From Myxococcota bacterium (GTDB lineage: Bacteria; Myxococcota_A; Bradymonadia; UBA7976; UBA1532), in assembly GCA_036337435.1 (NCBI GenBank), contig JAYZEG010000066.1, positions 29,959 through 93,958 on the forward strand: a DNA stretch of 64,000 nucleotides. The letters are read 5' to 3'. The notes beneath the pieces were generated by a model. That model had not been told where the DNA came from and did not search any database. It was given only the letters and a program-made list of their open reading frames with translations. Below, piece by piece: positions 1 to 64,000 of the stretch; within the stretch, counting starts at the first letter, position 1, and every line of letters starts with the position of its first letter. Made by a program: the position numbers and the translations under genes.

Positions 1-1080
1 CCATCTGGCTGGCTTTACGCACGGGAACGAAAAACTGGTATCGAAATTAAAAGCCGTGACCTTCTGTGGATCACCCCATCCAACAACGGCACCACCCGCT
101 TTAAAGAATTAGAATGGGGGCACGGAACACCAAAACGTGGACGAGTCGATCGATCTTATGCCGGCGATATTTACATCGCGGTTGGTCGAGACGGTAAGCT
201 TGCGGTTGTCAATGTTTTGAGTGCAGAGCGGTTGCTCGAAGGCGTCGTCCCATCTGAGCTATACACGAGTGCGCCGTTGGAAGCCCTCAAGGCGCAAGCG
301 GTTGCAGCGCGAGGACAGCTCTTGGCCAAAGTCGGAACCCGGCACCGCAGTGATCCCTATCTTCTCTGTGCGGAAACCCATTGCCAGGTTTATTCCGGCA
401 CAGCTAAAAAACATCCGAGAACATCCAGAGCTGTGAAGCAAACGAGAGGCAAGTTACTTTTCTACAAAACCGGTCTGGTGGATACAACCTACAGTTCAAG
501 TTGTGGCGGTCATAGCGAAGCGTTTCATCAGATGTGGGGGGGAACGCCAAAACCCTACTCAATGGGCCTTGTGGATAATGATGCCGCGTCCCAAAAGCCG
601 CTGCTCGAAGGAGAACTCGAAAAATTCCTCAAATCGCCCCCACCATCATTCTGTGGTCAAGCCAAGCGAGGCTCTCGGGTCTTTCGGTGGACCGTGAAGC
701 GAGGTGGTGATGCGGTCACAAAAGCCGTGAACAGCCGAGCTCAGATCGGCGATATTCATCGCATTGAAGTCCTCAAGCGCGGTCATAGCGGCCGAGCCCT
801 TGCGGTGAAGTATCACGGCCAGAATGGGACACATATCGTCCGCGGGAGTTATAACAATCGAAAATTGCTGGGTGGCTTGAGAAGCGGTATGTGGCTCGTT
901 AAAAAAGTTGGAGGCCTTGAATCGAAAGCGCCGCTCCAATGGGTCTTTACTGGGGGTGGCTTTGGGCATGGTGTCGGCATGTGCCAACATGGTGCCATGG
1001 GGATGGCCACATCAGGTCACGATGTCAGTGACATTCTCAAGCACTATTATCCAGGGAGCGAATTGCGAAAAGCCTGGTAA
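1..1080 (+). CDS. SpoIID/LytB domain protein (lytic transglycosylase-like), 5'-truncated by window edge
   Basis: Frame is open from base 1. Motifs GVVPSE, EALKAQAVAAR, CQVY, YSSSCGG and GFGHGVGMCQHGA..ILKHYYPG are characteristic of SpoIID/LytB. Confidence 0.9.
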   Translation, partial: PSGWLYARERKTGIEIKSRDLLWITPSNNGTTRFKELEWGHGTPKRGRVDRSYAGDIYIAVGRDGKLAVVNVLSAERLLEGVVPSELYTSAPLEALKAQAVAARGQLLAKVGTRHRSDPYLLCAETHCQVYSGTAKKHPRTSRAVKQTRGKLLFYKTGLVDTTYSSSCGGHSEAFHQMWGGTPKPYSMGLVDNDAASQKPLLEGELEKFLKSPPPSFCGQAKRGSRVFRWTVKRGGDAVTKAVNSRAQIGDIHRIEVLKRGHSGRALAVKYHGQNGTHIVRGSYNNRKLLGGLRSGMWLVKKVGGLESKAPLQWVFTGGGFGHGVGMCQHGAMGMATSGHDVSDILKHYYPGSELRKAW

Positions 1081-1107
1081 CCCGCAGTAAAATAGTCGGG
1101 GTTCGCC

Positions 1108-3372
1108 CTAGTTCTTCCCGTTGGACTTTGTCCTATTCGGTCTTTTTTTACCGGTTCGTTTTTTGTGCTTTTGGCGAGTAGGAATTCCTGCTGGTTTGGT
1201 CGCGCCTGACCGGCCGTGGGCCAGTGAAAACAAGTGCCGATCCACATACCGTCCCAACGTTTTTTTAAGCGAATCAGAACGCGGTGACCGATGCACTATG
1301 TTCTGAGTCTCACGCGGGTCGTTCTCGAGATCATAGAGTTCAAAAAAGTGGTCTTTCACTCGATAAATCAGCTTAAACTGTCCATCTCTCATCCCAACCT
1401 GATGGGCTGTGTAATTGGAATCTGGCAAAACCTCAAAAAATACCGGTGCTGATCGTTTAATCTTGCCCGCGCGCAATTCCGATGCCCGGCTTTCACCCTC
1501 ATATGCCGACGGGATTCGAAGCCCCAGGAGCTCTAGTAAAGTTGGCGCAAGCTCGATGTGGCCAACCGGCTCATCAACGGTTTGAGCCGACAGCCCAGGC
1601 ATGCGCAGCAGCAGGGGCACGTGTGTCATCTCTTCGTAGAGGGTTTTTCCATGGAACCGATGCCCATGGTCCAAGAACTCGTCGCCATGATCGGCCGTCA
1701 CAATCAAGACGGTGTCCTGCCATAGATGACGTGCCTTGAGTCCGTCGATCAGGCGTCCAATATGGTGGTCAGTATAACGTGCGATGGCTTCATAACGATG
1801 GCGATCCGAGGAACTGGCTGCGTCAAATCCAGGTACCTCAAAGTATGGGTCGTGGGGATCGTAATAATGGCCCCATACGTAGAAAGCATCAGTCTTTGGT
1901 TTGAGTTTTCCGTCACGCCAGCGATCGATGTGTTTTAGAAGTGCATCCGTGAGATGGCTGGACCCTGGTTTGGCACCGTGGACAGTGAAGTGACTGGTAT
2001 CATAATTGGCCACGTGTGTGCCTTGCCTCAGACCACGGACAAAGAAAACCGTCACGTTAGCGAACAAGGCTGTATGCCAACCTGCGTCTCGAAAAACTTC
2101 CGTCATCAATTTCTCGCTGGGAATGGGCGTCTGGTCTCGACCGAGCTTGAGGCGTGAGGGCAGCTTGCTCGTCACTAAGGAGGCGAGACTCCAATAGGTC
2201 GCAGCCCCGTGCGCATATGCGTTGGTGAAATCAACAGACTCTTTGGCGAGCTCCATAAGCCTGGGCATATGCTGACGCATCGTATCATTTCGCAGGGCAT
2301 CGACAGTCAGCAAAATGACGTGTTTTTTATCCAGCGGAAGAGGTTTCCGACGAATGGGTTTCGTCGTCAGAGGCTGGGCAAGCTTGAGATCGCCGCCAAC
2401 ACAGTTTTGGTCGATCCCATCATCAGCAATATCGTACAGACCCGGTCGGACCCCGGCGTTTGCATCATCGCAGTCTCCTCCGAAAAACAAACGGGCACTG
2501 CCGTCTCCATCAGAATCACCAAATTTCGATAGGCCTTTTGCGAGCTGACCCGAGATAAGGGTATCCCGTTGAACCGAGAGCACCTGATTTGGGTCATCCC
2601 GTAAATGTTGAGCTGTGTAGACGAAGCTGGTCAGGCAAATCACCAGAGACACGATTAAAATTCGCATTCTGGTCAATGAACGGCGAGGGACGACTTTGAA
2701 CGATACCAACACGGAAAACAGAAGCCATAAAGCCCCCCATTGAACCCCACGCAGTTCCACGGAACGCAAGGGTCGAATGACCACGGGTATTGAAAACACC
2801 AAAACGATGAAAATCAAAGCCAGAAGCAGGGTGCCACGCGCCTTCAAAAATTCATTTAAAGACCTTTTTCTCATTCCAAGAAAGCGTTGCAGCAGCGTCG
2901 TAGACCATCCGATGACGGGGGCTGAAAACAGCAGTACGAGGAGAGCGACCAGGGCTGATGCCAAGGCCGCTGCCAAGCCGACATATGTGGTGGTCTTAAA
3001 TTGGCTGGCGGCAATTGTGACCACTCGGTAACTGACTAAACCTGTAGCGACAACTCCAAAAGACCCATAGATGGCTGTCAAAAGTAACCGACTCGGGTCA
3101 TTCGGCCCGTCGTTCTGCATCCAACCATGGGTCAAAATGTGCGTGCAAACCAAGACGGCAAAAGCGACTAAGAAGGCAGGCAGGCCGAGGATCCCGGTCA
3201 AGTTGAGTAGCAGCAGAGTCCACTCACCGAAACCAGTGACTGCACCCAAATCGCTCAAGATCAACCGAATCCATTCTAAGGCTGGCAGAACGAGTGCGCT
3301 GATGGCAGAGAGCCAAATGAAGTGTCGAGCGAGCAGGCCCGTTCTGCGCCGTTTCGTCTCGGTCACTTCCAT
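1108..3372 (-). CDS. Membrane-anchored sulfatase/alkaline-phosphatase superfamily enzyme with a CDD..DGIDQNC motif
   Basis: About 7 N-terminal TM segments, GDCDD...DGIDQNC repeat, then VDALR, DPHDPY, ADHG(D)EF.DHG and LYDLENDP.E motifs. Confidence 0.8.
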   Translation of the reverse strand: MEVTETKRRRTGLLARHFIWLSAISALVLPALEWIRLILSDLGAVTGFGEWTLLLLNLTGILGLPAFLVAFAVLVCTHILTHGWMQNDGPNDPSRLLLTAIYGSFGVVATGLVSYRVVTIAASQFKTTTYVGLAAALASALVALLVLLFSAPVIGWSTTLLQRFLGMRKRSLNEFLKARGTLLLALIFIVLVFSIPVVIRPLRSVELRGVQWGALWLLFSVLVSFKVVPRRSLTRMRILIVSLVICLTSFVYTAQHLRDDPNQVLSVQRDTLISGQLAKGLSKFGDSDGDGSARLFFGGDCDDANAGVRPGLYDIADDGIDQNCVGGDLKLAQPLTTKPIRRKPLPLDKKHVILLTVDALRNDTMRQHMPRLMELAKESVDFTNAYAHGAATYWSLASLVTSKLPSRLKLGRDQTPIPSEKLMTEVFRDAGWHTALFANVTVFFVRGLRQGTHVANYDTSHFTVHGAKPGSSHLTDALLKHIDRWRDGKLKPKTDAFYVWGHYYDPHDPYFEVPGFDAASSSDRHRYEAIARYTDHHIGRLIDGLKARHLWQDTVLIVTADHGDEFLDHGHRFHGKTLYEEMTHVPLLLRMPGLSAQTVDEPVGHIELAPTLLELLGLRIPSAYEGESRASELRAGKIKRSAPVFFEVLPDSNYTAHQVGMRDGQFKLIYRVKDHFFELYDLENDPRETQNIVHRSPRSDSLKKTLGRYVDRHLFSLAHGRSGATKPAGIPTRQKHKKRTGKKRPNRTKSNGKN

Positions 3373-4505
3373 TCGAATGCACGTATGTCTGGATGGCGGT
3401 CATACCAACCGAGTAAAAGTTCTGCTATGGGCCCTGATTCGCACGCTGAATACGCCCCCAAGATTTCATCAGCGACAAGCCGACTATTGGGATTGATAAA
3501 CGGTGCCCCAATTCGAAATCCGGGCCAAGGTGATTCTTCAAGTCCGTCTGCATCGGTATCAGGCTCCAATCGCGAATACGGTTCAACGCGATACCACGGC
3601 ACAGCACAGCGATGAACACTGCCTATGAGTTCAGGCTCTCGATCTGTTGGATCGCCAGTCGGTTCTAAGCCGAGTGTAAAGTGCATCAAATCAACATTTG
3701 CCTTGCGCCACGGTTTTGCGACCCGAACAGCCTCCACTGGTCCTTTGAGAACGGCACTACATAAAAGAATCCGTTGTTCGGCATCCGGAATTGTAACTAG
3801 GGGTAGGTCAAGAATTTCGGACATGGCTAGTGCGATCGGGCGGTGATGTGCTCCATCCCCTGCAATGGCATCAAAATGCCAGCGATATTTGTCTTTAAAT
3901 TTACAGAACCTACGAATGGTCTCAGCGATGTGTTTGGGCGTCAGCAACAGGTATCGGTCTCCCCTGAGTCGAACCCCTCCATCACCCAGTGTGCCCAAAA
4001 CCAAAGTCCCGCCGAAGAGGTAGCGGAGAGCCCGGTCGTCATCACTTGGCTCATCGACAAATTCTTTGTAGCGGGGTAACGCACGGCGCAGCTGAATAGC
4101 ACTTGGATCCTCAATGCCGTCCAATGCTTCACCAGCTTCGTCAAACTGACCCAAGGCAAGGTACATACGTCCAATGTTGACTTTGATACTGGGTTCGTCA
4201 CCGTCATCTGCTGCCTGGTAATCTGCGAGGGCTTCCCGATATCGCTTCAAGCGTCCAAAAACATAGGCACGCCATTGAAGAATTTGCTTATCTGAACTGC
4301 GTTCGACCGCAGCATCAAGTAGTGTGACCGCTTCCCTCAATTGGCCACCCAATGCACGTAAGCGGCCCAGTGCCAGAAACGGGTCGGCGAAGCTTGGCTT
4401 CAAGTCGCATGCACGCCGATACTCCTCGATGGCATCGGCCTCGCGATCCTGGAGTTCAAATTGCCAGCCACGTTCAAAATGTTTTCTAGCTAAGCGCTCT
4501 AACAT
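3363..4505 (-). CDS. TPR-repeat protein with a C-terminal PRTase-like domain
   Basis: N-terminal TPR helices (AIEEYRRA..LKP, ALADY). C-terminal FDAIAG..PIALAMSEILDLP..RILL segment. Confidence 0.6.
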   Translation of the reverse strand: MLERLARKHFERGWQFELQDREADAIEEYRRACDLKPSFADPFLALGRLRALGGQLREAVTLLDAAVERSSDKQILQWRAYVFGRLKRYREALADYQAADDGDEPSIKVNIGRMYLALGQFDEAGEALDGIEDPSAIQLRRALPRYKEFVDEPSDDDRALRYLFGGTLVLGTLGDGGVRLRGDRYLLLTPKHIAETIRRFCKFKDKYRWHFDAIAGDGAHHRPIALAMSEILDLPLVTIPDAEQRILLCSAVLKGPVEAVRVAKPWRKANVDLMHFTLGLEPTGDPTDREPELIGSVHRCAVPWYRVEPYSRLEPDTDADGLEESPWPGFRIGAPFINPNSRLVADEILGAYSACESGPIAELLLGWYDRHPDIRAFEWK

Positions 4506-4593
4506 GTGGATGTAGTCACATTGCCAAGACGATACAGTTTCTTATTCGCAAAATTACTTCGGCGCAAGTTCGAAGGCGAATCTCTCGGAATGC

Positions 4594-4622
4594 TTTTCAG
4601 TGAGCAACCACTACGATAAGCT
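4594..4622 (+). promoter_or_regulatory. Putative sigma70 promoter for the kinase gene (probably leaderless)
   Basis: TTTTCA-N17-TAAGCT lies 6 nt before ATG 4629; no SD sequence. Confidence 0.4.
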
Positions 4623-4628
4623 GCCAAC

Positions 4629-7184
4629 ATGATCGAATCTGAAGAATTATTAAGGCGTCTTCGAACTCGAGTCCGGTTGCCACCAGCCACCATGGCCGCC
4701 GTTGAGTCGGCACTCGTGAATGGGCGTCGCGCACCAGAAGAAGTCCTTCAAAAAGCGGGGCTTACACTCGAGCAAATAAATGGTCTGCTGAGTGCTGACC
4801 GACTGGCAGAAGAAAAAGCTCTTCAGGATGCCAGCACGAGTATCACGACCATTCGAGACGAGCCAAGCGTCGATGACCTGGTTGCCCGCCTCGTGGACAT
4901 CACGCCTCGATTCGAATTACAAGGCGAGATTGCCCGAGGAGCGATGGGTCGTATCTTGGCTGCATGGGACCTGCACCTCGGGCGGCCCGTTGCCATCAAA
5001 GTTCTAAAGAAGGCGAGCGCGCGTGACTTGGAGCAGATTCGTTTCCTCGAAGAAGCCCAGGTCACCGGCCAATTACAACACCCAAATATTATGCCGGTGT
5101 ACGAACTAGGCAGACTCCGAGACCAAGTCGCTTTTGTGATGCGCCGAATCGAAGGGCGCAGTCTTAAAACTGTCGTATCTGGACTTCGACGCGGCAAGCC
5201 AGAAATCCGTCGTCAGTTCAGCCAACTCAGGCTGCTGAATGTGTTCCACCAACTGTGTTTGGCTGTTGCCTATGCCCACAGTCGCGGCGTGGTACACCGA
5301 GACTTGAAGCCGTCCAATGTCATGGTCGGTGACTTCGGTGAAGTCGTTCTCTTGGACTGGGGCTTGTGCAAGGTCATCGGTAATGAAACTCGCTCCACTC
5401 GATCAACGAGCGAGCGGTGGAAAACTGTCCACGGGCAAATCATCGGAACACCCGCTTATATGGCCCCTGAGCAAGCAGGCGGTTTGGTGAGTGAGATTAA
5501 TGAGCAAACGGACGTTTATGGTTTAGGCGCGATTTTGTATCATTTGCTGACGCTCCGCCCTCCATTCGTTGGTAAGAACAATCGCGAAATTGTTGCGCGA
5601 GTGCTGCAAGAGGATGTTGTCCCACCGATTGACCGCGCTCCAAACCGGACCATTGCCCCACAATTGAACAACATCTGTATGCGATGTCTTTCGAGAAATG
5701 CCAACGACCGCTATGCGAATGCAACGGCGTTAGCGGAAGCCATTCGGAATTATCTGGACGCTCCGGACACCATGACGGGGCATCCGGGTAGGCAGCCGAG
5801 CGATGCCAGCGTAGATGCCATGGCCCAAGCCGGTATGGCTGCCATCGCACGGCACCAGAGCCTCCTTGAAGATGCAGCGTTGGTCGCCGATGAGCTTCAA
5901 ACGGCTCGCGCCACCTTGGAACCAACCGACCCGGCGGATTTTAAAATCGCAGCGTGGAATGCAGAACGCCGTCTCGGTGAAATACACACTGAGATCGCTG
6001 ATGTTTTTGCTCAAGCGGTCAACGCCTTGATGACCACGGTCATAAAAGACCCCGAATTCACTGATGCTAAAAGCACCCTCTGTGATCTCTACTTGTCTCG
6101 ACACGAGCGCTCTCGACTCGCGGGTAATCAGGAGAAAGCTGCTTATTATCGGCGTATGCTCATGGAACATGATGACGGCAGATTTACCGCGATCATCGCC
6201 AATGAAGGCAGCCTCTATGTCGATGTTGAGCCAAAGAATGCTGATATTGAACTCGTCCGACTCAAAGAAGAGAAACGACGATTTGCTGCAAGCGACATCT
6301 ACCAGCTCGGAGTCCCGCCTGTTCGAAGAGACCCACTGGCTGCCGGCGTTTATGAGCTGCGCATGACAGCCCCAGGCTACGAACAATTGTGCACGACGGT
6401 CGTCATTGATCCGGGCAAGTGCTCTCGACTGCGTTTGCGCATGCTGCCCCAAGGCTTAGTTCCCGCTGGGTTTATTCATATCCCGGCAGGCACATTCCGT
6501 GCTGGGTCTCGCTACGACCCATACTTACCTCCATCGGAGCAAGCGTTACCAGACTACTTCATGGCTCGATACCCAGTGACAGCCGAGAATTATCTCCAAT
6601 TTTTGAATGACCTGTCCGATGATGTTCCGGAAGAGGCGGCAATGCGGGTTCCCCGCACGGCGGACGGTCTGACGGCCCTGTGGGCCCGCGATGAAGCGGG
6701 TCACTACATTTTACCAACAGAACTTGGCTGGACCACCCAGACGCCAATTGTTGGGATTTCGGTCGATGATGCAGCAGCTTACTGTGGCTGGCTGTCCCAT
6801 CGAACAGGTCAAATTTATAGAGTGCCCAGTGAATTGGAGTGGGAGAAAGCAAGTCGAGGTAGCGAGGGGCGCGTCTTTAGCTGGGGAGATGGCTGGGACT
6901 CGGGTTTTGCTGCCTGTGCGGAAAGCTGGCCCTATCAGCTTCCCCCGGACGTCGGTGCCTTCGAGACCGACAGTTCGCCATATGGTATCAGCGATTGCGT
7001 GGGCGGGGTGCGTGAGTGGACCGGCACGGCAGCACTCGGACGTTCTCGGCGTTTCGTCGTCCGGGGCGGATCCTTTAAAACGGGCGATGCAACGGGCCAG
7101 CCACTCTGGACGCGGGAACTCAGCCTCGCCGATACAACAGCCATGGACTTAGGCTTTCGCCTGGTCTGCGAATTGCAACTCTAA
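4629..7184 (+). CDS. Ser/Thr protein kinase fused to PEGA-like and FGE-sulfatase (SUMF1/EgtB-like) domains
   Basis: Kinase motifs ARGAMG, VAIK, HRDLKPSN, DWG, GTPAYMAPE, DVYGLG. C-terminal motifs IPAGTF, YPVT, RVPSELEWEKASRG, SPYG, RGGSF, LGFRLV. Confidence 0.9.
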   Translation: MIESEELLRRLRTRVRLPPATMAAVESALVNGRRAPEEVLQKAGLTLEQINGLLSADRLAEEKALQDASTSITTIRDEPSVDDLVARLVDITPRFELQGEIARGAMGRILAAWDLHLGRPVAIKVLKKASARDLEQIRFLEEAQVTGQLQHPNIMPVYELGRLRDQVAFVMRRIEGRSLKTVVSGLRRGKPEIRRQFSQLRLLNVFHQLCLAVAYAHSRGVVHRDLKPSNVMVGDFGEVVLLDWGLCKVIGNETRSTRSTSERWKTVHGQIIGTPAYMAPEQAGGLVSEINEQTDVYGLGAILYHLLTLRPPFVGKNNREIVARVLQEDVVPPIDRAPNRTIAPQLNNICMRCLSRNANDRYANATALAEAIRNYLDAPDTMTGHPGRQPSDASVDAMAQAGMAAIARHQSLLEDAALVADELQTARATLEPTDPADFKIAAWNAERRLGEIHTEIADVFAQAVNALMTTVIKDPEFTDAKSTLCDLYLSRHERSRLAGNQEKAAYYRRMLMEHDDGRFTAIIANEGSLYVDVEPKNADIELVRLKEEKRRFAASDIYQLGVPPVRRDPLAAGVYELRMTAPGYEQLCTTVVIDPGKCSRLRLRMLPQGLVPAGFIHIPAGTFRAGSRYDPYLPPSEQALPDYFMARYPVTAENYLQFLNDLSDDVPEEAAMRVPRTADGLTALWARDEAGHYILPTELGWTTQTPIVGISVDDAAAYCGWLSHRTGQIYRVPSELEWEKASRGSEGRVFSWGDGWDSGFAACAESWPYQLPPDVGAFETDSSPYGISDCVGGVREWTGTAALGRSRRFVVRGGSFKTGDATGQPLWTRELSLADTTAMDLGFRLVCELQL

Positions 7185-7321
7185 CTAGGGGCACCAAAAC
7201 GACCTTGTGTTGGTCGCTGCACCGTGAGTGGCCTGATTAACGATGCGAGAGACGGTTGGCACTTGTTGTGTGAAGCAGCATCTGGCAACATGTCGAACTA
7301 AGGTTGTTGGGGAAACAGAGA

Positions 7322-8185
7322 ATGGCCGAGCCATACCTGATCGATACGGTCCGCATAAAGACGATGAACGACCAGCTTTGGCGTCGCGTCGGCGTCACTC
7401 AATCCTTTGAGATTCTCCTGGTTGAAGCGGCTTTACTCGGGCCGGGTGTGGCCAATGAGGTCGCGCGTCGAGCCAGTAGCAAACTGAGTGGTGGTGCAGC
7501 TCGATTCTGGGATCTGAGTATCGCACAACTCCAAAAAGATCTATGTCGGCGACGAGTTTTAGTCCTTTCGGATGGGATTCTCCAAGCCCATTCCGACTTC
7601 GCGAGCAAGCTCGATAAAGTGCTTTCTGACCATGAAAGTGCAGTCAGTCGGGTCATGCCAACGCCGGGTGTAACGACGGAGCAGGTGCTCAAAGAAACAG
7701 AAGCGCAAGCCAAAGCGGCGTCCACCAAGAAGAGTGCGCCGAGCAGAAGCAAGAAAGCCCAGCCAACGCCGAGCCGAGAGAGTGCGAGACCACTTAAGCG
7801 TCAGAGTCCAAGCGGAGAGTCAACGGCGGGAGCAAGCCATGCTCCGGTTAAGACGAAACATGTTGACACGCGCCGTTCGGAACTGACCCCTAAGCAGCTC
7901 TTTACATCAAACCGATTGAATCGACTTTTGGATTACCTCGACGACACGACGCTGAGCGTCAATCAGCTCTCAAGTCGACTGGATTTGAGCGGTGGTAATT
8001 TAGACGCCTTGCTCGAGGATACGGGTGCACTACAAATTACACGCGTGAGTCGCGACCGACTGGTCGAACTTCACTGGCGTGGTCGAGAGTTGGTCCGAAC
8101 GGCAGGTGTCGACCGCCGTTTGGCGGTTCTTGATCTCGTCAAGGAATTACGAGAAAAGGCCGACGCGTCCATATCTGAAGAATGA
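7322..8185 (+). CDS. Hypothetical protein; low-complexity linker and possible C-terminal winged-helix domain
   Basis: Long ORF coupled to the next gene by an ATGA overlap. Ser/Lys/Pro-rich linker; LSVNQLSSRLDLSGGNL...LHWRGREL resembles a wHTH. Confidence 0.55.
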   Translation: MAEPYLIDTVRIKTMNDQLWRRVGVTQSFEILLVEAALLGPGVANEVARRASSKLSGGAARFWDLSIAQLQKDLCRRRVLVLSDGILQAHSDFASKLDKVLSDHESAVSRVMPTPGVTTEQVLKETEAQAKAASTKKSAPSRSKKAQPTPSRESARPLKRQSPSGESTAGASHAPVKTKHVDTRRSELTPKQLFTSNRLNRLLDYLDDTTLSVNQLSSRLDLSGGNLDALLEDTGALQITRVSRDRLVELHWRGRELVRTAGVDRRLAVLDLVKELREKADASISEE

Positions 8186-9258
8186 AACCGTCACCGATAA
8201 CACCCATTAATCTGGGACGCTACGTCGTAATTCTTGCGCTTTTGGGCCCCATCACAGCCTTAAGTCAGAATTCCGTTGTTGTTCTTCCGCTGGAAAGCGA
8301 GGCGAGTGACAATGCGACGCAAGACCTAAACGACCAATTGAAAAACGCCATCGAGCGCCAACTGCTGCGGCCTGTTCGAGCCAACATTGAGTTCAGCTTA
8401 GATGAAGCTCGTGTGACCTTTGACTGCGATGAGGAAAATGCACGCTGCATGGCTGAAACAGGGCGGATGTTTCGTACACCCCTTCTCTTCTGGGGCAGTG
8501 TCCGAGGATACGGGCCTTTCGTCCTCTCACTCAGTGGCCTCGATGTCGCGAGGGAATCGATTAGCTATTCAATTACTGTTCAGTTTGAGACAGTCGCCGC
8601 GATGGCCAAGGCGATGGATGATGTTGTCAAGTCTCTCATCAATGGGACAGAATATCGTCCCCGAGACCGCTTGACCGCCATCACGAGCGAACCAGCTGAT
8701 GCGAATGTTTTTTTAAACGGCGAATTAATTGGGCAGACACCATTGAGCTATAATTTGGTCAACCGGGAGGGCAGCCGGTTGGTCATTAAGAAGGGCCGAT
8801 ATACCACGGCGAGTCGAACCATCGAGGATCCATACGGTGATGTGCCCATTCATTTTGTTCTAGAACGAGTCCCTATTTTCCAATCGGAAGAGTCCGAGAG
8901 TGACGTCGAAGATCAGGGGCTCCGTAGACCCGCTTGGCCATTAGTATTGGCAATCACCGGCAGTGCCGCCGGGGCGATTGGGCTGGGCGTCGGAAGCTAC
9001 TATGGCCTGGAAAATCAAAGATTGGAAAAGGAGATGCAAGCTAACATTGCGTCCCAAGCATCCAATGCCGACAAGCGCTCTGTCGACTTGGTCCTGAGGC
9101 AAGATTTTGAACAGAGTCAGTTGATGGCGAACATAAGCTTCGGCATCGGTGCTGCCGCATTAATCGCCGGCGCCTATGGTTTCTACGAGTATTTAAAGAA
9201 CCCTGAAGCCACGGTGCTTGTCGAAGCTGACCGACTCCTCTTCGAGGTCCGTTTCTAG
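8182..9258 (+). CDS. Secreted/membrane PEGA domain protein
   Basis: Signal peptide, ITSEPADANVFLNGELIGQTP PEGA motif, and C-terminal Gly-rich hydrophobic hairpin. Confidence 0.8.
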   Translation: MKPSPITPINLGRYVVILALLGPITALSQNSVVVLPLESEASDNATQDLNDQLKNAIERQLLRPVRANIEFSLDEARVTFDCDEENARCMAETGRMFRTPLLFWGSVRGYGPFVLSLSGLDVARESISYSITVQFETVAAMAKAMDDVVKSLINGTEYRPRDRLTAITSEPADANVFLNGELIGQTPLSYNLVNREGSRLVIKKGRYTTASRTIEDPYGDVPIHFVLERVPIFQSEESESDVEDQGLRRPAWPLVLAITGSAAGAIGLGVGSYYGLENQRLEKEMQANIASQASNADKRSVDLVLRQDFEQSQLMANISFGIGAAALIAGAYGFYEYLKNPEATVLVEADRLLFEVRF

Positions 9259-9265
9259 ACGACTT

Positions 9266-10600
9266 TCACTGGACGTAACTACTTCCCCAATACAAAACAC
9301 GTCTTGGAAACGGGGCTGCAGCCGCGCCCACGCGAGGCGTATCCTCTCCGCCTGGAGATGCAATCTTGATGGCTACATCATTTTTACCATCGGACAGAAA
9401 GTCATCATCCAAACTGCCCGGTACAAGTTCGCCCGTTTTACGCTCGATCCGTGCACTGCCGCCACCGCGCCCATTTCCGCCTCGGCCGGCGGCCAAGTTC
9501 AGTATCACTTCCGTTGTCGGCTCTTCATCTTCTTTGCAGGATGGGCTGACAACCAGAGCAACCCCAAAAGCAACTCGACCGCTGGGTAATCGGATCGCAA
9601 TTGCATCGATTACCCGCTGACCATCATTGGTGACCAACGTGGGTAAAATAGGCACCACATTTTGTACACGGCCATCGGTGGTAAAATAGTTGTCGGTGGT
9701 CTTATCCACATGAACGCCATATAGGCGGCCACGTTCAAGTGTGCTCCCATCGTTGAACGGACCTGTCTCCACCGTTGTGAAGTATGCACCGCCACTCCGA
9801 ACAGCCACCTCGCCGCTGAGCTGTTCCTTTTGTCGCAACGGCATTTTCCAAACCAATTTAGACTGAAATTCAAGCCGATCATTCCCTCCAAGAGTCAGCA
9901 CATCCGACAGACTGAAAAGATGGGGTGCACTCGCCTCTGCTCGATAAGAGTAACCGGTGCCAAAAATGATCCCAATCTGCCCGTTCTCACGCTGAAATAC
10001 AGCAGGTCGAGCGGTGATCTCACGCCCGATCTGATAAAACTCTGCGTCGGCATCATCAGCCATGGGCCACGCAATGCTCATCTCCCATCGATTTGGATTT
10101 GCAGACCGGAGGTCGATACGCCAAAGACGACCCATCGCATCCCCCAAGTAGGCTCGGCTGGCCGGTGCAAGGCCAATGGCTGGGTATACACTGGGCGAAC
10201 CAACCATCGGATAGAGCATCTGATCGCCATCTTTGAGTCCATTGCCCGTGTAAAATGAACGGATCAGGCTCCCGTCAGAGATTTTTCGAATTTGTACACA
10301 GCGCCCACCCGTATTGTCTTGGCGTGCTTGGCCGTTGCTTTCTCTCGTCGGTGTTGCCCCACCGCACCCGACGATCATCGCTGCAACAACTTGATTACCG
10401 ATCCGTACGTAGGTCAGAGCCGGTCTTGAAACCGTCTTTCCCAAGGGGACTTCACTGACGTGATAACCGCTCTCAAGGGTTTGCGCGCCAACCATCGATT
10501 GAACGCCTAATGTGCTGAGTGCAACGACTAAGGCCAATCGCACGCAAGTGAATGCCTGAATGCCGAACCATCGATATCTAGTCACAGTGTGTTGGCTCAT
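9266..10600 (-). CDS. pilY1: PilY1/PilC C-terminal beta-propeller part (second half of a split PilY1)
   Basis: Own signal-peptide-like N-terminus. PilY1 propeller motifs LGKTVSRP, AYLGDAMGRLWRIDL, ITARPAV, IIFGTG, YFTT. Confidence 0.75.
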   Translation of the reverse strand: MSQHTVTRYRWFGIQAFTCVRLALVVALSTLGVQSMVGAQTLESGYHVSEVPLGKTVSRPALTYVRIGNQVVAAMIVGCGGATPTRESNGQARQDNTGGRCVQIRKISDGSLIRSFYTGNGLKDGDQMLYPMVGSPSVYPAIGLAPASRAYLGDAMGRLWRIDLRSANPNRWEMSIAWPMADDADAEFYQIGREITARPAVFQRENGQIGIIFGTGYSYRAEASAPHLFSLSDVLTLGGNDRLEFQSKLVWKMPLRQKEQLSGEVAVRSGGAYFTTVETGPFNDGSTLERGRLYGVHVDKTTDNYFTTDGRVQNVVPILPTLVTNDGQRVIDAIAIRLPSGRVAFGVALVVSPSCKEDEEPTTEVILNLAAGRGGNGRGGGSARIERKTGELVPGSLDDDFLSDGKNDVAIKIASPGGEDTPRVGAAAAPFPRRVLYWGSSYVQ

Positions 10601-13053
10601 TGCCCCGCCCTCCCTGTGGCCCCTTGAAAACCCAAACCAGCCTCCCAGGCCTTGATGGTGTCGTGGGCGAGTGGCTGGTCCTGAGTATTCTCCTTGATTT
10701 GCGGCAAGGCATCCGTGATGTCGATGGCAAAAACGTTTCGCCCAGACTGACCCTGTGCTCCAGCAACGATCGTTCTAAACACAAAATTTTCACTATCAGA
10801 TGGGCAATCTCTGGCACCATCACCATCCACACTTCGACATAAGAGCATATCTCGATTGGCCAAAAGTGTATCAGCACCCATCCTGGCTGGGTTTTCAACA
10901 CCGTGCTTCAAGTTTGGAATCGAGCGTCTATGGACAAAAGAAAAGACCTCTCGCCCATCGGATGCCCGAAAAAAGTGCACCTGCCCGTCATTCGCACCGC
11001 TTACGATCAGGGTTGGGCGTTCACTCTGCTCTTGTTCAAAACGTCGGTACCCAGGACTGTCGACAGCGAGCCGAGGCGGCGTCACTGCAATCAAATCACC
11101 CTCAATGATCTCACCAAGCTGGCGAACATTTTCCGGATCTGGTCCACATGCAGGCGTACAGTCACCCCGGTTTTCAGGGGTCGCAGCAGGACCGACGTAG
11201 CCGGACAAGGCTTTAAAAGCAATCTCCATGAGGCTGTCGCCCGGCGCACCGTCCTCGATCTGCGCGACGTCTCGAAAGTCTGATTCGGTCAGACTGGCAG
11301 CCCCTCGATAGTCCCCATTTGAATCGAACAGGCTATTTCCATTTCCAAGCACAGTAAAGCCTGATTCACCAACACGATTGGGCCGTCGATGGACATTGCC
11401 CACAACAGTGCGCATGTCCTGCTGGGCAAGTTTGACCGCAAGGTCAATTGACTGGCCTTCAATGAGCTTTAACCGGCCCGTATCGGGTTGACCAGCTTGG
11501 CGCCTACAGCCAAATGCCGACACATCGATCCGACCGTATCGAGCACTGGCGGCCAGCGTGCTATACGCAACGACGCGCAGCTGCCGAACTTGGTCATTCA
11601 CCTCATCGCCTCGATCGGGCGTGATCACCAAGGGCATAACCTTTGATTTACGATCTGCATCAAGGGAGACTAAGACCCGTTCGATGGCATTACGCATCTC
11701 ATCCATTGAGCTGACATTGAAGAGGTCGCTGTCATTCGTCACCAAGCTGCGCAAATCATCCCGTCTATCATCGGCGAGACCAACGCCAATCACGACAAAT
11801 CGAAAACCGGGGACAGTCTCCCGCATGGTATCGACGTACGACTGCATCGAATTGTAGGGAAAGGACGGTGGCGTCTGGCATCTAAATCCTGTTCGCACAC
11901 AATTCCGGCTCCCATAAAAATTTGTTTCACCGCCAGACGTAATCAGAACCGCCACATGGGTCCTGCGCGCGTAGTTTAAGTCAGGCAGTAAACCGAAACG
12001 CTCTGCGGCAGCACCAGACTGAGTTTGGTAGTAGTATTTAAGGTCATGAATCAAGCCTGTGAGCGGACTAAACCCGAAGGCGGTCAGACGCCGAACCTGA
12101 TGTTTGATATAGTTGGTATGGCGCTCTAGGCTCACGCCGTCGTCGGCGACGGGCTCAAATGGCCTGCGGGTTCCATTGAGCAAATCACCGGTATTGCTTG
12201 CGATTAAGTCGCCGGGCTGACCACCACCTGGGCCACGAGCACCGAAGTTAGGCGCATTGATTGCGTCAGGTGCCGACAATCGAGACACAATGAAGGCGTT
12301 CTCGAGCAGGCCTGGAAATCGTTGACTCGCAGCCGAGACCGCCTGTCTTGTCGTCCCTTCATCTGTACCAAAGGAACTGTTTCTGCCAAGCAAGCGAGGC
12401 CAAGTTCGGGATGTTCCAGGGTCGTCATCTAAGGTCATCATGCCGAATTTGACTCGGGTCGCATAGCGTTCCAGAGCACTGTCGTTAGCGAACCGAAGAT
12501 CGGGGGTGTTTTCATCGACCAATCGAATGGGACGACACCCATCAGGCCTGGCGGGATCAAAATCAAAGCATTGACCTTGAAGGTTGCGATAGAAGATTGC
12601 CTCGCCGGCATCATTTGGGTCTGGAACAGCGAGTGCTTCGTCTCCCATCACCCGACCGGCGTTGACCAACTCCAGATAGCCAGCCTGTGCAACATTGCGC
12701 GGGAATTCAGCCTGATCTCGAAAACAAGTAATCAAATTCGGATCACCCAAATTATTGATGGGGTTTCCACCGAGGACATTGCGTACCATTTGTAATGCAC
12801 TGAGATGACGAGTCTGAATCAGCGGTTCGTCAGAGAGCGTGACTCGCCTCTCGATCACCCCGTTGACCTCTCTTTCTCTGACCACAAACGACTCGTTACA
12901 CTCTGGGAGTCTATCAGCACGAGGCGATGTCGGGGCCAATCTCATCGACGCCGAATTGTCGATAAGAAACATAACCTCAGGCGGCAAATTATCTTGTGCG
13001 GTGCCGAGGGCTGGCCAACCGATCAATAATGCCATACAGAAATATTTTTTCAT
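10597..13053 (-). CDS. pilY1: PilY1/PilC N-terminal part (vWA-like domain plus start of the beta-propeller)
   Basis: Signal peptide; VMFLIDNSASM (MIDAS DxSxS); LGEI, GANDGQVHFF..GREVFSFV and GRNVFAIDITD motifs. ATGA-coupled to pilX. Confidence 0.8.
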   Translation of the reverse strand: MKKYFCMALLIGWPALGTAQDNLPPEVMFLIDNSASMRLAPTSPRADRLPECNESFVVREREVNGVIERRVTLSDEPLIQTRHLSALQMVRNVLGGNPINNLGDPNLITCFRDQAEFPRNVAQAGYLELVNAGRVMGDEALAVPDPNDAGEAIFYRNLQGQCFDFDPARPDGCRPIRLVDENTPDLRFANDSALERYATRVKFGMMTLDDDPGTSRTWPRLLGRNSSFGTDEGTTRQAVSAASQRFPGLLENAFIVSRLSAPDAINAPNFGARGPGGGQPGDLIASNTGDLLNGTRRPFEPVADDGVSLERHTNYIKHQVRRLTAFGFSPLTGLIHDLKYYYQTQSGAAAERFGLLPDLNYARRTHVAVLITSGGETNFYGSRNCVRTGFRCQTPPSFPYNSMQSYVDTMRETVPGFRFVVIGVGLADDRRDDLRSLVTNDSDLFNVSSMDEMRNAIERVLVSLDADRKSKVMPLVITPDRGDEVNDQVRQLRVVAYSTLAASARYGRIDVSAFGCRRQAGQPDTGRLKLIEGQSIDLAVKLAQQDMRTVVGNVHRRPNRVGESGFTVLGNGNSLFDSNGDYRGAASLTESDFRDVAQIEDGAPGDSLMEIAFKALSGYVGPAATPENRGDCTPACGPDPENVRQLGEIIEGDLIAVTPPRLAVDSPGYRRFEQEQSERPTLIVSGANDGQVHFFRASDGREVFSFVHRRSIPNLKHGVENPARMGADTLLANRDMLLCRSVDGDGARDCPSDSENFVFRTIVAGAQGQSGRNVFAIDITDALPQIKENTQDQPLAHDTIKAWEAGLGFQGATGRAGQ

Positions 13054-13730
13054 CGACGACACCCCCTCATCGTAATCGGGCCAATCACGACGCCTGCTTT
13101 CATCGTATGCTCTGCAAACAGCTCAGCCGCCACTCGGTCATCGAGCTGCTCAGCATTGGGTTCTTCTTCAGCTGCAATGACCGCGCGTGACTCAAAGTGC
13201 ATCAGGCAGCACCCCTGTCCATTTCGGCGCAGTGTACGTTCATCGTGACCGGGTGGACATGTCCAAGGCTGAAACCCTGTCACAGAGACGCTGTAACTCG
13301 GCTTGACACCGGTCGCTACGCCAGCGACCCCGAGGGGAGCAGGACCAGAGCTAAAAAAGGGCGGTGCTGCCATGGCTCGTTCCGAAATCCGGTTGCCATC
13401 TCGATTGTAGACTTCGACCAAACCTCGGGTCGCACCCGCATCCTGCACGGGGCTCTTTATCTGAAGGGTCGACCATTCCATACCAGGGCCATCACGCAAT
13501 GGCAGCAAGACGCCTGCCTGACGATTCATGAGAGTGACCGCATGATAGAGACCGATCTCAGCGACATGGCGTGCTTGAATCGAAAGTCGTAAATTACCAG
13601 AACCGCTCATATTCTGAGTTGCTGAACGCATTGCCATCATCCCAACGGCCAGCAGCGCGAGAAGGACCACAACTGTGACGATGAGTGCACCACCGCGTTG
13701 ATGCGTCCGTGTGTGTCGTCTCCCCATCAT
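13050..13730 (-). CDS. pilX: Type IV minor pilin, PilX-like
   Basis: QRG|GALIVTVVVLL class III signal lacking Glu+5; ARHVAEIGL motif; position in the operon. Confidence 0.8.
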   Translation of the reverse strand: MMGRRHTRTHQRGGALIVTVVVLLALLAVGMMAMRSATQNMSGSGNLRLSIQARHVAEIGLYHAVTLMNRQAGVLLPLRDGPGMEWSTLQIKSPVQDAGATRGLVEVYNRDGNRISERAMAAPPFFSSGPAPLGVAGVATGVKPSYSVSVTGFQPWTCPPGHDERTLRRNGQGCCLMHFESRAVIAAEEEPNAEQLDDRVAAELFAEHTMKAGVVIGPITMRGCRR

Positions 13731-14953
13731 TGGCCCCGATACATATTGGGTGTTTCAACCTCAGTTTTGAGGGTCATCACACGGGCAAACCCCGTACCCG
13801 CTTCTTGGTTGAGCTCGAACCAACTGCGGTCCGCACCAATTCGATCATCAGCGGCCATCGCCTGGTCAGGTGCCACACGAAACGTTTCATCTTCCCTCGG
13901 CGTGCGAATGGCCAGCATCACGTTCAAGCCTCTGATCCGCTGTGGTCGTTCGTTGAAGATTTGACTTTCACGTTCCGTGGTCCAATTGCCCCGGTCGTCA
14001 GTGGGGTCTTCGTCTGGTGCAATGACAGGCCTCGGATCGGCACCAAACGCCAAGCTACGCGTATCGTAGGATGCCCAGACCTGGAAATTAACCGCGTATG
14101 GTGCCAGGACCATCGCGTCGTCGATGGGTTCTAGACTCACCGGATCTAATGTTCTCCGAATCAGAAAAGTTGCACCCTCTGTTTGAGGGGCTAACTCAAA
14201 CTCCGGTGTTGCTTCCAAGATTGCATATTCAACCAATTGAACCGGTGTGATGAGACACCCACCGGGCGCGCATTCCGTCGATAAGGCAGGCTCGCCCGCG
14301 AGGCAAAGATCATCAAGGAGTCGTAATTCAACCTCGTCGTCTCCTCGAGATCGTACTTCGGCGACCACCAAGTCACTCTGGCCTGACGGCGACACAATAT
14401 GGACGAAGGCACGATCCGAGAAATACATAAATCTGGTCAAAGATTCGCGCGCCTTTTGCGTTCGCTGGTCTACCAGATTGAGGCGCACCTGACGGCGATT
14501 GACCCGCGAAATGGTATACGTAACGCCTTCGGAACGGTCCACAAGTAAACGTAATCGATCAGGCCGCAGGTTATTGCCAAAACGAATGAGTGACTCGGGC
14601 GTGTCTTGATGGCGTTCGAGCAGTTCGATCGCCCGATGCCCGGATCGAGTCGAACAAAAGCGCGGATCTCGACCAACGATCCCAACACGCCCACCGAGTT
14701 CGATCCCGTTTACAACCGAAAGTCGACCGACGCTCCGTAAATCATTTTTTACGTATTCGAGAGCGAAGCGCATGCTTTCCTGCATTTGGACGATTTGCTC
14801 TTGTGCATAGTACTGGCGACTGGCCGTGATAAACACCAAATAGGCTGCCACCATAACGATGCCGGCGAAAAGAAGTGCGACCAAGAGTTCAACAAAAGTA
14901 AACCCCCTCTGGGACTGCACAGCTGCCCGTGCTTTGGAGTATCTGAGACTCAT
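13727..14953 (-). CDS. pilW: Type IV minor pilin, PilW-like
   Basis: QRG|FTFVELLVALL prepilin motif; QESMRFALEYVKNDLRSVG motif. Confidence 0.85.
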   Translation of the reverse strand: MSLRYSKARAAVQSQRGFTFVELLVALLFAGIVMVAAYLVFITASRQYYAQEQIVQMQESMRFALEYVKNDLRSVGRLSVVNGIELGGRVGIVGRDPRFCSTRSGHRAIELLERHQDTPESLIRFGNNLRPDRLRLLVDRSEGVTYTISRVNRRQVRLNLVDQRTQKARESLTRFMYFSDRAFVHIVSPSGQSDLVVAEVRSRGDDEVELRLLDDLCLAGEPALSTECAPGGCLITPVQLVEYAILEATPEFELAPQTEGATFLIRRTLDPVSLEPIDDAMVLAPYAVNFQVWASYDTRSLAFGADPRPVIAPDEDPTDDRGNWTTERESQIFNERPQRIRGLNVMLAIRTPREDETFRVAPDQAMAADDRIGADRSWFELNQEAGTGFARVMTLKTEVETPNMYRGQ

Positions 14954-15501
14954 TGAGCACTCCGAATCACCGATGGCACCACAACGGAATAGTACTTCGA
15001 CACGTTTGGCCTAAACTCCTGCGCGCCCTGTTCCGGACAGACGGTTCTCATTTCATCTGCGTCCATTGGATTCTTAGACCAGACGACGCGAATGCGAACA
15101 TTGAGCAATTGTGCATATAGGCCGTCGAGCGGTTCGAACCAATAGTGAACACAGAAGCGTTGCCGATTTATGGCGCTCCCAAACTCATCGTCGTCCTCGA
15201 TATAGGCAAGTCCGTTATGGTCGATGGGGAAATCACCAAAGCTGTGCCAACGCCGAACATCTTTATTGAGGTGTGGCCCTGGGCGTTGATCACCGATCCA
15301 CGCAAAGCTCTCCGTCCGCAAAAGGTCGACATGCCGCTCTGCCAAAGTCATGGCCGCTGACATATCCCGCGCTGAGATATTGGCCAGCATCGTTCCAATT
15401 TGGAGAGAGAAAAGTGCCGCAAAACCAACGGCGGCCACGCCGGATGCAATCAAAACTTCGACAACAGTGAAGCCTGCGTTTCGTCGTAGACGGTTCATCA
15501 T
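14950..15501 (-). CDS. pilV: Type IV minor pilin, PilV-like
   Basis: NAG|FTVVEVLIA prepilin motif; V.IRVVW motif; position in the operon. Confidence 0.8.
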   Translation of the reverse strand: MMNRLRRNAGFTVVEVLIASGVAAVGFAALFSLQIGTMLANISARDMSAAMTLAERHVDLLRTESFAWIGDQRPGPHLNKDVRRWHSFGDFPIDHNGLAYIEDDDEFGSAINRQRFCVHYWFEPLDGLYAQLLNVRIRVVWSKNPMDADEMRTVCPEQGAQEFRPNVSKYYSVVVPSVIRSAQ

Positions 15502-16184
15502 TGGCTCACCATCATGCGTGCTGCTCCAAAACCGGGAAAGATGATTCGTCTGGCCGCACCAACGCCCTCGAACGCATCACCCCGAGCTTTATAACGTTGA
15601 ACCCGAACTTCGACGAATTGATCGAGCACTTGTAGATTGGGTGCAACAACGAAGGTCTGGCCAGCAGGACTCAAACACAGTCTGAGCCGATTGGCTGTAA
15701 ACCCACCGTCAGAGCCTCTGCGCCAGCCGCTAAAACCAACATTCTTTTCGTTCGTTCCCTTATAACCAGGAACGACAGTTCCACCCACCAGGACCGAATT
15801 CAAGTAGAGAGCTGCGGCATTGCCCTCTTCGAGGATTTGTTGACTTGCTGTTGTGCACGCATTTGTACGTGCTTCTAAAAAGTCTATTCGCCCACCGGGA
15901 GTGCCCGCTCTGAACAGAAGAAAGTCGACGATCACGGCACGGTTCCGTCGCATTGCCTGACTTCGTGCTTGATTGAACATGTGGGTCAATCGAGTCGCAG
16001 CACCACTCGCCGCCGCACCACCACTGAACGTTCGCATCGACGGATACGCCAACATGGTGACCACGATAACAATGGTGACCACCCCCAGCAGTTCGCCGAT
16101 GGTGAATCCACCCTGCCACCGGCGCGCACTACGGACCTGCACACCGAGGTTCAAACTTGGCTTGTATTCATCTCTGCTATTCAA
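15498..16184 (-). CDS. Type IV minor pilin, FimT/FimU (GspH-like)
   Basis: QGG|FTIGELLGVV prepilin motif; ARSQAMRRN motif typical of FimT/GspH. Exact start uncertain. Confidence 0.8.
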   Translation of the reverse strand: MNSRDEYKPSLNLGVQVRSARRWQGGFTIGELLGVVTIVIVVTMLAYPSMRTFSGGAAASGAATRLTHMFNQARSQAMRRNRAVIVDFLLFRAGTPGGRIDFLEARTNACTTASQQILEEGNAAALYLNSVLVGGTVVPGYKGTNEKNVGFSGWRRGSDGGFTANRLRLCLSPAGQTFVVAPNLQVLDQFVEVRVQRYKARGDAFEGVGAARRIIFPGFGAARMMVSQ

Positions 16185-16321
16185 CAGTGGTCTCCCCGAT
16201 TAGCCGACCCATACACAATGAAGCAGCGCCGTCATGACAGAGTTGCAAGATCCGGACCTAAATGCCATCCCCTTAACAACGCTGAATTGGCTGCCAAACA
16301 CTCAAGACAACTATGCATTTT

Positions 16322-16350
16322 TTGCACACTTGACCAATCATTGCACACTT
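16322..16350. repeat. 10-bp direct repeat (TTGCACACTT x2) in the divergent promoter region
   Basis: Copies at 16322-16331 and 16341-16350. Confidence 0.6.
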
Positions 16351-16426
16351 AGTCGAAGGAACCTAACATGACTCATATTCGACAACTTAGGGGCGTCATC
16401 GACGCAAACGTCGAGCTGCTATATTC

Positions 16427-17785
16427 ATGGGTGACGATCACAAAATTGGACTTTGCTTCCTACTGATACTCTTCAGCAGCACGCTCCCGGTAAATGCAGA
16501 GCGCTACCATGTCAAATTAGACACAGTATTGAACATGGACAGGTGGTATTCAGGGTACGAATACATGGTGGAGACCACCGATATTAATCACCGTTTGAGG
16601 CTTCACATTTTCGAAGGAACGCCTGGCGATGAATCGACCATCACGACCTTCGACATGGCTATATCCAGTGACATTGGGCCCGAAGCGGACGCTTATCGTC
16701 AGTGGGGTAGCGGACGGAGAACTAATTTAGAAATCTATCAGGGGTCGGTAACCCTACTGAAACTGGTTCCAAGAAGTCGAATCAAACTAGGTCGACAAAT
16801 ATTTTGGGATGCCCTCGGCGCAGGCGCGTTCGATGGGATATCCCTGCAGACAACTCCGTTTTCTATGGTTCATCTGACAGGTCGATTTGGGCAAACCCTG
16901 AGGCCGAATACGGCTCGTTTCGGCTATTTCTTACCGTCGCCGGTCACCGGTGAGCGACGTCGTAGGGGCTATCTCATTGCTGGGCGTTTGCGACTAGAGC
17001 CCATGGACGCACTTCACGGTGAGTTCGGCTACCGTCGGCACTTCAATGACCAGCTTCAAAGAGAGGAAATCTCAGCATCAGCCCGAGTGCAACCAGCCCC
17101 TTGGTCCAGCAACACCGTCCTGATTTGCGCTGACTTAATTTTTGAACAAATCTCCGAATGGCGATTGCTCACAGAATTTGCCTGGGAGCAAAACCGGATT
17201 GCACTTGAAGCGGCCTATCTCAGGCCCAGGTTCGATGCTGACAGCATCTGGGTCGCCTTCGCACCTGCACCTCATCACTCGGCCTCAGTCAACGCATCCA
17301 AATTCATGGGTAAAATTCAACTGGGTGCACGGATCGACGGAACGCTTTTCCAAACTGATTTTGACAGCTTAGAGCCCTTTAATACAGCGCATTGGGCAAA
17401 AGAAAATACTGCCACCAGGGGGTCTTTATTCGTCAATTATCGCCTCAGTAGGGGCGGCGTTCCTTCAGGGTCCATGGGCATTCAGGGACACATCAGTCGA
17501 GGCTACGGTGGACAATTCACAGCCGTGTCTACAAATACGCATATCCCACTCGCCAACTCTCGGTCTTTCTCGCGCGTATCCATACGCAGCCGTCTCGGCG
17601 TTGCACAACTGAGCCGCGATTCATCTCTGGTATGGTCGGGCCTGTCAAGTTGGGGGCTTGTGGGCGTGGACTGGCGTCCCGATGATGGTGTACTCAGCCA
17701 ACTCGCGGTTGAGGGCTTTTCGGGTATGCCCGAGTCAGAGCATATACGCATTTTTCTTGCCGTCCGTATGGAGAATTTCTGGTGA
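16427..17785 (+). CDS. Outer-membrane beta-barrel protein, cytochrome-associated porin-like
   Basis: Signal peptide, IKLGRQ...FDG motif, amphipathic beta-strands and C-terminal aromatic residue (ENFW). GTGA overlap with the cytochrome gene. Confidence 0.65.
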   Translation: MGDDHKIGLCFLLILFSSTLPVNAERYHVKLDTVLNMDRWYSGYEYMVETTDINHRLRLHIFEGTPGDESTITTFDMAISSDIGPEADAYRQWGSGRRTNLEIYQGSVTLLKLVPRSRIKLGRQIFWDALGAGAFDGISLQTTPFSMVHLTGRFGQTLRPNTARFGYFLPSPVTGERRRRGYLIAGRLRLEPMDALHGEFGYRRHFNDQLQREEISASARVQPAPWSSNTVLICADLIFEQISEWRLLTEFAWEQNRIALEAAYLRPRFDADSIWVAFAPAPHHSASVNASKFMGKIQLGARIDGTLFQTDFDSLEPFNTAHWAKENTATRGSLFVNYRLSRGGVPSGSMGIQGHISRGYGGQFTAVSTNTHIPLANSRSFSRVSIRSRLGVAQLSRDSSLVWSGLSSWGLVGVDWRPDDGVLSQLAVEGFSGMPESEHIRIFLAVRMENFW

Positions 17786-18864
17786 GATTCATCATCCGAT
17801 TAGCCGTATTTATCCTCGTGGCAGCGCAGGCCGTCGCTGCGCCCCCAGTCGGCGCTGTTCTCGATGTAGGACCGGCCGACGGCAGCGAACGCGTATGCGT
17901 TTCGTGTGTTCCATCAACACGAGTGGACAAAGCACCTTCTTTGCCAGTGATACAGTCCGCCTGCAGCGAATGCCACTCAAACAAAAGACAGCCGTTAGTG
18001 GGGCCAGTGCAACCTCATAGTTCACCCGCATTGGAGACCTTTAGACGAACCCCCGGAATTCAATTCAATCATGAATTACACATTCAGACCATCGCCTGTG
18101 GCGGCTGCCATGCTCCGACAAATGAGGGTCAGTTAGCGACGCCCCTCATGCAGCAATGCATGGATTGTCACACCGAAAACAAAATGAATAATCGTTGTGA
18201 CCTATGCCACCAGACAGGTGCTGGTGGCGTCTTGAAAACACGCTTGGGACTTCACACTCTGCGTCCAACTCAGCGAATTCTTCCTGACGTTTTCCATCAT
18301 ACCGATTTTAAAACCAATCATGGACTTCAAGCGAGAACTCATAGCCAAACATGCCAGAACTGCCACACGCCTGATGAATGCACGACCTGTCACCAAATGG
18401 AGACGCGCATCGGCGTGCACCAGGGTGATTATATTCGGTTCCACCCAGTTGAGGCGCGCCACGACCCAACCAGCTGCTCCAGTTGCCACCAGCCGACCAC
18501 CTTTTGCCGAGATTGCCATAGCCGGGCGGGACTCAGCCCTGCACCTGGCCCTAGGCAGTTTGGCCGAACCGATGGTCGGCTTAAGTTTCACCCACCCGGC
18601 TTTACTGATTTGCCTGGCACCGCAAGGGGTGCCCAGCACCATGCCTTTGCAGCACAAAAAGACCTGAGTTCATGTGCGACATGCCACAGTCCCAATGACT
18701 GCGTACGTTGTCATTCAACCAATGCTCCGCTCAGCCTTAGAGCGTCCCCCCACCCGAAACGCTTTCGATGTGGGAAAGCCCTCGAAGTGAGTGCGAATGG
18801 GTGTCGGACATGTCATACTGATATCTTGAGTCTAAGAATTCGATGCCAAGCCTTGGGGAACTAA
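17782..18864 (+). CDS. Secreted multiheme cytochrome c (11 CxxCH; c3/c7-like modules)
   Basis: Signal peptide; CSECH, CGGCH, CMDCH, CDLCH, CQNCH, CTTCH, CSSCH, CRDCH, CATCH, CVRCH, CRTCH, plus many extra His residues. Confidence 0.92.
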   Translation: MRFIIRLAVFILVAAQAVAAPPVGAVLDVGPADGSERVCVSCVPSTRVDKAPSLPVIQSACSECHSNKRQPLVGPVQPHSSPALETFRRTPGIQFNHELHIQTIACGGCHAPTNEGQLATPLMQQCMDCHTENKMNNRCDLCHQTGAGGVLKTRLGLHTLRPTQRILPDVFHHTDFKTNHGLQARTHSQTCQNCHTPDECTTCHQMETRIGVHQGDYIRFHPVEARHDPTSCSSCHQPTTFCRDCHSRAGLSPAPGPRQFGRTDGRLKFHPPGFTDLPGTARGAQHHAFAAQKDLSSCATCHSPNDCVRCHSTNAPLSLRASPHPKRFRCGKALEVSANGCRTCHTDILSLRIRCQALGN

Positions 18865-18871
18865 TACGACC

Positions 18872-20056
18872 GTGAGAGACCTATTCGGCAAGATGTACAA
18901 ATGCTGTCCGCGGTATCTGTCTCTGGTCTTCCTTCTTTTTTTGGCTGGTTGCGGTGCGCCTGACGACCTCAAAAGTCCGATAAATCAAGTTCCAATCAGC
19001 TGTCCCACGTTGCTCGAAGCAATGCCGAGAACCTATGGCCTGTTTGAAAGCGGTGAACTGCCGGCAATCAAGTCATTAATTGCCGAAAGTTTAACCGATG
19101 CGCAATTCTCAGCCCTGTTGGATGCAATTCTGACTATCATTCGTGACCTATCGCCGACTGAGTTGGACGACCTATCAAGCTTGGCGGAAACCACAAATTT
19201 TCAATCAGTTACCCAGACGCTGGTGTCGGTTTTTCAATTCATTGGAGGTACGCAGGACGGGCGTCTCCCCTATCGAAGAGAAATCGTAACTGCTTTACGC
19301 CGCATCATCACCAATTGCGAAGCCAATTCACTTCTCTCCGCCATCAATTATACACTGACCTCCGCAGAGCTGCCAGACCTCTTAAGGGATCTGAGTGCAC
19401 TGATGAATGACGAGCGTTTTCAGAATGTTCTCGATGTACAGGGGGGGTTGAGCCGAGATGGGTTTGCAGCCCTGGTCTGTAATGCAACCAACAATCTTTC
19501 CAAAAATGATTTCTCGATCCTCAACGATATCATACAGCCCATTGCCGCCCTTGATGTCTTGCCCTTGGACCAACCACCCATTAACAGTTTTCTACGGAAT
19601 TTAGACCTCTTATTGAGCGACAGCCGTCCACTCCGCCCAGCCCTCGCCAATACCGTCTGTTGTAATCTCTATGACGTGCCACAATGTGCATCTATTGGAC
19701 CGAGAACGTCGGTCATTGACCGGCCCCCCGTATTCGTATGGGCAATGCACGATATCCTCTCCACCCCGACCCCCCAATTGGAGAGTTTGCTCGAACAACT
19801 GAGGCTATTTATTGATAACCCTGTCGTCGCGCCAGCACTGCGCCCCTTGTCTGTAGCACTCAACAAAATAAGCGAGCGTTTTGCAGTGAGGCAAGCCATC
19901 GCAAGTGTGCTTCGGTCGCTCTTCGAACCCGACCGGGCGGAGTTTCTGATGCGGGAAGTTGTCGCCTTACTCAACGTCGGTTTCGTCGATGAACTTTTAC
20001 AAGTCGTCCGCCTCATCGCCAAAGGTTGCCAGCCGCAGGATATACGGAGCCAATGA
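18872..20056 (+). CDS. Alpha-helical lipoprotein of unknown function
   Basis: Lipobox LFLAG|C and Leu-rich helical body. Alternative start ATG 18893. Confidence 0.7.
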   Translation: MRDLFGKMYKCCPRYLSLVFLLFLAGCGAPDDLKSPINQVPISCPTLLEAMPRTYGLFESGELPAIKSLIAESLTDAQFSALLDAILTIIRDLSPTELDDLSSLAETTNFQSVTQTLVSVFQFIGGTQDGRLPYRREIVTALRRIITNCEANSLLSAINYTLTSAELPDLLRDLSALMNDERFQNVLDVQGGLSRDGFAALVCNATNNLSKNDFSILNDIIQPIAALDVLPLDQPPINSFLRNLDLLLSDSRPLRPALANTVCCNLYDVPQCASIGPRTSVIDRPPVFVWAMHDILSTPTPQLESLLEQLRLFIDNPVVAPALRPLSVALNKISERFAVRQAIASVLRSLFEPDRAEFLMREVVALLNVGFVDELLQVVRLIAKGCQPQDIRSQ

Positions 20057-21378
20057 AGCAATTTTTCTACTTGGCCGGAATGCTGGCTACACTCTCAGCA
20101 CCCATTGCTCTGAGTGCCAGTCCCCTCGACATCTTTGAATTTGAAGCGCGGGGTAGTGCCATGGGTGGTGCTATGACCGCCGGTTCCAACGACTACACAG
20201 CTGTCTTTTACAACCCCGGTGCCTTGACTCAAGCGAAGACATTGACGACCGGTTTCGGACTTTTAAGTTCCTTTCCTCAAGCCTCACTGAGCTTGAATAA
20301 AACTGCACAAGACGACGCGTCAAGACCACTGGAGCCGGGACAACGTCACGGCATATCAATGGGACTGAGTACACCACTGGGAGGCGGAATTGGAAACCGG
20401 TTTGCTTTGGGAATCGGCATTTATGCCCCCTTTGCCCATAGCCTGCGGGGCGAAATCTTGGCACCTCAGGCCCCTCAATTTTATCGATACCAAAATCGAC
20501 CCGACCGATTTGTTGGTTTGAGTGCTCTTGCATTCAAAGTGACCAATTGGCTCAGCATTGGAATCGGCGTAAGTCTTTTAGCGGACTTGGTTGGACGGGT
20601 TCGCCTAGACCTTCGGGTCAGCGAAAGGCGAGTCGTTTCACAATCAGCACGGGTCGATTTCCCCCTTAAACTGACGCCAACGGCCGGTATAGTATTGACA
20701 CCGTTTGCTGCCTTTAAATTGGGCCTAAGCTGGCGCAAAGACACCATGCTTAATTTCAAGATTCCAAGCGCACTCGCAGTGGATGACGCAATCGAACTAG
20801 AGTTCGTTGTCGGTGGTGTTGTACTCTACAGCCCGGAAACATATGCACTTGGCATGAGCTACGCCTTTAGCCACTGGGATGCGGTGGTTTCAGTCGACGC
20901 ACTGTGGACAAGGTGGTCGAAGGCACCGGATCCGTCTTTGCGCATCAACGTGAACGCAGCCGGCCCGTTACTCGACGCACTGGGCGTCGAAGATCGCCTA
21001 GATATCCAAGGCCGGCCGCCCATCGATTTAGCATTCCGAGACGTGGTCCAATTTAAGGTCGGCTTGGAACAACCCGTATTTGAGCAGCTCACTCTCCGAA
21101 CGGGATATCACTACAGACCAGCACCAGCACCACTGCCGTCTGGCCCCTACAATTATCTTGACCCAAGTTCCCATAGGGCCTCATTGGGTATGGGTGTGCA
21201 ATTAAGCAAGGCGGATAATCCATCATCACGAACAGTTTCTCTAGACTTAGCCTACGCTGCTACGGTAATCCCCCAGGTAAAGATTGCGCAACGAGCTGGT
21301 CCGCTGGATCCCGTCGGGGATTTCGTAGCAAAAGCTGTCATTCATAGCGTCAACATCAGTTTGTTGCACAAGTTCTAA
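20053..21378 (+). CDS. OmpP1/FadL/TodX family outer-membrane transporter
   Basis: ARGSAMGGA..A..YNPGAL hatch motif, WLSIGIG, LTLRTGY and C-terminal Phe. ATGA overlap with the lipoprotein gene. Confidence 0.85.
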   Translation: MKQFFYLAGMLATLSAPIALSASPLDIFEFEARGSAMGGAMTAGSNDYTAVFYNPGALTQAKTLTTGFGLLSSFPQASLSLNKTAQDDASRPLEPGQRHGISMGLSTPLGGGIGNRFALGIGIYAPFAHSLRGEILAPQAPQFYRYQNRPDRFVGLSALAFKVTNWLSIGIGVSLLADLVGRVRLDLRVSERRVVSQSARVDFPLKLTPTAGIVLTPFAAFKLGLSWRKDTMLNFKIPSALAVDDAIELEFVVGGVVLYSPETYALGMSYAFSHWDAVVSVDALWTRWSKAPDPSLRINVNAAGPLLDALGVEDRLDIQGRPPIDLAFRDVVQFKVGLEQPVFEQLTLRTGYHYRPAPAPLPSGPYNYLDPSSHRASLGMGVQLSKADNPSSRTVSLDLAYAATVIPQVKIAQRAGPLDPVGDFVAKAVIHSVNISLLHKF

Positions 21379-21426
21379 AACTTCGCCTGGCGAGACTCCG
21401 CAAACGGAGATGGAGTAGACATTTTC

Positions 21427-23286
21427 ATGATGAATTTTCTCGACCTAGCAAAAAGTGGCGGGCTTCTCTTCGACGGGGCGATGGGCACCATGCTCTATCA
21501 GCGTGGAATTTTTCTCAATCGCTGCTTCGAAGCCGTCAACTTAGAGCAACCTGAGCTGGTCGGCCGGATACATCAAGAGTACCTTCAAGCGGGTGCCCAA
21601 GTCATCACTGCCAACACCTTTGGTTCGGGTCGACTCAAGTTAGAAAAGCATGGACTCAGCGATAAATTTGAAGACATTAACCGCCGTGGTGTGGAACTGG
21701 CGCAAAATGCCGTCGAGGGTCGCGCCTACGTGGCCGGTAGCATTGGTCCATCAGGGATCGTCGGTCTTTCAGGGCTCGCTGGTGAGGAAGGGCTGCGCGC
21801 ACAAGAGAGTCTGCAGGAACACATTTCACTGCTGGTCGATGCCGGGGTTGACCTCTTGTGTTTGGAGACATTTGGTGTCGTCTCCGAACTTGAATTGGCC
21901 ATTCGTCTGAGTAAAGCGTACTGCGACTTGCCGGTCGTTGCGTTGTGTATGTTTACAGAAGGTGGTTCGACCCGACGGGGGCTTACACCGGAAGCGGTTG
22001 GGCGCCGCCTGATCGATGCTGGAGCCGATGTCATCGGAGCCAATTGTGGTGGCGGCCCTGACCATCTTTTCGGTGTGACAACCAGACTGGTCGATTTGGG
22101 TCATCCGGTGGTTGCCATGGCCAATGCTGGCAACCCCAAGACGGTTGAGAACCGAACGATTTACGTAGCCAACCCGGAATATTTCGGTGTCTTCGCAAGA
22201 CGTTTGTTTAAGGCAGGGGTGAAGGTTGTTGGCGGCTGCTGCGGCACAACGCCCGAGCATGTCCGACGAATGGCAAACTCCGCACGAATGCTGCGCGCCA
22301 CGAACGGCGTTCTCGACGCTGAATACGTGGACTCCGGAAAAGACTATACAGGACGAATCACGCCCCTGGCAGACCGAAGTGAGCTCGGTGCGTCCCTCGA
22401 CCGGAATGAATTTGTGACCAGCGTCGAGCTCAACCCACCCAACGGTCTCGATTTGTCGTCACGGATCACTGCAGCCCGTGCCTTGCAGGACTTCGGTGTG
22501 ACAACCATCAACATCGCCGACGGTCCACGAGCAAGCTTGAGAATGGGCAACGTGGCAATGGCCGTTGAAGTCGCTCACAAGACGAGTTTATCTCCCCTCG
22601 TTCATGTCTGCTGTCGTGACCGAAACTATCTGGGGTTACAATCACATCTTCTCGGCATGCATGTCCAAGGGATACGCAATATCGTCGTAATCACGGGTGA
22701 CCCACCAAAAATGGGGCCATTCCCCCATGCTACAGGCGTTTATGACGTCAATAGTATCGGGCTATTGGACTTAATCCAGGGGTTTAACCACGGCATCGAT
22801 GCCAGTGGTCAAACTTTGCCAGACCGTACCTCGTTCGTGTGCGCTACGGGCGCAGAGCCAGCTGCCCACGACTATGACCGGGAATTGAGACGGCTGGAAA
22901 TGAAAATCAACGCAGGGGCCAGTGTCATCATGACCCAGCCTGTTTACGATTCAGCTGTCATAGAGCGATTCTTAAACGACATCAAAGAATTCAATGTCCC
23001 CGTAATGCTTGGTTTGTGTCCCCTGGCAAGCTATCGGAATGCAGTTTTCCTCCATAAGAACGTGCCCGGTATGAGCGTCCCTGACGATGTCCTAGCACGG
23101 ATGAAAAGTGCCGATGACAATGGACAGGGTCAAGAAGCGGGTATCGCCATCGCCCGGGAGGCTTTGGCGGCCAGTCGTTCGAATATCCAGGGTGCATATA
23201 TCATGCCTCCATTTGGACGATACAAGGTGGCAATGGCCGTTTTGGACGGTTTTGTAGGCCCGCAAAAAATGACTCCGAAAGGCTGA
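21427..23286 (+). CDS. yitJ: Bifunctional homocysteine S-methyltransferase / 5,10-methylenetetrahydrofolate reductase
   Basis: DGAMGT, GANC and GGCCGTTP (HMT domain); IADGPRA, CRDRN..GLQS, TGDPP and TQPVY (MTHFR domain). Confidence 0.92.
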   Translation: MMNFLDLAKSGGLLFDGAMGTMLYQRGIFLNRCFEAVNLEQPELVGRIHQEYLQAGAQVITANTFGSGRLKLEKHGLSDKFEDINRRGVELAQNAVEGRAYVAGSIGPSGIVGLSGLAGEEGLRAQESLQEHISLLVDAGVDLLCLETFGVVSELELAIRLSKAYCDLPVVALCMFTEGGSTRRGLTPEAVGRRLIDAGADVIGANCGGGPDHLFGVTTRLVDLGHPVVAMANAGNPKTVENRTIYVANPEYFGVFARRLFKAGVKVVGGCCGTTPEHVRRMANSARMLRATNGVLDAEYVDSGKDYTGRITPLADRSELGASLDRNEFVTSVELNPPNGLDLSSRITAARALQDFGVTTINIADGPRASLRMGNVAMAVEVAHKTSLSPLVHVCCRDRNYLGLQSHLLGMHVQGIRNIVVITGDPPKMGPFPHATGVYDVNSIGLLDLIQGFNHGIDASGQTLPDRTSFVCATGAEPAAHDYDRELRRLEMKINAGASVIMTQPVYDSAVIERFLNDIKEFNVPVMLGLCPLASYRNAVFLHKNVPGMSVPDDVLARMKSADDNGQGQEAGIAIAREALAASRSNIQGAYIMPPFGRYKVAMAVLDGFVGPQKMTPKG

Positions 23287-23393
23287 AATAAGCCTCAGAT
23301 GGTTTGGCATCCTGAATAATTCGATTGGAAGTACATCTCTTGTTCGATTATGCATTAGAGTGTTTAACATCAGACTTGAGTCAGGATTGAATT

Positions 23394-24353
23394 ATGCTAT
23401 TTCGAACCTTCACCCTGTTCCTGGGGCTATCTCTACCCCTATACGCCAATGCTTCCGAGGTCTGCGTCTCCATTGACGAGACCGTCGACGGTTTGTCCCC
23501 TCAGGAGAGAAAATCGAGTTTACTGATCGCAAAAGGCGCATTCGGGAAACTCAAGGTCAAGGTGGTCCCAGCTCCTTGTGAAAATGAGTATAAGTTTGCT
23601 GCCGGAAACCTAGGGCGGGCCTTGATCGCCACAGTCTCTGGCCCTAAAGGAACCCAAAAGAGAAAAGCGGACAGTATCGAAGAGTTGGCCGAAGTTTACG
23701 ACCAATTGGTCCGAGCCATTTGGCTTGGTGGCGATGTGGATGACAATTCCGGCGAATCAATCACTCGAACAAACGTGGATACGCGGCGGCAATTCCCTGG
23801 GCGCGTTAAAGACGATAGACTGGTTTCGTTCTCCCTGGGCGGTGCCTTTATCCAGGGCGTAGACGTAGACGAAGTACCCATCGTTTTAGGGTTGGCGAGG
23901 TCCCATGAATTGGACAGGTTCGCCCTCGATTACGGTGGCTACACACTGTTCACCTACGGTGATGATGAGTCGTCAGGAAAAGACAGTGAGGGTGCCTTCC
24001 GAATCGCCCTACATCTCGGCGGGAAGTATTTCTTCGATCCGGCCAGTAACTATAGTCCTTATGCATCTGGGGCATTGACAGCGACCTATTCGGTGACTGA
24101 AATCGACGATGCGAGCTACACCGGTGGTGGCCTCGGCACTCGTCTTGCCGTGGGCTACAGCATTGGACGTGCCAGTACCATCAGAGGTTTTGTTGAACTC
24201 TGCGCTGACCTTCCCTTCTACAACCAAGAATATTCGACGTTTAACGGAAGTGGCCCACGGCCAGAGAGTGTCGGAGACGAGGTATACACAGCGTTTTACG
24301 GCCTGGTTCTCGGCGTGAGCTACACGACACACCGATATGGATTCATTCCTTAA
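23394..24353 (+). CDS. Secreted hypothetical protein with a probable C-terminal small beta-barrel
   Basis: Signal peptide; Gly/aromatic-rich amphipathic strands in the C-terminal half. Confidence 0.55.
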   Translation: MLFRTFTLFLGLSLPLYANASEVCVSIDETVDGLSPQERKSSLLIAKGAFGKLKVKVVPAPCENEYKFAAGNLGRALIATVSGPKGTQKRKADSIEELAEVYDQLVRAIWLGGDVDDNSGESITRTNVDTRRQFPGRVKDDRLVSFSLGGAFIQGVDVDEVPIVLGLARSHELDRFALDYGGYTLFTYGDDESSGKDSEGAFRIALHLGGKYFFDPASNYSPYASGALTATYSVTEIDDASYTGGGLGTRLAVGYSIGRASTIRGFVELCADLPFYNQEYSTFNGSGPRPESVGDEVYTAFYGLVLGVSYTTHRYGFIP

Positions 24354-24371
24354 TAGAGTCGCAACTGCGTA

Positions 24372-26066
24372 CTACCAGTCACCGCTTCGTAGAATGCGCC
24401 AGACCAATCGAATCCCTAAAAACCCCCCGGCGGTTAAACAGAGAGTCGCGGGCCACGGGATACCCAGGAGCGTACTCACCGAGTCATTGCGCATCACGAT
24501 GCCGGCGGTAAACAGAACGCCTGTCAAAACAACCAGGCTAAGCCGATTCCAGCGACTTCGACGCGCTGTTTCCATTCTTTCGGCATCCGGATATTCGACA
24601 CCGATATTAATTCGGCCGTCATCAATATGCTCCAGAAACTGATGGGCAACCAGTGGAAACTTTTGACCAAATCGTGCAAAGGCCTGAACTGTATCCGCTG
24701 TATTCTTGATGACGCGTTGGGGAGAATACCTTTCTGCGACCAACCGCTCAACGTAGGGCTTACATTCGGCGACGATGTCAAGGTCTGGGCTGATCTGCTT
24801 GCCAATGCCCTCAACGGTCATGATCGCTTTGAAAAACATCGTGAAATCTGAGGGGACTCTGAGATTATGACGAATCGCCCCTTCAATGATTTCCCGGAGA
24901 TAAGACCCAAAATCAATATTCGCTAATGACACGTTATCAAAATAGATGTCCATCAGCTCCGCGACATCTGCCTCAAAAGCCGAATAATCCGTTTTGCCAC
25001 GCTTGATACCGATGGTGTAAAGCGTCTGTGCCAAAGCCTCGCAGTCTTTCGTTGCAATACTGAGAAACAAATCAGCCATAGCGTCTTTATTGGCATGGCT
25101 CATCCTGCCTACCAGGCCGAAGTCAATGAGTCCAACACGGCCGTCTTCGAGCACCCAGAGATTTCCGGGGTGCAAATCTCCATGGAAGAAGCCATCTTCA
25201 AAAACCATCTTGAAAAGAAGACTCACGCAATCTTTTGCAATGGCCTCCATATCGTATCCGTGGCCAACAGCCTCGGTAATTTTACGCCCCTTAAGTCGTT
25301 CCATGACCATAACGGTCTGACTGCTTAGGTCTTCATACACATCTGGGATATAAACTTGGTCCCATGTCGAAAAGTTCTTCGAGAAGCGTATTAAGTTCCG
25401 AGATTCAAATTTAAAGTCGAGTTCCTTACTGATGGCGCGTTCAAATTCACGGACGATGGCAACAGGATCGAAAGCTTCGGCTTCCGGAACCGTCTCTTCT
25501 ACTTTTTTTGCAAGCCAGTAGAGGATGTGTAAATCGGCCTCAATTTTTTTGCCAATACCAGGTCTCTGTACCTTAACGACCACTTCTGTGCCGTCGAGGA
25601 GAGCAGCAGAATGAACCTGAGCGATACTCGCGCTGGCCAGCGGCTCCTCCTCAAAGGTTGAAAACGCCTCATCGAGTGTTCGCCCGAGTGACTCTTCAAC
25701 CACAGACTTCGCATCATTCCAATCAATCGTGTTGACGTGGTCCTGTAATGTTTTCAATTCATCGCAGAGTTCTTGTGGAATCAGATCCGGCCGAGTCGAC
25801 AAAATTTGTCCGAGCTTAACGAATGTAGGGCCTAAATCTTGAAGCGCGAGAGCAATCCGCTCATACGGAGAGAGTCGATCTTCGTCTGCATCTCGCTTCT
25901 GTAAAATCGGTGCTAGGACGATCTTATCCTGCAGCTGCCAGGCCTCGACAAAATGACCAAACCCATGTCGCACCAGCACGATGGCAATTTCCCGAGCTCG
26001 AGAAATATCCTTCAGTGCCGTCCGGGCGGCCCGAAAGTTCGTGTAAACTGCTCGCATGGTAGACAT
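24372..26066 (-). CDS. ubiB: ABC1/AarF/UbiB family atypical kinase
   Basis: LGPTFVKLGQ, LASASIAQVH, VVKVQRP, ELDF, FHGDLHPGN, IDFG motifs and C-terminal TMs. Start chosen at ATG 26066. Confidence 0.88.
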   Translation of the reverse strand: MSTMRAVYTNFRAARTALKDISRAREIAIVLVRHGFGHFVEAWQLQDKIVLAPILQKRDADEDRLSPYERIALALQDLGPTFVKLGQILSTRPDLIPQELCDELKTLQDHVNTIDWNDAKSVVEESLGRTLDEAFSTFEEEPLASASIAQVHSAALLDGTEVVVKVQRPGIGKKIEADLHILYWLAKKVEETVPEAEAFDPVAIVREFERAISKELDFKFESRNLIRFSKNFSTWDQVYIPDVYEDLSSQTVMVMERLKGRKITEAVGHGYDMEAIAKDCVSLLFKMVFEDGFFHGDLHPGNLWVLEDGRVGLIDFGLVGRMSHANKDAMADLFLSIATKDCEALAQTLYTIGIKRGKTDYSAFEADVAELMDIYFDNVSLANIDFGSYLREIIEGAIRHNLRVPSDFTMFFKAIMTVEGIGKQISPDLDIVAECKPYVERLVAERYSPQRVIKNTADTVQAFARFGQKFPLVAHQFLEHIDDGRINIGVEYPDAERMETARRSRWNRLSLVVLTGVLFTAGIVMRNDSVSTLLGIPWPATLCLTAGGFLGIRLVWRILRSGDW

Positions 26067-26237
26067 GGCTGACATACTAACCCGATGAGCGCAGAGAAGC
26101 GAAAATACAGTGATAAAATGATCAAAGAACACATGCCATGACCGTAAAAACGGTGACTTGGTTCGTCATCAGACGGTCATCGACCCCATGCAATTTATCA
26201 TGTAGTGTCCACACCGAGCACAATTGCGGAGTGACGG

Positions 26238-26990
26238 GTGAAACTGTTCTGGGGCTTTAGCGCCCTCTTTATTTGGCGGCTATTGACCATGCTGCCGGCT
26301 TCGGCAGTCAATCGAATGTATCGAACCGAAGCCTATTTAGGCGGCATCATCATGGCGACCGCGATTCTGATTACAGTCCATACTCGTTTTTTCGGAGCAA
26401 CGAAAAAGTCCATGCCCACGCCAATCTATTGGTTACCCTTGGCTTTCTGTGCTGGCTGCGGATTTGGCATAATCGGCAAAGAACTGAGGAATATTGGACT
26501 CAGCATCGCCAGCGAAACAATTCCCTTGGCGATGGCGACACCACCAAACGTCTCTCCTACTCTGGCTGCTATGCTAGCGAGCTTGGTCTATCCTACCTGC
26601 TTCGTCATGGTCTTCTGTTGTGTCATCGCTCACGCCATTTATAGTCCACCAAAGCTTTGGCAAGCACTGGCCATAACCGTCATCATAGGGTCTATCGGTG
26701 TACCCCTGCCCCTGATCCCCAAAGTCATCTTTGTACTTGGCTTACCCGTGTGGCTCTATCTACGAACACAATCCGTGTCCCTTGCAATTCTCAGTTACCT
26801 TCCAGCAAACAGCTTGCCGTTAATCAACGCATTGGGCATAAATCCAGGCATCTCAGGATTTGATTTAGAGGATCCGATGAAAGTCATTTTACAGCCTATT
26901 TGGTTCAATGCTTTCGGTGCTGTACTCATTGCGCTTGGCCTTTTTCCAATTTTGAATTCACTCACACTCGAGGACGACGAAACCCCATGA
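26238..26990 (+). CDS. Integral membrane protein (distantly CPBP/Abi-like)
   Basis: About 7 hydrophobic segments; WLYLRTQS...AI motif. ATGA-coupled to murJ. Confidence 0.5.
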   Translation: MKLFWGFSALFIWRLLTMLPASAVNRMYRTEAYLGGIIMATAILITVHTRFFGATKKSMPTPIYWLPLAFCAGCGFGIIGKELRNIGLSIASETIPLAMATPPNVSPTLAAMLASLVYPTCFVMVFCCVIAHAIYSPPKLWQALAITVIIGSIGVPLPLIPKVIFVLGLPVWLYLRTQSVSLAILSYLPANSLPLINALGINPGISGFDLEDPMKVILQPIWFNAFGAVLIALGLFPILNSLTLEDDETP

Positions 26991-28540
26991 CACGTAAGGC
27001 AATTGGAATTGCATCTGTCATTTGGGGCGTAAGCATTCTGCTATCCCGTTTGATCGGCCTCATACGAGAATCAGTGATCGGCCGCACCCTTGGGGGAGGG
27101 TCCGAGGCTGACGCATATTGGACGGCCTTTGTTCTCCCTGATTTTCTCAATTATTTGCTCGCAGGTGGTGTACTATCAATCGTTTTTATCCCTATCTTCG
27201 GTGCCTACCTGGTCAAGGATCAGAGAGCCGAGGCTTGGCGTTCATTCTCAGTCATTGCCAACGTCCTGACACTCACTATGGTTGTCCTCACCGGGATATT
27301 ATGGACGTGGGTTCCTGACATCACGCCTATCATTGCCCCCGGAATAATCGGTGACGAGCGGCTGCTCTTGAATGAATTGGTTCGGATCATATTGCCCGCG
27401 CAGGTTTTTCATCTAACAGGTGGTCTGTTGAGCGCAACCTTGCAGGCGCAAGATAAGCATGTCTTTCCAGCACTGGCCCCCTTGGTTTACACGGGATGTA
27501 TTATTTTGGGAGGCCTGCTCTTTGGAGATATGCTGGGTGCGAAGGGGTTTGCCTGGGGGGTTTTGGTCGGTTCGTTCCTTGGCCCATTTGGCCTTCCGCT
27601 TGTCGGTGCGCTCAAATCGGGCTTGAATTGGCAGTTTCGACTCTCGCTGCGTCATCAAGATCTGAAAACCTACGTTCTGCTCAGCCTACCGGTGATGCTC
27701 GGATTTTCAATTATCGTCCTCGATGACATGCTCCTCAAGCATTTTGGCTCGACGATTTCGGAAGGCGTCATTTCCAGGCTCCAGTATGCAAAAACTCTGA
27801 TGAAGGTCCCTATGGGGGTTTTTGGATTGGCTGTCGGCGTTGCCAGCTACCCCACGCTAACCCGGCTCCTCGCTGATTCCAAAATGCAGCAAGCCAGCAG
27901 CCTCATCACCGATGCGCTCTGTGGTCTTTTCGTTCTTGCCTTGACTGCACAGGGCGCACTCACTGTCGTCGGTCCGGAAATGGCGGCCGTAATTTGGGGA
28001 CAAGCCCGATTTAATCCGGCTGAAATCGCCGAGATTGGTTTGCTGACAGGTCTCCTGTCATTGGGCCTCTGGGCATGGTCCGCACAAGTCTTGGTGGCCC
28101 GAGGTTTCTATGCACTAGGGGACACTTGGACGCCCACAATCGTCGGTTCAGTGATCGCGATAGGCGCATACCCCCTCTATCAATTCCTCGGCGAACAGCA
28201 CGGAGCCCAAGGCTTAGCGGCGGCATCCGCGGCGGCCATCATTCTTTACTGCACCACCCTCACAGTGTTGCTACGACGCCGTCTCAACTCATCGATGGAC
28301 TTTTTGATTCGTCCGCTGGTCGTCCTGCTTAAAATGACTGTATCCACAGCGCTCTCAGTTGTGCTTCTCTCAAATCTAAAGAGCGAACCGGTCCTGATGG
28401 AAATGTCTGCGTTCTGGCGCGGCCTCGCATTGGGCCTAGCAACCATCACGATGACCATTTTATGCGCAGCCGTGTTACGGGTCTCAGAAGTGACTCAATT
28501 GGCTAATCGTACCTTTGGACGCCTACGACGACGTGGGTAA
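26987..28540 (+). CDS. murJ: Lipid II flippase MurJ (MviN)
   Basis: LSRLIGLIRE, DAY..AF.LPD, FIP, P.GVFG...YP, RGFYALGDTWTP motifs; about 13-14 TMs. Confidence 0.9.
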   Translation: MTRKAIGIASVIWGVSILLSRLIGLIRESVIGRTLGGGSEADAYWTAFVLPDFLNYLLAGGVLSIVFIPIFGAYLVKDQRAEAWRSFSVIANVLTLTMVVLTGILWTWVPDITPIIAPGIIGDERLLLNELVRIILPAQVFHLTGGLLSATLQAQDKHVFPALAPLVYTGCIILGGLLFGDMLGAKGFAWGVLVGSFLGPFGLPLVGALKSGLNWQFRLSLRHQDLKTYVLLSLPVMLGFSIIVLDDMLLKHFGSTISEGVISRLQYAKTLMKVPMGVFGLAVGVASYPTLTRLLADSKMQQASSLITDALCGLFVLALTAQGALTVVGPEMAAVIWGQARFNPAEIAEIGLLTGLLSLGLWAWSAQVLVARGFYALGDTWTPTIVGSVIAIGAYPLYQFLGEQHGAQGLAAASAAAIILYCTTLTVLLRRRLNSSMDFLIRPLVVLLKMTVSTALSVVLLSNLKSEPVLMEMSAFWRGLALGLATITMTILCAAVLRVSEVTQLANRTFGRLRRRG

Positions 28541-28816
28541 CTAACCCTCTGTGCGGTCATGCCGCTTTTCATGTCGGTCGAGCAAGTAGATGGCCAGCAA
28601 AACCGGCACTGAGAGAGCAAAACAAAGAATGATGATCCAGGACCCAAATGCATCTGGGGGCAGAAAATAGGCATGGCCCAAATACTCTGCGGTAAAGAAT
28701 ACGGCTGCATACGCAGCCAATAGTTTTGGTCGTCGCCAGTATCTGAACTTGAGGGCAAATAGCGCGGTGAGAAGCGTCGTCATTGCCAGTGCTGTCAAAA
28801 CAGCATGCATGGTCAT
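28541..28816 (-). CDS. Small 3-TM hypothetical membrane protein
   Basis: Hydrophobic ORF immediately downstream of prfC. Start is either ATG 28816 or GTG 28819. Confidence 0.55.
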   Translation of the reverse strand: MTMHAVLTALAMTTLLTALFALKFRYWRRPKLLAAYAAVFFTAEYLGHAYFLPPDAFGSWIIILCFALSVPVLLAIYLLDRHEKRHDRTEG

Positions 28817-28818
28817 CA

Positions 28819-30396
28819 CTAGATTTCCATCGTTTTTTGGAACGCCACATTCGGGTACTGTTCCTCAGCGTAACCAATGGCCCATGCGCTCTGTGCAATG
28901 AAGGTATAATGACCAGCTATGTCCGTATAGATGCGGCGTCGGTTCTCAGATACAAATCGCTCTAACTCCCCTTTGTCGTCAGCATCGACCCAGCAAGCAG
29001 CGGCAAGTGGTACGCCTTCGAACCTGGCTCTGACTCGATATTCCATTTCGAGCCGAGACGCGATCACATCAAATTGCAAGCTCCCAAGCGCGCCGATGAT
29101 ATAGTCGCTTCCCTCCAATGGTCTGAAGAATTGCGCAGCACCCTCTTCTGAGAGTTCTTGCAGCCCCTTGACCAGTGCTTTTGATTTCAACGGATCCATC
29201 AGCTGGACACGCCTGAACAACTCTGGTGCAAAAGCTGGGATGCCCGTAAATTTCAATTCTTCGCCCTGGCTAAAGGTGTCTCCAATCCGAATCCCTCCGT
29301 GATTATGAATCCCGATAATATCGCCAGGGAATGCCTGTTGGGTCACCACCCTGTCCTTTGCTAAAAATGTGGTGGCGTTGTTGACCGCCATCATCTTCCC
29401 CGTGCGGACGTGACATAACTTCATCCCTCGGTTGTATTCGCCAGAGGTGATTCGAACGAAGGCCATTCGGTCATGATGCGCCTTGTCTAGGTTTGCCTGA
29501 ATCTTAAAACAGAAGCCGGTGAACTTGGTTTCTTCGGGTTCGACAACCCGTTGTAGCGTTGCTCTGGGCAGAGGTGACGGCGCGTAATCTACAAATTGGT
29601 CTAGGAGTTCCTTCACACCAAAATTGTTGATGGCACTCCCAAAGAATACAGGCGTCTGGAGGCCTGCGTTATATGCCTCAACGTCAAAGCTGTCGAGCGC
29701 ATCGAGTAACTCGACATCGTCACGCAATCGGTCGGCGTGCTCAGCTGTGAGGTAATTCTCAAGTTCACTACTGGCCAAGTCGTCCAACACGATGCGCTCG
29801 TTTCGACGGCCACGTTCCGACGGCTGATAGAATACAACTTGCTTGTTGATTAGGTCATAGACCCCTTCAAACTCCTTACCCATGCCAATGGGCCACGTCA
29901 CGGGAACACAGGACAATTTTAATCGATCTTCAACATTTTGCATGAGGTCAAAAGGGTCAAGTCCCTCGCGATCGAGCTTATTTGAAAATGTGATGACCGG
30001 CGTATCTCTGAGACGACAAACGTCCATGAGTGCCTGGGTCCGTTCCTCAACGCCCTTCGCATTATCGAGGACCATCAAAGCACTATCGACTGCGGTCAGC
30101 ACCCGGTAGGTGTCTTCACTAAAGTCTTCATGTCCAGGGGTATCGAGGAGATTAACCGCCACATCCCGATATTCGAAACTCATGACCGCTGTGCTGACAG
30201 AGATTCCTCTCTCTTGCTCGACCTTGAGGAAGTCTGACGCAGCGTGCCTGTCCGCTCGACGTGCTTTGACAGCGCCCGCCATTTGAATTGCCCCTCCAAA
30301 TAACAGTAATTTCTCTGTAATGGTCGTCTTCCCCGCATCTGGATGACTGATGATTGCAAAGGTGCGGCGCCGTCTGATTTCGTCGAGTCTGTTCAT
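28819..30396 (-). CDS. prfC: Peptide chain release factor 3
   Basis: RRTFAIISHPDAGKTT, LLDTPGHEDFSEDTYR, NKLD and FKIQAN motifs. Confidence 0.97.
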   Translation of the reverse strand: MNRLDEIRRRRTFAIISHPDAGKTTITEKLLLFGGAIQMAGAVKARRADRHAASDFLKVEQERGISVSTAVMSFEYRDVAVNLLDTPGHEDFSEDTYRVLTAVDSALMVLDNAKGVEERTQALMDVCRLRDTPVITFSNKLDREGLDPFDLMQNVEDRLKLSCVPVTWPIGMGKEFEGVYDLINKQVVFYQPSERGRRNERIVLDDLASSELENYLTAEHADRLRDDVELLDALDSFDVEAYNAGLQTPVFFGSAINNFGVKELLDQFVDYAPSPLPRATLQRVVEPEETKFTGFCFKIQANLDKAHHDRMAFVRITSGEYNRGMKLCHVRTGKMMAVNNATTFLAKDRVVTQQAFPGDIIGIHNHGGIRIGDTFSQGEELKFTGIPAFAPELFRRVQLMDPLKSKALVKGLQELSEEGAAQFFRPLEGSDYIIGALGSLQFDVIASRLEMEYRVRARFEGVPLAAACWVDADDKGELERFVSENRRRIYTDIAGHYTFIAQSAWAIGYAEEQYPNVAFQKTMEI

Positions 30397-30404
30397 GGTC
30401 CGGC

Positions 30405-30433
30405 ATAGTGGCGACTGCAGGGCCGGAAGTCAA
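30405..30433 (-). promoter_or_regulatory. Putative sigma70 promoter of prfC
   Basis: Minus strand TTGACT-N17-CACTAT lies 8 nt before the ATG. Confidence 0.5.
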
Positions 30434-30458
30434 TCGATGTAAAATCAATGGCTGTAGA

Positions 30459-30487
30459 TAGACTCCATGTACTCACCAAGGTAGCCT
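30459..30487 (+). promoter_or_regulatory. Putative sigma70 promoter of the lipoprotein gene (probably leaderless)
   Basis: TAGACT-N17-TAGCCT lies 6 nt before ATG 30494. Confidence 0.45.
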
Positions 30488-30493
30488 ATTCAA

Positions 30494-31315
30494 ATGAAGT
30501 ATGTGTTCATCTTGAGTCTGCTGTGTTTCGGTTGTTCAAAAACACCTGAGGCGTCTGCACCAATCAAGCTTAGACTGAAATCCCCCGATCTCGAGCAGCC
30601 CCTATGGCAGCGTTATCGGCGGTCACAGACGAGCGACCGTTTGCTCAGTCAAAAAGGCGCGCAAGATATCGCGGCTGAGTTTGGAAGACTTCGGTTTTTA
30701 TCAACGCGCACGGATGTCGAGCCATACCAAATTGAGCGCGCGCGAAGAGAGCTTGAAAAGTCGGCATGGTCCTATTTAAATGGGACTACGCCGTCGACTT
30801 ACATGAAGCTCGGCCGGATTATGGCGCGTCGTTTCATCAACTCGATCTCGAACCGAATCAAACAGTCGGCATCTTTAACTGCTGACACCGACAGCCAAAA
30901 CCATAAGGAGTATCTATCCCAAGTCGGCACGTTTACCCGTGATGCGATACGAGATGGCTGGGTGCCAACCACAATGACGCCACTGACGGAATGCATGTTC
31001 ACAGCAATATACATGCACGATTGGATGAGGCCTGTGGAGGGGCGGATCGCCATTCAGGATTATTTAGACCCACTGGAACGCTACTGTGAATTGCGTTGGC
31101 GAGTTGAAAGGGCTGTGAGTGTCTCATTGAAAGCTCGACTTGAGGCCATTGAAGAACTTAAAGCCGTGCATTCATATCCTGTCGACTACAATCGGATTGC
31201 GTTGCTGCTCAACGCGGGACAAATCAATCGGGTATCCACCTTGCTCATCCAGTACAAAGGTGCTGACAAAGCACTATTGACCCGGCATTTGAAACAATAT
31301 GGTCAGCCACAATGA
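30494..31315 (+). CDS. Hypothetical lipoprotein
   Basis: Lipobox LLCFG|C. ATGA overlap with the next gene. Confidence 0.65.
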   Translation: MKYVFILSLLCFGCSKTPEASAPIKLRLKSPDLEQPLWQRYRRSQTSDRLLSQKGAQDIAAEFGRLRFLSTRTDVEPYQIERARRELEKSAWSYLNGTTPSTYMKLGRIMARRFINSISNRIKQSASLTADTDSQNHKEYLSQVGTFTRDAIRDGWVPTTMTPLTECMFTAIYMHDWMRPVEGRIAIQDYLDPLERYCELRWRVERAVSVSLKARLEAIEELKAVHSYPVDYNRIALLLNAGQINRVSTLLIQYKGADKALLTRHLKQYGQPQ

Positions 31316-31821
31316 CTTCGAGAGATACAATTCGACGGCGTTATGACGTCTTCGCGAAGCATTACGATGAGGTCTTCGTGTCACGCCAAGTCGAAAAGCT
31401 GAAATGCGTGCAGAAATTTATGCCAAACGGCTGCCCAGAACGTGCACTTGATGCTGGTGGTGGGACTGGAATCGCCGCGCGTTTCTTTGGTTATCCCTTT
31501 GTGAATCTAGATGTATCTCAGGGAATGCTGAGATACGCTGACGGCCATCGTGTCCAGGCCGATATTTGCGCGCTTCCATTTGCGCAAGATACTTTCGACC
31601 TCATTCTCAGTTTGAGCGTCCTCAAGGATTCGACGCCAATTGATCGGGCACTGACCGAGTTCCATCGAGTTCTTAAACCCGGGGGCCTATTGGTGCTGAG
31701 CATTTTGAAGACAGAAGATTTGGCCAGTGCCGAAGTTTTGGTTAAACAAACCTTTAACAGACAGGCTCAAAGAGAAGATTTAGGGCCTGATCTTGGCTTT
31801 ATTGTTGAAAAAGTCCGCTAA
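31312..31821 (+). CDS. Class I SAM-dependent methyltransferase
   Basis: ALDAGGGTG, LDVSQGML, QADICALPF..DTFD and RVLKPGG motifs. Confidence 0.9.
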   Translation: MTSRDTIRRRYDVFAKHYDEVFVSRQVEKLKCVQKFMPNGCPERALDAGGGTGIAARFFGYPFVNLDVSQGMLRYADGHRVQADICALPFAQDTFDLILSLSVLKDSTPIDRALTEFHRVLKPGGLLVLSILKTEDLASAEVLVKQTFNRQAQREDLGPDLGFIVEKVR

Positions 31822-31840
31822 GCACTGCTACTCCGGCGCC

Positions 31841-32617
31841 ATGGATGGCCTGGAAAAGAAACTAGCAAGACAAATTTCGCAAGCAAACCGGCGCTTCGGT
31901 CTCATCGAACATGATGACCGTGTTATGGTCGCTGTGTCTGGTGGTAAAGACTCTTGGAGTCTGCTGTCGCTCCTACGCGTCTATCGAAATCAAGTTCCCT
32001 TCGATTTTTCCATCATCGCAGTCACCATCGACCAAGGACAGCCTGGGTTTGATGGTGAGCACCTCGAGGCATACTACAAGACGCATGAATACGATTACCG
32101 TGTCGTCTACAAGGATACGTACTCGGTGGTTGTTGACAAGACGCCTGAGGGTAAAGCGTACTGCTCGCTGTGTTCGCGGATGCGTCGAGGCATTCTCTAT
32201 CGACAAGCCGCGGAACTCGGCGCGACGAAAATCGCCCTTGGTCACCACCGTGATGACTTGATCGAAACGCTCTTACTCAATCAATTTTATTCGGGTCGAG
32301 TCCGTTCGATGGCACCCAAATTGGTCGAAGCCGACGGAGGTGCGGCAATCATTCGACCACTTGTATTCAGTGCAGAAAAAGACCTTCTCAAATATTCCAT
32401 AGAGAAGAATTTTCCCATCATACCCTGTAATTTGTGTGGGAGTCAGGCCAATCTAAAACGTCACGAAATTAAACGGCTCTTGACATCTCTCGAGTCAACC
32501 AACCCACGCATCCGCGGTAATCTACTCGCGTCTCTCGGTAACATCGATACAACCCATCTGTTACTTGGTAAACCAGATGCGGCTGCCGACGAATTGTATC
32601 TCATAGACGGCTTTTGA
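31841..32617 (+). CDS. ttcA: tRNA 2-thiocytidine(32) synthetase
   Basis: SGGKDS PP-loop, CSLCSRMRRG, GHHRDD and IIPCNLCGSQ motifs. Confidence 0.95.
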   Translation: MDGLEKKLARQISQANRRFGLIEHDDRVMVAVSGGKDSWSLLSLLRVYRNQVPFDFSIIAVTIDQGQPGFDGEHLEAYYKTHEYDYRVVYKDTYSVVVDKTPEGKAYCSLCSRMRRGILYRQAAELGATKIALGHHRDDLIETLLLNQFYSGRVRSMAPKLVEADGGAAIIRPLVFSAEKDLLKYSIEKNFPIIPCNLCGSQANLKRHEIKRLLTSLESTNPRIRGNLLASLGNIDTTHLLLGKPDAAADELYLIDGF

Positions 32618-33326
32618 CGTATCGTTCTACGATGAGATCAGAGCGACGTACGGTCGATAGGTACCACTTCGCCAGTAAATATTCTTTTCGTGCTTCCGGC
32701 AAATCACCCTCTTCACCATCCCGTGCCAAACGGTCCCGCCGCCGAGTCACTAAGTTGGACAATGTCATCGCGACACTAACCGTCACATTAAAGCTTTCGG
32801 TAAAACCATACATTGGCAACCGGAACACCTGGTCACAGGCAGCCGCTGTCTCATCGCGAATCCCGTCGCGTTCATTCCCAAATAAGACCAAGAGCGGTCG
32901 TTCTATATCGATATCAGAAATGGTTTTTCTGGCATGTGGGCTGGTCCCTAAAATGCTCATTTGCCGCTTTTGCGCCCACTGAATTAAATGAGCACTGCTG
33001 GGCACTCTATGAAGCTCGACCCATCGGTGAGCGTACATGTTCACGCCTGAGGTGACAGGGTTTTTCGGGAGTTCAGGCATGGGGTATTCGTGCCGCAATT
33101 CGGCGGCAACCACATCTTGAATGCCCAAGGACTCGGCGGTGCGAAGGCAGGCTGCACCATTAAACGAATTCGCTAAGTCTTCAACACCCAGAGCGATGGA
33201 ACACAAGCGTGCATCCAAAACGCGTTTCATCTTATCTCGACGTTCGTCTGAAACGAGATTCTCGAGAGCATCGATGATGTGTGCCGGCGGCACGGATATG
33301 CGGCCGCATTGTATCTCGTCAACCAT
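32601..33326 (-). CDS. trmH: SpoU/TrmH family tRNA 2'-O-methyltransferase
   Basis: N..A..RT, LFGNERDG and LPMYGFTESFNVTVS motifs. Start ATG 33326 has an SD and an upstream TATAAT. Confidence 0.8.
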   Translation of the reverse strand: MVDEIQCGRISVPPAHIIDALENLVSDERRDKMKRVLDARLCSIALGVEDLANSFNGAACLRTAESLGIQDVVAAELRHEYPMPELPKNPVTSGVNMYAHRWVELHRVPSSAHLIQWAQKRQMSILGTSPHARKTISDIDIERPLLVLFGNERDGIRDETAAACDQVFRLPMYGFTESFNVTVSVAMTLSNLVTRRRDRLARDGEEGDLPEARKEYLLAKWYLSTVRRSDLIVERYVKSRL

Positions 33327-33521
33327 GAATAACCTGTCCTTAGTAACCCTAAATGGAGTCATTATAAAGACCTGTAACTGCTGTGATACTGGACTCATCG
33401 ACTCCTTTTATCAACCCCAAAAATCCTTCGAAAAAACGGTGTTTTCGCTATGGTTATTCACTAATCCATTCGCTATATACCGTCTGTGTTTTGGGGACTT
33501 AGGCACGTTAACAGGTGGGGA

Positions 33522-35186
33522 ATGATGATGACGGAAAGTAGGCATTTTATGGACGGGCGAACTCTGGTTGCCGAATTTGATATCCGGCCGAGTGGAGTTG
33601 TTTACCGCAATGCGGATGTCAATGCGCTCTATCAAGCGGCAATTCAAACGGGGCAAGCGAAGCGTTTGGCCAACGGTGCGTTGTTTCAGGACACAACCCC
33701 GTATTTCGGGCGTGCCGCAAAATCGTCGTTTTATGTCAACGACCCGAGCATTCGCTTCGATGGCAAATCGCTTGACGACTTGATGGCGTGGGGTAATCCT
33801 GACGCCGGCGAGTATGACAATCTACCCATTGCCCCTGACATCTATACACGGCTCAGGCAGCGGGTGACCGAGTATCTATCGAATGCCGGTGACCTCTACG
33901 TAAATGATGCCTGGAGTGGGCGGACAGAAACAAGTCGAATCGGCGTTCGCGTGATCACATCACGCCCAGCCAGCGCGTTGTTCGCCCGTAACATATTCTT
34001 GCGCCTCCAAGACGCTGAAATGGGGATGTTTCGACCCGATTGGACCATTTTGCACGCACCAGATGTCTGTGCAAAACCCGCCGATGGAACCAACGGGGAG
34101 GCGTTTATCATTACAGACTTGAGTGGTGGTGTCACAATCATCGGCGGCACCCGCTACCATGGCCAGATTAAGAAATCGATTTTCTCGGTGCAAAACTTCC
34201 GACTTCCATTGCGAGGAATTTTGACAATGCATGCGGGTGCAAGCGAGGGAAACGGGGGCCTGTCGGCCATCCACGCTGGCTTGTCTGGGACCGGCAAAAC
34301 CACGTTATCCAACACTGGCTTCCCGGTCGCCGATGATCAAATCGTCGTCGACATCCACTCCACCGATGCCGACGCCGTGATCAGCAATATGGAAGGTGGC
34401 CAATACGCGAAGACGGAAAATTTGCGGCGGGACAAAGAACCAGAAACGTTTGATGCCATCAAACATGGAACAACAGCGGAAAACATCGCCCATGATGTGA
34501 ACGGCGTGGTCAATTATGCCGATCGTTCGATCACAGCGAACGGGCGGGTGGGCTATCCACTTGAGTATGTTCCGACTGCGAAGGAAAGTGGCACGGCGCG
34601 CGCCCCATCCAACATTACTTTTTTGACGGCGGACGGATTCGGAGTTTTGCCGCCCGTATCCCGCTTGAGTGCCGCCGGTGGCATGTTTCACTTCGCATGT
34701 GGTTTTACCAGCAAAATGCCTGGCACCGAGAAAGGCATCAACGAACCATTGCCCACGTTTAGCAGTTTCTTTGGAAAACCCTTCATGCCACTCAAGCCCA
34801 TCTACTACATGGACTTACTCAATGAACTGATTGAAACGCACGGGACCGAACTCTGGCTCGTCAACACAGGTTGGCTCGGTGCCAATGTTCCTGGGAGACA
34901 GCGAGTCGACATCTTGGTCAGTAAGGCGATCATCAACGCTGTCCGCGATAATCAGATCGATATGAGTGATGACAACTTTTGGTACGATCCGATTTTTAGA
35001 GTCCAGGTTCCAAGGACAGTTCCAGGCGTGGATTCGGCAATTCTCGATCCAAAAAACGCCTGGGCTGACCAGTCAGCGTATCAAGCGAATGCAAATAAGC
35101 TCGCGAATATATTCAGCAAGGCGATCGGCCAACTCCAGGGAATTCCGACTGACGTTATTGAGGCGGGCCCTAAAGCCGTGCACTAA
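33522..35186 (+). CDS. pckA: Phosphoenolpyruvate carboxykinase (ATP)
   Basis: KKSIF, MH, GLSGTGKTTLS, DD, EGG.YAK, LTADGFGVLPPVSRL and WLVNTGW motifs. Confidence 0.88.
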   Translation: MMMTESRHFMDGRTLVAEFDIRPSGVVYRNADVNALYQAAIQTGQAKRLANGALFQDTTPYFGRAAKSSFYVNDPSIRFDGKSLDDLMAWGNPDAGEYDNLPIAPDIYTRLRQRVTEYLSNAGDLYVNDAWSGRTETSRIGVRVITSRPASALFARNIFLRLQDAEMGMFRPDWTILHAPDVCAKPADGTNGEAFIITDLSGGVTIIGGTRYHGQIKKSIFSVQNFRLPLRGILTMHAGASEGNGGLSAIHAGLSGTGKTTLSNTGFPVADDQIVVDIHSTDADAVISNMEGGQYAKTENLRRDKEPETFDAIKHGTTAENIAHDVNGVVNYADRSITANGRVGYPLEYVPTAKESGTARAPSNITFLTADGFGVLPPVSRLSAAGGMFHFACGFTSKMPGTEKGINEPLPTFSSFFGKPFMPLKPIYYMDLLNELIETHGTELWLVNTGWLGANVPGRQRVDILVSKAIINAVRDNQIDMSDDNFWYDPIFRVQVPRTVPGVDSAILDPKNAWADQSAYQANANKLANIFSKAIGQLQGIPTDVIEAGPKAVH

Positions 35187-35218
35187 GTCTCCAGCGGGGT
35201 GGACGCCGGGATGTCGAC

Positions 35219-35839
35219 CTACTTGAGATTCTGATCGACTAATCCATTGCGAATTGCGTACCGAACCAAACCTGCGACATCATTTATGCCGAGCTTCTTC
35301 ATAATCTTGGCGCGATGATGTTCTGCCGTGCGTCCTGAAATATCTAATAGGTGTCCGATTTCGCGACTTGTATGGCCCTCAGCCAAGAGCGTGAGCACTT
35401 CGATTTCTCTCGATGAAAGTGGGTCTTTAGAGGTAGCGAGCCGTGTTCCAGGCGTGAGAAAGGTTTTCCCTCGTGCAACTGTTCGAACGGCATTGACCAC
35501 ATCGCGCACCCCTGCCCCTTTCAGGACATAGCCCGATGCCCCCGCCTCCATTGCACGTTGAACCCACGCATGGTCGTGATACATGGTCAAGACGACAAAT
35601 CGCGTGTCAATGCCAGATTGCAAGACTCTCTTAATGACTTCTAAGCCACCGAGTCCAGGTAACGCTAGGTCGCACAGAACCACATCTGGTTTCAGCTCAA
35701 TGATACCAGCCAGCGCAGCCCGACCATCGGACGACTCGCCAACGACTTGGAGATCGTCTGTTGTCTCCATGAGGGCGATGATGCCCTCACGAACGATGGT
35801 ATGGTCTTCGACGACATAGACGCGAATTGTCTCAACCAT
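35219..35839 (-). CDS. NarL/LuxR-family response regulator
   Basis: REC domain (VEDH, D.ALP, LT, YVLK) plus LSSREIEVL...HRAKIMKKL HTH. Confidence 0.95.
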   Translation of the reverse strand: MVETIRVYVVEDHTIVREGIIALMETTDDLQVVGESSDGRAALAGIIELKPDVVLCDLALPGLGGLEVIKRVLQSGIDTRFVVLTMYHDHAWVQRAMEAGASGYVLKGAGVRDVVNAVRTVARGKTFLTPGTRLATSKDPLSSREIEVLTLLAEGHTSREIGHLLDISGRTAEHHRAKIMKKLGINDVAGLVRYAIRNGLVDQNLK

Positions 35840-37094
35840 TGGCGTTACCCTCGCTCACTAACTTAATCTCTGCCATGAGTTTTAAGCCTCCCAGATGCGT
35901 TCCTGAACAGAGTGTAAGGCGTCCTCCACAGTTTACCAACCGTTCTCGAATCCCAATGAGTCCAAGTCCTAATTTGTGGTCCGCATCCATCCCTTGGCCA
36001 TCATCTTCAATGGTCAGACGCACGCGTGAACCGTCCTGTCGCAAATGGACCTGCACCCGGTTTGCGCTCGCATGGCGTGCAATATTTGTAAACGCTTCTT
36101 GTGCTGTCCTAAATAAGGCCTCCGCAACGTCTGCATCGAGTCCAAACGATTCGATCTTCGAATCGATCTTTAAACCATAACGAACAGCTGATTGCTCACA
36201 AAGGTCGTCGAGCGCATCCCCTAATCCCAGCTTATCAAGCGCCGGTGGCCTGAGTTGCTGCGCCAAGGCGCGCACCTGATCGACTCCCTCGTCGATGGCA
36301 TTTATCGCTGCATCCAAGTGTCTATCTACAGAGTGCCCCTTCGGTAGCAGTGCCTCTATTGTCGACAGGCGAAGCCTAAGAGCGGTTAAGGTCTGGCCCA
36401 AATCATCATGCAGATTACGACTAATTCGAGCCCGCTCCGATTCCTGTACCTCGACGAGACGCATCCCCAACTCTCTGAGTTCTTCTTGAGTATCCTGAAG
36501 GGCTTGTGTACGGATCTGGACGCGGTCTTCGAGTTGTGCATTGGCGTCCTCCAGTTGAGACCACAACTCGCCATTGTTGACGTCTCCCCTACGAATCGTC
36601 GAGACAGGTAAAAAGTACAGCGCAAGAGCCAAAATAATCCCGAGGGCAATAGAGAATACCCAAGCATTCTTTGCGAGTTCACGGACACCTTCGTCATTCA
36701 AAAACACGCCAATTAAAGCAACGGTACGGCCCTTATTGTTCACTGCCACAGAGACTGTTCGAGCCCGCTGAGCGCGTTGCGAACCCGCTGTATAGGCTCC
36801 TTTGTCCCATGCGCTCTGCACTTCGACGAACAAGTCAGGATTGGCTTCCACCAACGGCAAAATGAGGCTGTCGAGAGTCTCGGGGTCGTAGACCCACAGA
36901 CCAGGTCGCCTCTCGGCTTCAAGTTGAAGTCGGTCAGAGATTTCTTCGCCAAGCCTCAGTGCTTCGCGATCGAGTTCATTCTGCAAGCCTTGGCCATATA
37001 ATGTAGGGAGCCCAACGCCAACCAGTAAGCCAGTTACCATGGCCAGTGGCAGCATGCGTTTACGAAAGCTCGGACTTAAGGCTGTCTGGCTCAT
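35832..37094 (-). CDS. HisKA_3-type sensor histidine kinase
   Basis: Two TMs; ER.RISRNLHDDLGQ, QEAFTN..RHA, IEDDGQG and GLGLIGIRER motifs. Confidence 0.93.
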   Translation of the reverse strand: MSQTALSPSFRKRMLPLAMVTGLLVGVGLPTLYGQGLQNELDREALRLGEEISDRLQLEAERRPGLWVYDPETLDSLILPLVEANPDLFVEVQSAWDKGAYTAGSQRAQRARTVSVAVNNKGRTVALIGVFLNDEGVRELAKNAWVFSIALGIILALALYFLPVSTIRRGDVNNGELWSQLEDANAQLEDRVQIRTQALQDTQEELRELGMRLVEVQESERARISRNLHDDLGQTLTALRLRLSTIEALLPKGHSVDRHLDAAINAIDEGVDQVRALAQQLRPPALDKLGLGDALDDLCEQSAVRYGLKIDSKIESFGLDADVAEALFRTAQEAFTNIARHASANRVQVHLRQDGSRVRLTIEDDGQGMDADHKLGLGLIGIRERLVNCGGRLTLCSGTHLGGLKLMAEIKLVSEGNANG

Positions 37095-37912
37095 TGTACA
37101 ACTCGGCGAAATCCCAGTTCCAAAAGGGCACCTTGGCCTTGCGAGCTGAGTAGATATTTAAAGAATTCCTGCGCCGCTTGGTGTTTTTCTGACACATTCA
37201 CCGTGAGGGAAATTTCGCTGGGTCGAGTCGGCAATCGACCAATCCAGGTCGGAATTCCATACATTCGGAGATTGCCCTCGAGTGCGAGACAAAATGAATT
37301 ACGCTTAACCGCGGTTTTTCTTGGACATGCCATGGCATCTTCATCAGCAGCGACCCGAACGCGCTGAGCCGCCTTAAGAATCGGGATTGACAACTGGGGA
37401 TAGGCATCTTTGAACAGGCGCGTTAACGGGTCATGTAATGAGCGCGACAGATACTTTATCAATCCATCAGAGGACGTGATTTTCTCATTAGGTTGGACAA
37501 ACTGGGCTAGACGTTCGAGAGACAACTGGCGGTCAGCAATCCCGGGGCCAAGTGCGAGGACCAACTCGGTTCTCGCGAACTCATTTGCCGTCTCCTCAGC
37601 ACGCCATTCAATCCCGACAGCCACATTGACCAAACCTGCTTCATAGGCGAGTTGTGGTCCATTGCCGGCCAATGGTTCTTCGACGATAACGGAGCGCCCT
37701 TTGCCTTCGTCCATATAGTTCCGCGCCAAGTGTTTAATCAAACCAAATGCGGCTTTTGGAGTTGCTATGCGAACGTTTTTTTGATGAGCAGGAAGCAGCG
37801 AGGGGGCTTCAAGTCGCGGTGGATGTCCGGGTTCTGAGCAAGCGAATGCGGTCGTGAAAAAGACGAGAGCCACCCACCCGGCTCTTTTGCGCTGAAAAAA
37901 TAAACTATCCAT
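37091..37912 (-). CDS. Lipoprotein with a periplasmic-binding-protein (PstS/ModA-like) fold
   Basis: Lipobox TAFA|C; C-terminal AAQEFFKYLLSSQGQ..L..LGF typical of PBP type 2. Confidence 0.6.
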   Translation of the reverse strand: MDSLFFQRKRAGWVALVFFTTAFACSEPGHPPRLEAPSLLPAHQKNVRIATPKAAFGLIKHLARNYMDEGKGRSVIVEEPLAGNGPQLAYEAGLVNVAVGIEWRAEETANEFARTELVLALGPGIADRQLSLERLAQFVQPNEKITSSDGLIKYLSRSLHDPLTRLFKDAYPQLSIPILKAAQRVRVAADEDAMACPRKTAVKRNSFCLALEGNLRMYGIPTWIGRLPTRPSEISLTVNVSEKHQAAQEFFKYLLSSQGQGALLELGFRRVVQ

Positions 37913-38321
37913 GGCCCCCTAGACTCTCGATGCGTCCACGACTCAAGTCCAGGTCCAAATTTGGTTTGGTTCTCAGGCAGGTCACGATGAGGTATCGCCC
38001 TTCATAGCGAGCTTCGATTCGAAAGTCGGATGACTCAGCCAGCTCTGCTGCGGCACCAAAAAGGTCAACCGTCCAATCTGGGTTCAAACAAATGTCAGTC
38101 CAGGCCATACCATGCTGCCAAAACCCGGTACCGAGAGATTTAGCGATGGCTTCTTTTGTCGCCCAGATGCGAGCAGCATCTGCGTCCGAAAGAGGCCAGA
38201 AATGAGCCTCATTGGGCCCCATAACCTGGCGCATCACATCACCTTTTTTACGAACACGTGAAAGCCGCTCTGGATCAGCAATATCAACACCAATTCCCAA
38301 AACTTGATGTGTCGATGCCAC
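37905..38321 (-). CDS. acpS: Holo-[acyl-carrier-protein] synthase
   Basis: GIGVDI and A..WATKEAIAKSLGTG motifs. GTG 38321 overlaps the upstream stop codon. Confidence 0.8.
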   Translation of the reverse strand: MASTHQVLGIGVDIADPERLSRVRKKGDVMRQVMGPNEAHFWPLSDADAARIWATKEAIAKSLGTGFWQHGMAWTDICLNPDWTVDLFGAAAELAESSDFRIEARYEGRYLIVTCLRTKPNLDLDLSRGRIESLGGHG

Positions 38322-38929
38322 TATCGAAATCCAGGTGGTGCTGCCCAAGCGTCGGCTTGGTCGTCGATGACTTCAGGAACCACGATCAAAGGAACGCCAA
38401 GCTGCTTCGCCAGCGCGTCAACAAACTGAGTTTGCAAGCGGCCAAAGGCAACACCTTCAAGATGAAACCAAAACCGCGCAAAGGCGACATTTTGTCCAAA
38501 TGACAGGTCGCGAAACGCCATTTCGCTCTGACACGATGGGCAATCATAAAGAACAGCATCCAAAGGAAAGAACACAATCCGGTCCAGGGCATCCTTAAAC
38601 GCCAAGGGGTCCATATCGTCTTCGCAGATGGGACAGGTCACACTATGGAATTCGTGGAGGTCTTGCGCCTCTGGTAGAAAAGTAACTTTTTTGACCTTTT
38701 GCACAGTCAACGACTCAAATGTGAGTTCAGCAGGAACGTAGTAGTCTTCCGCATCGGGATGAAAAATGCGCGCGGCCATCGGCCCGGCTGCATATTCGGA
38801 CGGAGTGATTTCAGGACCGATAATGCCCCTCTCTGCCAGATAGCTTAAACAGCGTCTAATGGCCTCATCTGACGGGATGGGCGACTTGCCACTTTTCGGG
38901 GCTAAGTATAGATTTAACACGGTGCTCAT
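38321..38929 (-). CDS. Hypothetical protein with a CxxC..CxxC zinc ribbon
   Basis: CPIC and CPSC motifs; first gene of the operon. Confidence 0.6.
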   Translation of the reverse strand: MSTVLNLYLAPKSGKSPIPSDEAIRRCLSYLAERGIIGPEITPSEYAAGPMAARIFHPDAEDYYVPAELTFESLTVQKVKKVTFLPEAQDLHEFHSVTCPICEDDMDPLAFKDALDRIVFFPLDAVLYDCPSCQSEMAFRDLSFGQNVAFARFWFHLEGVAFGRLQTQFVDALAKQLGVPLIVVPEVIDDQADAWAAPPGFR

Positions 38930-39070
38930 ATTCCTTCAGGACGTCGCTCTACCGAGAGGGCGTGACGTTCGGTCCTTGAAACTGACAAAATAGACCTAAC
39001 TCATCTTGACCCCTTACAGCAAGAGTCGCCTCTGATATGGTACTGCCAATCAGTACAGAGAGGGCCAAAG

Positions 39071-39775
39071 ATGAATAAGGTTAAGGCGTCAGCTTTTGAT
39101 GCAATCCAAGATATAACGGATGGGGTTACACTGCTCGTTGGCGGGTTTGGGTTGTCCGGAAATCCGGAAAATTTGATAACAGCCTTACATGAACGAGGGT
39201 CAAAAAATCTGACACTGGTCAGCAATAACGCGGGGACCGATGGGCGCGGACTTGGCGTTCTCTTGGAATCAAGACAAATTACCAAGATGGTTGGGTCCTA
39301 TGTCGGTGAAAACAAAGAATTCGAGCGCCAATTTCTAAGCGGTGAACTCGAAGTCGAACTGTGCCCACAAGGGACTCTAGCGGAACGCCTTAGGGCGGCT
39401 GGTGCTGGGATTCCCGCTTTTTACACGCCCACCGGCGTCGGCACCTTGCGAGCCGAGGGCCGTGAGACTCGGAGTTTCGACGACCGTGAATATTTGCTCG
39501 AGCACGCACTCGGCGGAGACTTCGCATTTGTCAAAGCTTGGAGAGGTGATACGCACGGAAATCTTATTTTTAGAAAAACAGCCAGAAACTTTAACCCACT
39601 GGTCGCTAAGGCAGCTCGTATCACCATTGCCGAGGTCGAAGAACTTGTGCCGGCAGGTGAGCTGGATGCCGACGAAATCCACCTTCCAGGTATTTACATC
39701 CAACGAGTGATTCAGGGGCAGAATTACAACAAATGGATCGAACAACGCACTGTTCGTGAGCGAGAGGGCAACTAA
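39071..39775 (+). CDS. scoA: 3-oxoacid CoA-transferase subunit A
   Basis: [20 protein letters not shown], and RKTARNFNP motifs. Confidence 0.93.
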
Positions 39776-39776
39776 A

Positions 39777-40433
39777 ATGTCTTTAACACGAGAGCAAATT
39801 GCCAAACGCGTCGCACAAGAACTCAACGACGGCGACTATGTTAATCTTGGCATCGGTATGCCAACCCTGGTCGCTAATTACATTCCTGTCGGCGTTGATG
39901 TCGTTCTCCAAAGTGAAAACGGGCTCCTTGGTATTGGCCCTTTTCCCTATGAAGGCGATGAAGATCCTGACCTCATCAATGCTGGCAAGCAAACGGTAAC
40001 AACAATCCCAGGATCCGTTTTTTTCGATAGTGCGGAAAGTTTCGCCATGATTCGTGGGGGACATATCGACCTGGCTATCCTGGGTGCCATGCAGGTCTCG
40101 CAGAATGGTGATTTGGCGAATTGGATGATCCCGGGAAAAATGGTCAAGGGCATGGGCGGTGCCATGGATCTCGTTAATGGCGCAAAGCGCGTCATTGTAA
40201 CGATGATACAGACGAGTAAATCCGGTGTATCAAAGCTAGTGGAAAGTTGTACTTTGCCTGTCACTGGGCTCAAATGCGTTGACCGTGTTGTGACCAATCT
40301 CGCAGTCATGGACGTTACAGAGGATGGATTTCTTGTTCGTGAATTAGCACCAGGGATCTCGGCGGCTGACTTCAGCCGTTCGTGTGCGGCGCGTCACCGT
40401 TTTGATGAAAATCTGCGTCCAATTGAGCTGTAG
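39777..40433 (+). CDS. scoB: 3-oxoacid CoA-transferase subunit B
   Basis: [12 protein letters not shown] (catalytic Glu) and GMGGAMDL motifs. Confidence 0.93.
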
Positions 40434-40434
40434 A

Positions 40435-41493
40435 ATGGCAGCGAAAAACACATCTCTACGGCCCGTGGGACACGCATACTTCCACAGTGCACGTTCGATC
40501 ATGAATCTCATGTTGACTGGCCTCATTATTTCTTGTCAAAGTGCCGCGCCTGTAGAATTGGCCGCGCAGGACGCTATGTTAGACAATAATTCCCTCGGTA
40601 CTGACAGCGCGTCCCATATGGAATCAACGGACATGTCTCCCGCTCATCTCGATATGGAATCTGGCGACCCGTTTTGCACCGAAGTCGAACACCAATGTGC
40701 AAACGGCTTGGACGATGATTGTGACGGACTGATCGATGAATGCGCGATGGCTGAGACATGCCAAAATGGCGTCTGCATGCCGGAGGGGTTGGTTGGACAA
40801 TGTGAGGATCATCTTGACTGTGAATCCACATCTTTGTGCCTGAACAACCAATGTGAAGCAATTCGCCTCGATTCATGCGGTGACGCCGAACAGTGTATCG
40901 GCCAAGAGCAATGTTCTACGATTGATGCATGTGGGGCTAGGCCAAGCTGCTACGGTACGTTGGGTGCCTCATGTGAGTCAAATTGCCAATGTACGGGTCG
41001 CCTGATCTGTGCTGATTCATCGACGAGCTGCATCGAATGCCTTCATGGTGGCCAGTGCGACGCCACAGAAATCTGTGGCGAGAATGGCCTTTGCACGCAG
41101 GAGGTCGATGTCGGCCTGGCACCAACTGCTGCGGAACTCAACAGCTTGATTATTGAAGAGCTGATGGCTTGTGTAAGTAGGGCTGTGGGGAAGCAAGCGA
41201 ATGGCTGTACTGCATTTACCTATAGGAACGAGATGGCCCCAGATAATGCAGACGCGCTGACCAACGCTCTGGAACGCGCATTGACATCGTGTGATCAGCT
41301 TACCGACAGGAAACTCAGAAAGCTCATTGGATGCGATGATATGCCAGGCCATCTCTGGGTTAAAACCCCATTAGAGTTCACACCTGGTGCCTTCGCTTGT
41401 CTCAGCTTCTTACCCTACCCCACTTCTGGAGCCCCTGCCTCCGATGGCTGGTTCATAGTCGTCGATAACTGCGCGGCTCAAGCACCCAATTGA
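40435..41493 (+). CDS. Cys-rich putative lipoprotein (CxNGLDDDCDGLIDE motif plus EGF/Dickkopf-like repeats)
   Basis: LIIS|C lipobox-like signal; repeated C-x4/5-C-x4-C-x3/4-C units. Start is ATG 40435 or 40501. Confidence 0.65.
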   Translation: MAAKNTSLRPVGHAYFHSARSIMNLMLTGLIISCQSAAPVELAAQDAMLDNNSLGTDSASHMESTDMSPAHLDMESGDPFCTEVEHQCANGLDDDCDGLIDECAMAETCQNGVCMPEGLVGQCEDHLDCESTSLCLNNQCEAIRLDSCGDAEQCIGQEQCSTIDACGARPSCYGTLGASCESNCQCTGRLICADSSTSCIECLHGGQCDATEICGENGLCTQEVDVGLAPTAAELNSLIIEELMACVSRAVGKQANGCTAFTYRNEMAPDNADALTNALERALTSCDQLTDRKLRKLIGCDDMPGHLWVKTPLEFTPGAFACLSFLPYPTSGAPASDGWFIVVDNCAAQAPN

Positions 41494-41496
41494 GGT

Positions 41497-41532
41497 AAAA
41501 AAAAACGGGCTCCGAAAAGAATCAGAGCCCGT
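41497..41532 (-). terminator. Rho-independent terminator of the alpha operon
   Basis: Minus strand ACGGGCTC..loop..GAGCCCGT followed by a T-run, just downstream of rplQ. Confidence 0.85.
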
Positions 41533-41572
41533 AGAGGGTGCATTAACCAACGAGGTCTTTTGGACAAACTCG

Positions 41573-42319
41573 CTAGGCGCCGTCTTTCTTGTCGGCCGCA
41601 GGCTTTTCGTCGGCCGCAGGCTTTTCGTCGGCGGCAGGCTCTTCTGCGGCTGCCTCAGCTGCAGGCTCTTCTGCGGCTGCCTCAGCTGCAGGCTCTTCTG
41701 CGGCTGCCTCAGCTGCAGGCTCTTCTGCGGCAGGCTCCTCTGCGGCCGCCTCAGCTGCAGGCTCTTCTACAGCTGCCTCAGCTGCAGGCTCTTCTGCAGC
41801 TGCTTCGACTACAGGCTCCTCTGCAGCAGCCTCGACGACAGGCTCATCAGCGGCTGCTGTACCTGTGGGTGCCTCGGCTTTCGGCTTGCTGATTTTCTCA
41901 TAGCCCTCGGGCAAGAGTTCAATGATGGCAAGCTCGGCATTGTCGCCGTATCGGCGACCAACACGGAGTACGCGTGTGTACCCACCCTCTCGGTCAACGA
42001 AACGCTCTGCCAAATCACCGAATAGCTTCTGGAGTGCAAAACGATTTCGCACGAGCTTACCGGCTTGACGGACCGCAGCAACGCGGGCTGCGGACAAACG
42101 CGCCTTCTCCTGTTCACCCTGAGCTTTGGCGACAATGCTCGGCGCGTTTCGCTTTCCCAGAGTAATCAACTTCTCAATTATCGGGCGCAGCTCTTTCGCC
42201 TTTGCTGCTGTCGTCTGAATCCGCTCTTCCTCAATCAGTGAGGTTGCCATGTTTCGAAACATAGCAGAGCGATGACTCGAGTTTCGGCCGAGCTTACGTC
42301 CGGACTTTCGATGTCGCAT
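41573..42319 (-). CDS. rplQ: 50S ribosomal protein bL17 with a long Ala/Glu/Pro-rich C-terminal tail
   Basis: [23 protein letters not shown] and GGYTR motifs. Confidence 0.97.
41591..41850 (-). repeat. Coding tandem repeats in rplQ (27-bp AAAEEPAAE units and 18-bp ADEKPA units)
   Basis: Three perfect GCAGGCTCTTCTGCGGCTGCCTCAGCT copies at 41634-41714, several degenerate copies, and an 18-bp unit repeated 2-3 times. Confidence 0.9.
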
Positions 42320-42349
42320 TTCTTTGCTCCCTAGCCCACTTAACGTGGA

Positions 42350-43357
42350 TCATTTGCCCCGACGGGCGTCTGGATTCCAACCTTCGAGTTCCATACCCAA
42401 GGAAAGCCCCATAACCGCGAGAATATCTTTGATCTCGCGAAGAGACTTTCGACCAAAATTCTTTGTTTTGAGCATCTCGGCTTCGGTTTTTTGTACGAGT
42501 TCACCGATGAGCTTGATATTCGCATTCTGTAAACAGTTTGCAGACCGCACAGACAACTCAAGTTCATCAACACTGCGATAGAGATTTTCGTTTTGAAGGA
42601 TCTCATTCTCGACAGTTTCTTCCTCGTACTCAGGCTCCGCCTCCTCATCAAAATTGATAAAAATCTGAACCTGCTCTTTGAGAATTTTCGCACCGTAGGC
42701 GATTGCATCGGCCGGTGCCACGCTACCATCGGTCCATACTTCCAATGCCAAGCGGTCATAATCTGTCCGCTGGCCAACACGTGCATTGTTGACATTAAAG
42801 TTTACACGGCGAACCGGGCTAAACATGGAGTCGATGGCGATGGTCCCGACGGGCATGTTTTCGGTCTTGTTCCGCTCGGCTGGGACGTAACCGTACCCAG
42901 TCCGGACCGTAAGTTCCATTACGAGACGACCACCATCATTGAGTGTTGCGATGTGCTGCTCCGGATTGAGCACATCTAATTGGGGGTCGGCGATGATATC
43001 AGCTGCCGTCACAGCACCTTCCTTAGTCGTGTCAATTCGGAGAACCCGAGGCTCCAGGGTATGCGCCTTGAACCGAACCTGCTTCAGATTAAGGATGATT
43101 TCTGTCACATCTTCCAAAACGTCCGGGACGCTTGTGAATTCATGGAGCACCCCGTCGATGCGTATGGCTGTGATCGCTGAGCCCTGCAAAGAAGACAGCA
43201 AAATCCGTCGGAGCGAATTACCGACAGTGATCCCAAATCCACGTTCAAATGGCTCAGCTATGAACTTGCCGTAACCCTCATTTGATTCGTCGACGACGAT
43301 GCCGGAAGGCCGAATCAACTCACGCCAATTCTTCGAAATTATTTCCATGGGTTCCAT
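42350..43357 (-). CDS. rpoA: RNA polymerase alpha subunit
   Basis: [20 protein letters not shown] and [17 protein letters not shown] motifs. Confidence 0.98.
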
Positions 43358-43615
43358 CTCAATATCCTTTATCTCTTGAGAGCGCTTGAACAGGTCCACT
43401 CCACTTGTCACGCCATCTCCCTAGGCGTAACGGGCACCACCCTGCTCAGCTTATGGTGGAATTTACACTCACTAATCAAGTGGCCAATCAGTGGTTATCA
43501 CAATCACCCGCCGGGGGCGACAAAGGGGCCACTGTGCTTGACCGTTCTTTCCAAACAAACAGACTTTATCCAACGGTGCGGACCATGCCGGAGCGAGGTC
43601 CAAGCCGAATACGTC

Positions 43616-44005
43616 TTATACCCGCCGACGCTTTGGGGGCCTACACCCATTATGCGGCACTGGCGTGACATCACGAATGCTCGTGATCTTGAATCCAACG
43701 CTGCTCAGCGCACGTAACGCTGCCTCACGACCGGAGCCTGGTCCATTTACGAAAACCGCCAATGAACGCATCCCATGTTCGCGTGCCTTGTTACCCGCAT
43801 CCTCTGCAGCAAGCTGTGCCGCGAATGGCGTACTCTTTCGAGACCCTTTGAATCCGCGAGACCCTGCCGATGACCACGATACGGCGTTACCCTGCACATC
43901 AGTAATGGTAATAATTGTGTTGTTGAAAGTCGCTTGGATGTGAGCAATACCCGACTGGATATTCTTACGGACTTTCTTTCTGCTTTTTGTCGAGTATTTA
44001 GACAT
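43616..44005 (-). CDS. rpsK: 30S ribosomal protein uS11
   Basis: [13 protein letters not shown] and [13 protein letters not shown] motifs. Confidence 0.98.
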
Positions 44006-44020
44006 AGTGCTACCCGCGCC

Positions 44021-44389
44021 TTACTTCTTCTTCTTGGTTACAGTACGACGTGGTCCCTTACGGGTACGTGCATTGGTCTTCGTACGCTGGCCACGAACGG
44101 GCAAACCACGACGGTGCCGCAGGCCACGATAGCAACCGAGGTCTTTTAGCCGCTTGATGTTCAATTGAACTTGGCGTCTAAGATCACCTTCAACCTTGAA
44201 ATTGTCTTCAATGACCTGACGGATATTACGCACATCGACCTCTGATAGGGAGTCGCTACGCAAATTTGGGTCCAGACCACACTTCTCAATGATTTCTTGA
44301 GATGTAGTTGGCCCGATTCCATGAATGTAGGTCAAAGCTACGATAATCCGCTTATTACGCGGAAGGTCGACACCGGCAATACGTGCCAT
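44021..44389 (-). CDS. rpsM: 30S ribosomal protein uS13
   Basis: [10 protein letters not shown]...[17 protein letters not shown]. Confidence 0.98.
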
Positions 44390-44411
44390 TTTGTTGCCTC
44401 CTGCAGGCGTC

Positions 44412-44525
44412 TCAGCCCTGGCGCTGTTTGTGTCTCGGGTTTTCGCAGATGACCCGGATCACTCCGTGCCGCTTGATAACCCTGCACTTGTCACAAATTG
44501 GTTTTACTGAAGCACGTACCTTCAT
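44412..44525 (-). CDS. rpmJ: 50S ribosomal protein bL36 (zinc-ribbon type), not in the ORF track
   Basis: Hand translation: [37 protein letters not shown]. Confidence 0.97.
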
Positions 44526-44570
44526 TGGTCTGCTCCCATTTCTTCTATTTAACGTTTCGCGCTGTCCAGA

Positions 44571-45896
44571 TTACGCCGCGTCTTGTCCGCGACTTCTTAT
44601 TCTGGAACCCCGCTCATTAGAAAGCCCTTCGTAATCTCTCGAAATCAAATGGCTTTCGATCTGTTGCACCGTATCGAGGGCAACAGAGACAATAATTAAC
44701 AGTGACGTTCCACCGAAGTAGAATGACACCTTGAACTGATCCTGCACTAGCATCGGCACGACACAGACTGCAGCGACGTAAATCGCGCCACCGAATGTCA
44801 ACCGTGTCAGAACATGGTCTATATATTCGGCGGTCTTCGCTCCAGGTCTGATCCCTGGAATGTAGCCTCCGAACTTCTTGAGATTTTCCGCGACATCGAC
44901 GGGATTGAACATGACCGCCGTGTAAAAGAAGCAGAAGAAGATGTTCAGCGCGCTAAACATCAACATATAACGCCAATCGCCGATCATCAGCGCGTTCCTT
45001 AACCCAACAGCCCAACCCGCATCGGTCCAACTTAGGATCGTCTGTGGAAACATGAGGATAGACGACGCGAAAATCGGAGGGATGACACCGGCCATGTTCA
45101 CGCGCAGCGGTAAGTGGGTTGATTGGGCTGCACCTACTCGATTGCCGACCAAACGCTTGGCATACTGCACAGGGATACGCCGCTGTCCTCGCTCAACAAA
45201 GACAATGAAAGCGATGACCGCATACACGACGGCGCACAAGGCGATGAGCGTCATTAGGTCCATCGTCTCATTGCTGAAGGACGACCCGATTTGAACCAAC
45301 GCATCGGGCAGCCCCGCAACGATCCCAGCGAAGATGATCAGACTCATCCCGTTACCGATACCACGTTCTGTAATCTGCTCGCCGAGCCACATGATGAATG
45401 TACTACCAGCCGTGAGCGTCAACACTGTCATGAAGTAGAAAAAAGCGTCGGGATTGCGAACAATTTGGCCAACACCACTCTGAGAATTTAGATTCTCGAG
45501 GTATGACGCGATGAAAAAACCCTGTACAACCGACAATGCAACCGTCGCATAACGGGTCCACTGGTTGATTTTCTTCCGGCCCTGCTCGCCTTCCTTGTTC
45601 AGGCGGTCTAGCGTCGGAATGACGACCGTTAACAGTTGGAAAATAATCGAAGCCGATATGTAGGGCATGATCCCGAGCGCGAATACACTCAGCTGCTCAA
45701 TTGCCCCTCCACTAAACATATTGAAAAGACCTAGAAAGCCAGTGGTCTGGCTGGCCATGAACTTCGACATAGCGGCACGATCGACACCCGGGAGCGTCAC
45801 AAAGACACCAATACGATAAACGGCCAACAACGACAGAGTAAACATGATCCGTCGTCGTAATTCGGCTATCTGAAATATTTTGATAATGGTGTCCAC
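44571..45896 (-). CDS. secY: Protein translocase subunit SecY
   Basis: [37 protein letters not shown] and GGTSLLI motifs. Confidence 0.98.
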
Positions 45897-45908
45897 GGTT
45901 TATCCGCC

Positions 45909-46361
45909 TTACTTCTCGACCAATTCTACGGTTCCGCCAGCGGCCGTAATCTTCTCGGCCGCCGAACTGCTGAACTTGTGTGCGCGAACAGTAAATGCCG
46001 CTGACACATTGCCCTGACCCAAAATCTTCAGACGATCTGGACCTTTCTTGACCTTGCCATTAGCCTTGAGGTAGTCGATATCGATGACGACCGATGCGTC
46101 GAGCCCCTCAAATGCGGATAGATTGATAACCGCATATTCTGTTCGATTGCGTGGTACGAAGCCTCGTTTAGGCAATCGTCGAGCAAGAGGCATCTGGCCG
46201 CCTTCGAAACCCGGTGCAGGCTTTCCGCCGCCGCGCCGCGCTTTCTGGCCCTTATGCCCTGCACCAGCCGTTTTACCCCAACCTGATGACTCACCGCGTC
46301 CGATCCGCTTCTTTTTTCGGACGGCACCGGGAGCAGGCGTCAAATTGCTTAGCTCACTCAT
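45909..46361 (-). CDS. rplO: 50S ribosomal protein uL15
   Basis: GRG..SG.GKTAG.GHKGQ and FEGGQMPL.RRLPKRGF motifs. Confidence 0.97.
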   Translation of the reverse strand: MSELSNLTPAPGAVRKKKRIGRGESSGWGKTAGAGHKGQKARRGGGKPAPGFEGGQMPLARRLPKRGFVPRNRTEYAVINLSAFEGLDASVVIDIDYLKANGKVKKGPDRLKILGQGNVSAAFTVRAHKFSSSAAEKITAAGGTVELVEK

Positions 46362-46365
46362 GATC

Positions 46366-46551
46366 TTAATCTTCCACAATCTCAAACGAAACCAAGTGAC
46401 TGACGGCATTTAGCATGCCTCGTACCGCCGGTGTATCCTCTAAGATACGCTCTTGGTTCAGTTTTTTAAGCCCGAGTCCGCGGAGTGTTGCCCGCTGCTT
46501 CTCGGAACGCCCAATGCCGCTCTTCGTTTGAATGACACGTACCTTGCTCAT
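46366..46551 (-). CDS. rpmD: 50S ribosomal protein uL30
   Basis: [24 protein letters not shown] motif. Confidence 0.97.
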
Positions 46552-46571
46552 GTCCTTCTTACCTCCGTTGC

Positions 46572-47081
46572 CTAGGGCGCGATATGGCCGATTTCTTCGA
46601 CCGACTTGCCACGACGTGATGCCATGTCAGCTGGCGACACAAGTTGCTGTAAAGCGTCGACGGTTGCCCGAACGACGTTGTTCGCATTACTTGTCCCGAG
46701 CGACTTGGTCAGCACGTTACGAATGCCTGCTGCTTCGAGCACCGCGCGAACAGGACCACCGGCGATAACACCCGTACCTTCACTCGCGGGTCGCAAAAGC
46801 ACCCGGCCTGCGCCGTGATGTCCGATAACGTCATGCGGAATTGTTCCGTTAATGACAGGTACATCAAACATCGCTTTGCGCGCCCGCTCATTGCCCTTGC
46901 GAATCGCGTCGGGGACTTCATTAGCCTTACCCATCGCGACACCGACACTGCCGTTGCCATCTCCAACAACGACGAGCGCGCTGAAACTAAAGCGCCGACC
47001 GCCTTTGACGACCTTCGACACACGATTAATGTCTACTACTTTATCGAGTAGATCGTTCTCTACTTGGTTTTGAATAGCCAA
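46572..47081 (-). CDS. rpsE: 30S ribosomal protein uS5
   Basis: [15 protein letters not shown] and GTGVIAGG motifs. TTG start at 47081 follows GGAG. Confidence 0.96.
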
Positions 47082-47233
47082 CGCGTCCGCTCCAAAACTC
47101 GAATTAATTCCGAAAAGCCAAGGGCCAATTCCACCCACAACGGGGGCGACCTTCTAGCTTATCCAGCTTATATTTGTCAACTCTGTCGATTAGACAGCCG
47201 GAAAATTCCGGTAATTTCAGCAAATCCCTTCGC

Positions 47234-47611
47234 TTAGAAGGTCAATCCGCCGCTTCTAGCACCGTCTGCCACAGCTTTCACACGGCCGTGATAGATGAAT
47301 CCATTTCGGTCGAATACGACCGTTCCAATTTCTTTGTCTTTGCACAGTGTTGCGATCGTTTGACCGACCAACTCAGCGACCTCGGTCTTCTTCTTGCCAT
47401 CGAGTTGTTCCCGGATGGCCGAAGACTGACTTGAGGCAGAGGCGATAGTCTTCCCACTGACGTCATCAATGACCTGAGCGTAGATGTGCTTATTTGAGCG
47501 AAAAACCGACAAGCGTGGCCGCTGTTCCGTACCACGAATGCGCTGTCGGATAGACCGCTTCCGTCTCTGCCGTGACGCCTCTTTTTTGTTCTTAATAGCC
47601 ACTTCAGTCAC
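47234..47611 (-). CDS. rplR: 50S ribosomal protein uL18
   Basis: [16 protein letters not shown] and FDRNG..YHGRV motifs. Confidence 0.97.
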
Positions 47612-47625
47612 CTCAAGACCGACCC

Positions 47626-48165
47626 CTAACGGGCGCCGGACTTGCCTTCCTTACGTCGAATTACTTCGTCACTGTACTTAATGCCCTTACCTTTGTAGGG
47701 CTCAGGTGGACGGAAGCTACGGATTTCCGCTGCAGTCTTACCGACCAACTGCTTATCTACACCGCTCAACGCGAGCTGGGTCGGTGATGCGAGTTTGGCT
47801 TCGACCCCTGCTGGAAGCTCATAATAAATCGGGTGGCTGTACCCAAGACTAAAGATGAGGTACTCACCCTTCGCTTGGCATCGATAACCAACACCGATGA
47901 TATCCAAAGACTTGGTGAAACCAGTCGACACGCCTTCTACCGAATTGAATACCAGAGACCGAGCCAGCCCATGCATGGCTCGCGCTTCTCGACCATCATT
48001 GTCACGCGTGACCTGAAGTTGGCCGTCGTTATTTTCAACCGATACAAGTGGCGGCATCGTCTGCGTGATCTCGCCCTTGGGTCCCTTTGCACTGAACTTG
48101 CCGTCACTGAACTCAACGGTCACACCGCTGGGTATCTTGACGGGAAGCTTGCCGATACGAGACAT
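47626..48165 (-). CDS. rplF: 50S ribosomal protein uL6
   Basis: MSRIGK and [10 protein letters not shown] motifs. Confidence 0.98.
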
Positions 48166-48189
48166 CACTAATTCCTTTCTTCAGGCCAA

Positions 48190-48588
48190 TTACCAGACGG
48201 AGCAGATGTGCTCGCCGCCCAGGTGCAATGCTCTTGCCTGCGCGTCGGTCATCACACCGCGTGATGTCGATAATATGGCAACTCCCAGCCCACTGCGGAC
48301 GCTTGGGATGTTCTTGGCTTTCACATAGGCTCGCCGCCCAGGCTTCGAGACACGCTCAAGGTGCGTGATCACCGGAGAGTTGTCGTGCATATACTTGAGG
48401 TATACACAAATGACATCCTGCCGGTTATCCTTGACGATCTTAAAATTCCGAACAAAACCTTCCTGCAATAGAAGGTTGACAATCCGGAGCTTCAAATTGG
48501 AAGCCGGAATGAGTACCTTTTCATGATTAACCGCCGATGCATTCCGTATACGGGTCAGCAGGTCGGCAATCGGATCGGTCATTCCCAT
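48190..48588 (-). CDS. rpsH: 30S ribosomal protein uS8
   Basis: DPIADLLTRIRN, SKPGRR.Y and STS.GV motifs. Confidence 0.98.
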   Translation of the reverse strand: MGMTDPIADLLTRIRNASAVNHEKVLIPASNLKLRIVNLLLQEGFVRNFKIVKDNRQDVICVYLKYMHDNSPVITHLERVSKPGRRAYVKAKNIPSVRSGLGVAILSTSRGVMTDAQARALHLGGEHICSVW

Positions 48589-48678
48589 CGGTTTATTCCT
48601 TACTCTATGGGTTGCCTAACTTGACAACACTTCGAGGCGAGCTGCGCCGCGCCTCATCCCTTCAAACAGAACGCGTCG

Positions 48679-49239
48679 TTACTTCGCACCGCCGACTTGC
48701 CTGAATGGCATGCCGAGCTGGCGCAGTAGAGCGCGACCCTCTTCATCAGTCTTAGCCGTCGTCACAAACGTGATATTCAGGCCCTTAATTTTATCTACTT
48801 TGTCGTAATCAATCTCGTGGAAGATGATGTGTTCCTTGATCCCCATGGAAAAGTTTCCTTTCCCATCGAACCCCTTCGGATTGATTCCTCGGAAGTCACG
48901 TACGCGAGGCAGCGCGATGCTGACCAAGCGGTCTAGAAATTCCCACATCCGCTCTTGCCTCAAGGTAACAGAGCAGCCGATGGGCATACCCTGACGAAGC
49001 TTGAACGTCGCGATGGACTTCTTCGCTTTGGTGACGACCGCCTTCTGTCCAGCGATCGCACTCAATTCACGCTGCGCACCCTCGATAATTTTCGGGTTCT
49101 GCACAGCCTCGCCGAGGCCCATGTTGGCAACGATTTTTACAAGCTTTGGCACCTGGTGAGGATTTTCATACTTGAATTCCTCCCGGAGTGAACCTCGAAC
49201 CTGCTCTTCGTACTGCTTCTTCAATCGTGGCGCGCTCAT
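48679..49239 (-). CDS. rplE: 50S ribosomal protein uL5
   Basis: [24 protein letters not shown] and FDG.GN motifs. Confidence 0.98.
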
Positions 49240-49610
49240 TCGAAAACCTCGCCTGTCTTGGCGCAAAACCGCACCTTCGTTACTTTGCCACTCGATTCAC
49301 CGTAGCTTGCAACCGCATCGGATTTGGACGGAAACTGATTGCCGTCCTTCCCGACATAACGGAATTGAGTACGAACACCGCGACCTAATTCCTCCGAGAA
49401 CAGCAGGACATTGGATACGTCTAAGAACGCTTCTTTGTCCATGATGCCACCCTCAGACCCATCCGGTCCTGGCTTTTTGTGACGCTTGACCATGTTCAGC
49501 CCTTCGACAATGACTCGGCCTTTTCGGCTGTCAACGCGTACTACGTTGCCAACCTCGCCTTTGTCCTTGCCGGCGATTACCTGAACTTTATCTCCAGTTT
49601 TAACGTGCAT
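49236..49610 (-). CDS. rplX: 50S ribosomal protein uL24 with a C-terminal insertion
   Basis: KOW motif [20 protein letters not shown]...SNV motifs. Confidence 0.96.
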
Positions 49611-49643
49611 TTCTTCGTCCTTCGCTGGTCAGCCGACCAGCCC

Positions 49644-50012
49644 TCAGAGTACTTCCGGGGCAAGCGAAACAATCTTCATAAACTTTCGAGCTCGCAGTTC
49701 GCGAGCAACCGGCCCAAAAATACGCGTGCCAACCGGCTCATTTGCGTCATTTATCAGGACGGCTGAATTCACATCGAACTTGATGTGCGAACCATCTGCC
49801 CGTCGTATTTCTTTCTTCGTGCGTACAACCACCGCGCGCTTAAGGTCACCCTTTTTAACCCGCGAGTTTGGCAGCGCCTCTTTGATGCTCACGACTATGA
49901 TGTCACCAATAGACGCGTATTTGCGCTTTGACCCACCTAGCACCTTGATACACTGGAGCTTTTTCGCGCCAGAGTTGTCGGCTGCCGTGAGCATACTTTG
50001 CATCTGTATCAC
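49644..50012 (-). CDS. rplN: 50S ribosomal protein uL14
   Basis: [19 protein letters not shown] and SLAPEVL motifs. Confidence 0.98.
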
Positions 50013-50055
50013 GACTGTTCTCCTTGCACCGGCCGCGTTGGGCCAGTCATCAGTA

Positions 50056-50325
50056 CTAAGCTGCTTTATGTGTAATCGACTTCACGCGCCATCGCTTATG
50101 ACGGCTCATCGGTCGAGTTTCTTCGATCAGCACTGTATCACCGACACGTGCCTCGTTTGCCTCGTCGTGAACTTTGTACTTCACGCGACGCCGGACAAAC
50201 TTCTTATAAATCGGGTGCATCACCAGCTTGTCGAGCTGCACAACGACTGTTTTGTCCATTTTGTCACTCACAACAACGCCCGTTCGGGTCTTAATGTTGC
50301 GACGCTTTTCTGTATTCTCACTCAT
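50056..50325 (-). CDS. rpsQ: 30S ribosomal protein uS17
   Basis: [17 protein letters not shown] and ETRP motifs. Confidence 0.98.
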
Positions 50326-50342
50326 CGCTATGACTCCGTAAC

Positions 50343-50549
50343 CTAGGCACCTGCGGACTGCGCATTTTCTAATTCGCGCAAGACCGTCTCTATACGGGCG
50401 ATTTCCCGCCGTGTTTTCTTTAAAGACGCAGTGTCCAACAATTGACCTGTGTAGTGCTTAAACCGCAGGTCAAAGAGTTCGCGGCGACGTTCATCATTTA
50501 ACTCGCGCAGATCTTCGACACTCTTTTCGCGTAATTCATTCGCATTCAT
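50343..50549 (-). CDS. rpmC: 50S ribosomal protein uL29
   Basis: MNANELRE...ELFDLRF...RREIARIET. Confidence 0.95.
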
Positions 50550-50551
50550 GT

Positions 50552-50962
50552 TCACTGACCTCGTTTCAAGAAGCGGGTCTTGATGGGCAACTTGTGTGCG
50601 GCCAATCGAAGGGCTTCTCGAGCTAAATCTTCGGGGATGCCATCCATTTCGTACATCACTCGACCGCGCTTCACGACAGCGACCCAATGATCGACGGCCC
50701 CCTTACCTTTACCCATGCGGGTCTCGGCAGGTTTCTTCGAGATTGGTTTGTCTGGGAAAACCCGAATCCAGATTTTGCCCTGACGCTTGACGTGTCGAGT
50801 CATCGCGATACGAGCAGCCTCGATTTGTCGGGCGGTCACACGACCACTCGTGATTGCCTGCAATCCGTATTCTCCGAAATGCACATCGGTTCCACCCTTG
50901 GCTGCGCCGCGGATACGACCCTTTTGCTGCTTCCGAAATTTTGTCTTCTTAGGAGAAAGCAT
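50552..50962 (-). CDS. rplP: 50S ribosomal protein uL16
   Basis: [13 protein letters not shown] and RMGKGKG motifs. Confidence 0.98.
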
Positions 50963-50977
50963 TTCTCATACCTACCA

Positions 50978-51634
50978 TTAACGCCGCTGAGCATTGTTCG
51001 CGCCCTTGTCGGCGTGAACTTCACCCTTAAATATCCAGCATTTAATTCCGATGACACCGTATGTCGTGTTCGCAATTGCTGTGCCGTAGTCAATATCTGC
51101 TCGGAGTGTGTGCAACGGCACTCGTCCATCGTGATATCGCTCAAATCGGCCCATCTCAGCACCGCCCAAGCGCCCGGACGCTGAAATCTTGAAGCCTTTC
51201 GCTCCAAATTTCATTCCCGTTTGCATCGCCTTCTTGAGTGCTCGTCTAAAGGCGACACGGCGCTCAAGTTGAGCTGCAACATTCTCTGCAACCAAAGTCG
51301 CGTCGAGCTCTGCCTTGCGGATCTCCTGAATGTTCAAGAACACTTCACCGTTCGACAGCTTCTCAATGTCACGCTTCAGGTCATCTGCACCCGCACCACG
51401 CTTGCCGATCACGATGCCCGGCCGTGCGGTATAAATGCTGATTTTTACCTTCGTTGCCATACGCTCGATTTCAATGCGCGAGACACCTGCGTGGTAAAGC
51501 TTTTTCTTTATAAAGCGTCGTAACTGAAGGTCTTCATGAAGCCATTCAGCATATCGCTTTTCCTCGTACCACTTGGAACTCCAGGAACGGATGATACCCA
51601 AACGGAACCCAATTGGATGCGTCTTCTGACCCAC
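50978..51634 (-). CDS. rpsC: 30S ribosomal protein uS3
   Basis: [19 protein letters not shown] and [13 protein letters not shown] motifs. Confidence 0.98.
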
Positions 51635-51643
51635 GATCGACTC

Positions 51644-51970
51644 CTAGTTACGCTCAGCGAGTACACATGTCACGTGACTCGTTCTCTTGTTGATTCGTGT
51701 TGCTCGGCCCATCGCGCGCGGACGAAACCGGCGCAGTGTAGGACCTTCATCAACGGTGATAATGTCTACATAGAGGCGATCAACATCGGCGTTCTTCGCC
51801 TCAGCATTTGCGATTGCGCTCTCAATCAATTTCCGCACAGGCTCACAGGCGGCGCGTCGGGTGAAGGTCAAGATATTGATAGCTTCACCAACCCCTTTGC
51901 CTCGCACAAGGTCCGCGACCAAGCGTGTTTTGCGTGCTGAAACGCGAAGGTATCTGAGTTTAGCTCTCAT
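51644..51970 (-). CDS. rplV: 50S ribosomal protein uL22
   Basis: SARK.RLVADL.RG and PRAMGRA..I.KRTSH motifs. Confidence 0.98.
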   Translation of the reverse strand: MRAKLRYLRVSARKTRLVADLVRGKGVGEAINILTFTRRAACEPVRKLIESAIANAEAKNADVDRLYVDIITVDEGPTLRRFRPRAMGRATRINKRTSHVTCVLAERN

Positions 51971-51976
51971 TCCTGA

Positions 51977-52255
51977 TTACCTCTTCTTGCCCTTCTTATC
52001 CGCAGCGTGGCCACGGTAAGTTCGTGTCGGTGCAAACTCACCGAGTTTGTGACCGACCATGTTCTCAGTCACGTACACCGGCCAAAATTTATTGCCGTTA
52101 TGAACAGCAAATGTATGTCCGATGAACTCAGGGATAATTGTCGACCGGCGAGACCATGTCTTGATGGTTTGCTTCTTGCCGTTTTCATTCATCGTCTCAA
52201 CCTTTTTCCAAAGGTGGTCATCAACGAACGGCCCTTTTCGAATAGAACGCGTCAT
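51977..52255 (-). CDS. rpsS: 30S ribosomal protein uS19
   Basis: KTWSRRS and [13 protein letters not shown] motifs. Confidence 0.98.
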
Positions 52256-52266
52256 CTTTGTATCTC

Positions 52267-53097
52267 CTAACGCCCACCGCCACGGCGGCGAACGATAAAG
52301 CGGTCAGTGCGGCGATTCTTACGAGTCCGCTTACCCTTAGTTGGAACACCCCACGGACTCACTGGATGGCGACCACCCGATGTTCGTCCCTCACCACCAC
52401 CATGGGGATGGTCTACTGGGTTCATCGCAACACCCCGAACTTTGGGTCTGCGCCCCAACCAGCGACTACGACCCGCTTTGCCGAGTTTAATGTTGCCGTG
52501 TTCCTCGTTACCAACCTGGCCGATGGTGGCCCGGCAGTTCAAGTGAATGAGTCTCATCTCGCCAGAAGGCAAACGAAGCTGCGCCCAATCGCCTTCTTTC
52601 GCAAGTAACTGAGCGGATACACCGGCAGCTCGACACAACTTCGCGCCACCGCCAATCTTAATTTCAACCGCATGCACCGTCGTACCGACGGGGATATTTC
52701 GGAGCGGAAGACTATTACCTGGCTTGATATCAGCCTTGCGACTCGACTCTACACTGTCTCCAACTTCAAGCCCCTTAGGAGCAAGAATGTAGCGACGTTC
52801 ACCATCGGCATAGCAAAGGAGAGCGATCCGCGCACTTCGATTTGGATCATACTCGACGGACTCAACTCGTGCCGGAACGCCATATTTGTCCCGTCGAAAA
52901 TCGATGACACGGTAACGGCGTTTGTGACCACCGCCTCGCCGTCGAACCGTGATTCGACCGTAGACATTTCGGCCGGCAGTCTTACTGAGCGATTGGGTGA
53001 GTTTTTTGTGAGGCTTAGCCGCTGTAACACCGGCAAAGTCACTTGAACTCATGTTCCGTCGCCCGGGCGACGTTGGCTTATACTTCTTGACACCCAT
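52267..53097 (-). CDS. rplB: 50S ribosomal protein uL2
   Basis: [12 protein letters not shown] and [17 protein letters not shown] motifs. Confidence 0.98.
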
Positions 53098-53103
53098 TTC
53101 GGC

Positions 53104-53433
53104 TTACTCCTCCGGACTCTCGAGCTCGTCCAGGTTTTCGATCGCATCGAAAAACTCGACTTCTTCGCCCGGTGCCAATGTGACAACGGCTTTTTTCCAG
53201 TTTGCGCGCTTGCCCATAGTCCGTCCCAAACGCTTCGACTTGCCACGGTAGACCATGGTGTTCACGGCGGTCACTTTGACGTCTAGGAGCTTTTCCACTG
53301 CGCGTCGAATCTCGATCTTGTTCGCGTCGGAACGCACTTGAAAAGAGATTTGATTATCATCTTCTTTCTGGAAGGTGGTCTTCTCAGTAACGAGCGGCTT
53401 TTTCAGCACGCTGTAAATATCTGCGTGGCTCAT
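53104..53433 (-). CDS. rplW: 50S ribosomal protein uL23 with an acidic tail
   Basis: PLVTEK, ANK.EI..AVE and WKKAVVTL motifs. Confidence 0.97.
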   Translation of the reverse strand: MSHADIYSVLKKPLVTEKTTFQKEDDNQISFQVRSDANKIEIRRAVEKLLDVKVTAVNTMVYRGKSKRLGRTMGKRANWKKAVVTLAPGEEVEFFDAIENLDELESPEE

Positions 53434-54050
53434 TGTCCTAATGCTCCTTCCAAGCGTCTCACCGTGGGTTCGGTCATGACGAGGTGGTCATATTTGAGGA
53501 CGTCGAACAAATTCATACCGTCGATGCTGAGGTACTTGACCTTTGGCAAGTTGCCAACGGCGAGTTCCAAATTGCGGTTTGGCCCGTCGACGACCAGCGC
53601 GTTGCCCTGCGCCAACGCGTTGAAGACCTGAGCGGCATCACGCGTCCGATGGGTCTCTAGAGCCAAACTGTCCACCACAAGCAACTTCGCCTGAGAGGCC
53701 CGTAAGCTGTGTGCCGATTTCATCGCACCTTTACGGACCTTCTTGTTGAGGTTGTACGCGTAGCTCCGAGGCGTGGGTCCGTGAACGACACCACCGCCGA
53801 CATGGTTGGGCGCTCTACGACTACCTTGTCGCGCGCGACCCGTTCCCTTTTGTCGGTATGGTTTCGCACCACCACCAGCAACATCGTTTCGGCCTTTGGT
53901 CGCAGCCGTACCAGCGCGACGCTTGGCTTGCTGCCATTTAATCACCTCATAGAAAAGGTGTCGTTTGACCTCAGTTGCGAAAATTGCGTCCGATACTTCG
54001 ATAGACCCAATCTCTTCACGCTTCAGGTTGTATACAGGAAGTGTAGCCAT
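53430..54050 (-). CDS. rplD: 50S ribosomal protein uL4
   Basis: [15 protein letters not shown] and GGGVVHGP motifs. Confidence 0.98.
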
Positions 54051-54063
54051 CTTGAACTGCCCC

Positions 54064-54375
54064 CTAAGACTTCAGCTCGACATTGACGCCAGCAGACAGG
54101 TCGAGCTTCATGAGCGCGTCTAGGGTCTGCGGGGTCGGCTCGAGGATGTCGAGCAGTCGCTTGTGGGTCCGGAGTTCAAACTGCTCACGGCTCTTCTTGT
54201 TGACGTGTGGTCCACGAAGAACGGTGTAACGACTGATGCTTGTCGGTAGCGGAATGGGTCCTGCGACCTTTGCACCTGTTCGTCGAGCAATATCCACGAT
54301 CTCCGTTGCCGATTGGTCCAACAGTTTATGATCGTAGGCTTTTAGCCTGATTCGAATTTTCTGAGTGGTCGACAT
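54064..54375 (-). CDS. rpsJ: 30S ribosomal protein uS10
   Basis: [18 protein letters not shown] and SREQFE.RTHKR motifs. Confidence 0.98.
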
Positions 54376-54465
54376 GTTATCGTCCTGCTCACTGCACCAC
54401 CCCGCACAGAGTACGAAGCGATTTCGGTTATGTTTGCGACTCCGATCTATTCCGGAGCCAGTAAA

Positions 54466-56553
54466 TTATTCGCCGAGCAATTTGCGTTTCGCTTCAGGCG
54501 ATGCCGAAGCGTAATGCGAAAATTGCATCGTGTATGTGCCGCGGCCTTGCGTTGACGAGCGTAGTTCAGTCGCATAACCAAACATGCCTGCCAGCGGCAA
54601 AATCGCAGTCACAAAGCTCACGCCAGTTGCCCGGGTTTCCATATTTCGGACTTCCCCACGCTTGGCGTTTACTTGGCCGATGATGTCTCCCATGTGTTCC
54701 TCAGGGACGACAATTTCAACCTCCATCACGGGCTCTAACAATTCAGGAGATGCTTTTTCACAAGCAGCCCTAAAAGCCATCGCACTCGCGACGTTAAAAG
54801 CAGCCTCGGACGAATCATTTTCGTCATATGACCCACCGAGAATTTCAACTTGGAGGTCAACCATCGGATAACCGAGTAAAGGCCCGGTTAGGTAAGCGTT
54901 TTCAACACCATGGTTAACGGCTCCAATGAACTCCTTCGGGATTTCATTCTTCGAGGCCGAATTCTTAATCGATAGACCGCTTCCGACCTCACCAGGTGAG
55001 ACCTTCAATTGGCATTCCGCGAACTGCCCTTTGCCAGTGGTACTGGGCCGGACAAAGTCACCTGCCGCAACCGCGTCTGCTGTCACAGTTTCACGATAAG
55101 CCACTTGAGGCTTACCGACGTTCGCGGTGACCTTGAACTCTCGCAAGAGCCTGTCGACAATCACTTCGAGATGAAGTTCACCCATGCCAGCCACCAGAGT
55201 TTGCCCGGTTTCCGGGTCAACGCTGACTTTGAAGCTGGGGTCTTCCTGGGCGAGTCGGTCGAGGGCTCCAGATAACTTGTCCTGGTCAGCCTTCGTTTTC
55301 GGCTCTATCGCAATGCGGATCACCGGCTCCGGAAACTCGATTTTCTCCAGAACCAATTGACCGTTCTCGAGGCAAAGAGTATCTCCAGTTGAAACGCCCT
55401 TCATGCCGACAGCTGCCACCACATCTCCGGCAAAACATTCACTGATGTCTTCCCGCTGATTGGCATGCATCCTCAGCAAACGTCCAAGTCGTTCGCGACG
55501 ACCCTTCGTTGAATTCCAAACATTATTGCCGACCTTTACACATCCTGAATAGACGCGAAGGTAAACGAGTTGGCCAACGTACGAATCAGTCGCAATCTTA
55601 AAGGCGAGTGCGGCAAATGGGGCATCATCCTCGGCAGGCCGAGACACTTCTTCGTCTGTCACAACCTTCGATTTGACTTTCAGCCCAGTAATGGCAGGTA
55701 CATCTTTCGGCGAAGGCAGGTAGTCGACAACAGCATCTAGGAGAAGACGAACGCCTTTATTCCTGAACGCTGACCCACAAAGCACAGGCACTGCTTTGCC
55801 GGCTATTGTCGTTCGTCGCAGCACTGATTTAATCAACTCTACGGATGGTTCTTCGCCCTCTAGTAAGAGTTCGAGGATTTCATCATCATGGTTGGACAAG
55901 GTCTCCAAGAGCGTTTCGCGGCTCAGTTCAGCCTCATCAACCATATCTGCGGGAATAGGTCCGATTTCAAATGGCGATTCAGGGTCATCCCCCGACCAAA
56001 TGAACGAACGATTTTCAACCAGGTCGACGAGACCACGAAAGTCGCCGTCGACGTGAATTGGGAGCTGTATGACGTGAGTCTCAGCACCTAATCGTTCTTG
56101 AACCATCGCAACGCAGCGCTGAAAATCAGCACCTATGCGGTCCATCTTATTTACAAAGACCATACGCGGAACATGATATTTGTCCGCTTGGCGCCAAACC
56201 GTTTCTGTCTGCGGTTCAACACCTGCGACCCCGTCGAGACAGGTAATCGCGCTATCCAGTACCCGGAGACTCCGTTCGACTTCAAACGTGAAATCGACAT
56301 GCCCCGGTGTATCAATAATGTTAATCCAGTGGTCATCCCACTGGCACGTCGTAGCTGCCGACGTGATTGTTATGCCGCGTTCTTGCTCTTGCTCCATCCA
56401 ATCCATCACGGCTGTGCCATCATGGACTTCACCCACCTTGTGGGTGCGACCGGAGAAGTACAAGATACGCTCTGTGGTCGTTGTCTTGCCCGCGTCAATG
56501 TGAGCCATGATTCCGATATTTCGGACTTGGCTTAATTTTACGGCGCGAGGCAT
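54466..56553 (-). CDS. fusA: Elongation factor G (str-operon copy)
   Basis: [26 protein letters not shown] and GMGELHL motifs. Confidence 0.96.
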
Positions 56554-56588
56554 CTCAATCGACCTTCAGCCCGCGGCAGACCCTCGGT

Positions 56589-57059
56589 CTACCAGCGATA
56601 GTGGGCGAAAGCCTTATTGGCTTCTGCCATCTTGTGTGTGTCGTCCTTCTTCTTCACAGAAGCACCACGACCGGCTGCAGCATCCATCAACTCACCAGCC
56701 AATTTTTCAGCCATGGTCTTTTCATGCCGCTTCCGAGCGAAATTAATGATCCAACGAAACGCAAGAGCGGTTCGGCGCTCACCGCGAATTTCGACGGGCA
56801 CCTGGTACGTTGACCCACCGACGCGACGACTTTTGACCTCAAGGTTTGGCTTGACGTTCTCTAATGCCTTTTTGAAGAGTCGGAGTGGATCTTCTTTTGC
56901 TCGATTCTCAATCAAATCGAAAGAACCGTAAATAATGCCTTCTGCAACGGACTTTTTACCGCGCTTCATAAGGCAGTTAACAAATTTTGCAAGCGTCCGA
57001 TCTCCAAACTTGGGATCGGGCTGAACTTTACGCTTGGGGACTTCCCGACGACGTGGCAT
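56589..57059 (-). CDS. rpsG: 30S ribosomal protein uS7
   Basis: [11 protein letters not shown] and [13 protein letters not shown] motifs. Confidence 0.98.
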
Positions 57060-57071
57060 TCGTAATCTCCC

Positions 57072-57446
57072 TTAGCTTCTTGGCCGCTTAGCGCCGTACT
57101 TGGATCGACCCTGGCGACGTTTATCGACGCCTGAGGTGTCTGCCGTACCGCGAATAATGTGGTAGCGGACACCCGGTAGATCCTTCACACGTCCGCCTCG
57201 AATCAGAACAACCGAGTGCTCTTGTAACGAGTGTCCCTCGCCCGGGATGTAGCTCGTCACTTCGATGCCATTGGTCAAACGGACACGAGCAACCTTACGG
57301 AGAGCCGAATTTGGCTTCTTTGGCGTTGAGGTATATACGCGTACGCAGACGCCCCGCTTTTGCGGGCATGATTGCAAGGCCGGTGCAGTGGTCTTGCGGA
57401 ACTTGTTTTTGCGTCCTCTGCGGACGAGTTGGCTGATTGTCGGCAT
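57072..57446 (-). CDS. rpsL: 30S ribosomal protein uS12
   Basis: [17 protein letters not shown] and [10 protein letters not shown] motifs. Confidence 0.98.
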
Positions 57447-57664
57447 GCGACTCCCACCTTTTACTGAATTCGGTTTATCGAACTCTTCCAAACAACAATA
57501 AGACTTTACGGAAGAAGAGAGAGGAGGCTCTGAGCCTCGTTTGCGTACTCGCGTACAGCATTTCTCTCCCGACGGTTCGAGCGTTTTTCAAGCCGCCTTC
57601 CGGGAAGTCAGCGGGGCAAAACAAGCCCGCGCCTACACCTACCGATCCGGTAGATGGTCCGCGC

Positions 57665-57692
57665 ACTATATAGATCTCCCATGTGCGGTCAA
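57665..57692 (-). promoter_or_regulatory. Putative sigma70 promoter of the str operon
   Basis: Minus strand TTGACC-N16-TATAGT, with an AT-rich inverted repeat just upstream. Confidence 0.55.
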
Positions 57693-57864
57693 CATAAAAG
57701 AGTGATTATCGATGTTTTTTTATGTGGCGGCGTCATACAACCAACGGATCGCAGCACACGAGTTCATCGGTTGGCATTGATCCAGGACTTAACTGATGCA
57801 TGCGACAAACGGCAAGCACCAGGGCATGTGAGATGAAGAAATCGCAGGAGGAATATCGCCGATC

Positions 57865-57899
57865 CGGTCCCCCTTTTTGCCTGTGAGACGGGGGGACCG
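57865..57899 (-). terminator. GC-rich hairpin after rpoC (possible terminator or stability element)
   Basis: CGGTCCCCC...GGGGGACCG inverted repeat about 15 nt after the rpoC stop; no clear U-tract. Confidence 0.5.
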
Positions 57900-57913
57900 A
57901 ATGACATGTTGGC

Positions 57914-60900
57914 CTAGTTTAGACCGGCTGGGAGTGCGTCCATGTCGGCTGCCTCAGAGAGGAGCTCATCATTTTGATCATCTGTTTCGATGCTGAGGTT
58001 GCGATACCCCTCTAAGCCTGTTCCAGCTGGAATTAATCGACCCATGATCACGTTCTCTTTCAGACCTCTCAAATAATCGATCTTACCTGAGAGGGCAGCC
58101 TGAGTGAGAACCTTTGTCGTCTCTTGGAATGACGAAGCAGAAATGAATGATTCGGTCGACAGCGATGCCTTGGTAATCCCCAGCAGAAGTGGCTGGGCCA
58201 CAGCTGGTCGGCCACCGGCATTCATCACCCGGGCGTTTTCCTCTTCGAAAACCCACTTCTCGACTTGTTCTTCGACCAAGAAGTTACTGTCACCAACGTT
58301 GGTGATTTGGACGCGTCGAAGCATTTGGCGAACGATGGTCTCAACGTGTTTGTCGTTGATTCGAACACCCTGCAAACGATAGACCTCTTGAATCTCATCG
58401 ACCAAAAACTTTGCCAGTTCTTTGTCGCCAAGTACGGCCAAAATATCGTGCGGATTCTGCGCTCCGTCCATGAGGGCTTCACCGGCGACGACGCGGTCAC
58501 CCTGACGTACGGCTAAAGCCTTACCCTTGGGAATGAGGTATTCTTTTGGCTCGCCCAGGTCCGGTCGAACAATGACTTTTCGCTTGCCCTTCGTATCCTT
58601 GCCAAATTCAACCCAACCATCGATCTCGGTGATCACAGCGGGTTCCTTCGGTTTGCGTGCTTCAAACAATTCTGCCACTCGTGGTAGACCACCTGTGATG
58701 TCCTTGTTCTTGGCCGCTTCACGGGCAATCTTCGCAATTTGCTGACCAGGATGGATGAGGTCTCCATCGTTGACGACAATATTGGCACCAACCGGTAACA
58801 TGTACCGAGCTTCGCCCCTGGTTCCCGCCAGCTTCTTAATTTGATGGGTATCAGGGTCACGGATAATGACTTGAGGCCTGAGCTCACCAGAATCTCTGTT
58901 TTCAACAACCACCTTCCGGCTCAGACCTGTAACCTCATCAAACTCTTCGTTGATGGTGACGCCTTCTTCCAATTCGTGGAAACGGGCAACACCACCGACC
59001 TCTGTGAGGATCGGAATGGCAAAGGGATCCCACTCAGCGAGGGTCGTACCGGCTTGAACTTTCGCACCGTCTTTCACAAGGAGACTTGCACCATAGACAA
59101 CCTGGTACCGCTCCCGCTCACGGCCGACATCGTCTTTAATGATCAGAGCCGACTGCCTGTTCATGACCACCGTTGCGCCGTTTGGCTCATCAGGTGACGC
59201 CGGACGAATGACCGTTTCGACGTTTTCATAGACCACCGTGCCGGGGCCACGCGATTCAACGGTATTCTGCTCGGCCAATCGCGCAGCAGCACCACCGATG
59301 TGGAACGTACGCATCGTGAGCTGTGTACCCGGCTCACCGATAGACTGAGCGGCGATGACGCCAACAGCCTCACCGATGTTGACAGTGCGGCCGCGAGCAA
59401 GGTCTCGACCGTAGCACATGACACAGACGCCGCGCTTGGTCTGACAGGTCAAAACCGACCGGATCATAACCCGATTGATTCCTGCATCCTCGACGATTTG
59501 AACGGTATCTTCATCAAATTCCGTGCCCGCCGGTAGAAGCATGTCGCCTGTATGAGGGTCATAGACATCATCGAGAGCCACGCGACCCAGTATCCGGTCT
59601 GCAAGTGGCTCTATGATCTCGCCAGCTTCGACGAGTGCGGTGACCTCCATGCCGTCCAACGTGCCGCAATCGTATTCCGTCACGATGGCATCTTGGGCGA
59701 CGTCGACAAGACGCCTTGTCAGATACCCAGAATTAGCTGTCTTGAGCGCAGTATCCGCCAGACCCTTTCGCGCACCGTGAGTACTGATAAAGTACTGCAA
59801 TACGCTCAGACCCTCGCGGAAGTTTGCTGTGATGGGCGTCTCGATGATTTCACCCGATGGTTTGGCCATCAAACCACGCATACCAGCGAGCTGTTTAATC
59901 TGCGCGGGACCACCACGAGCACCGGAGTCCGCCATGATAAAGATCGAGTTGAAACTATCGGTTTCTTCGGTCTCACCATTCGGACCAACGATGGTCTCAC
60001 GGCTGATGGCGTCCATCATACCTTCGGCGACGGCGTTACTGACGCGGTCCCAAATGTCGACAACCTTGTTATAGCGCTCACCATTCGTGATGAGACCGTC
60101 ATAGTATTGCTGTTCGATCTCCTTGACTTCCAGCGTGGCTTCGCCAAGGAGCTTCTCTTTGACATCCGGGATGGTGAGGTCACCAACGGCGATCGAGATA
60201 CCGGCGCGCGTTGCATTTGCATAGCCAATGTCCTTGAGACGATCGGCCAATATGACCGTTTCTTTCGAAGTACATTGTCTGTATGCAGCATCGATGAGCG
60301 CAGCCAGTTCTTTCTTTCTCAACGTCTTGTTTATGAGGTCAAAACTGAGACCTGACGGTAAGATTTCCCAGAGTAGTACGCGGCCTGTGGTCGTGTCAGA
60401 AAGGGAGCCATCCAATCGGCACTTGATTCGGGCTTGCAAGTCAAGTTCGCCTGCATCGTATGCCATTCTGACTTCTTCTGGACCACAGAATATGCGACCT
60501 TCACCGGTCGCAAATGGTCGTTCTCTCGTCATGTAGTAGCAGCCGAGCACGATGTCTTGAGACGGGACGATAATCGGTCGTCCACTGGCTGGGCTCAAGA
60601 TGTTATTTGAACTCATCATGAGAACGCGTGCTTCGATTTGCGCTTCGACAGACAGCGGGAGGTGCACAGCCATCTGGTCGCCGTCAAAGTCAGCATTAAA
60701 AGCCACACAGACCAGCGGATGAAGCTGGATGGCCTTACCCTCGATGAGTACGGGTTCGAATGCCTGGATACCCAAGCGATGCAAGGTCGGGGCTCGGTTG
60801 AGCATGACCGGATGCTCTTTAATCACTTCATCCAGGATATCCCATACCTCAGGCTTTTGCTTTTCCACCAGTCGTTTAGCCGTCTTGATGGTCGTGACAT

Positions 60901-62071
60901 GGCCACGTTCTTCAAGTTTGCTGTAAATGAACGGCTTGAAGAGTTCCAAAGCCAATTTCTTAGGCAAACCACATTGGTGCAAGCGGAGTTCTGGCCCAAC
61001 CACAATGACTGAACGACCCGAATAATCCACACGCTTTCCGAGTAGGTTTTGGCGGAATCGCCCCTGCTTGCCCTTGATCATATCACTCAATGACTTCAAT
61101 GGTCGCTTGTTGGGGCCTGTGATGGCCTTCCCTCGACGCCCATTGTCGAAGAGCGCATCAACCGCTTCTTGCAGCATGCGCTTTTCATTCCGGATAATGA
61201 TCTCCGGCGCATTGAGCTCTTTGAGACGCTTCAAACGATTATTCCGATTGATCACGCGGCGGTACAGGTCGTTCAAATCGCTTGTTGCGAAACGGCCGCC
61301 ATCCAATGGAACCAGTGGGCGTAGGTCCGGCGGAATAACGGGAATGACATCTAAAATCATCCATTCGGGGCGGTTGTTACTGTCTTTGAGTGACTCGACC
61401 ACCTTCAATCGCTTCGCAAGCTTTTTTCGGGCTGCCTCGCTTGTGGCTGCCAGCATTTGCTCTCGCAACGTCACCGCCAACGATGGAATATCAAGTTGCT
61501 GCAACAGAATCTTGATTGCATCGGCACCCATGCCTGCTTCAAAGGCATCGTCGCCGTATTCGTCCAAAGCGTCGTAATATTCATCTTCGCTTAAAATATC
61601 ACCGGTATTAAGGGGTGTCTCGCCCCCATCGGTGATGATATAGGCGACGCAATACAGAACACGTTCGATGTCCTTGAGGGTCACATCAAGAAGATTCCCG
61701 AGCCGACTTGGAAGACTTTTCAGAAACCAAATGTGGGCAACAGGTGTCGCCAGCGTAATATGACCCAGACGTTCACGCCTAACACGGCTCTGAATGACCT
61801 CTACGCCACACTTTTCACACACCACGCCGCGGTGCTTCATTCGCTTATATTTGCCGCACAAACATTCGTAGTCTTTCACGGGACCGAAGATCTTTGCGCA
61901 GAATAACCCATCACGCTCGGGTTTAAATGTCCGATAGTTGATGGTTTCCGGCTTTTTGACCTCACCGTAAGACCAGCTGTTGATCTTATCGGGACTCGCG
62001 ATGGCGATACGGATCGCACTAAAGCTGAGTGGGTCCTTGGGCTTCTCAAAAAAGTTGAAAATATCCTTCAT
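57914..62071 (-). CDS. rpoC: RNA polymerase beta' subunit
   Basis: NADFDGD active-site motif, N-terminal Zn ribbon and [13 protein letters not shown]. Confidence 0.99.
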
Positions 62072-62093
62072 GGCTCTTCCTCGTGCTTTCCGT

Positions 62094-64000
62094 TTAAAGT
62101 TGCTCGGTTTCGATGAGTTCGATATCCAAGGCTAAGCTTTGGAGTTCTTTAATCAGAACATTGAATGATTCAGGTAAACCACTCTCCAAGACATTTTCGC
62201 CCTTTACGATCGCCTCGTACATTCTAGTTCGACCCAAAACGTCATCTGATTTGACAGTCAAGAACTCTTGCAAAGCATAGGCTGCGCCGTAGGCCTCGAG
62301 AGCCCAAACTTCCATTTCACCAAGACGCTGTCCACCAAACTGAGCCTTACCACCCAGTGGTTGCTGCGTGACTAAACTGTACGGCCCGATGGACCGCGCA
62401 TGGATCTTGTCGTCGACGAGGTGATGGAGTTTGAGCATGTACATGACACCCACGGTCACATCGCCGTCAAATGCCTGGCCGCTCCGACCGTCAAACAAGG
62501 TTGATTGTCCAGAAACATTCATGCCAGCCAGTTCGAGAGCTTCCCGGATTTTCGTCTCGGGCGCACCATCGAAGACGGGTGTTGCGATATGCATTCCCTT
62601 CTTGATTTTCGTGATGCTGCGGCGAACGTCTGCATCATCCATCTCATCGACCATCGCGTGATGAGCCTCAGACGTGTAGTACTTCTTCAGTTCGGTCTTC
62701 AGGGCATCCGTGCTGTACTGCTCGTCCAGAAGGCGCTGGATTCGTCGGCCAAGACCGCGTGCAGCCCAACCCAGGTGGGTTTCTAAAACCTGTCCAATGT
62801 TCATACGACTCGGCACACCAAGCGGGTTCAGCACCATCTCAACAGGCGTTCCGTCGATGAGGAATGGCATGTCTTCTTCAGGTAAGATACGGGAAATGAC
62901 GCCCTTATTACCATGCCGACCGGCCATCTTGTCACCAACCTGTAGCTTCCGTTTGATAGCGACATAGACCTTCACCATCTTGATGACGCCCGGAGGAAGT
63001 TCATCACCCTTCTTGAGCTTGTTGATCTTTTCTTGAAAGAGAACACGAATCGCCTGAATTTCCTCGCGCAGGTCTTCAACAATCCGCTCGATTTTGTCAG
63101 GAACGCCTGTGTCTCTATCTAAATCGATTACGTTCCAGTACATCTGAGGGATCGTCTTAATGATCTCAGCAGTTAGTTCCTGGCCCTTATCGATAAGCAC
63201 ATCGCCCTGGTCATCCACCAAGCGACTCGAGACCATTTGGCCTGTGAGGAGCTCCTCTACCTTGCGATAGGCACTCTTCCGAATGATTTTAATCTGGTCA
63301 TTCTGGTCTTTCTCGAGCTTCGCGATCTCGGCATCCTCAATGTCTTGGGCACGCTCATCTTTTTCGATCCCGCGCCGGCTAAACACTTTGGCACTGATCA
63401 CCGTGCCCACAACGCCGGGAGGTACTCGGCTCGATGTATCGCGGACGTCGCCCGCCTTCTCGCCAAAAATCGCGCGGAGAAGCTTTTCCTCGGGACTGAG
63501 TTGGGTCTCGCCTTTCGGCGTGATCTTCCCCACCAAAATGTCGCCAGACTTGACCTCAGCACCGATTCGAACAATGCCAGACTCGTCCAAGTTGGCGAGA
63601 GCCTCCTCGCCAACATTAGGGATGTCTTTGGTAATTTCTTCTTTACCGAGCTTGGTGTCCCGAGCAACACACTCAAATTCTTCGATGTGAATCGACGTGT
63701 ATTGGTCTTCTTTGACGACTTTTTCTGAAATCAGAATGGAATCCTCAAAGTTGTAACCACCCCAGGGCATGAAAGCCACAACCATGTTACGACCAAGAGC
63801 GAGCTCGCCCGTATCCGTTCCCGGTCCATCAGCAATGACATCTCCACGCTTAATCCGATCGCCTTTTTCAACGATCGGTCTTTGGTTGATGCACGTGTTC
63901 TGATTGGAACGTCGGAACTTAAGAAGGTTGTAAATATCGGGTTTTGTCGAAATGTTGTCGCTATCGACCTTGACGACTATCCGAGTCGCGTCACCACGTT
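62094..64000 (-). CDS. rpoB: RNA polymerase beta subunit, 5'-truncated by window edge
   Basis: [19 protein letters not shown] and [12 protein letters not shown] motifs; frame continues past the window end. Confidence 0.99.

Follow-up and report, generated by a model that had tools for sequence, protein, structure and literature searches.

The window, as we call the 64,000-nt stretch of Myxococcota bacterium contig JAYZEG010000066.1 (GCA_036337435.1) that was analyzed, contains a minus-strand operon for minor pilins and PilY1 lying head-to-head with a plus-strand operon for a β-barrel, a multiheme cytochrome, a lipoprotein, and a FadL-like barrel (Table 1). An earlier note on this DNA had described a spacer of about 240 bp between the two operons and junctions that mostly overlap by 4 bp (ATGA/GTGA). 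Both descriptions were borne out: the window sequence contains all 10 ORFs and 11 CXXCH motifs, the spacer measures 242 bp, and the junctions are tight. Overlaps of 4 bp join fimT to pilV, pilV to pilW, pilW to pilX, pilY1a to pilY1b, and the barrel gene to the cytochrome gene, the last one being GTGA. If pilY1a begins at its GTG, pilX overlaps it by 13 bp; with Met4 as the start, the overlap would be 4 bp (ATGA). A gap of 7 bp separates the cytochrome gene from the lipoprotein gene. The FadL-like gene probably begins at ATG 20053, as in the related locus L001, and not at the TTG of the ORF-finder call (20026-21378, 450 aa); from this ATG, it would overlap the lipoprotein gene by ATGA. An Rfam scan of 9000-21500 gave a single chance-level match, to an archaeal snoRNA. 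No ccm/ccs cytochrome-maturation genes were found among the window ORFs scanned, about which a 64-kb window says little.

Table 1. Features of the locus, with positions counted from the first nucleotide of the window.
Feature	Position	Strand	Basis
PEGA-domain secreted protein, 358 aa	8182..9258	+	Pfam PEGA E=2.8e-7; neighbor of PilY1
PilY1 C-terminal half (pilY1b), 444 aa	9266..10600	-	Collinear with L008 PilY1; own signal-peptide-like N terminus
PilY1 N-terminal part (pilY1a), 821 aa	10597..13062	-	Collinear with L008 PilY1; first propeller blades
PilX-like minor pilin, 226 aa	13050..13730	-	Pfam PilX_N 30.7 bits (cut-off 25.5)
PilW-position minor pilin, 408 aa	13727..14953	-	Pfam N_methyl, TIGR02532 prepilin domain; GFTFVE
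PilV-like minor pilin, 183 aa	14950..15501	-	N_methyl; TIGR02523 PilV E=2.1e-5, under cut-off; GFTVVE
FimT/FimU (GspH-family) minor pilin, 228 aa from TTG	15498..16184	-	Pfam GspH 24.4 bits (cut-off 21); GFTIGE
Divergent intergenic spacer, 242 bp	16185..16426		Between fimT and barrel gene
Conserved spacer element	16308..16352	+	T-tract then GCACA; TTGCACACTT twice, at 16322 and 16341
Predicted 22-strand outer-membrane β-barrel, 452 aa	16427..17785	+	AF2 model; signal peptide; C-terminal Trp
Secreted 11-heme c-type cytochrome, c7/c3 type, 360 aa	17782..18864	+	11 CXXCH; Pfam Cytochrome_C7
Lipoprotein without heme motif, orphan family, 394 aa	18872..20056	+	LAGC lipobox, Cys27
FadL/TodX-family outer-membrane barrel, 441 aa	20053..21378	+	Pfam Toluene_X; ATG start

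The minus-strand genes encode a type IVa minor-pilin set in the order GspH/FimT, PilV, PilW, PilX, with G-F-T-x-x-E junctions and a PilX_N domain in the fourth protein; the real start of FimT/FimU may lie downstream of the TTG. Thus, Pfam upheld the minor-pilin order that had been assigned to this operon, but the two pilY1 genes at its end are one. Judged from collinearity with the unsplit, 1195-aa PilY1 of the related locus L008, pilY1a and pilY1b are a single PilY1 gene split within the β-propeller and not paralogues. The 821-aa part aligns to residues 8-761 of this protein (E=1e-65), and residues 52-443 of the 444-aa half correspond to its residues 798-1195 (39% identity, E=8e-77). The Pfam T4P_PilY1 match on residues 650-784 of the 821-aa part stays under the cut-off (E=0.0031, 16.9 bits), and the unsplit orthologues clear PF05567 in all four cases scanned (28.3-60.9 bits against 28.1). 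Because the window halves are collinear with such orthologues, we count them as a PilY1 propeller protein. The 821-aa part further carries DNSAS (DxSxS) near its N terminus, which by eye reads as a vWA/MIDAS motif, and the 444-aa half gave a weak NCBIfam PilC tip-adhesin match.

The first plus-strand gene encodes the 452-aa protein, for which a barrel fold had so far been a guess. The AF2 model (pLDDT 84.9, pTM 0.78) supports it, predicting 22 strands and no plug domain, and thus a large plugless barrel of at least 20 strands as in the MtrB/PioB type. Homology to MtrB or PioB, in contrast, was not supported by HMM comparison. None of 29 barrel members matched these families or, meaningfully, any other porin family at E<=1, with just seven noise matches in all, and chains of MtrB were absent from a profile search of the PDB up to E=10. 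Foldseek matched the model only to barrels of a generic kind, namely, Occ porins and usher pores, at TM-scores of at most 0.54 and with no MtrB among the matches listed. The protein has no Pfam or NCBIfam match, a profile search of proteins gave at least five matches, and the family counts 43 representatives in 1.84 billion proteins. By its sequence, the barrel is a member of a rare, undescribed family. Conservation of the barrel is highest in loop motifs, RPRFSADSIW at 266-278 and GR...DG at 122-137, as would be expected for a barrel with a specific partner.

The 360-aa cytochrome is the only multiheme ORF of the window. It carries exactly 11 CXXCH motifs, as the earlier note had counted, at a density of about one heme per 31 residues, and contains 26 His and 4 Met. 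A type I signal peptide is present and a lipobox is absent. The eight locus orthologues have 11-13 CXXCH motifs, and in an alignment of 19 sequences, nine CXXCH motifs and seven additional His outside the motifs are invariant. The best solved relative in the PDB is the GSU1996 dodecaheme cytochrome (3ov0, E=3.8e-27), all three c7-type repeats of which fall on positions 35-176 of the 391-position profile. A weaker match was found to 6r2q_A (E=1.1e-7), which we take to be MtrA although the tool label differs. TIGR03508 (DmsE family) weakly matched 5 of the 19 orthologues (best 5.5e-7), and the window protein itself had no NCBIfam match. The cytochrome is thus of the c7/c3 (c7-polymer) type and not clearly of the MtrA/DmsE type. 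The structure model reached a pTM of only 0.41 and gave no Foldseek match at E<=0.001, so a rod shape of the cytochrome is unsupported. No similarity to solved nanowire cytochromes appeared among the significant matches.

The third plus-strand protein had rightly been called a lipoprotein, since the Cys of its LAGC lipobox, together with six further Cys, is invariant in all nine orthologues. It contains no CXXCH, and no heme motif is kept across the nine orthologues; the usual outer cytochrome partner is therefore missing. Searches of Pfam and PDB returned nothing below E=0.04 and an Atlas search gave scores below 0.8 and no lead, while a profile search of proteins gave at least five matches. 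The assignment of the fourth protein as a FadL-like barrel held as well, as it matches Toluene_X (PF03349) with 49.2 bits (cut-off 29.7), which places it in the FadL/TodX/OMPP1 family. Its profile matches in the PDB were 3dwo, FadL, TodX, and TbuX (best E=2.5e-5), with no PorV chain among them. Weak NCBIfam matches were obtained to FilD ("pilus system FadL family"; E=1.8e-4) and, with the N-terminal 34 residues, to PorV/PorQ. The FadL-like protein is 38-39% identical to its distant relatives and thus better conserved than the other plus-strand proteins (24-41%).

Related loci were identified with a 10-sequence barrel alignment, which yielded nine, eight of them with enough flanking sequence. 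The earlier note had named unlinked operons in relatives as evidence against its reading. We found fimT-pilV-pilW-pilX(-pilY1) head-to-head with barrel-cytochrome-lipoprotein-FadL in all eight; in the ninth locus, a contig of 2.1 kb, fimT and the barrel gene likewise diverge. This layout holds at 24-28% barrel identity and across GC contents of 52.5% versus 71-76%, and the ten core genes are never separated or reordered in the loci found. The PEGA-domain gene is also part of the conserved block. Its orthologue adjoins PilY1 in 7/7 loci reaching that far (L001, L003, L005-L009), and only the window and L001 have it on the strand opposite to the pil genes. In addition, trees of the two operons are congruent in every clade with support. 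Together, these data show that several uncultured Myxococcota inherit the pilus-tip genes and the four-gene outer-membrane operon as one block.

Conservation extends to the spacer, which is 123-235 bp long in eight measured loci, as counted from the chosen gene starts. Although the spacers of the window and L001 contain many mismatches elsewhere, they are fully identical over about 45 bp. Within this block, TTGCACACTT forms a direct repeat with a 19-bp period, and this sequence was found nowhere else in the window, even with one mismatch permitted. All eight loci examined have a related motif in the spacer, 59-142 bp upstream of the barrel gene, and its orientation relative to the barrel gene is constant in these loci and the window. 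A sigma-70 consensus scan of 16000-16600 gave no sites. Visual inspection showed that the T-tract/TTGCA element lacks the spacing of a sigma-54 site and resembles a CRP/FNR-type palindrome only loosely; we therefore name no regulator. The spacer may co-regulate both operons.

We tentatively propose that the locus encodes a porin-cytochrome-like outer-membrane conduit that works together with the tip proteins of a type IVa pilus. The cytochrome would sit in the barrel, the wide 22-strand wall of which would sheathe a secreted, mostly bis-His chain of 11-13 hemes, so that electrons could cross the outer membrane through the pair. The disulfide-rich, heme-less lipoprotein and the FadL-family barrel would be fixed accessory partners. 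This module and the minor-pilin/PilY1 priming and tip operon, divergent from a short spacer, form one inherited unit, the two halves of which may act together. Because of this inheritance as one block and the divergent transcription at a spacer with a conserved element, a coupling of pilus-mediated attachment to the exchange of electrons on the cell surface would be the likeliest function, and the arrangement hints that attachment and electron transfer may be linked. That a cytochrome c can act with PilY1 in Myxococcota is known from TfcP (PMC8833165). Counting against the conduit are the missing sequence homology of the barrel to MtrB/PioB, the closer similarity of the cytochrome to GSU1996 than to MtrA, the low-confidence cytochrome model, the lipoprotein lacking a heme motif, the housekeeping genes that also stay near the block, and the confinement of all relatives to one phylum. 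A stronger version, in which pilus tip and heme module make up a single apparatus that transfers electrons to a mineral, particle, or prey cell at a contact site, seems to us distinctly unlikely. There, a PilY1-tipped pilus would find a redox-active partner and pull the cell onto it, the barrel and the 11-13-heme wire would carry electrons through the outer membrane where contact is made, and the lipoprotein and the FadL-like barrel would provide a docking interface to the tip complex. If true, it would define a new class of system for contact-dependent electron transfer, and PilY1 systems in Myxococcota would employ cytochromes in a second, distinct way.

Linkage of the two operons could also reflect inherited gene order, with an outer-membrane redox module and an ordinary pilus-tip set being unrelated neighbors, which we consider somewhat unlikely. 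The housekeeping genes for RF3 (6 loci) and MurJ (5 loci including L001) likewise stay within 10 kb in most loci, indicating that the lineage preserves local gene order and that some of the linkage may not result from selection. All relatives come from one phylum, in which they fall into only about five to six deep lineages, and simple vertical descent would likewise predict the agreement between the trees of both operons. Gemmatimonadota also have clusters of barrel look-alikes and, for the cytochrome, relatives with 16 hemes. However, the borders and outer flanks were rearranged while the ten core genes stayed together and in order. The gene following FadL is MetH/MTHFR in the window and L001 but RF3, in both orientations, in six other loci; the PEGA gene is inverted, and the distance to MurJ varies. 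That the spacer remains short (123-242 bp) and keeps its motif also argues against unrelated neighbors.

It is unlikely, in our estimation, that the cytochrome and its outer-membrane partners stabilize, mature, or anchor the PilY1/minor-pilin tip instead of supporting respiratory electron flow. A 22-strand open barrel is not known to have a role in type IVa pilus machines, and for a purely structural purpose, it would be costly to keep 11-13 covalently bound hemes whose motifs and distal His are invariant. In its favor, the adjacency to pilus genes is strict in every locus found, and the FilD match, weak as it is, points to a pilus system. The precedent is TfcP of Myxococcus xanthus, described as a periplasmic cytochrome c of a minor-pilin cluster that stabilizes PilY1.1 and is unlikely to be an electron carrier (PMC8833165, PMC13190605). 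In addition, the PilY1 calcium-binding motif Dx(D/N)xDGxxD, as given in PMC13190605, had no regex match in either window half or in six orthologues, and because of its absence, a different stabilizer of PilY1 may be needed here. In contrast to the His/Cys ligation of TfcP (PMC8833165), only His-rich ligation is evident in our cytochrome.

A function in uptake, with both barrels as channels for a substrate such as a hydrophobic or bulky compound and the cytochrome as a periplasmic carrier or store, is very unlikely. It agrees with the FadL/TodX membership, with the similarity of the cytochrome to the periplasmic c7 polymer GSU1996, and with the substrate-specific Occ/OprD porins among the best Foldseek matches listed for the barrel. 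However, the conserved block contains no catabolic or reductase gene, 22 strands are far wider than the 18-strand Occ channels, and both the lipoprotein and the fixed link to pilus genes would stay unexplained. Export of the cytochrome to the surface or medium by a short, minor-pilin/PilY1-primed fiber acting like a T2SS piston, as has reportedly been proposed for Geobacter cytochrome nanowires, is extremely improbable. In its favor are only the conserved adjacency, the GspH family of the first pilus gene, and the type I signal peptide of the cytochrome, which lacks a lipobox; against it, the block lacks secretin, ATPase, and platform genes, and no nanowire-cytochrome similarity was among the significant matches.

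The literature that we searched contained no paper on the combination of FadL, multiheme cytochrome, porin-cytochrome, and lipoprotein. For PilY1 with porin-cytochrome, it offered only a Geotalea strain description, and for minor pilins with a multiheme cytochrome and a porin, only work on another subject, the sulfate-reducing partners of methanotrophic archaea, as far as the available text goes. Little on extracellular electron transfer in Myxococcota was found beyond Anaeromyxobacter, named as a known case in PMC11495043, the accessible portion of which does not describe the present gene cluster. We also compared the locus with individual known systems. Like FadL, TodX, and TbuX, the FadL-like protein carries Toluene_X, although the relationship is very distant and its gene lies in a cytochrome operon and not with catabolic genes; with PorV of type IX secretion, it shares only the weak N-terminal PorV/PorQ match. 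GSU1996 is a soluble periplasmic protein with no known dedicated barrel, and our cytochrome resembles its three c7-type repeats in sequence, but the whole cytochrome model had no significant structural match.

TfcP is a small, single-heme protein. Within the same phylum, its cluster_1 likewise encodes a cytochrome c together with a fimU-pilV-pilW-pilX-pilY1 set, for the function of which TfcP is required (PMC8833165), and tfcP lies directly upstream of pilY1.1 (PMC13190605). Our cytochrome differs from TfcP in having 11-13 hemes and in being encoded in a divergent four-gene outer-membrane operon, and the calcium motif assisted by TfcP is absent from PilY1 here. If the cytochrome only assists PilY1, the TfcP finding (PMC8833165) would be extended from a small single-heme helper to an entire outer-membrane complex. 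In both cases, the locus adds three uncharacterized protein families, namely, the barrel, the lipoprotein, and this type of PilY1.

The conduit that we tentatively favor is best compared with Shewanella MtrCAB and Geobacter OmbB-OmaB-OmcB/Ext. As in these systems, the gene for a large plugless barrel stands beside that for a secreted multiheme cytochrome with about 30 residues per heme, followed by a lipoprotein gene, and the genes are translationally coupled. The Geobacter order ombB-omaB-omcB, that is, porin, secreted multiheme cytochrome, and lipoprotein, is matched by our operon. In contrast to MtrB, which has 26 strands, the barrel has a predicted 22 and shares no sequence homology with it, and in contrast to the Geobacter complex, the lipoprotein is not a multiheme one. 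If the conduit is real, it would represent a porin-cytochrome architecture without a sequence link to MtrB/PioB in uncultured Myxococcota, built from a 22-strand barrel, a c7-polymer cytochrome, a heme-less lipoprotein, and a FadL-type partner. Its fixed pairing with a pilus-tip operon offers a testable handle on whether pili and outer-membrane cytochromes cooperate at contact sites. Relative to MtrCAB and the Geobacter conduits, the module is distinguished by a cytochrome of the c7-polymer type, a FadL-family barrel as a fixed fourth member, and its tie to pilus-tip genes.

The coordinates that the earlier note had assigned to the genes agreed exactly with the ORF list, and the spacer that it had put at roughly 240 bp measured 242 bp. 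Three of its assignments in the plus-strand operon, an 11-heme cytochrome, a lipoprotein, and a FadL-like protein, were borne out by the CXXCH count, the lipobox, and the Pfam score, respectively (see table). Most junctions indeed carry the 4-bp overlaps that it had described; an ATGA overlap is also found between the lipoprotein and FadL-like genes, provided that the latter starts at the ATG at 20053, from which it encodes 441 aa, as does its counterpart in the closest relative. The first three minus-strand genes encode G-F-T-x-x-E prepilin junctions. We found no second multiheme ORF within the 64-kb window; genes for ribosomal protein L17, rpoA, and secY lie near its far end.

Features of the two operons and their surroundings (window positions unless a relative locus, L001 to L009, is named)
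Feature	Position	Strand	Remark
Kinase fusion plus 293-aa ORF	4629-8185; L003, 3-1841		Ser/Thr kinase fused to FGE-sulfatase-like and PEGA domains
PEGA-domain secreted protein	8182-9258; L003 and L005-L009, ~900-3000		
Minus-strand operon, six genes	16184 to 9266	minus	Order FimT/FimU-like, PilV-like, PilW position, PilX_N, two PilY1/PilC-like ORFs
FimT/FimU-like pilin	first gene, minus operon	minus	GspH family
PilV-like pilin	second gene, minus operon	minus	
Long prepilin, PilW position	third gene, minus operon	minus	
PilX_N protein	fourth gene, minus operon	minus	
Two ORFs, weak PilY1/PilC similarity	end of minus operon, to 9266 (9266-13062); L001, 2838-6634	minus (window)	Split PilY1
Conserved spacer block	~16308-16352		~45 bp
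Plus-strand operon, four genes	16427-21378	plus	
452-aa protein (barrel)	first gene, plus operon	plus	No family match
360-aa cytochrome	second gene, plus operon	plus	Exactly 11 CXXCH; Cytochrome_C7 match
Degenerate CVSCV of cytochrome	17896-17910		Residues 39-43
394-aa lipoprotein	third gene, plus operon	plus	LAGC lipobox; no family match
FadL/TodX-family protein	fourth gene, plus operon	plus	Score exceeds Pfam cut-off
Homocysteine methyltransferase/MTHFR fusion	21427-23286		Next downstream of block; housekeeping

A scan of 185,579 species genomes with the barrel motif gave pattern matches in 59 stretches, 10 of which encoded a relative, corresponding to nine distinct loci (L001 to L009). All named loci belong to Myxococcota metagenome-assembled genomes, one labelled Bradymonadia. 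The L001 barrel is 75% identical to that of the window, and those of the other loci 24 to 28%. The linkage of the two operons in relatives, which the earlier note had proposed to check, was kept in all eight loci with flanking sequence: four minor pilin genes stand head-to-head with the barrel, cytochrome, lipoprotein, and FadL genes in the same order. Even on the 2.1-kb contig of L004, a fimT fragment diverges from the barrel gene. PilY1 and the PEGA-domain gene come next in each of the seven loci that extend that far; the PEGA-domain protein always flanks PilY1, and both the window and L001 have its gene in inverted orientation. In these two, MetH/MTHFR comes after FadL; in six other loci RF3 does so, on either strand.

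One alternative to a shared role is that the two operons are unrelated neighbors. RF3 and MurJ also lie less than 10 kb from the block in most loci, so part of the linkage may be plain gene-order conservation. Two trees, one built from concatenated pilin genes (989 columns) and one from concatenated plus-strand genes (1606 columns), have all supported clades in common, and their pairwise distances correlate (r = 0.90, with points that are not independent). The block has therefore passed down vertically, as a single unit, through about five or six deep lineages.

The GC content is 52.5% in the window, about 52 to 53% in L001, and 71 to 76% in the other carriers (L002 to L009). In every case the cluster matches its host genome. 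A large compositional shift separates the window and L001 from the rest of this cluster-bearing lineage. A comparison of the window with L001 shows a divergence of 22% for the plus-strand proteins, 9% for the four minor pilins, and ~7 to 8% for flanking housekeeping proteins, an imbalance not seen in other close genome pairs; the barrel/cytochrome module of this lineage has either evolved fast or come under relaxed constraint. An extra ORF of ~170 to 210 aa lies between the PEGA and PilY1 genes in L006 to L009, and probably in L005; by eye, it resembles a small lipoprotein in four loci. The window, L001, and L003 share the kinase fusion and the 293-aa ORF on the upstream side of the block, a pair that may constitute a regulatory module.

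The two ORFs that the earlier note had taken for separate genes, pilY1a and pilY1b, turned out to be halves of one split PilY1. In alignments to the unsplit 1195-aa PilY1 of L008, the 821-aa ORF covers residues 8 to 761, while residues 52 to 443 of the 444-aa ORF cover residues 798 to 1195. All four unsplit orthologs scanned passed the Pfam cut-off for the PilY1 propeller; since this domain spans residues ~650 to 1000, the break falls inside it. The second half has gained an N terminus that, judged by eye, resembles a signal peptide. A sequencing error or recent pseudogene is unlikely because L001 carries the same split with the identical 4-bp overlap and its halves are 89 to 91% identical to those of the window. 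Six more distant orthologs are unsplit (1195 to 1309 aa). The calcium motif Dx(D/N)xDGxxD, given for PilY1 in a 2026 survey of myxobacterial PilY1 loci (PMC13190605), is absent from all these proteins.

The spacer between the operons contains a block that is identical in the window and L001, while the remaining spacer shows many mismatches. It comprises a T-tract with GCACA, and it contains TTGCACACTT twice, with a spacing of 19 bp; no further copy of this sequence occurs in the window, even with one mismatch allowed. A pattern drawn from these same sequences (T4+, optional G/T, CA, C/G/T, A) is present in the spacers of the window and all eight loci examined (L001 and L003 to L009), always on the barrel strand and 59 to 142 bp upstream of the barrel start. 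Over whole loci and both strands, it occurs once in L001 to L008, among them L002, whose spacer limits were undefined; 3 times in L009; and 12 times in the 64-kb window, although the once-per-locus count is partly circular because the pattern was derived after viewing the sequences. A TTGCRCAC-like second copy follows 19 to 20 bp on in six of nine. The element is AT-rich and lies in spacers that have 65 to 76% GC and are otherwise unalignable. It is probably the binding site of a regulator, for which a promoter scan and inspection by eye gave no match to a sigma factor or regulator.

The reading of the 452-aa protein as a β-barrel gained support from an AlphaFold2 model (29-sequence alignment; pLDDT 84.9, pTM 0.78), which predicts 22 strands, a single disordered loop (161-178), and no plug domain. 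TonB-dependent receptors also have 22 strands, and their barrel encloses a plug of ~150 residues; thus, a slim heme wire could fit inside. MtrB has 26 strands. When 1.84 billion representative proteins were searched exhaustively with HMMER (E ≤ 0.001), only 43 relatives emerged. Full-length members are 420 to 484 aa long, with an aromatic residue at the C terminus, and their most conserved segments are loop motifs rather than strands. Foldseek with the model returned generic barrels only, and profile searches revealed no sequence relation to MtrB/PioB or any porin family.

The cytochrome carries a type I signal peptide without a lipobox; its export driven by the pilus is one alternative to a conduit. 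It contains 26 His and 4 Met, and because nine CXXCH motifs and seven further His are invariant in a 19-sequence alignment, it fits mostly bis-His, low-potential hemes. The eight locus orthologs have 11 (L001), 12 (L002, L003, and L005), or 13 (L006 to L009) CXXCH motifs, and most relatives retain CXXCH where the window protein has CVSCV. The best match of the family profile was dodecaheme GSU1996 (3ov0, E = 3.8e-27), followed more weakly by Alternative Complex III pentaheme subunits, high-molecular-weight cytochromes, and 6r2q chain A (1.1e-7), presumably MtrA. The AlphaFold2 model was only moderately confident (pLDDT 73.9, pTM 0.41) and had no significant structural neighbor. Relatives with 16 CXXCH (~477 aa; P0016 to P0030) and look-alike barrel clusters (Atlas) are both recorded from Gemmatimonadota, so the barrel-cytochrome pair may exist outside Myxococcota.

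The lipoprotein family is small (at least five matches in the protein search), with no relatives in Pfam or PDB and no heme motif; the lipobox Cys and six more Cys are invariant in all nine sequences. Like the barrel family, it is unnamed. The FadL-like protein, 38 to 39% identical to distant relatives (the other three plus-strand proteins are lower, 24 to 41%), reads as a distant but clear FadL/TodX relative, and a periplasmic redox and uptake module is a further alternative.

Since the pairing with the pilus-tip operon is fixed and the spacer element conserved, a function shared by the two operons is plausible. That the barrel and cytochrome would form a conduit working in functional coupling with the pilus tip is a tentative reading, which we consider possible and would not call probable. 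One of four alternatives to it is an accessory role in the pilus without electron transfer. According to the TfcP paper (PMC8833165), PilY1 systems in Myxococcota can recruit cytochromes, as with Myxococcus TfcP, which is thought not to carry electrons; TfcP is, however, a different kind of protein from the present cytochrome. In the accessible part of the 2026 survey, tfcP is the sole cytochrome neighbor mentioned (PMC13190605), and our literature searches found no published description of this cluster. Returning to the conduit, the plus-strand module is outside the known porin-cytochrome families: unlike theirs, its barrel lacks MtrB/PioB homology and its lipoprotein a heme motif. By analogy, its anatomy nevertheless matches the logic of such conduits, with a wide barrel without a plug, a secreted multiheme cytochrome translationally coupled to it, and an outer-membrane lipoprotein next in line, and at best it would function like a porin-cytochrome complex.
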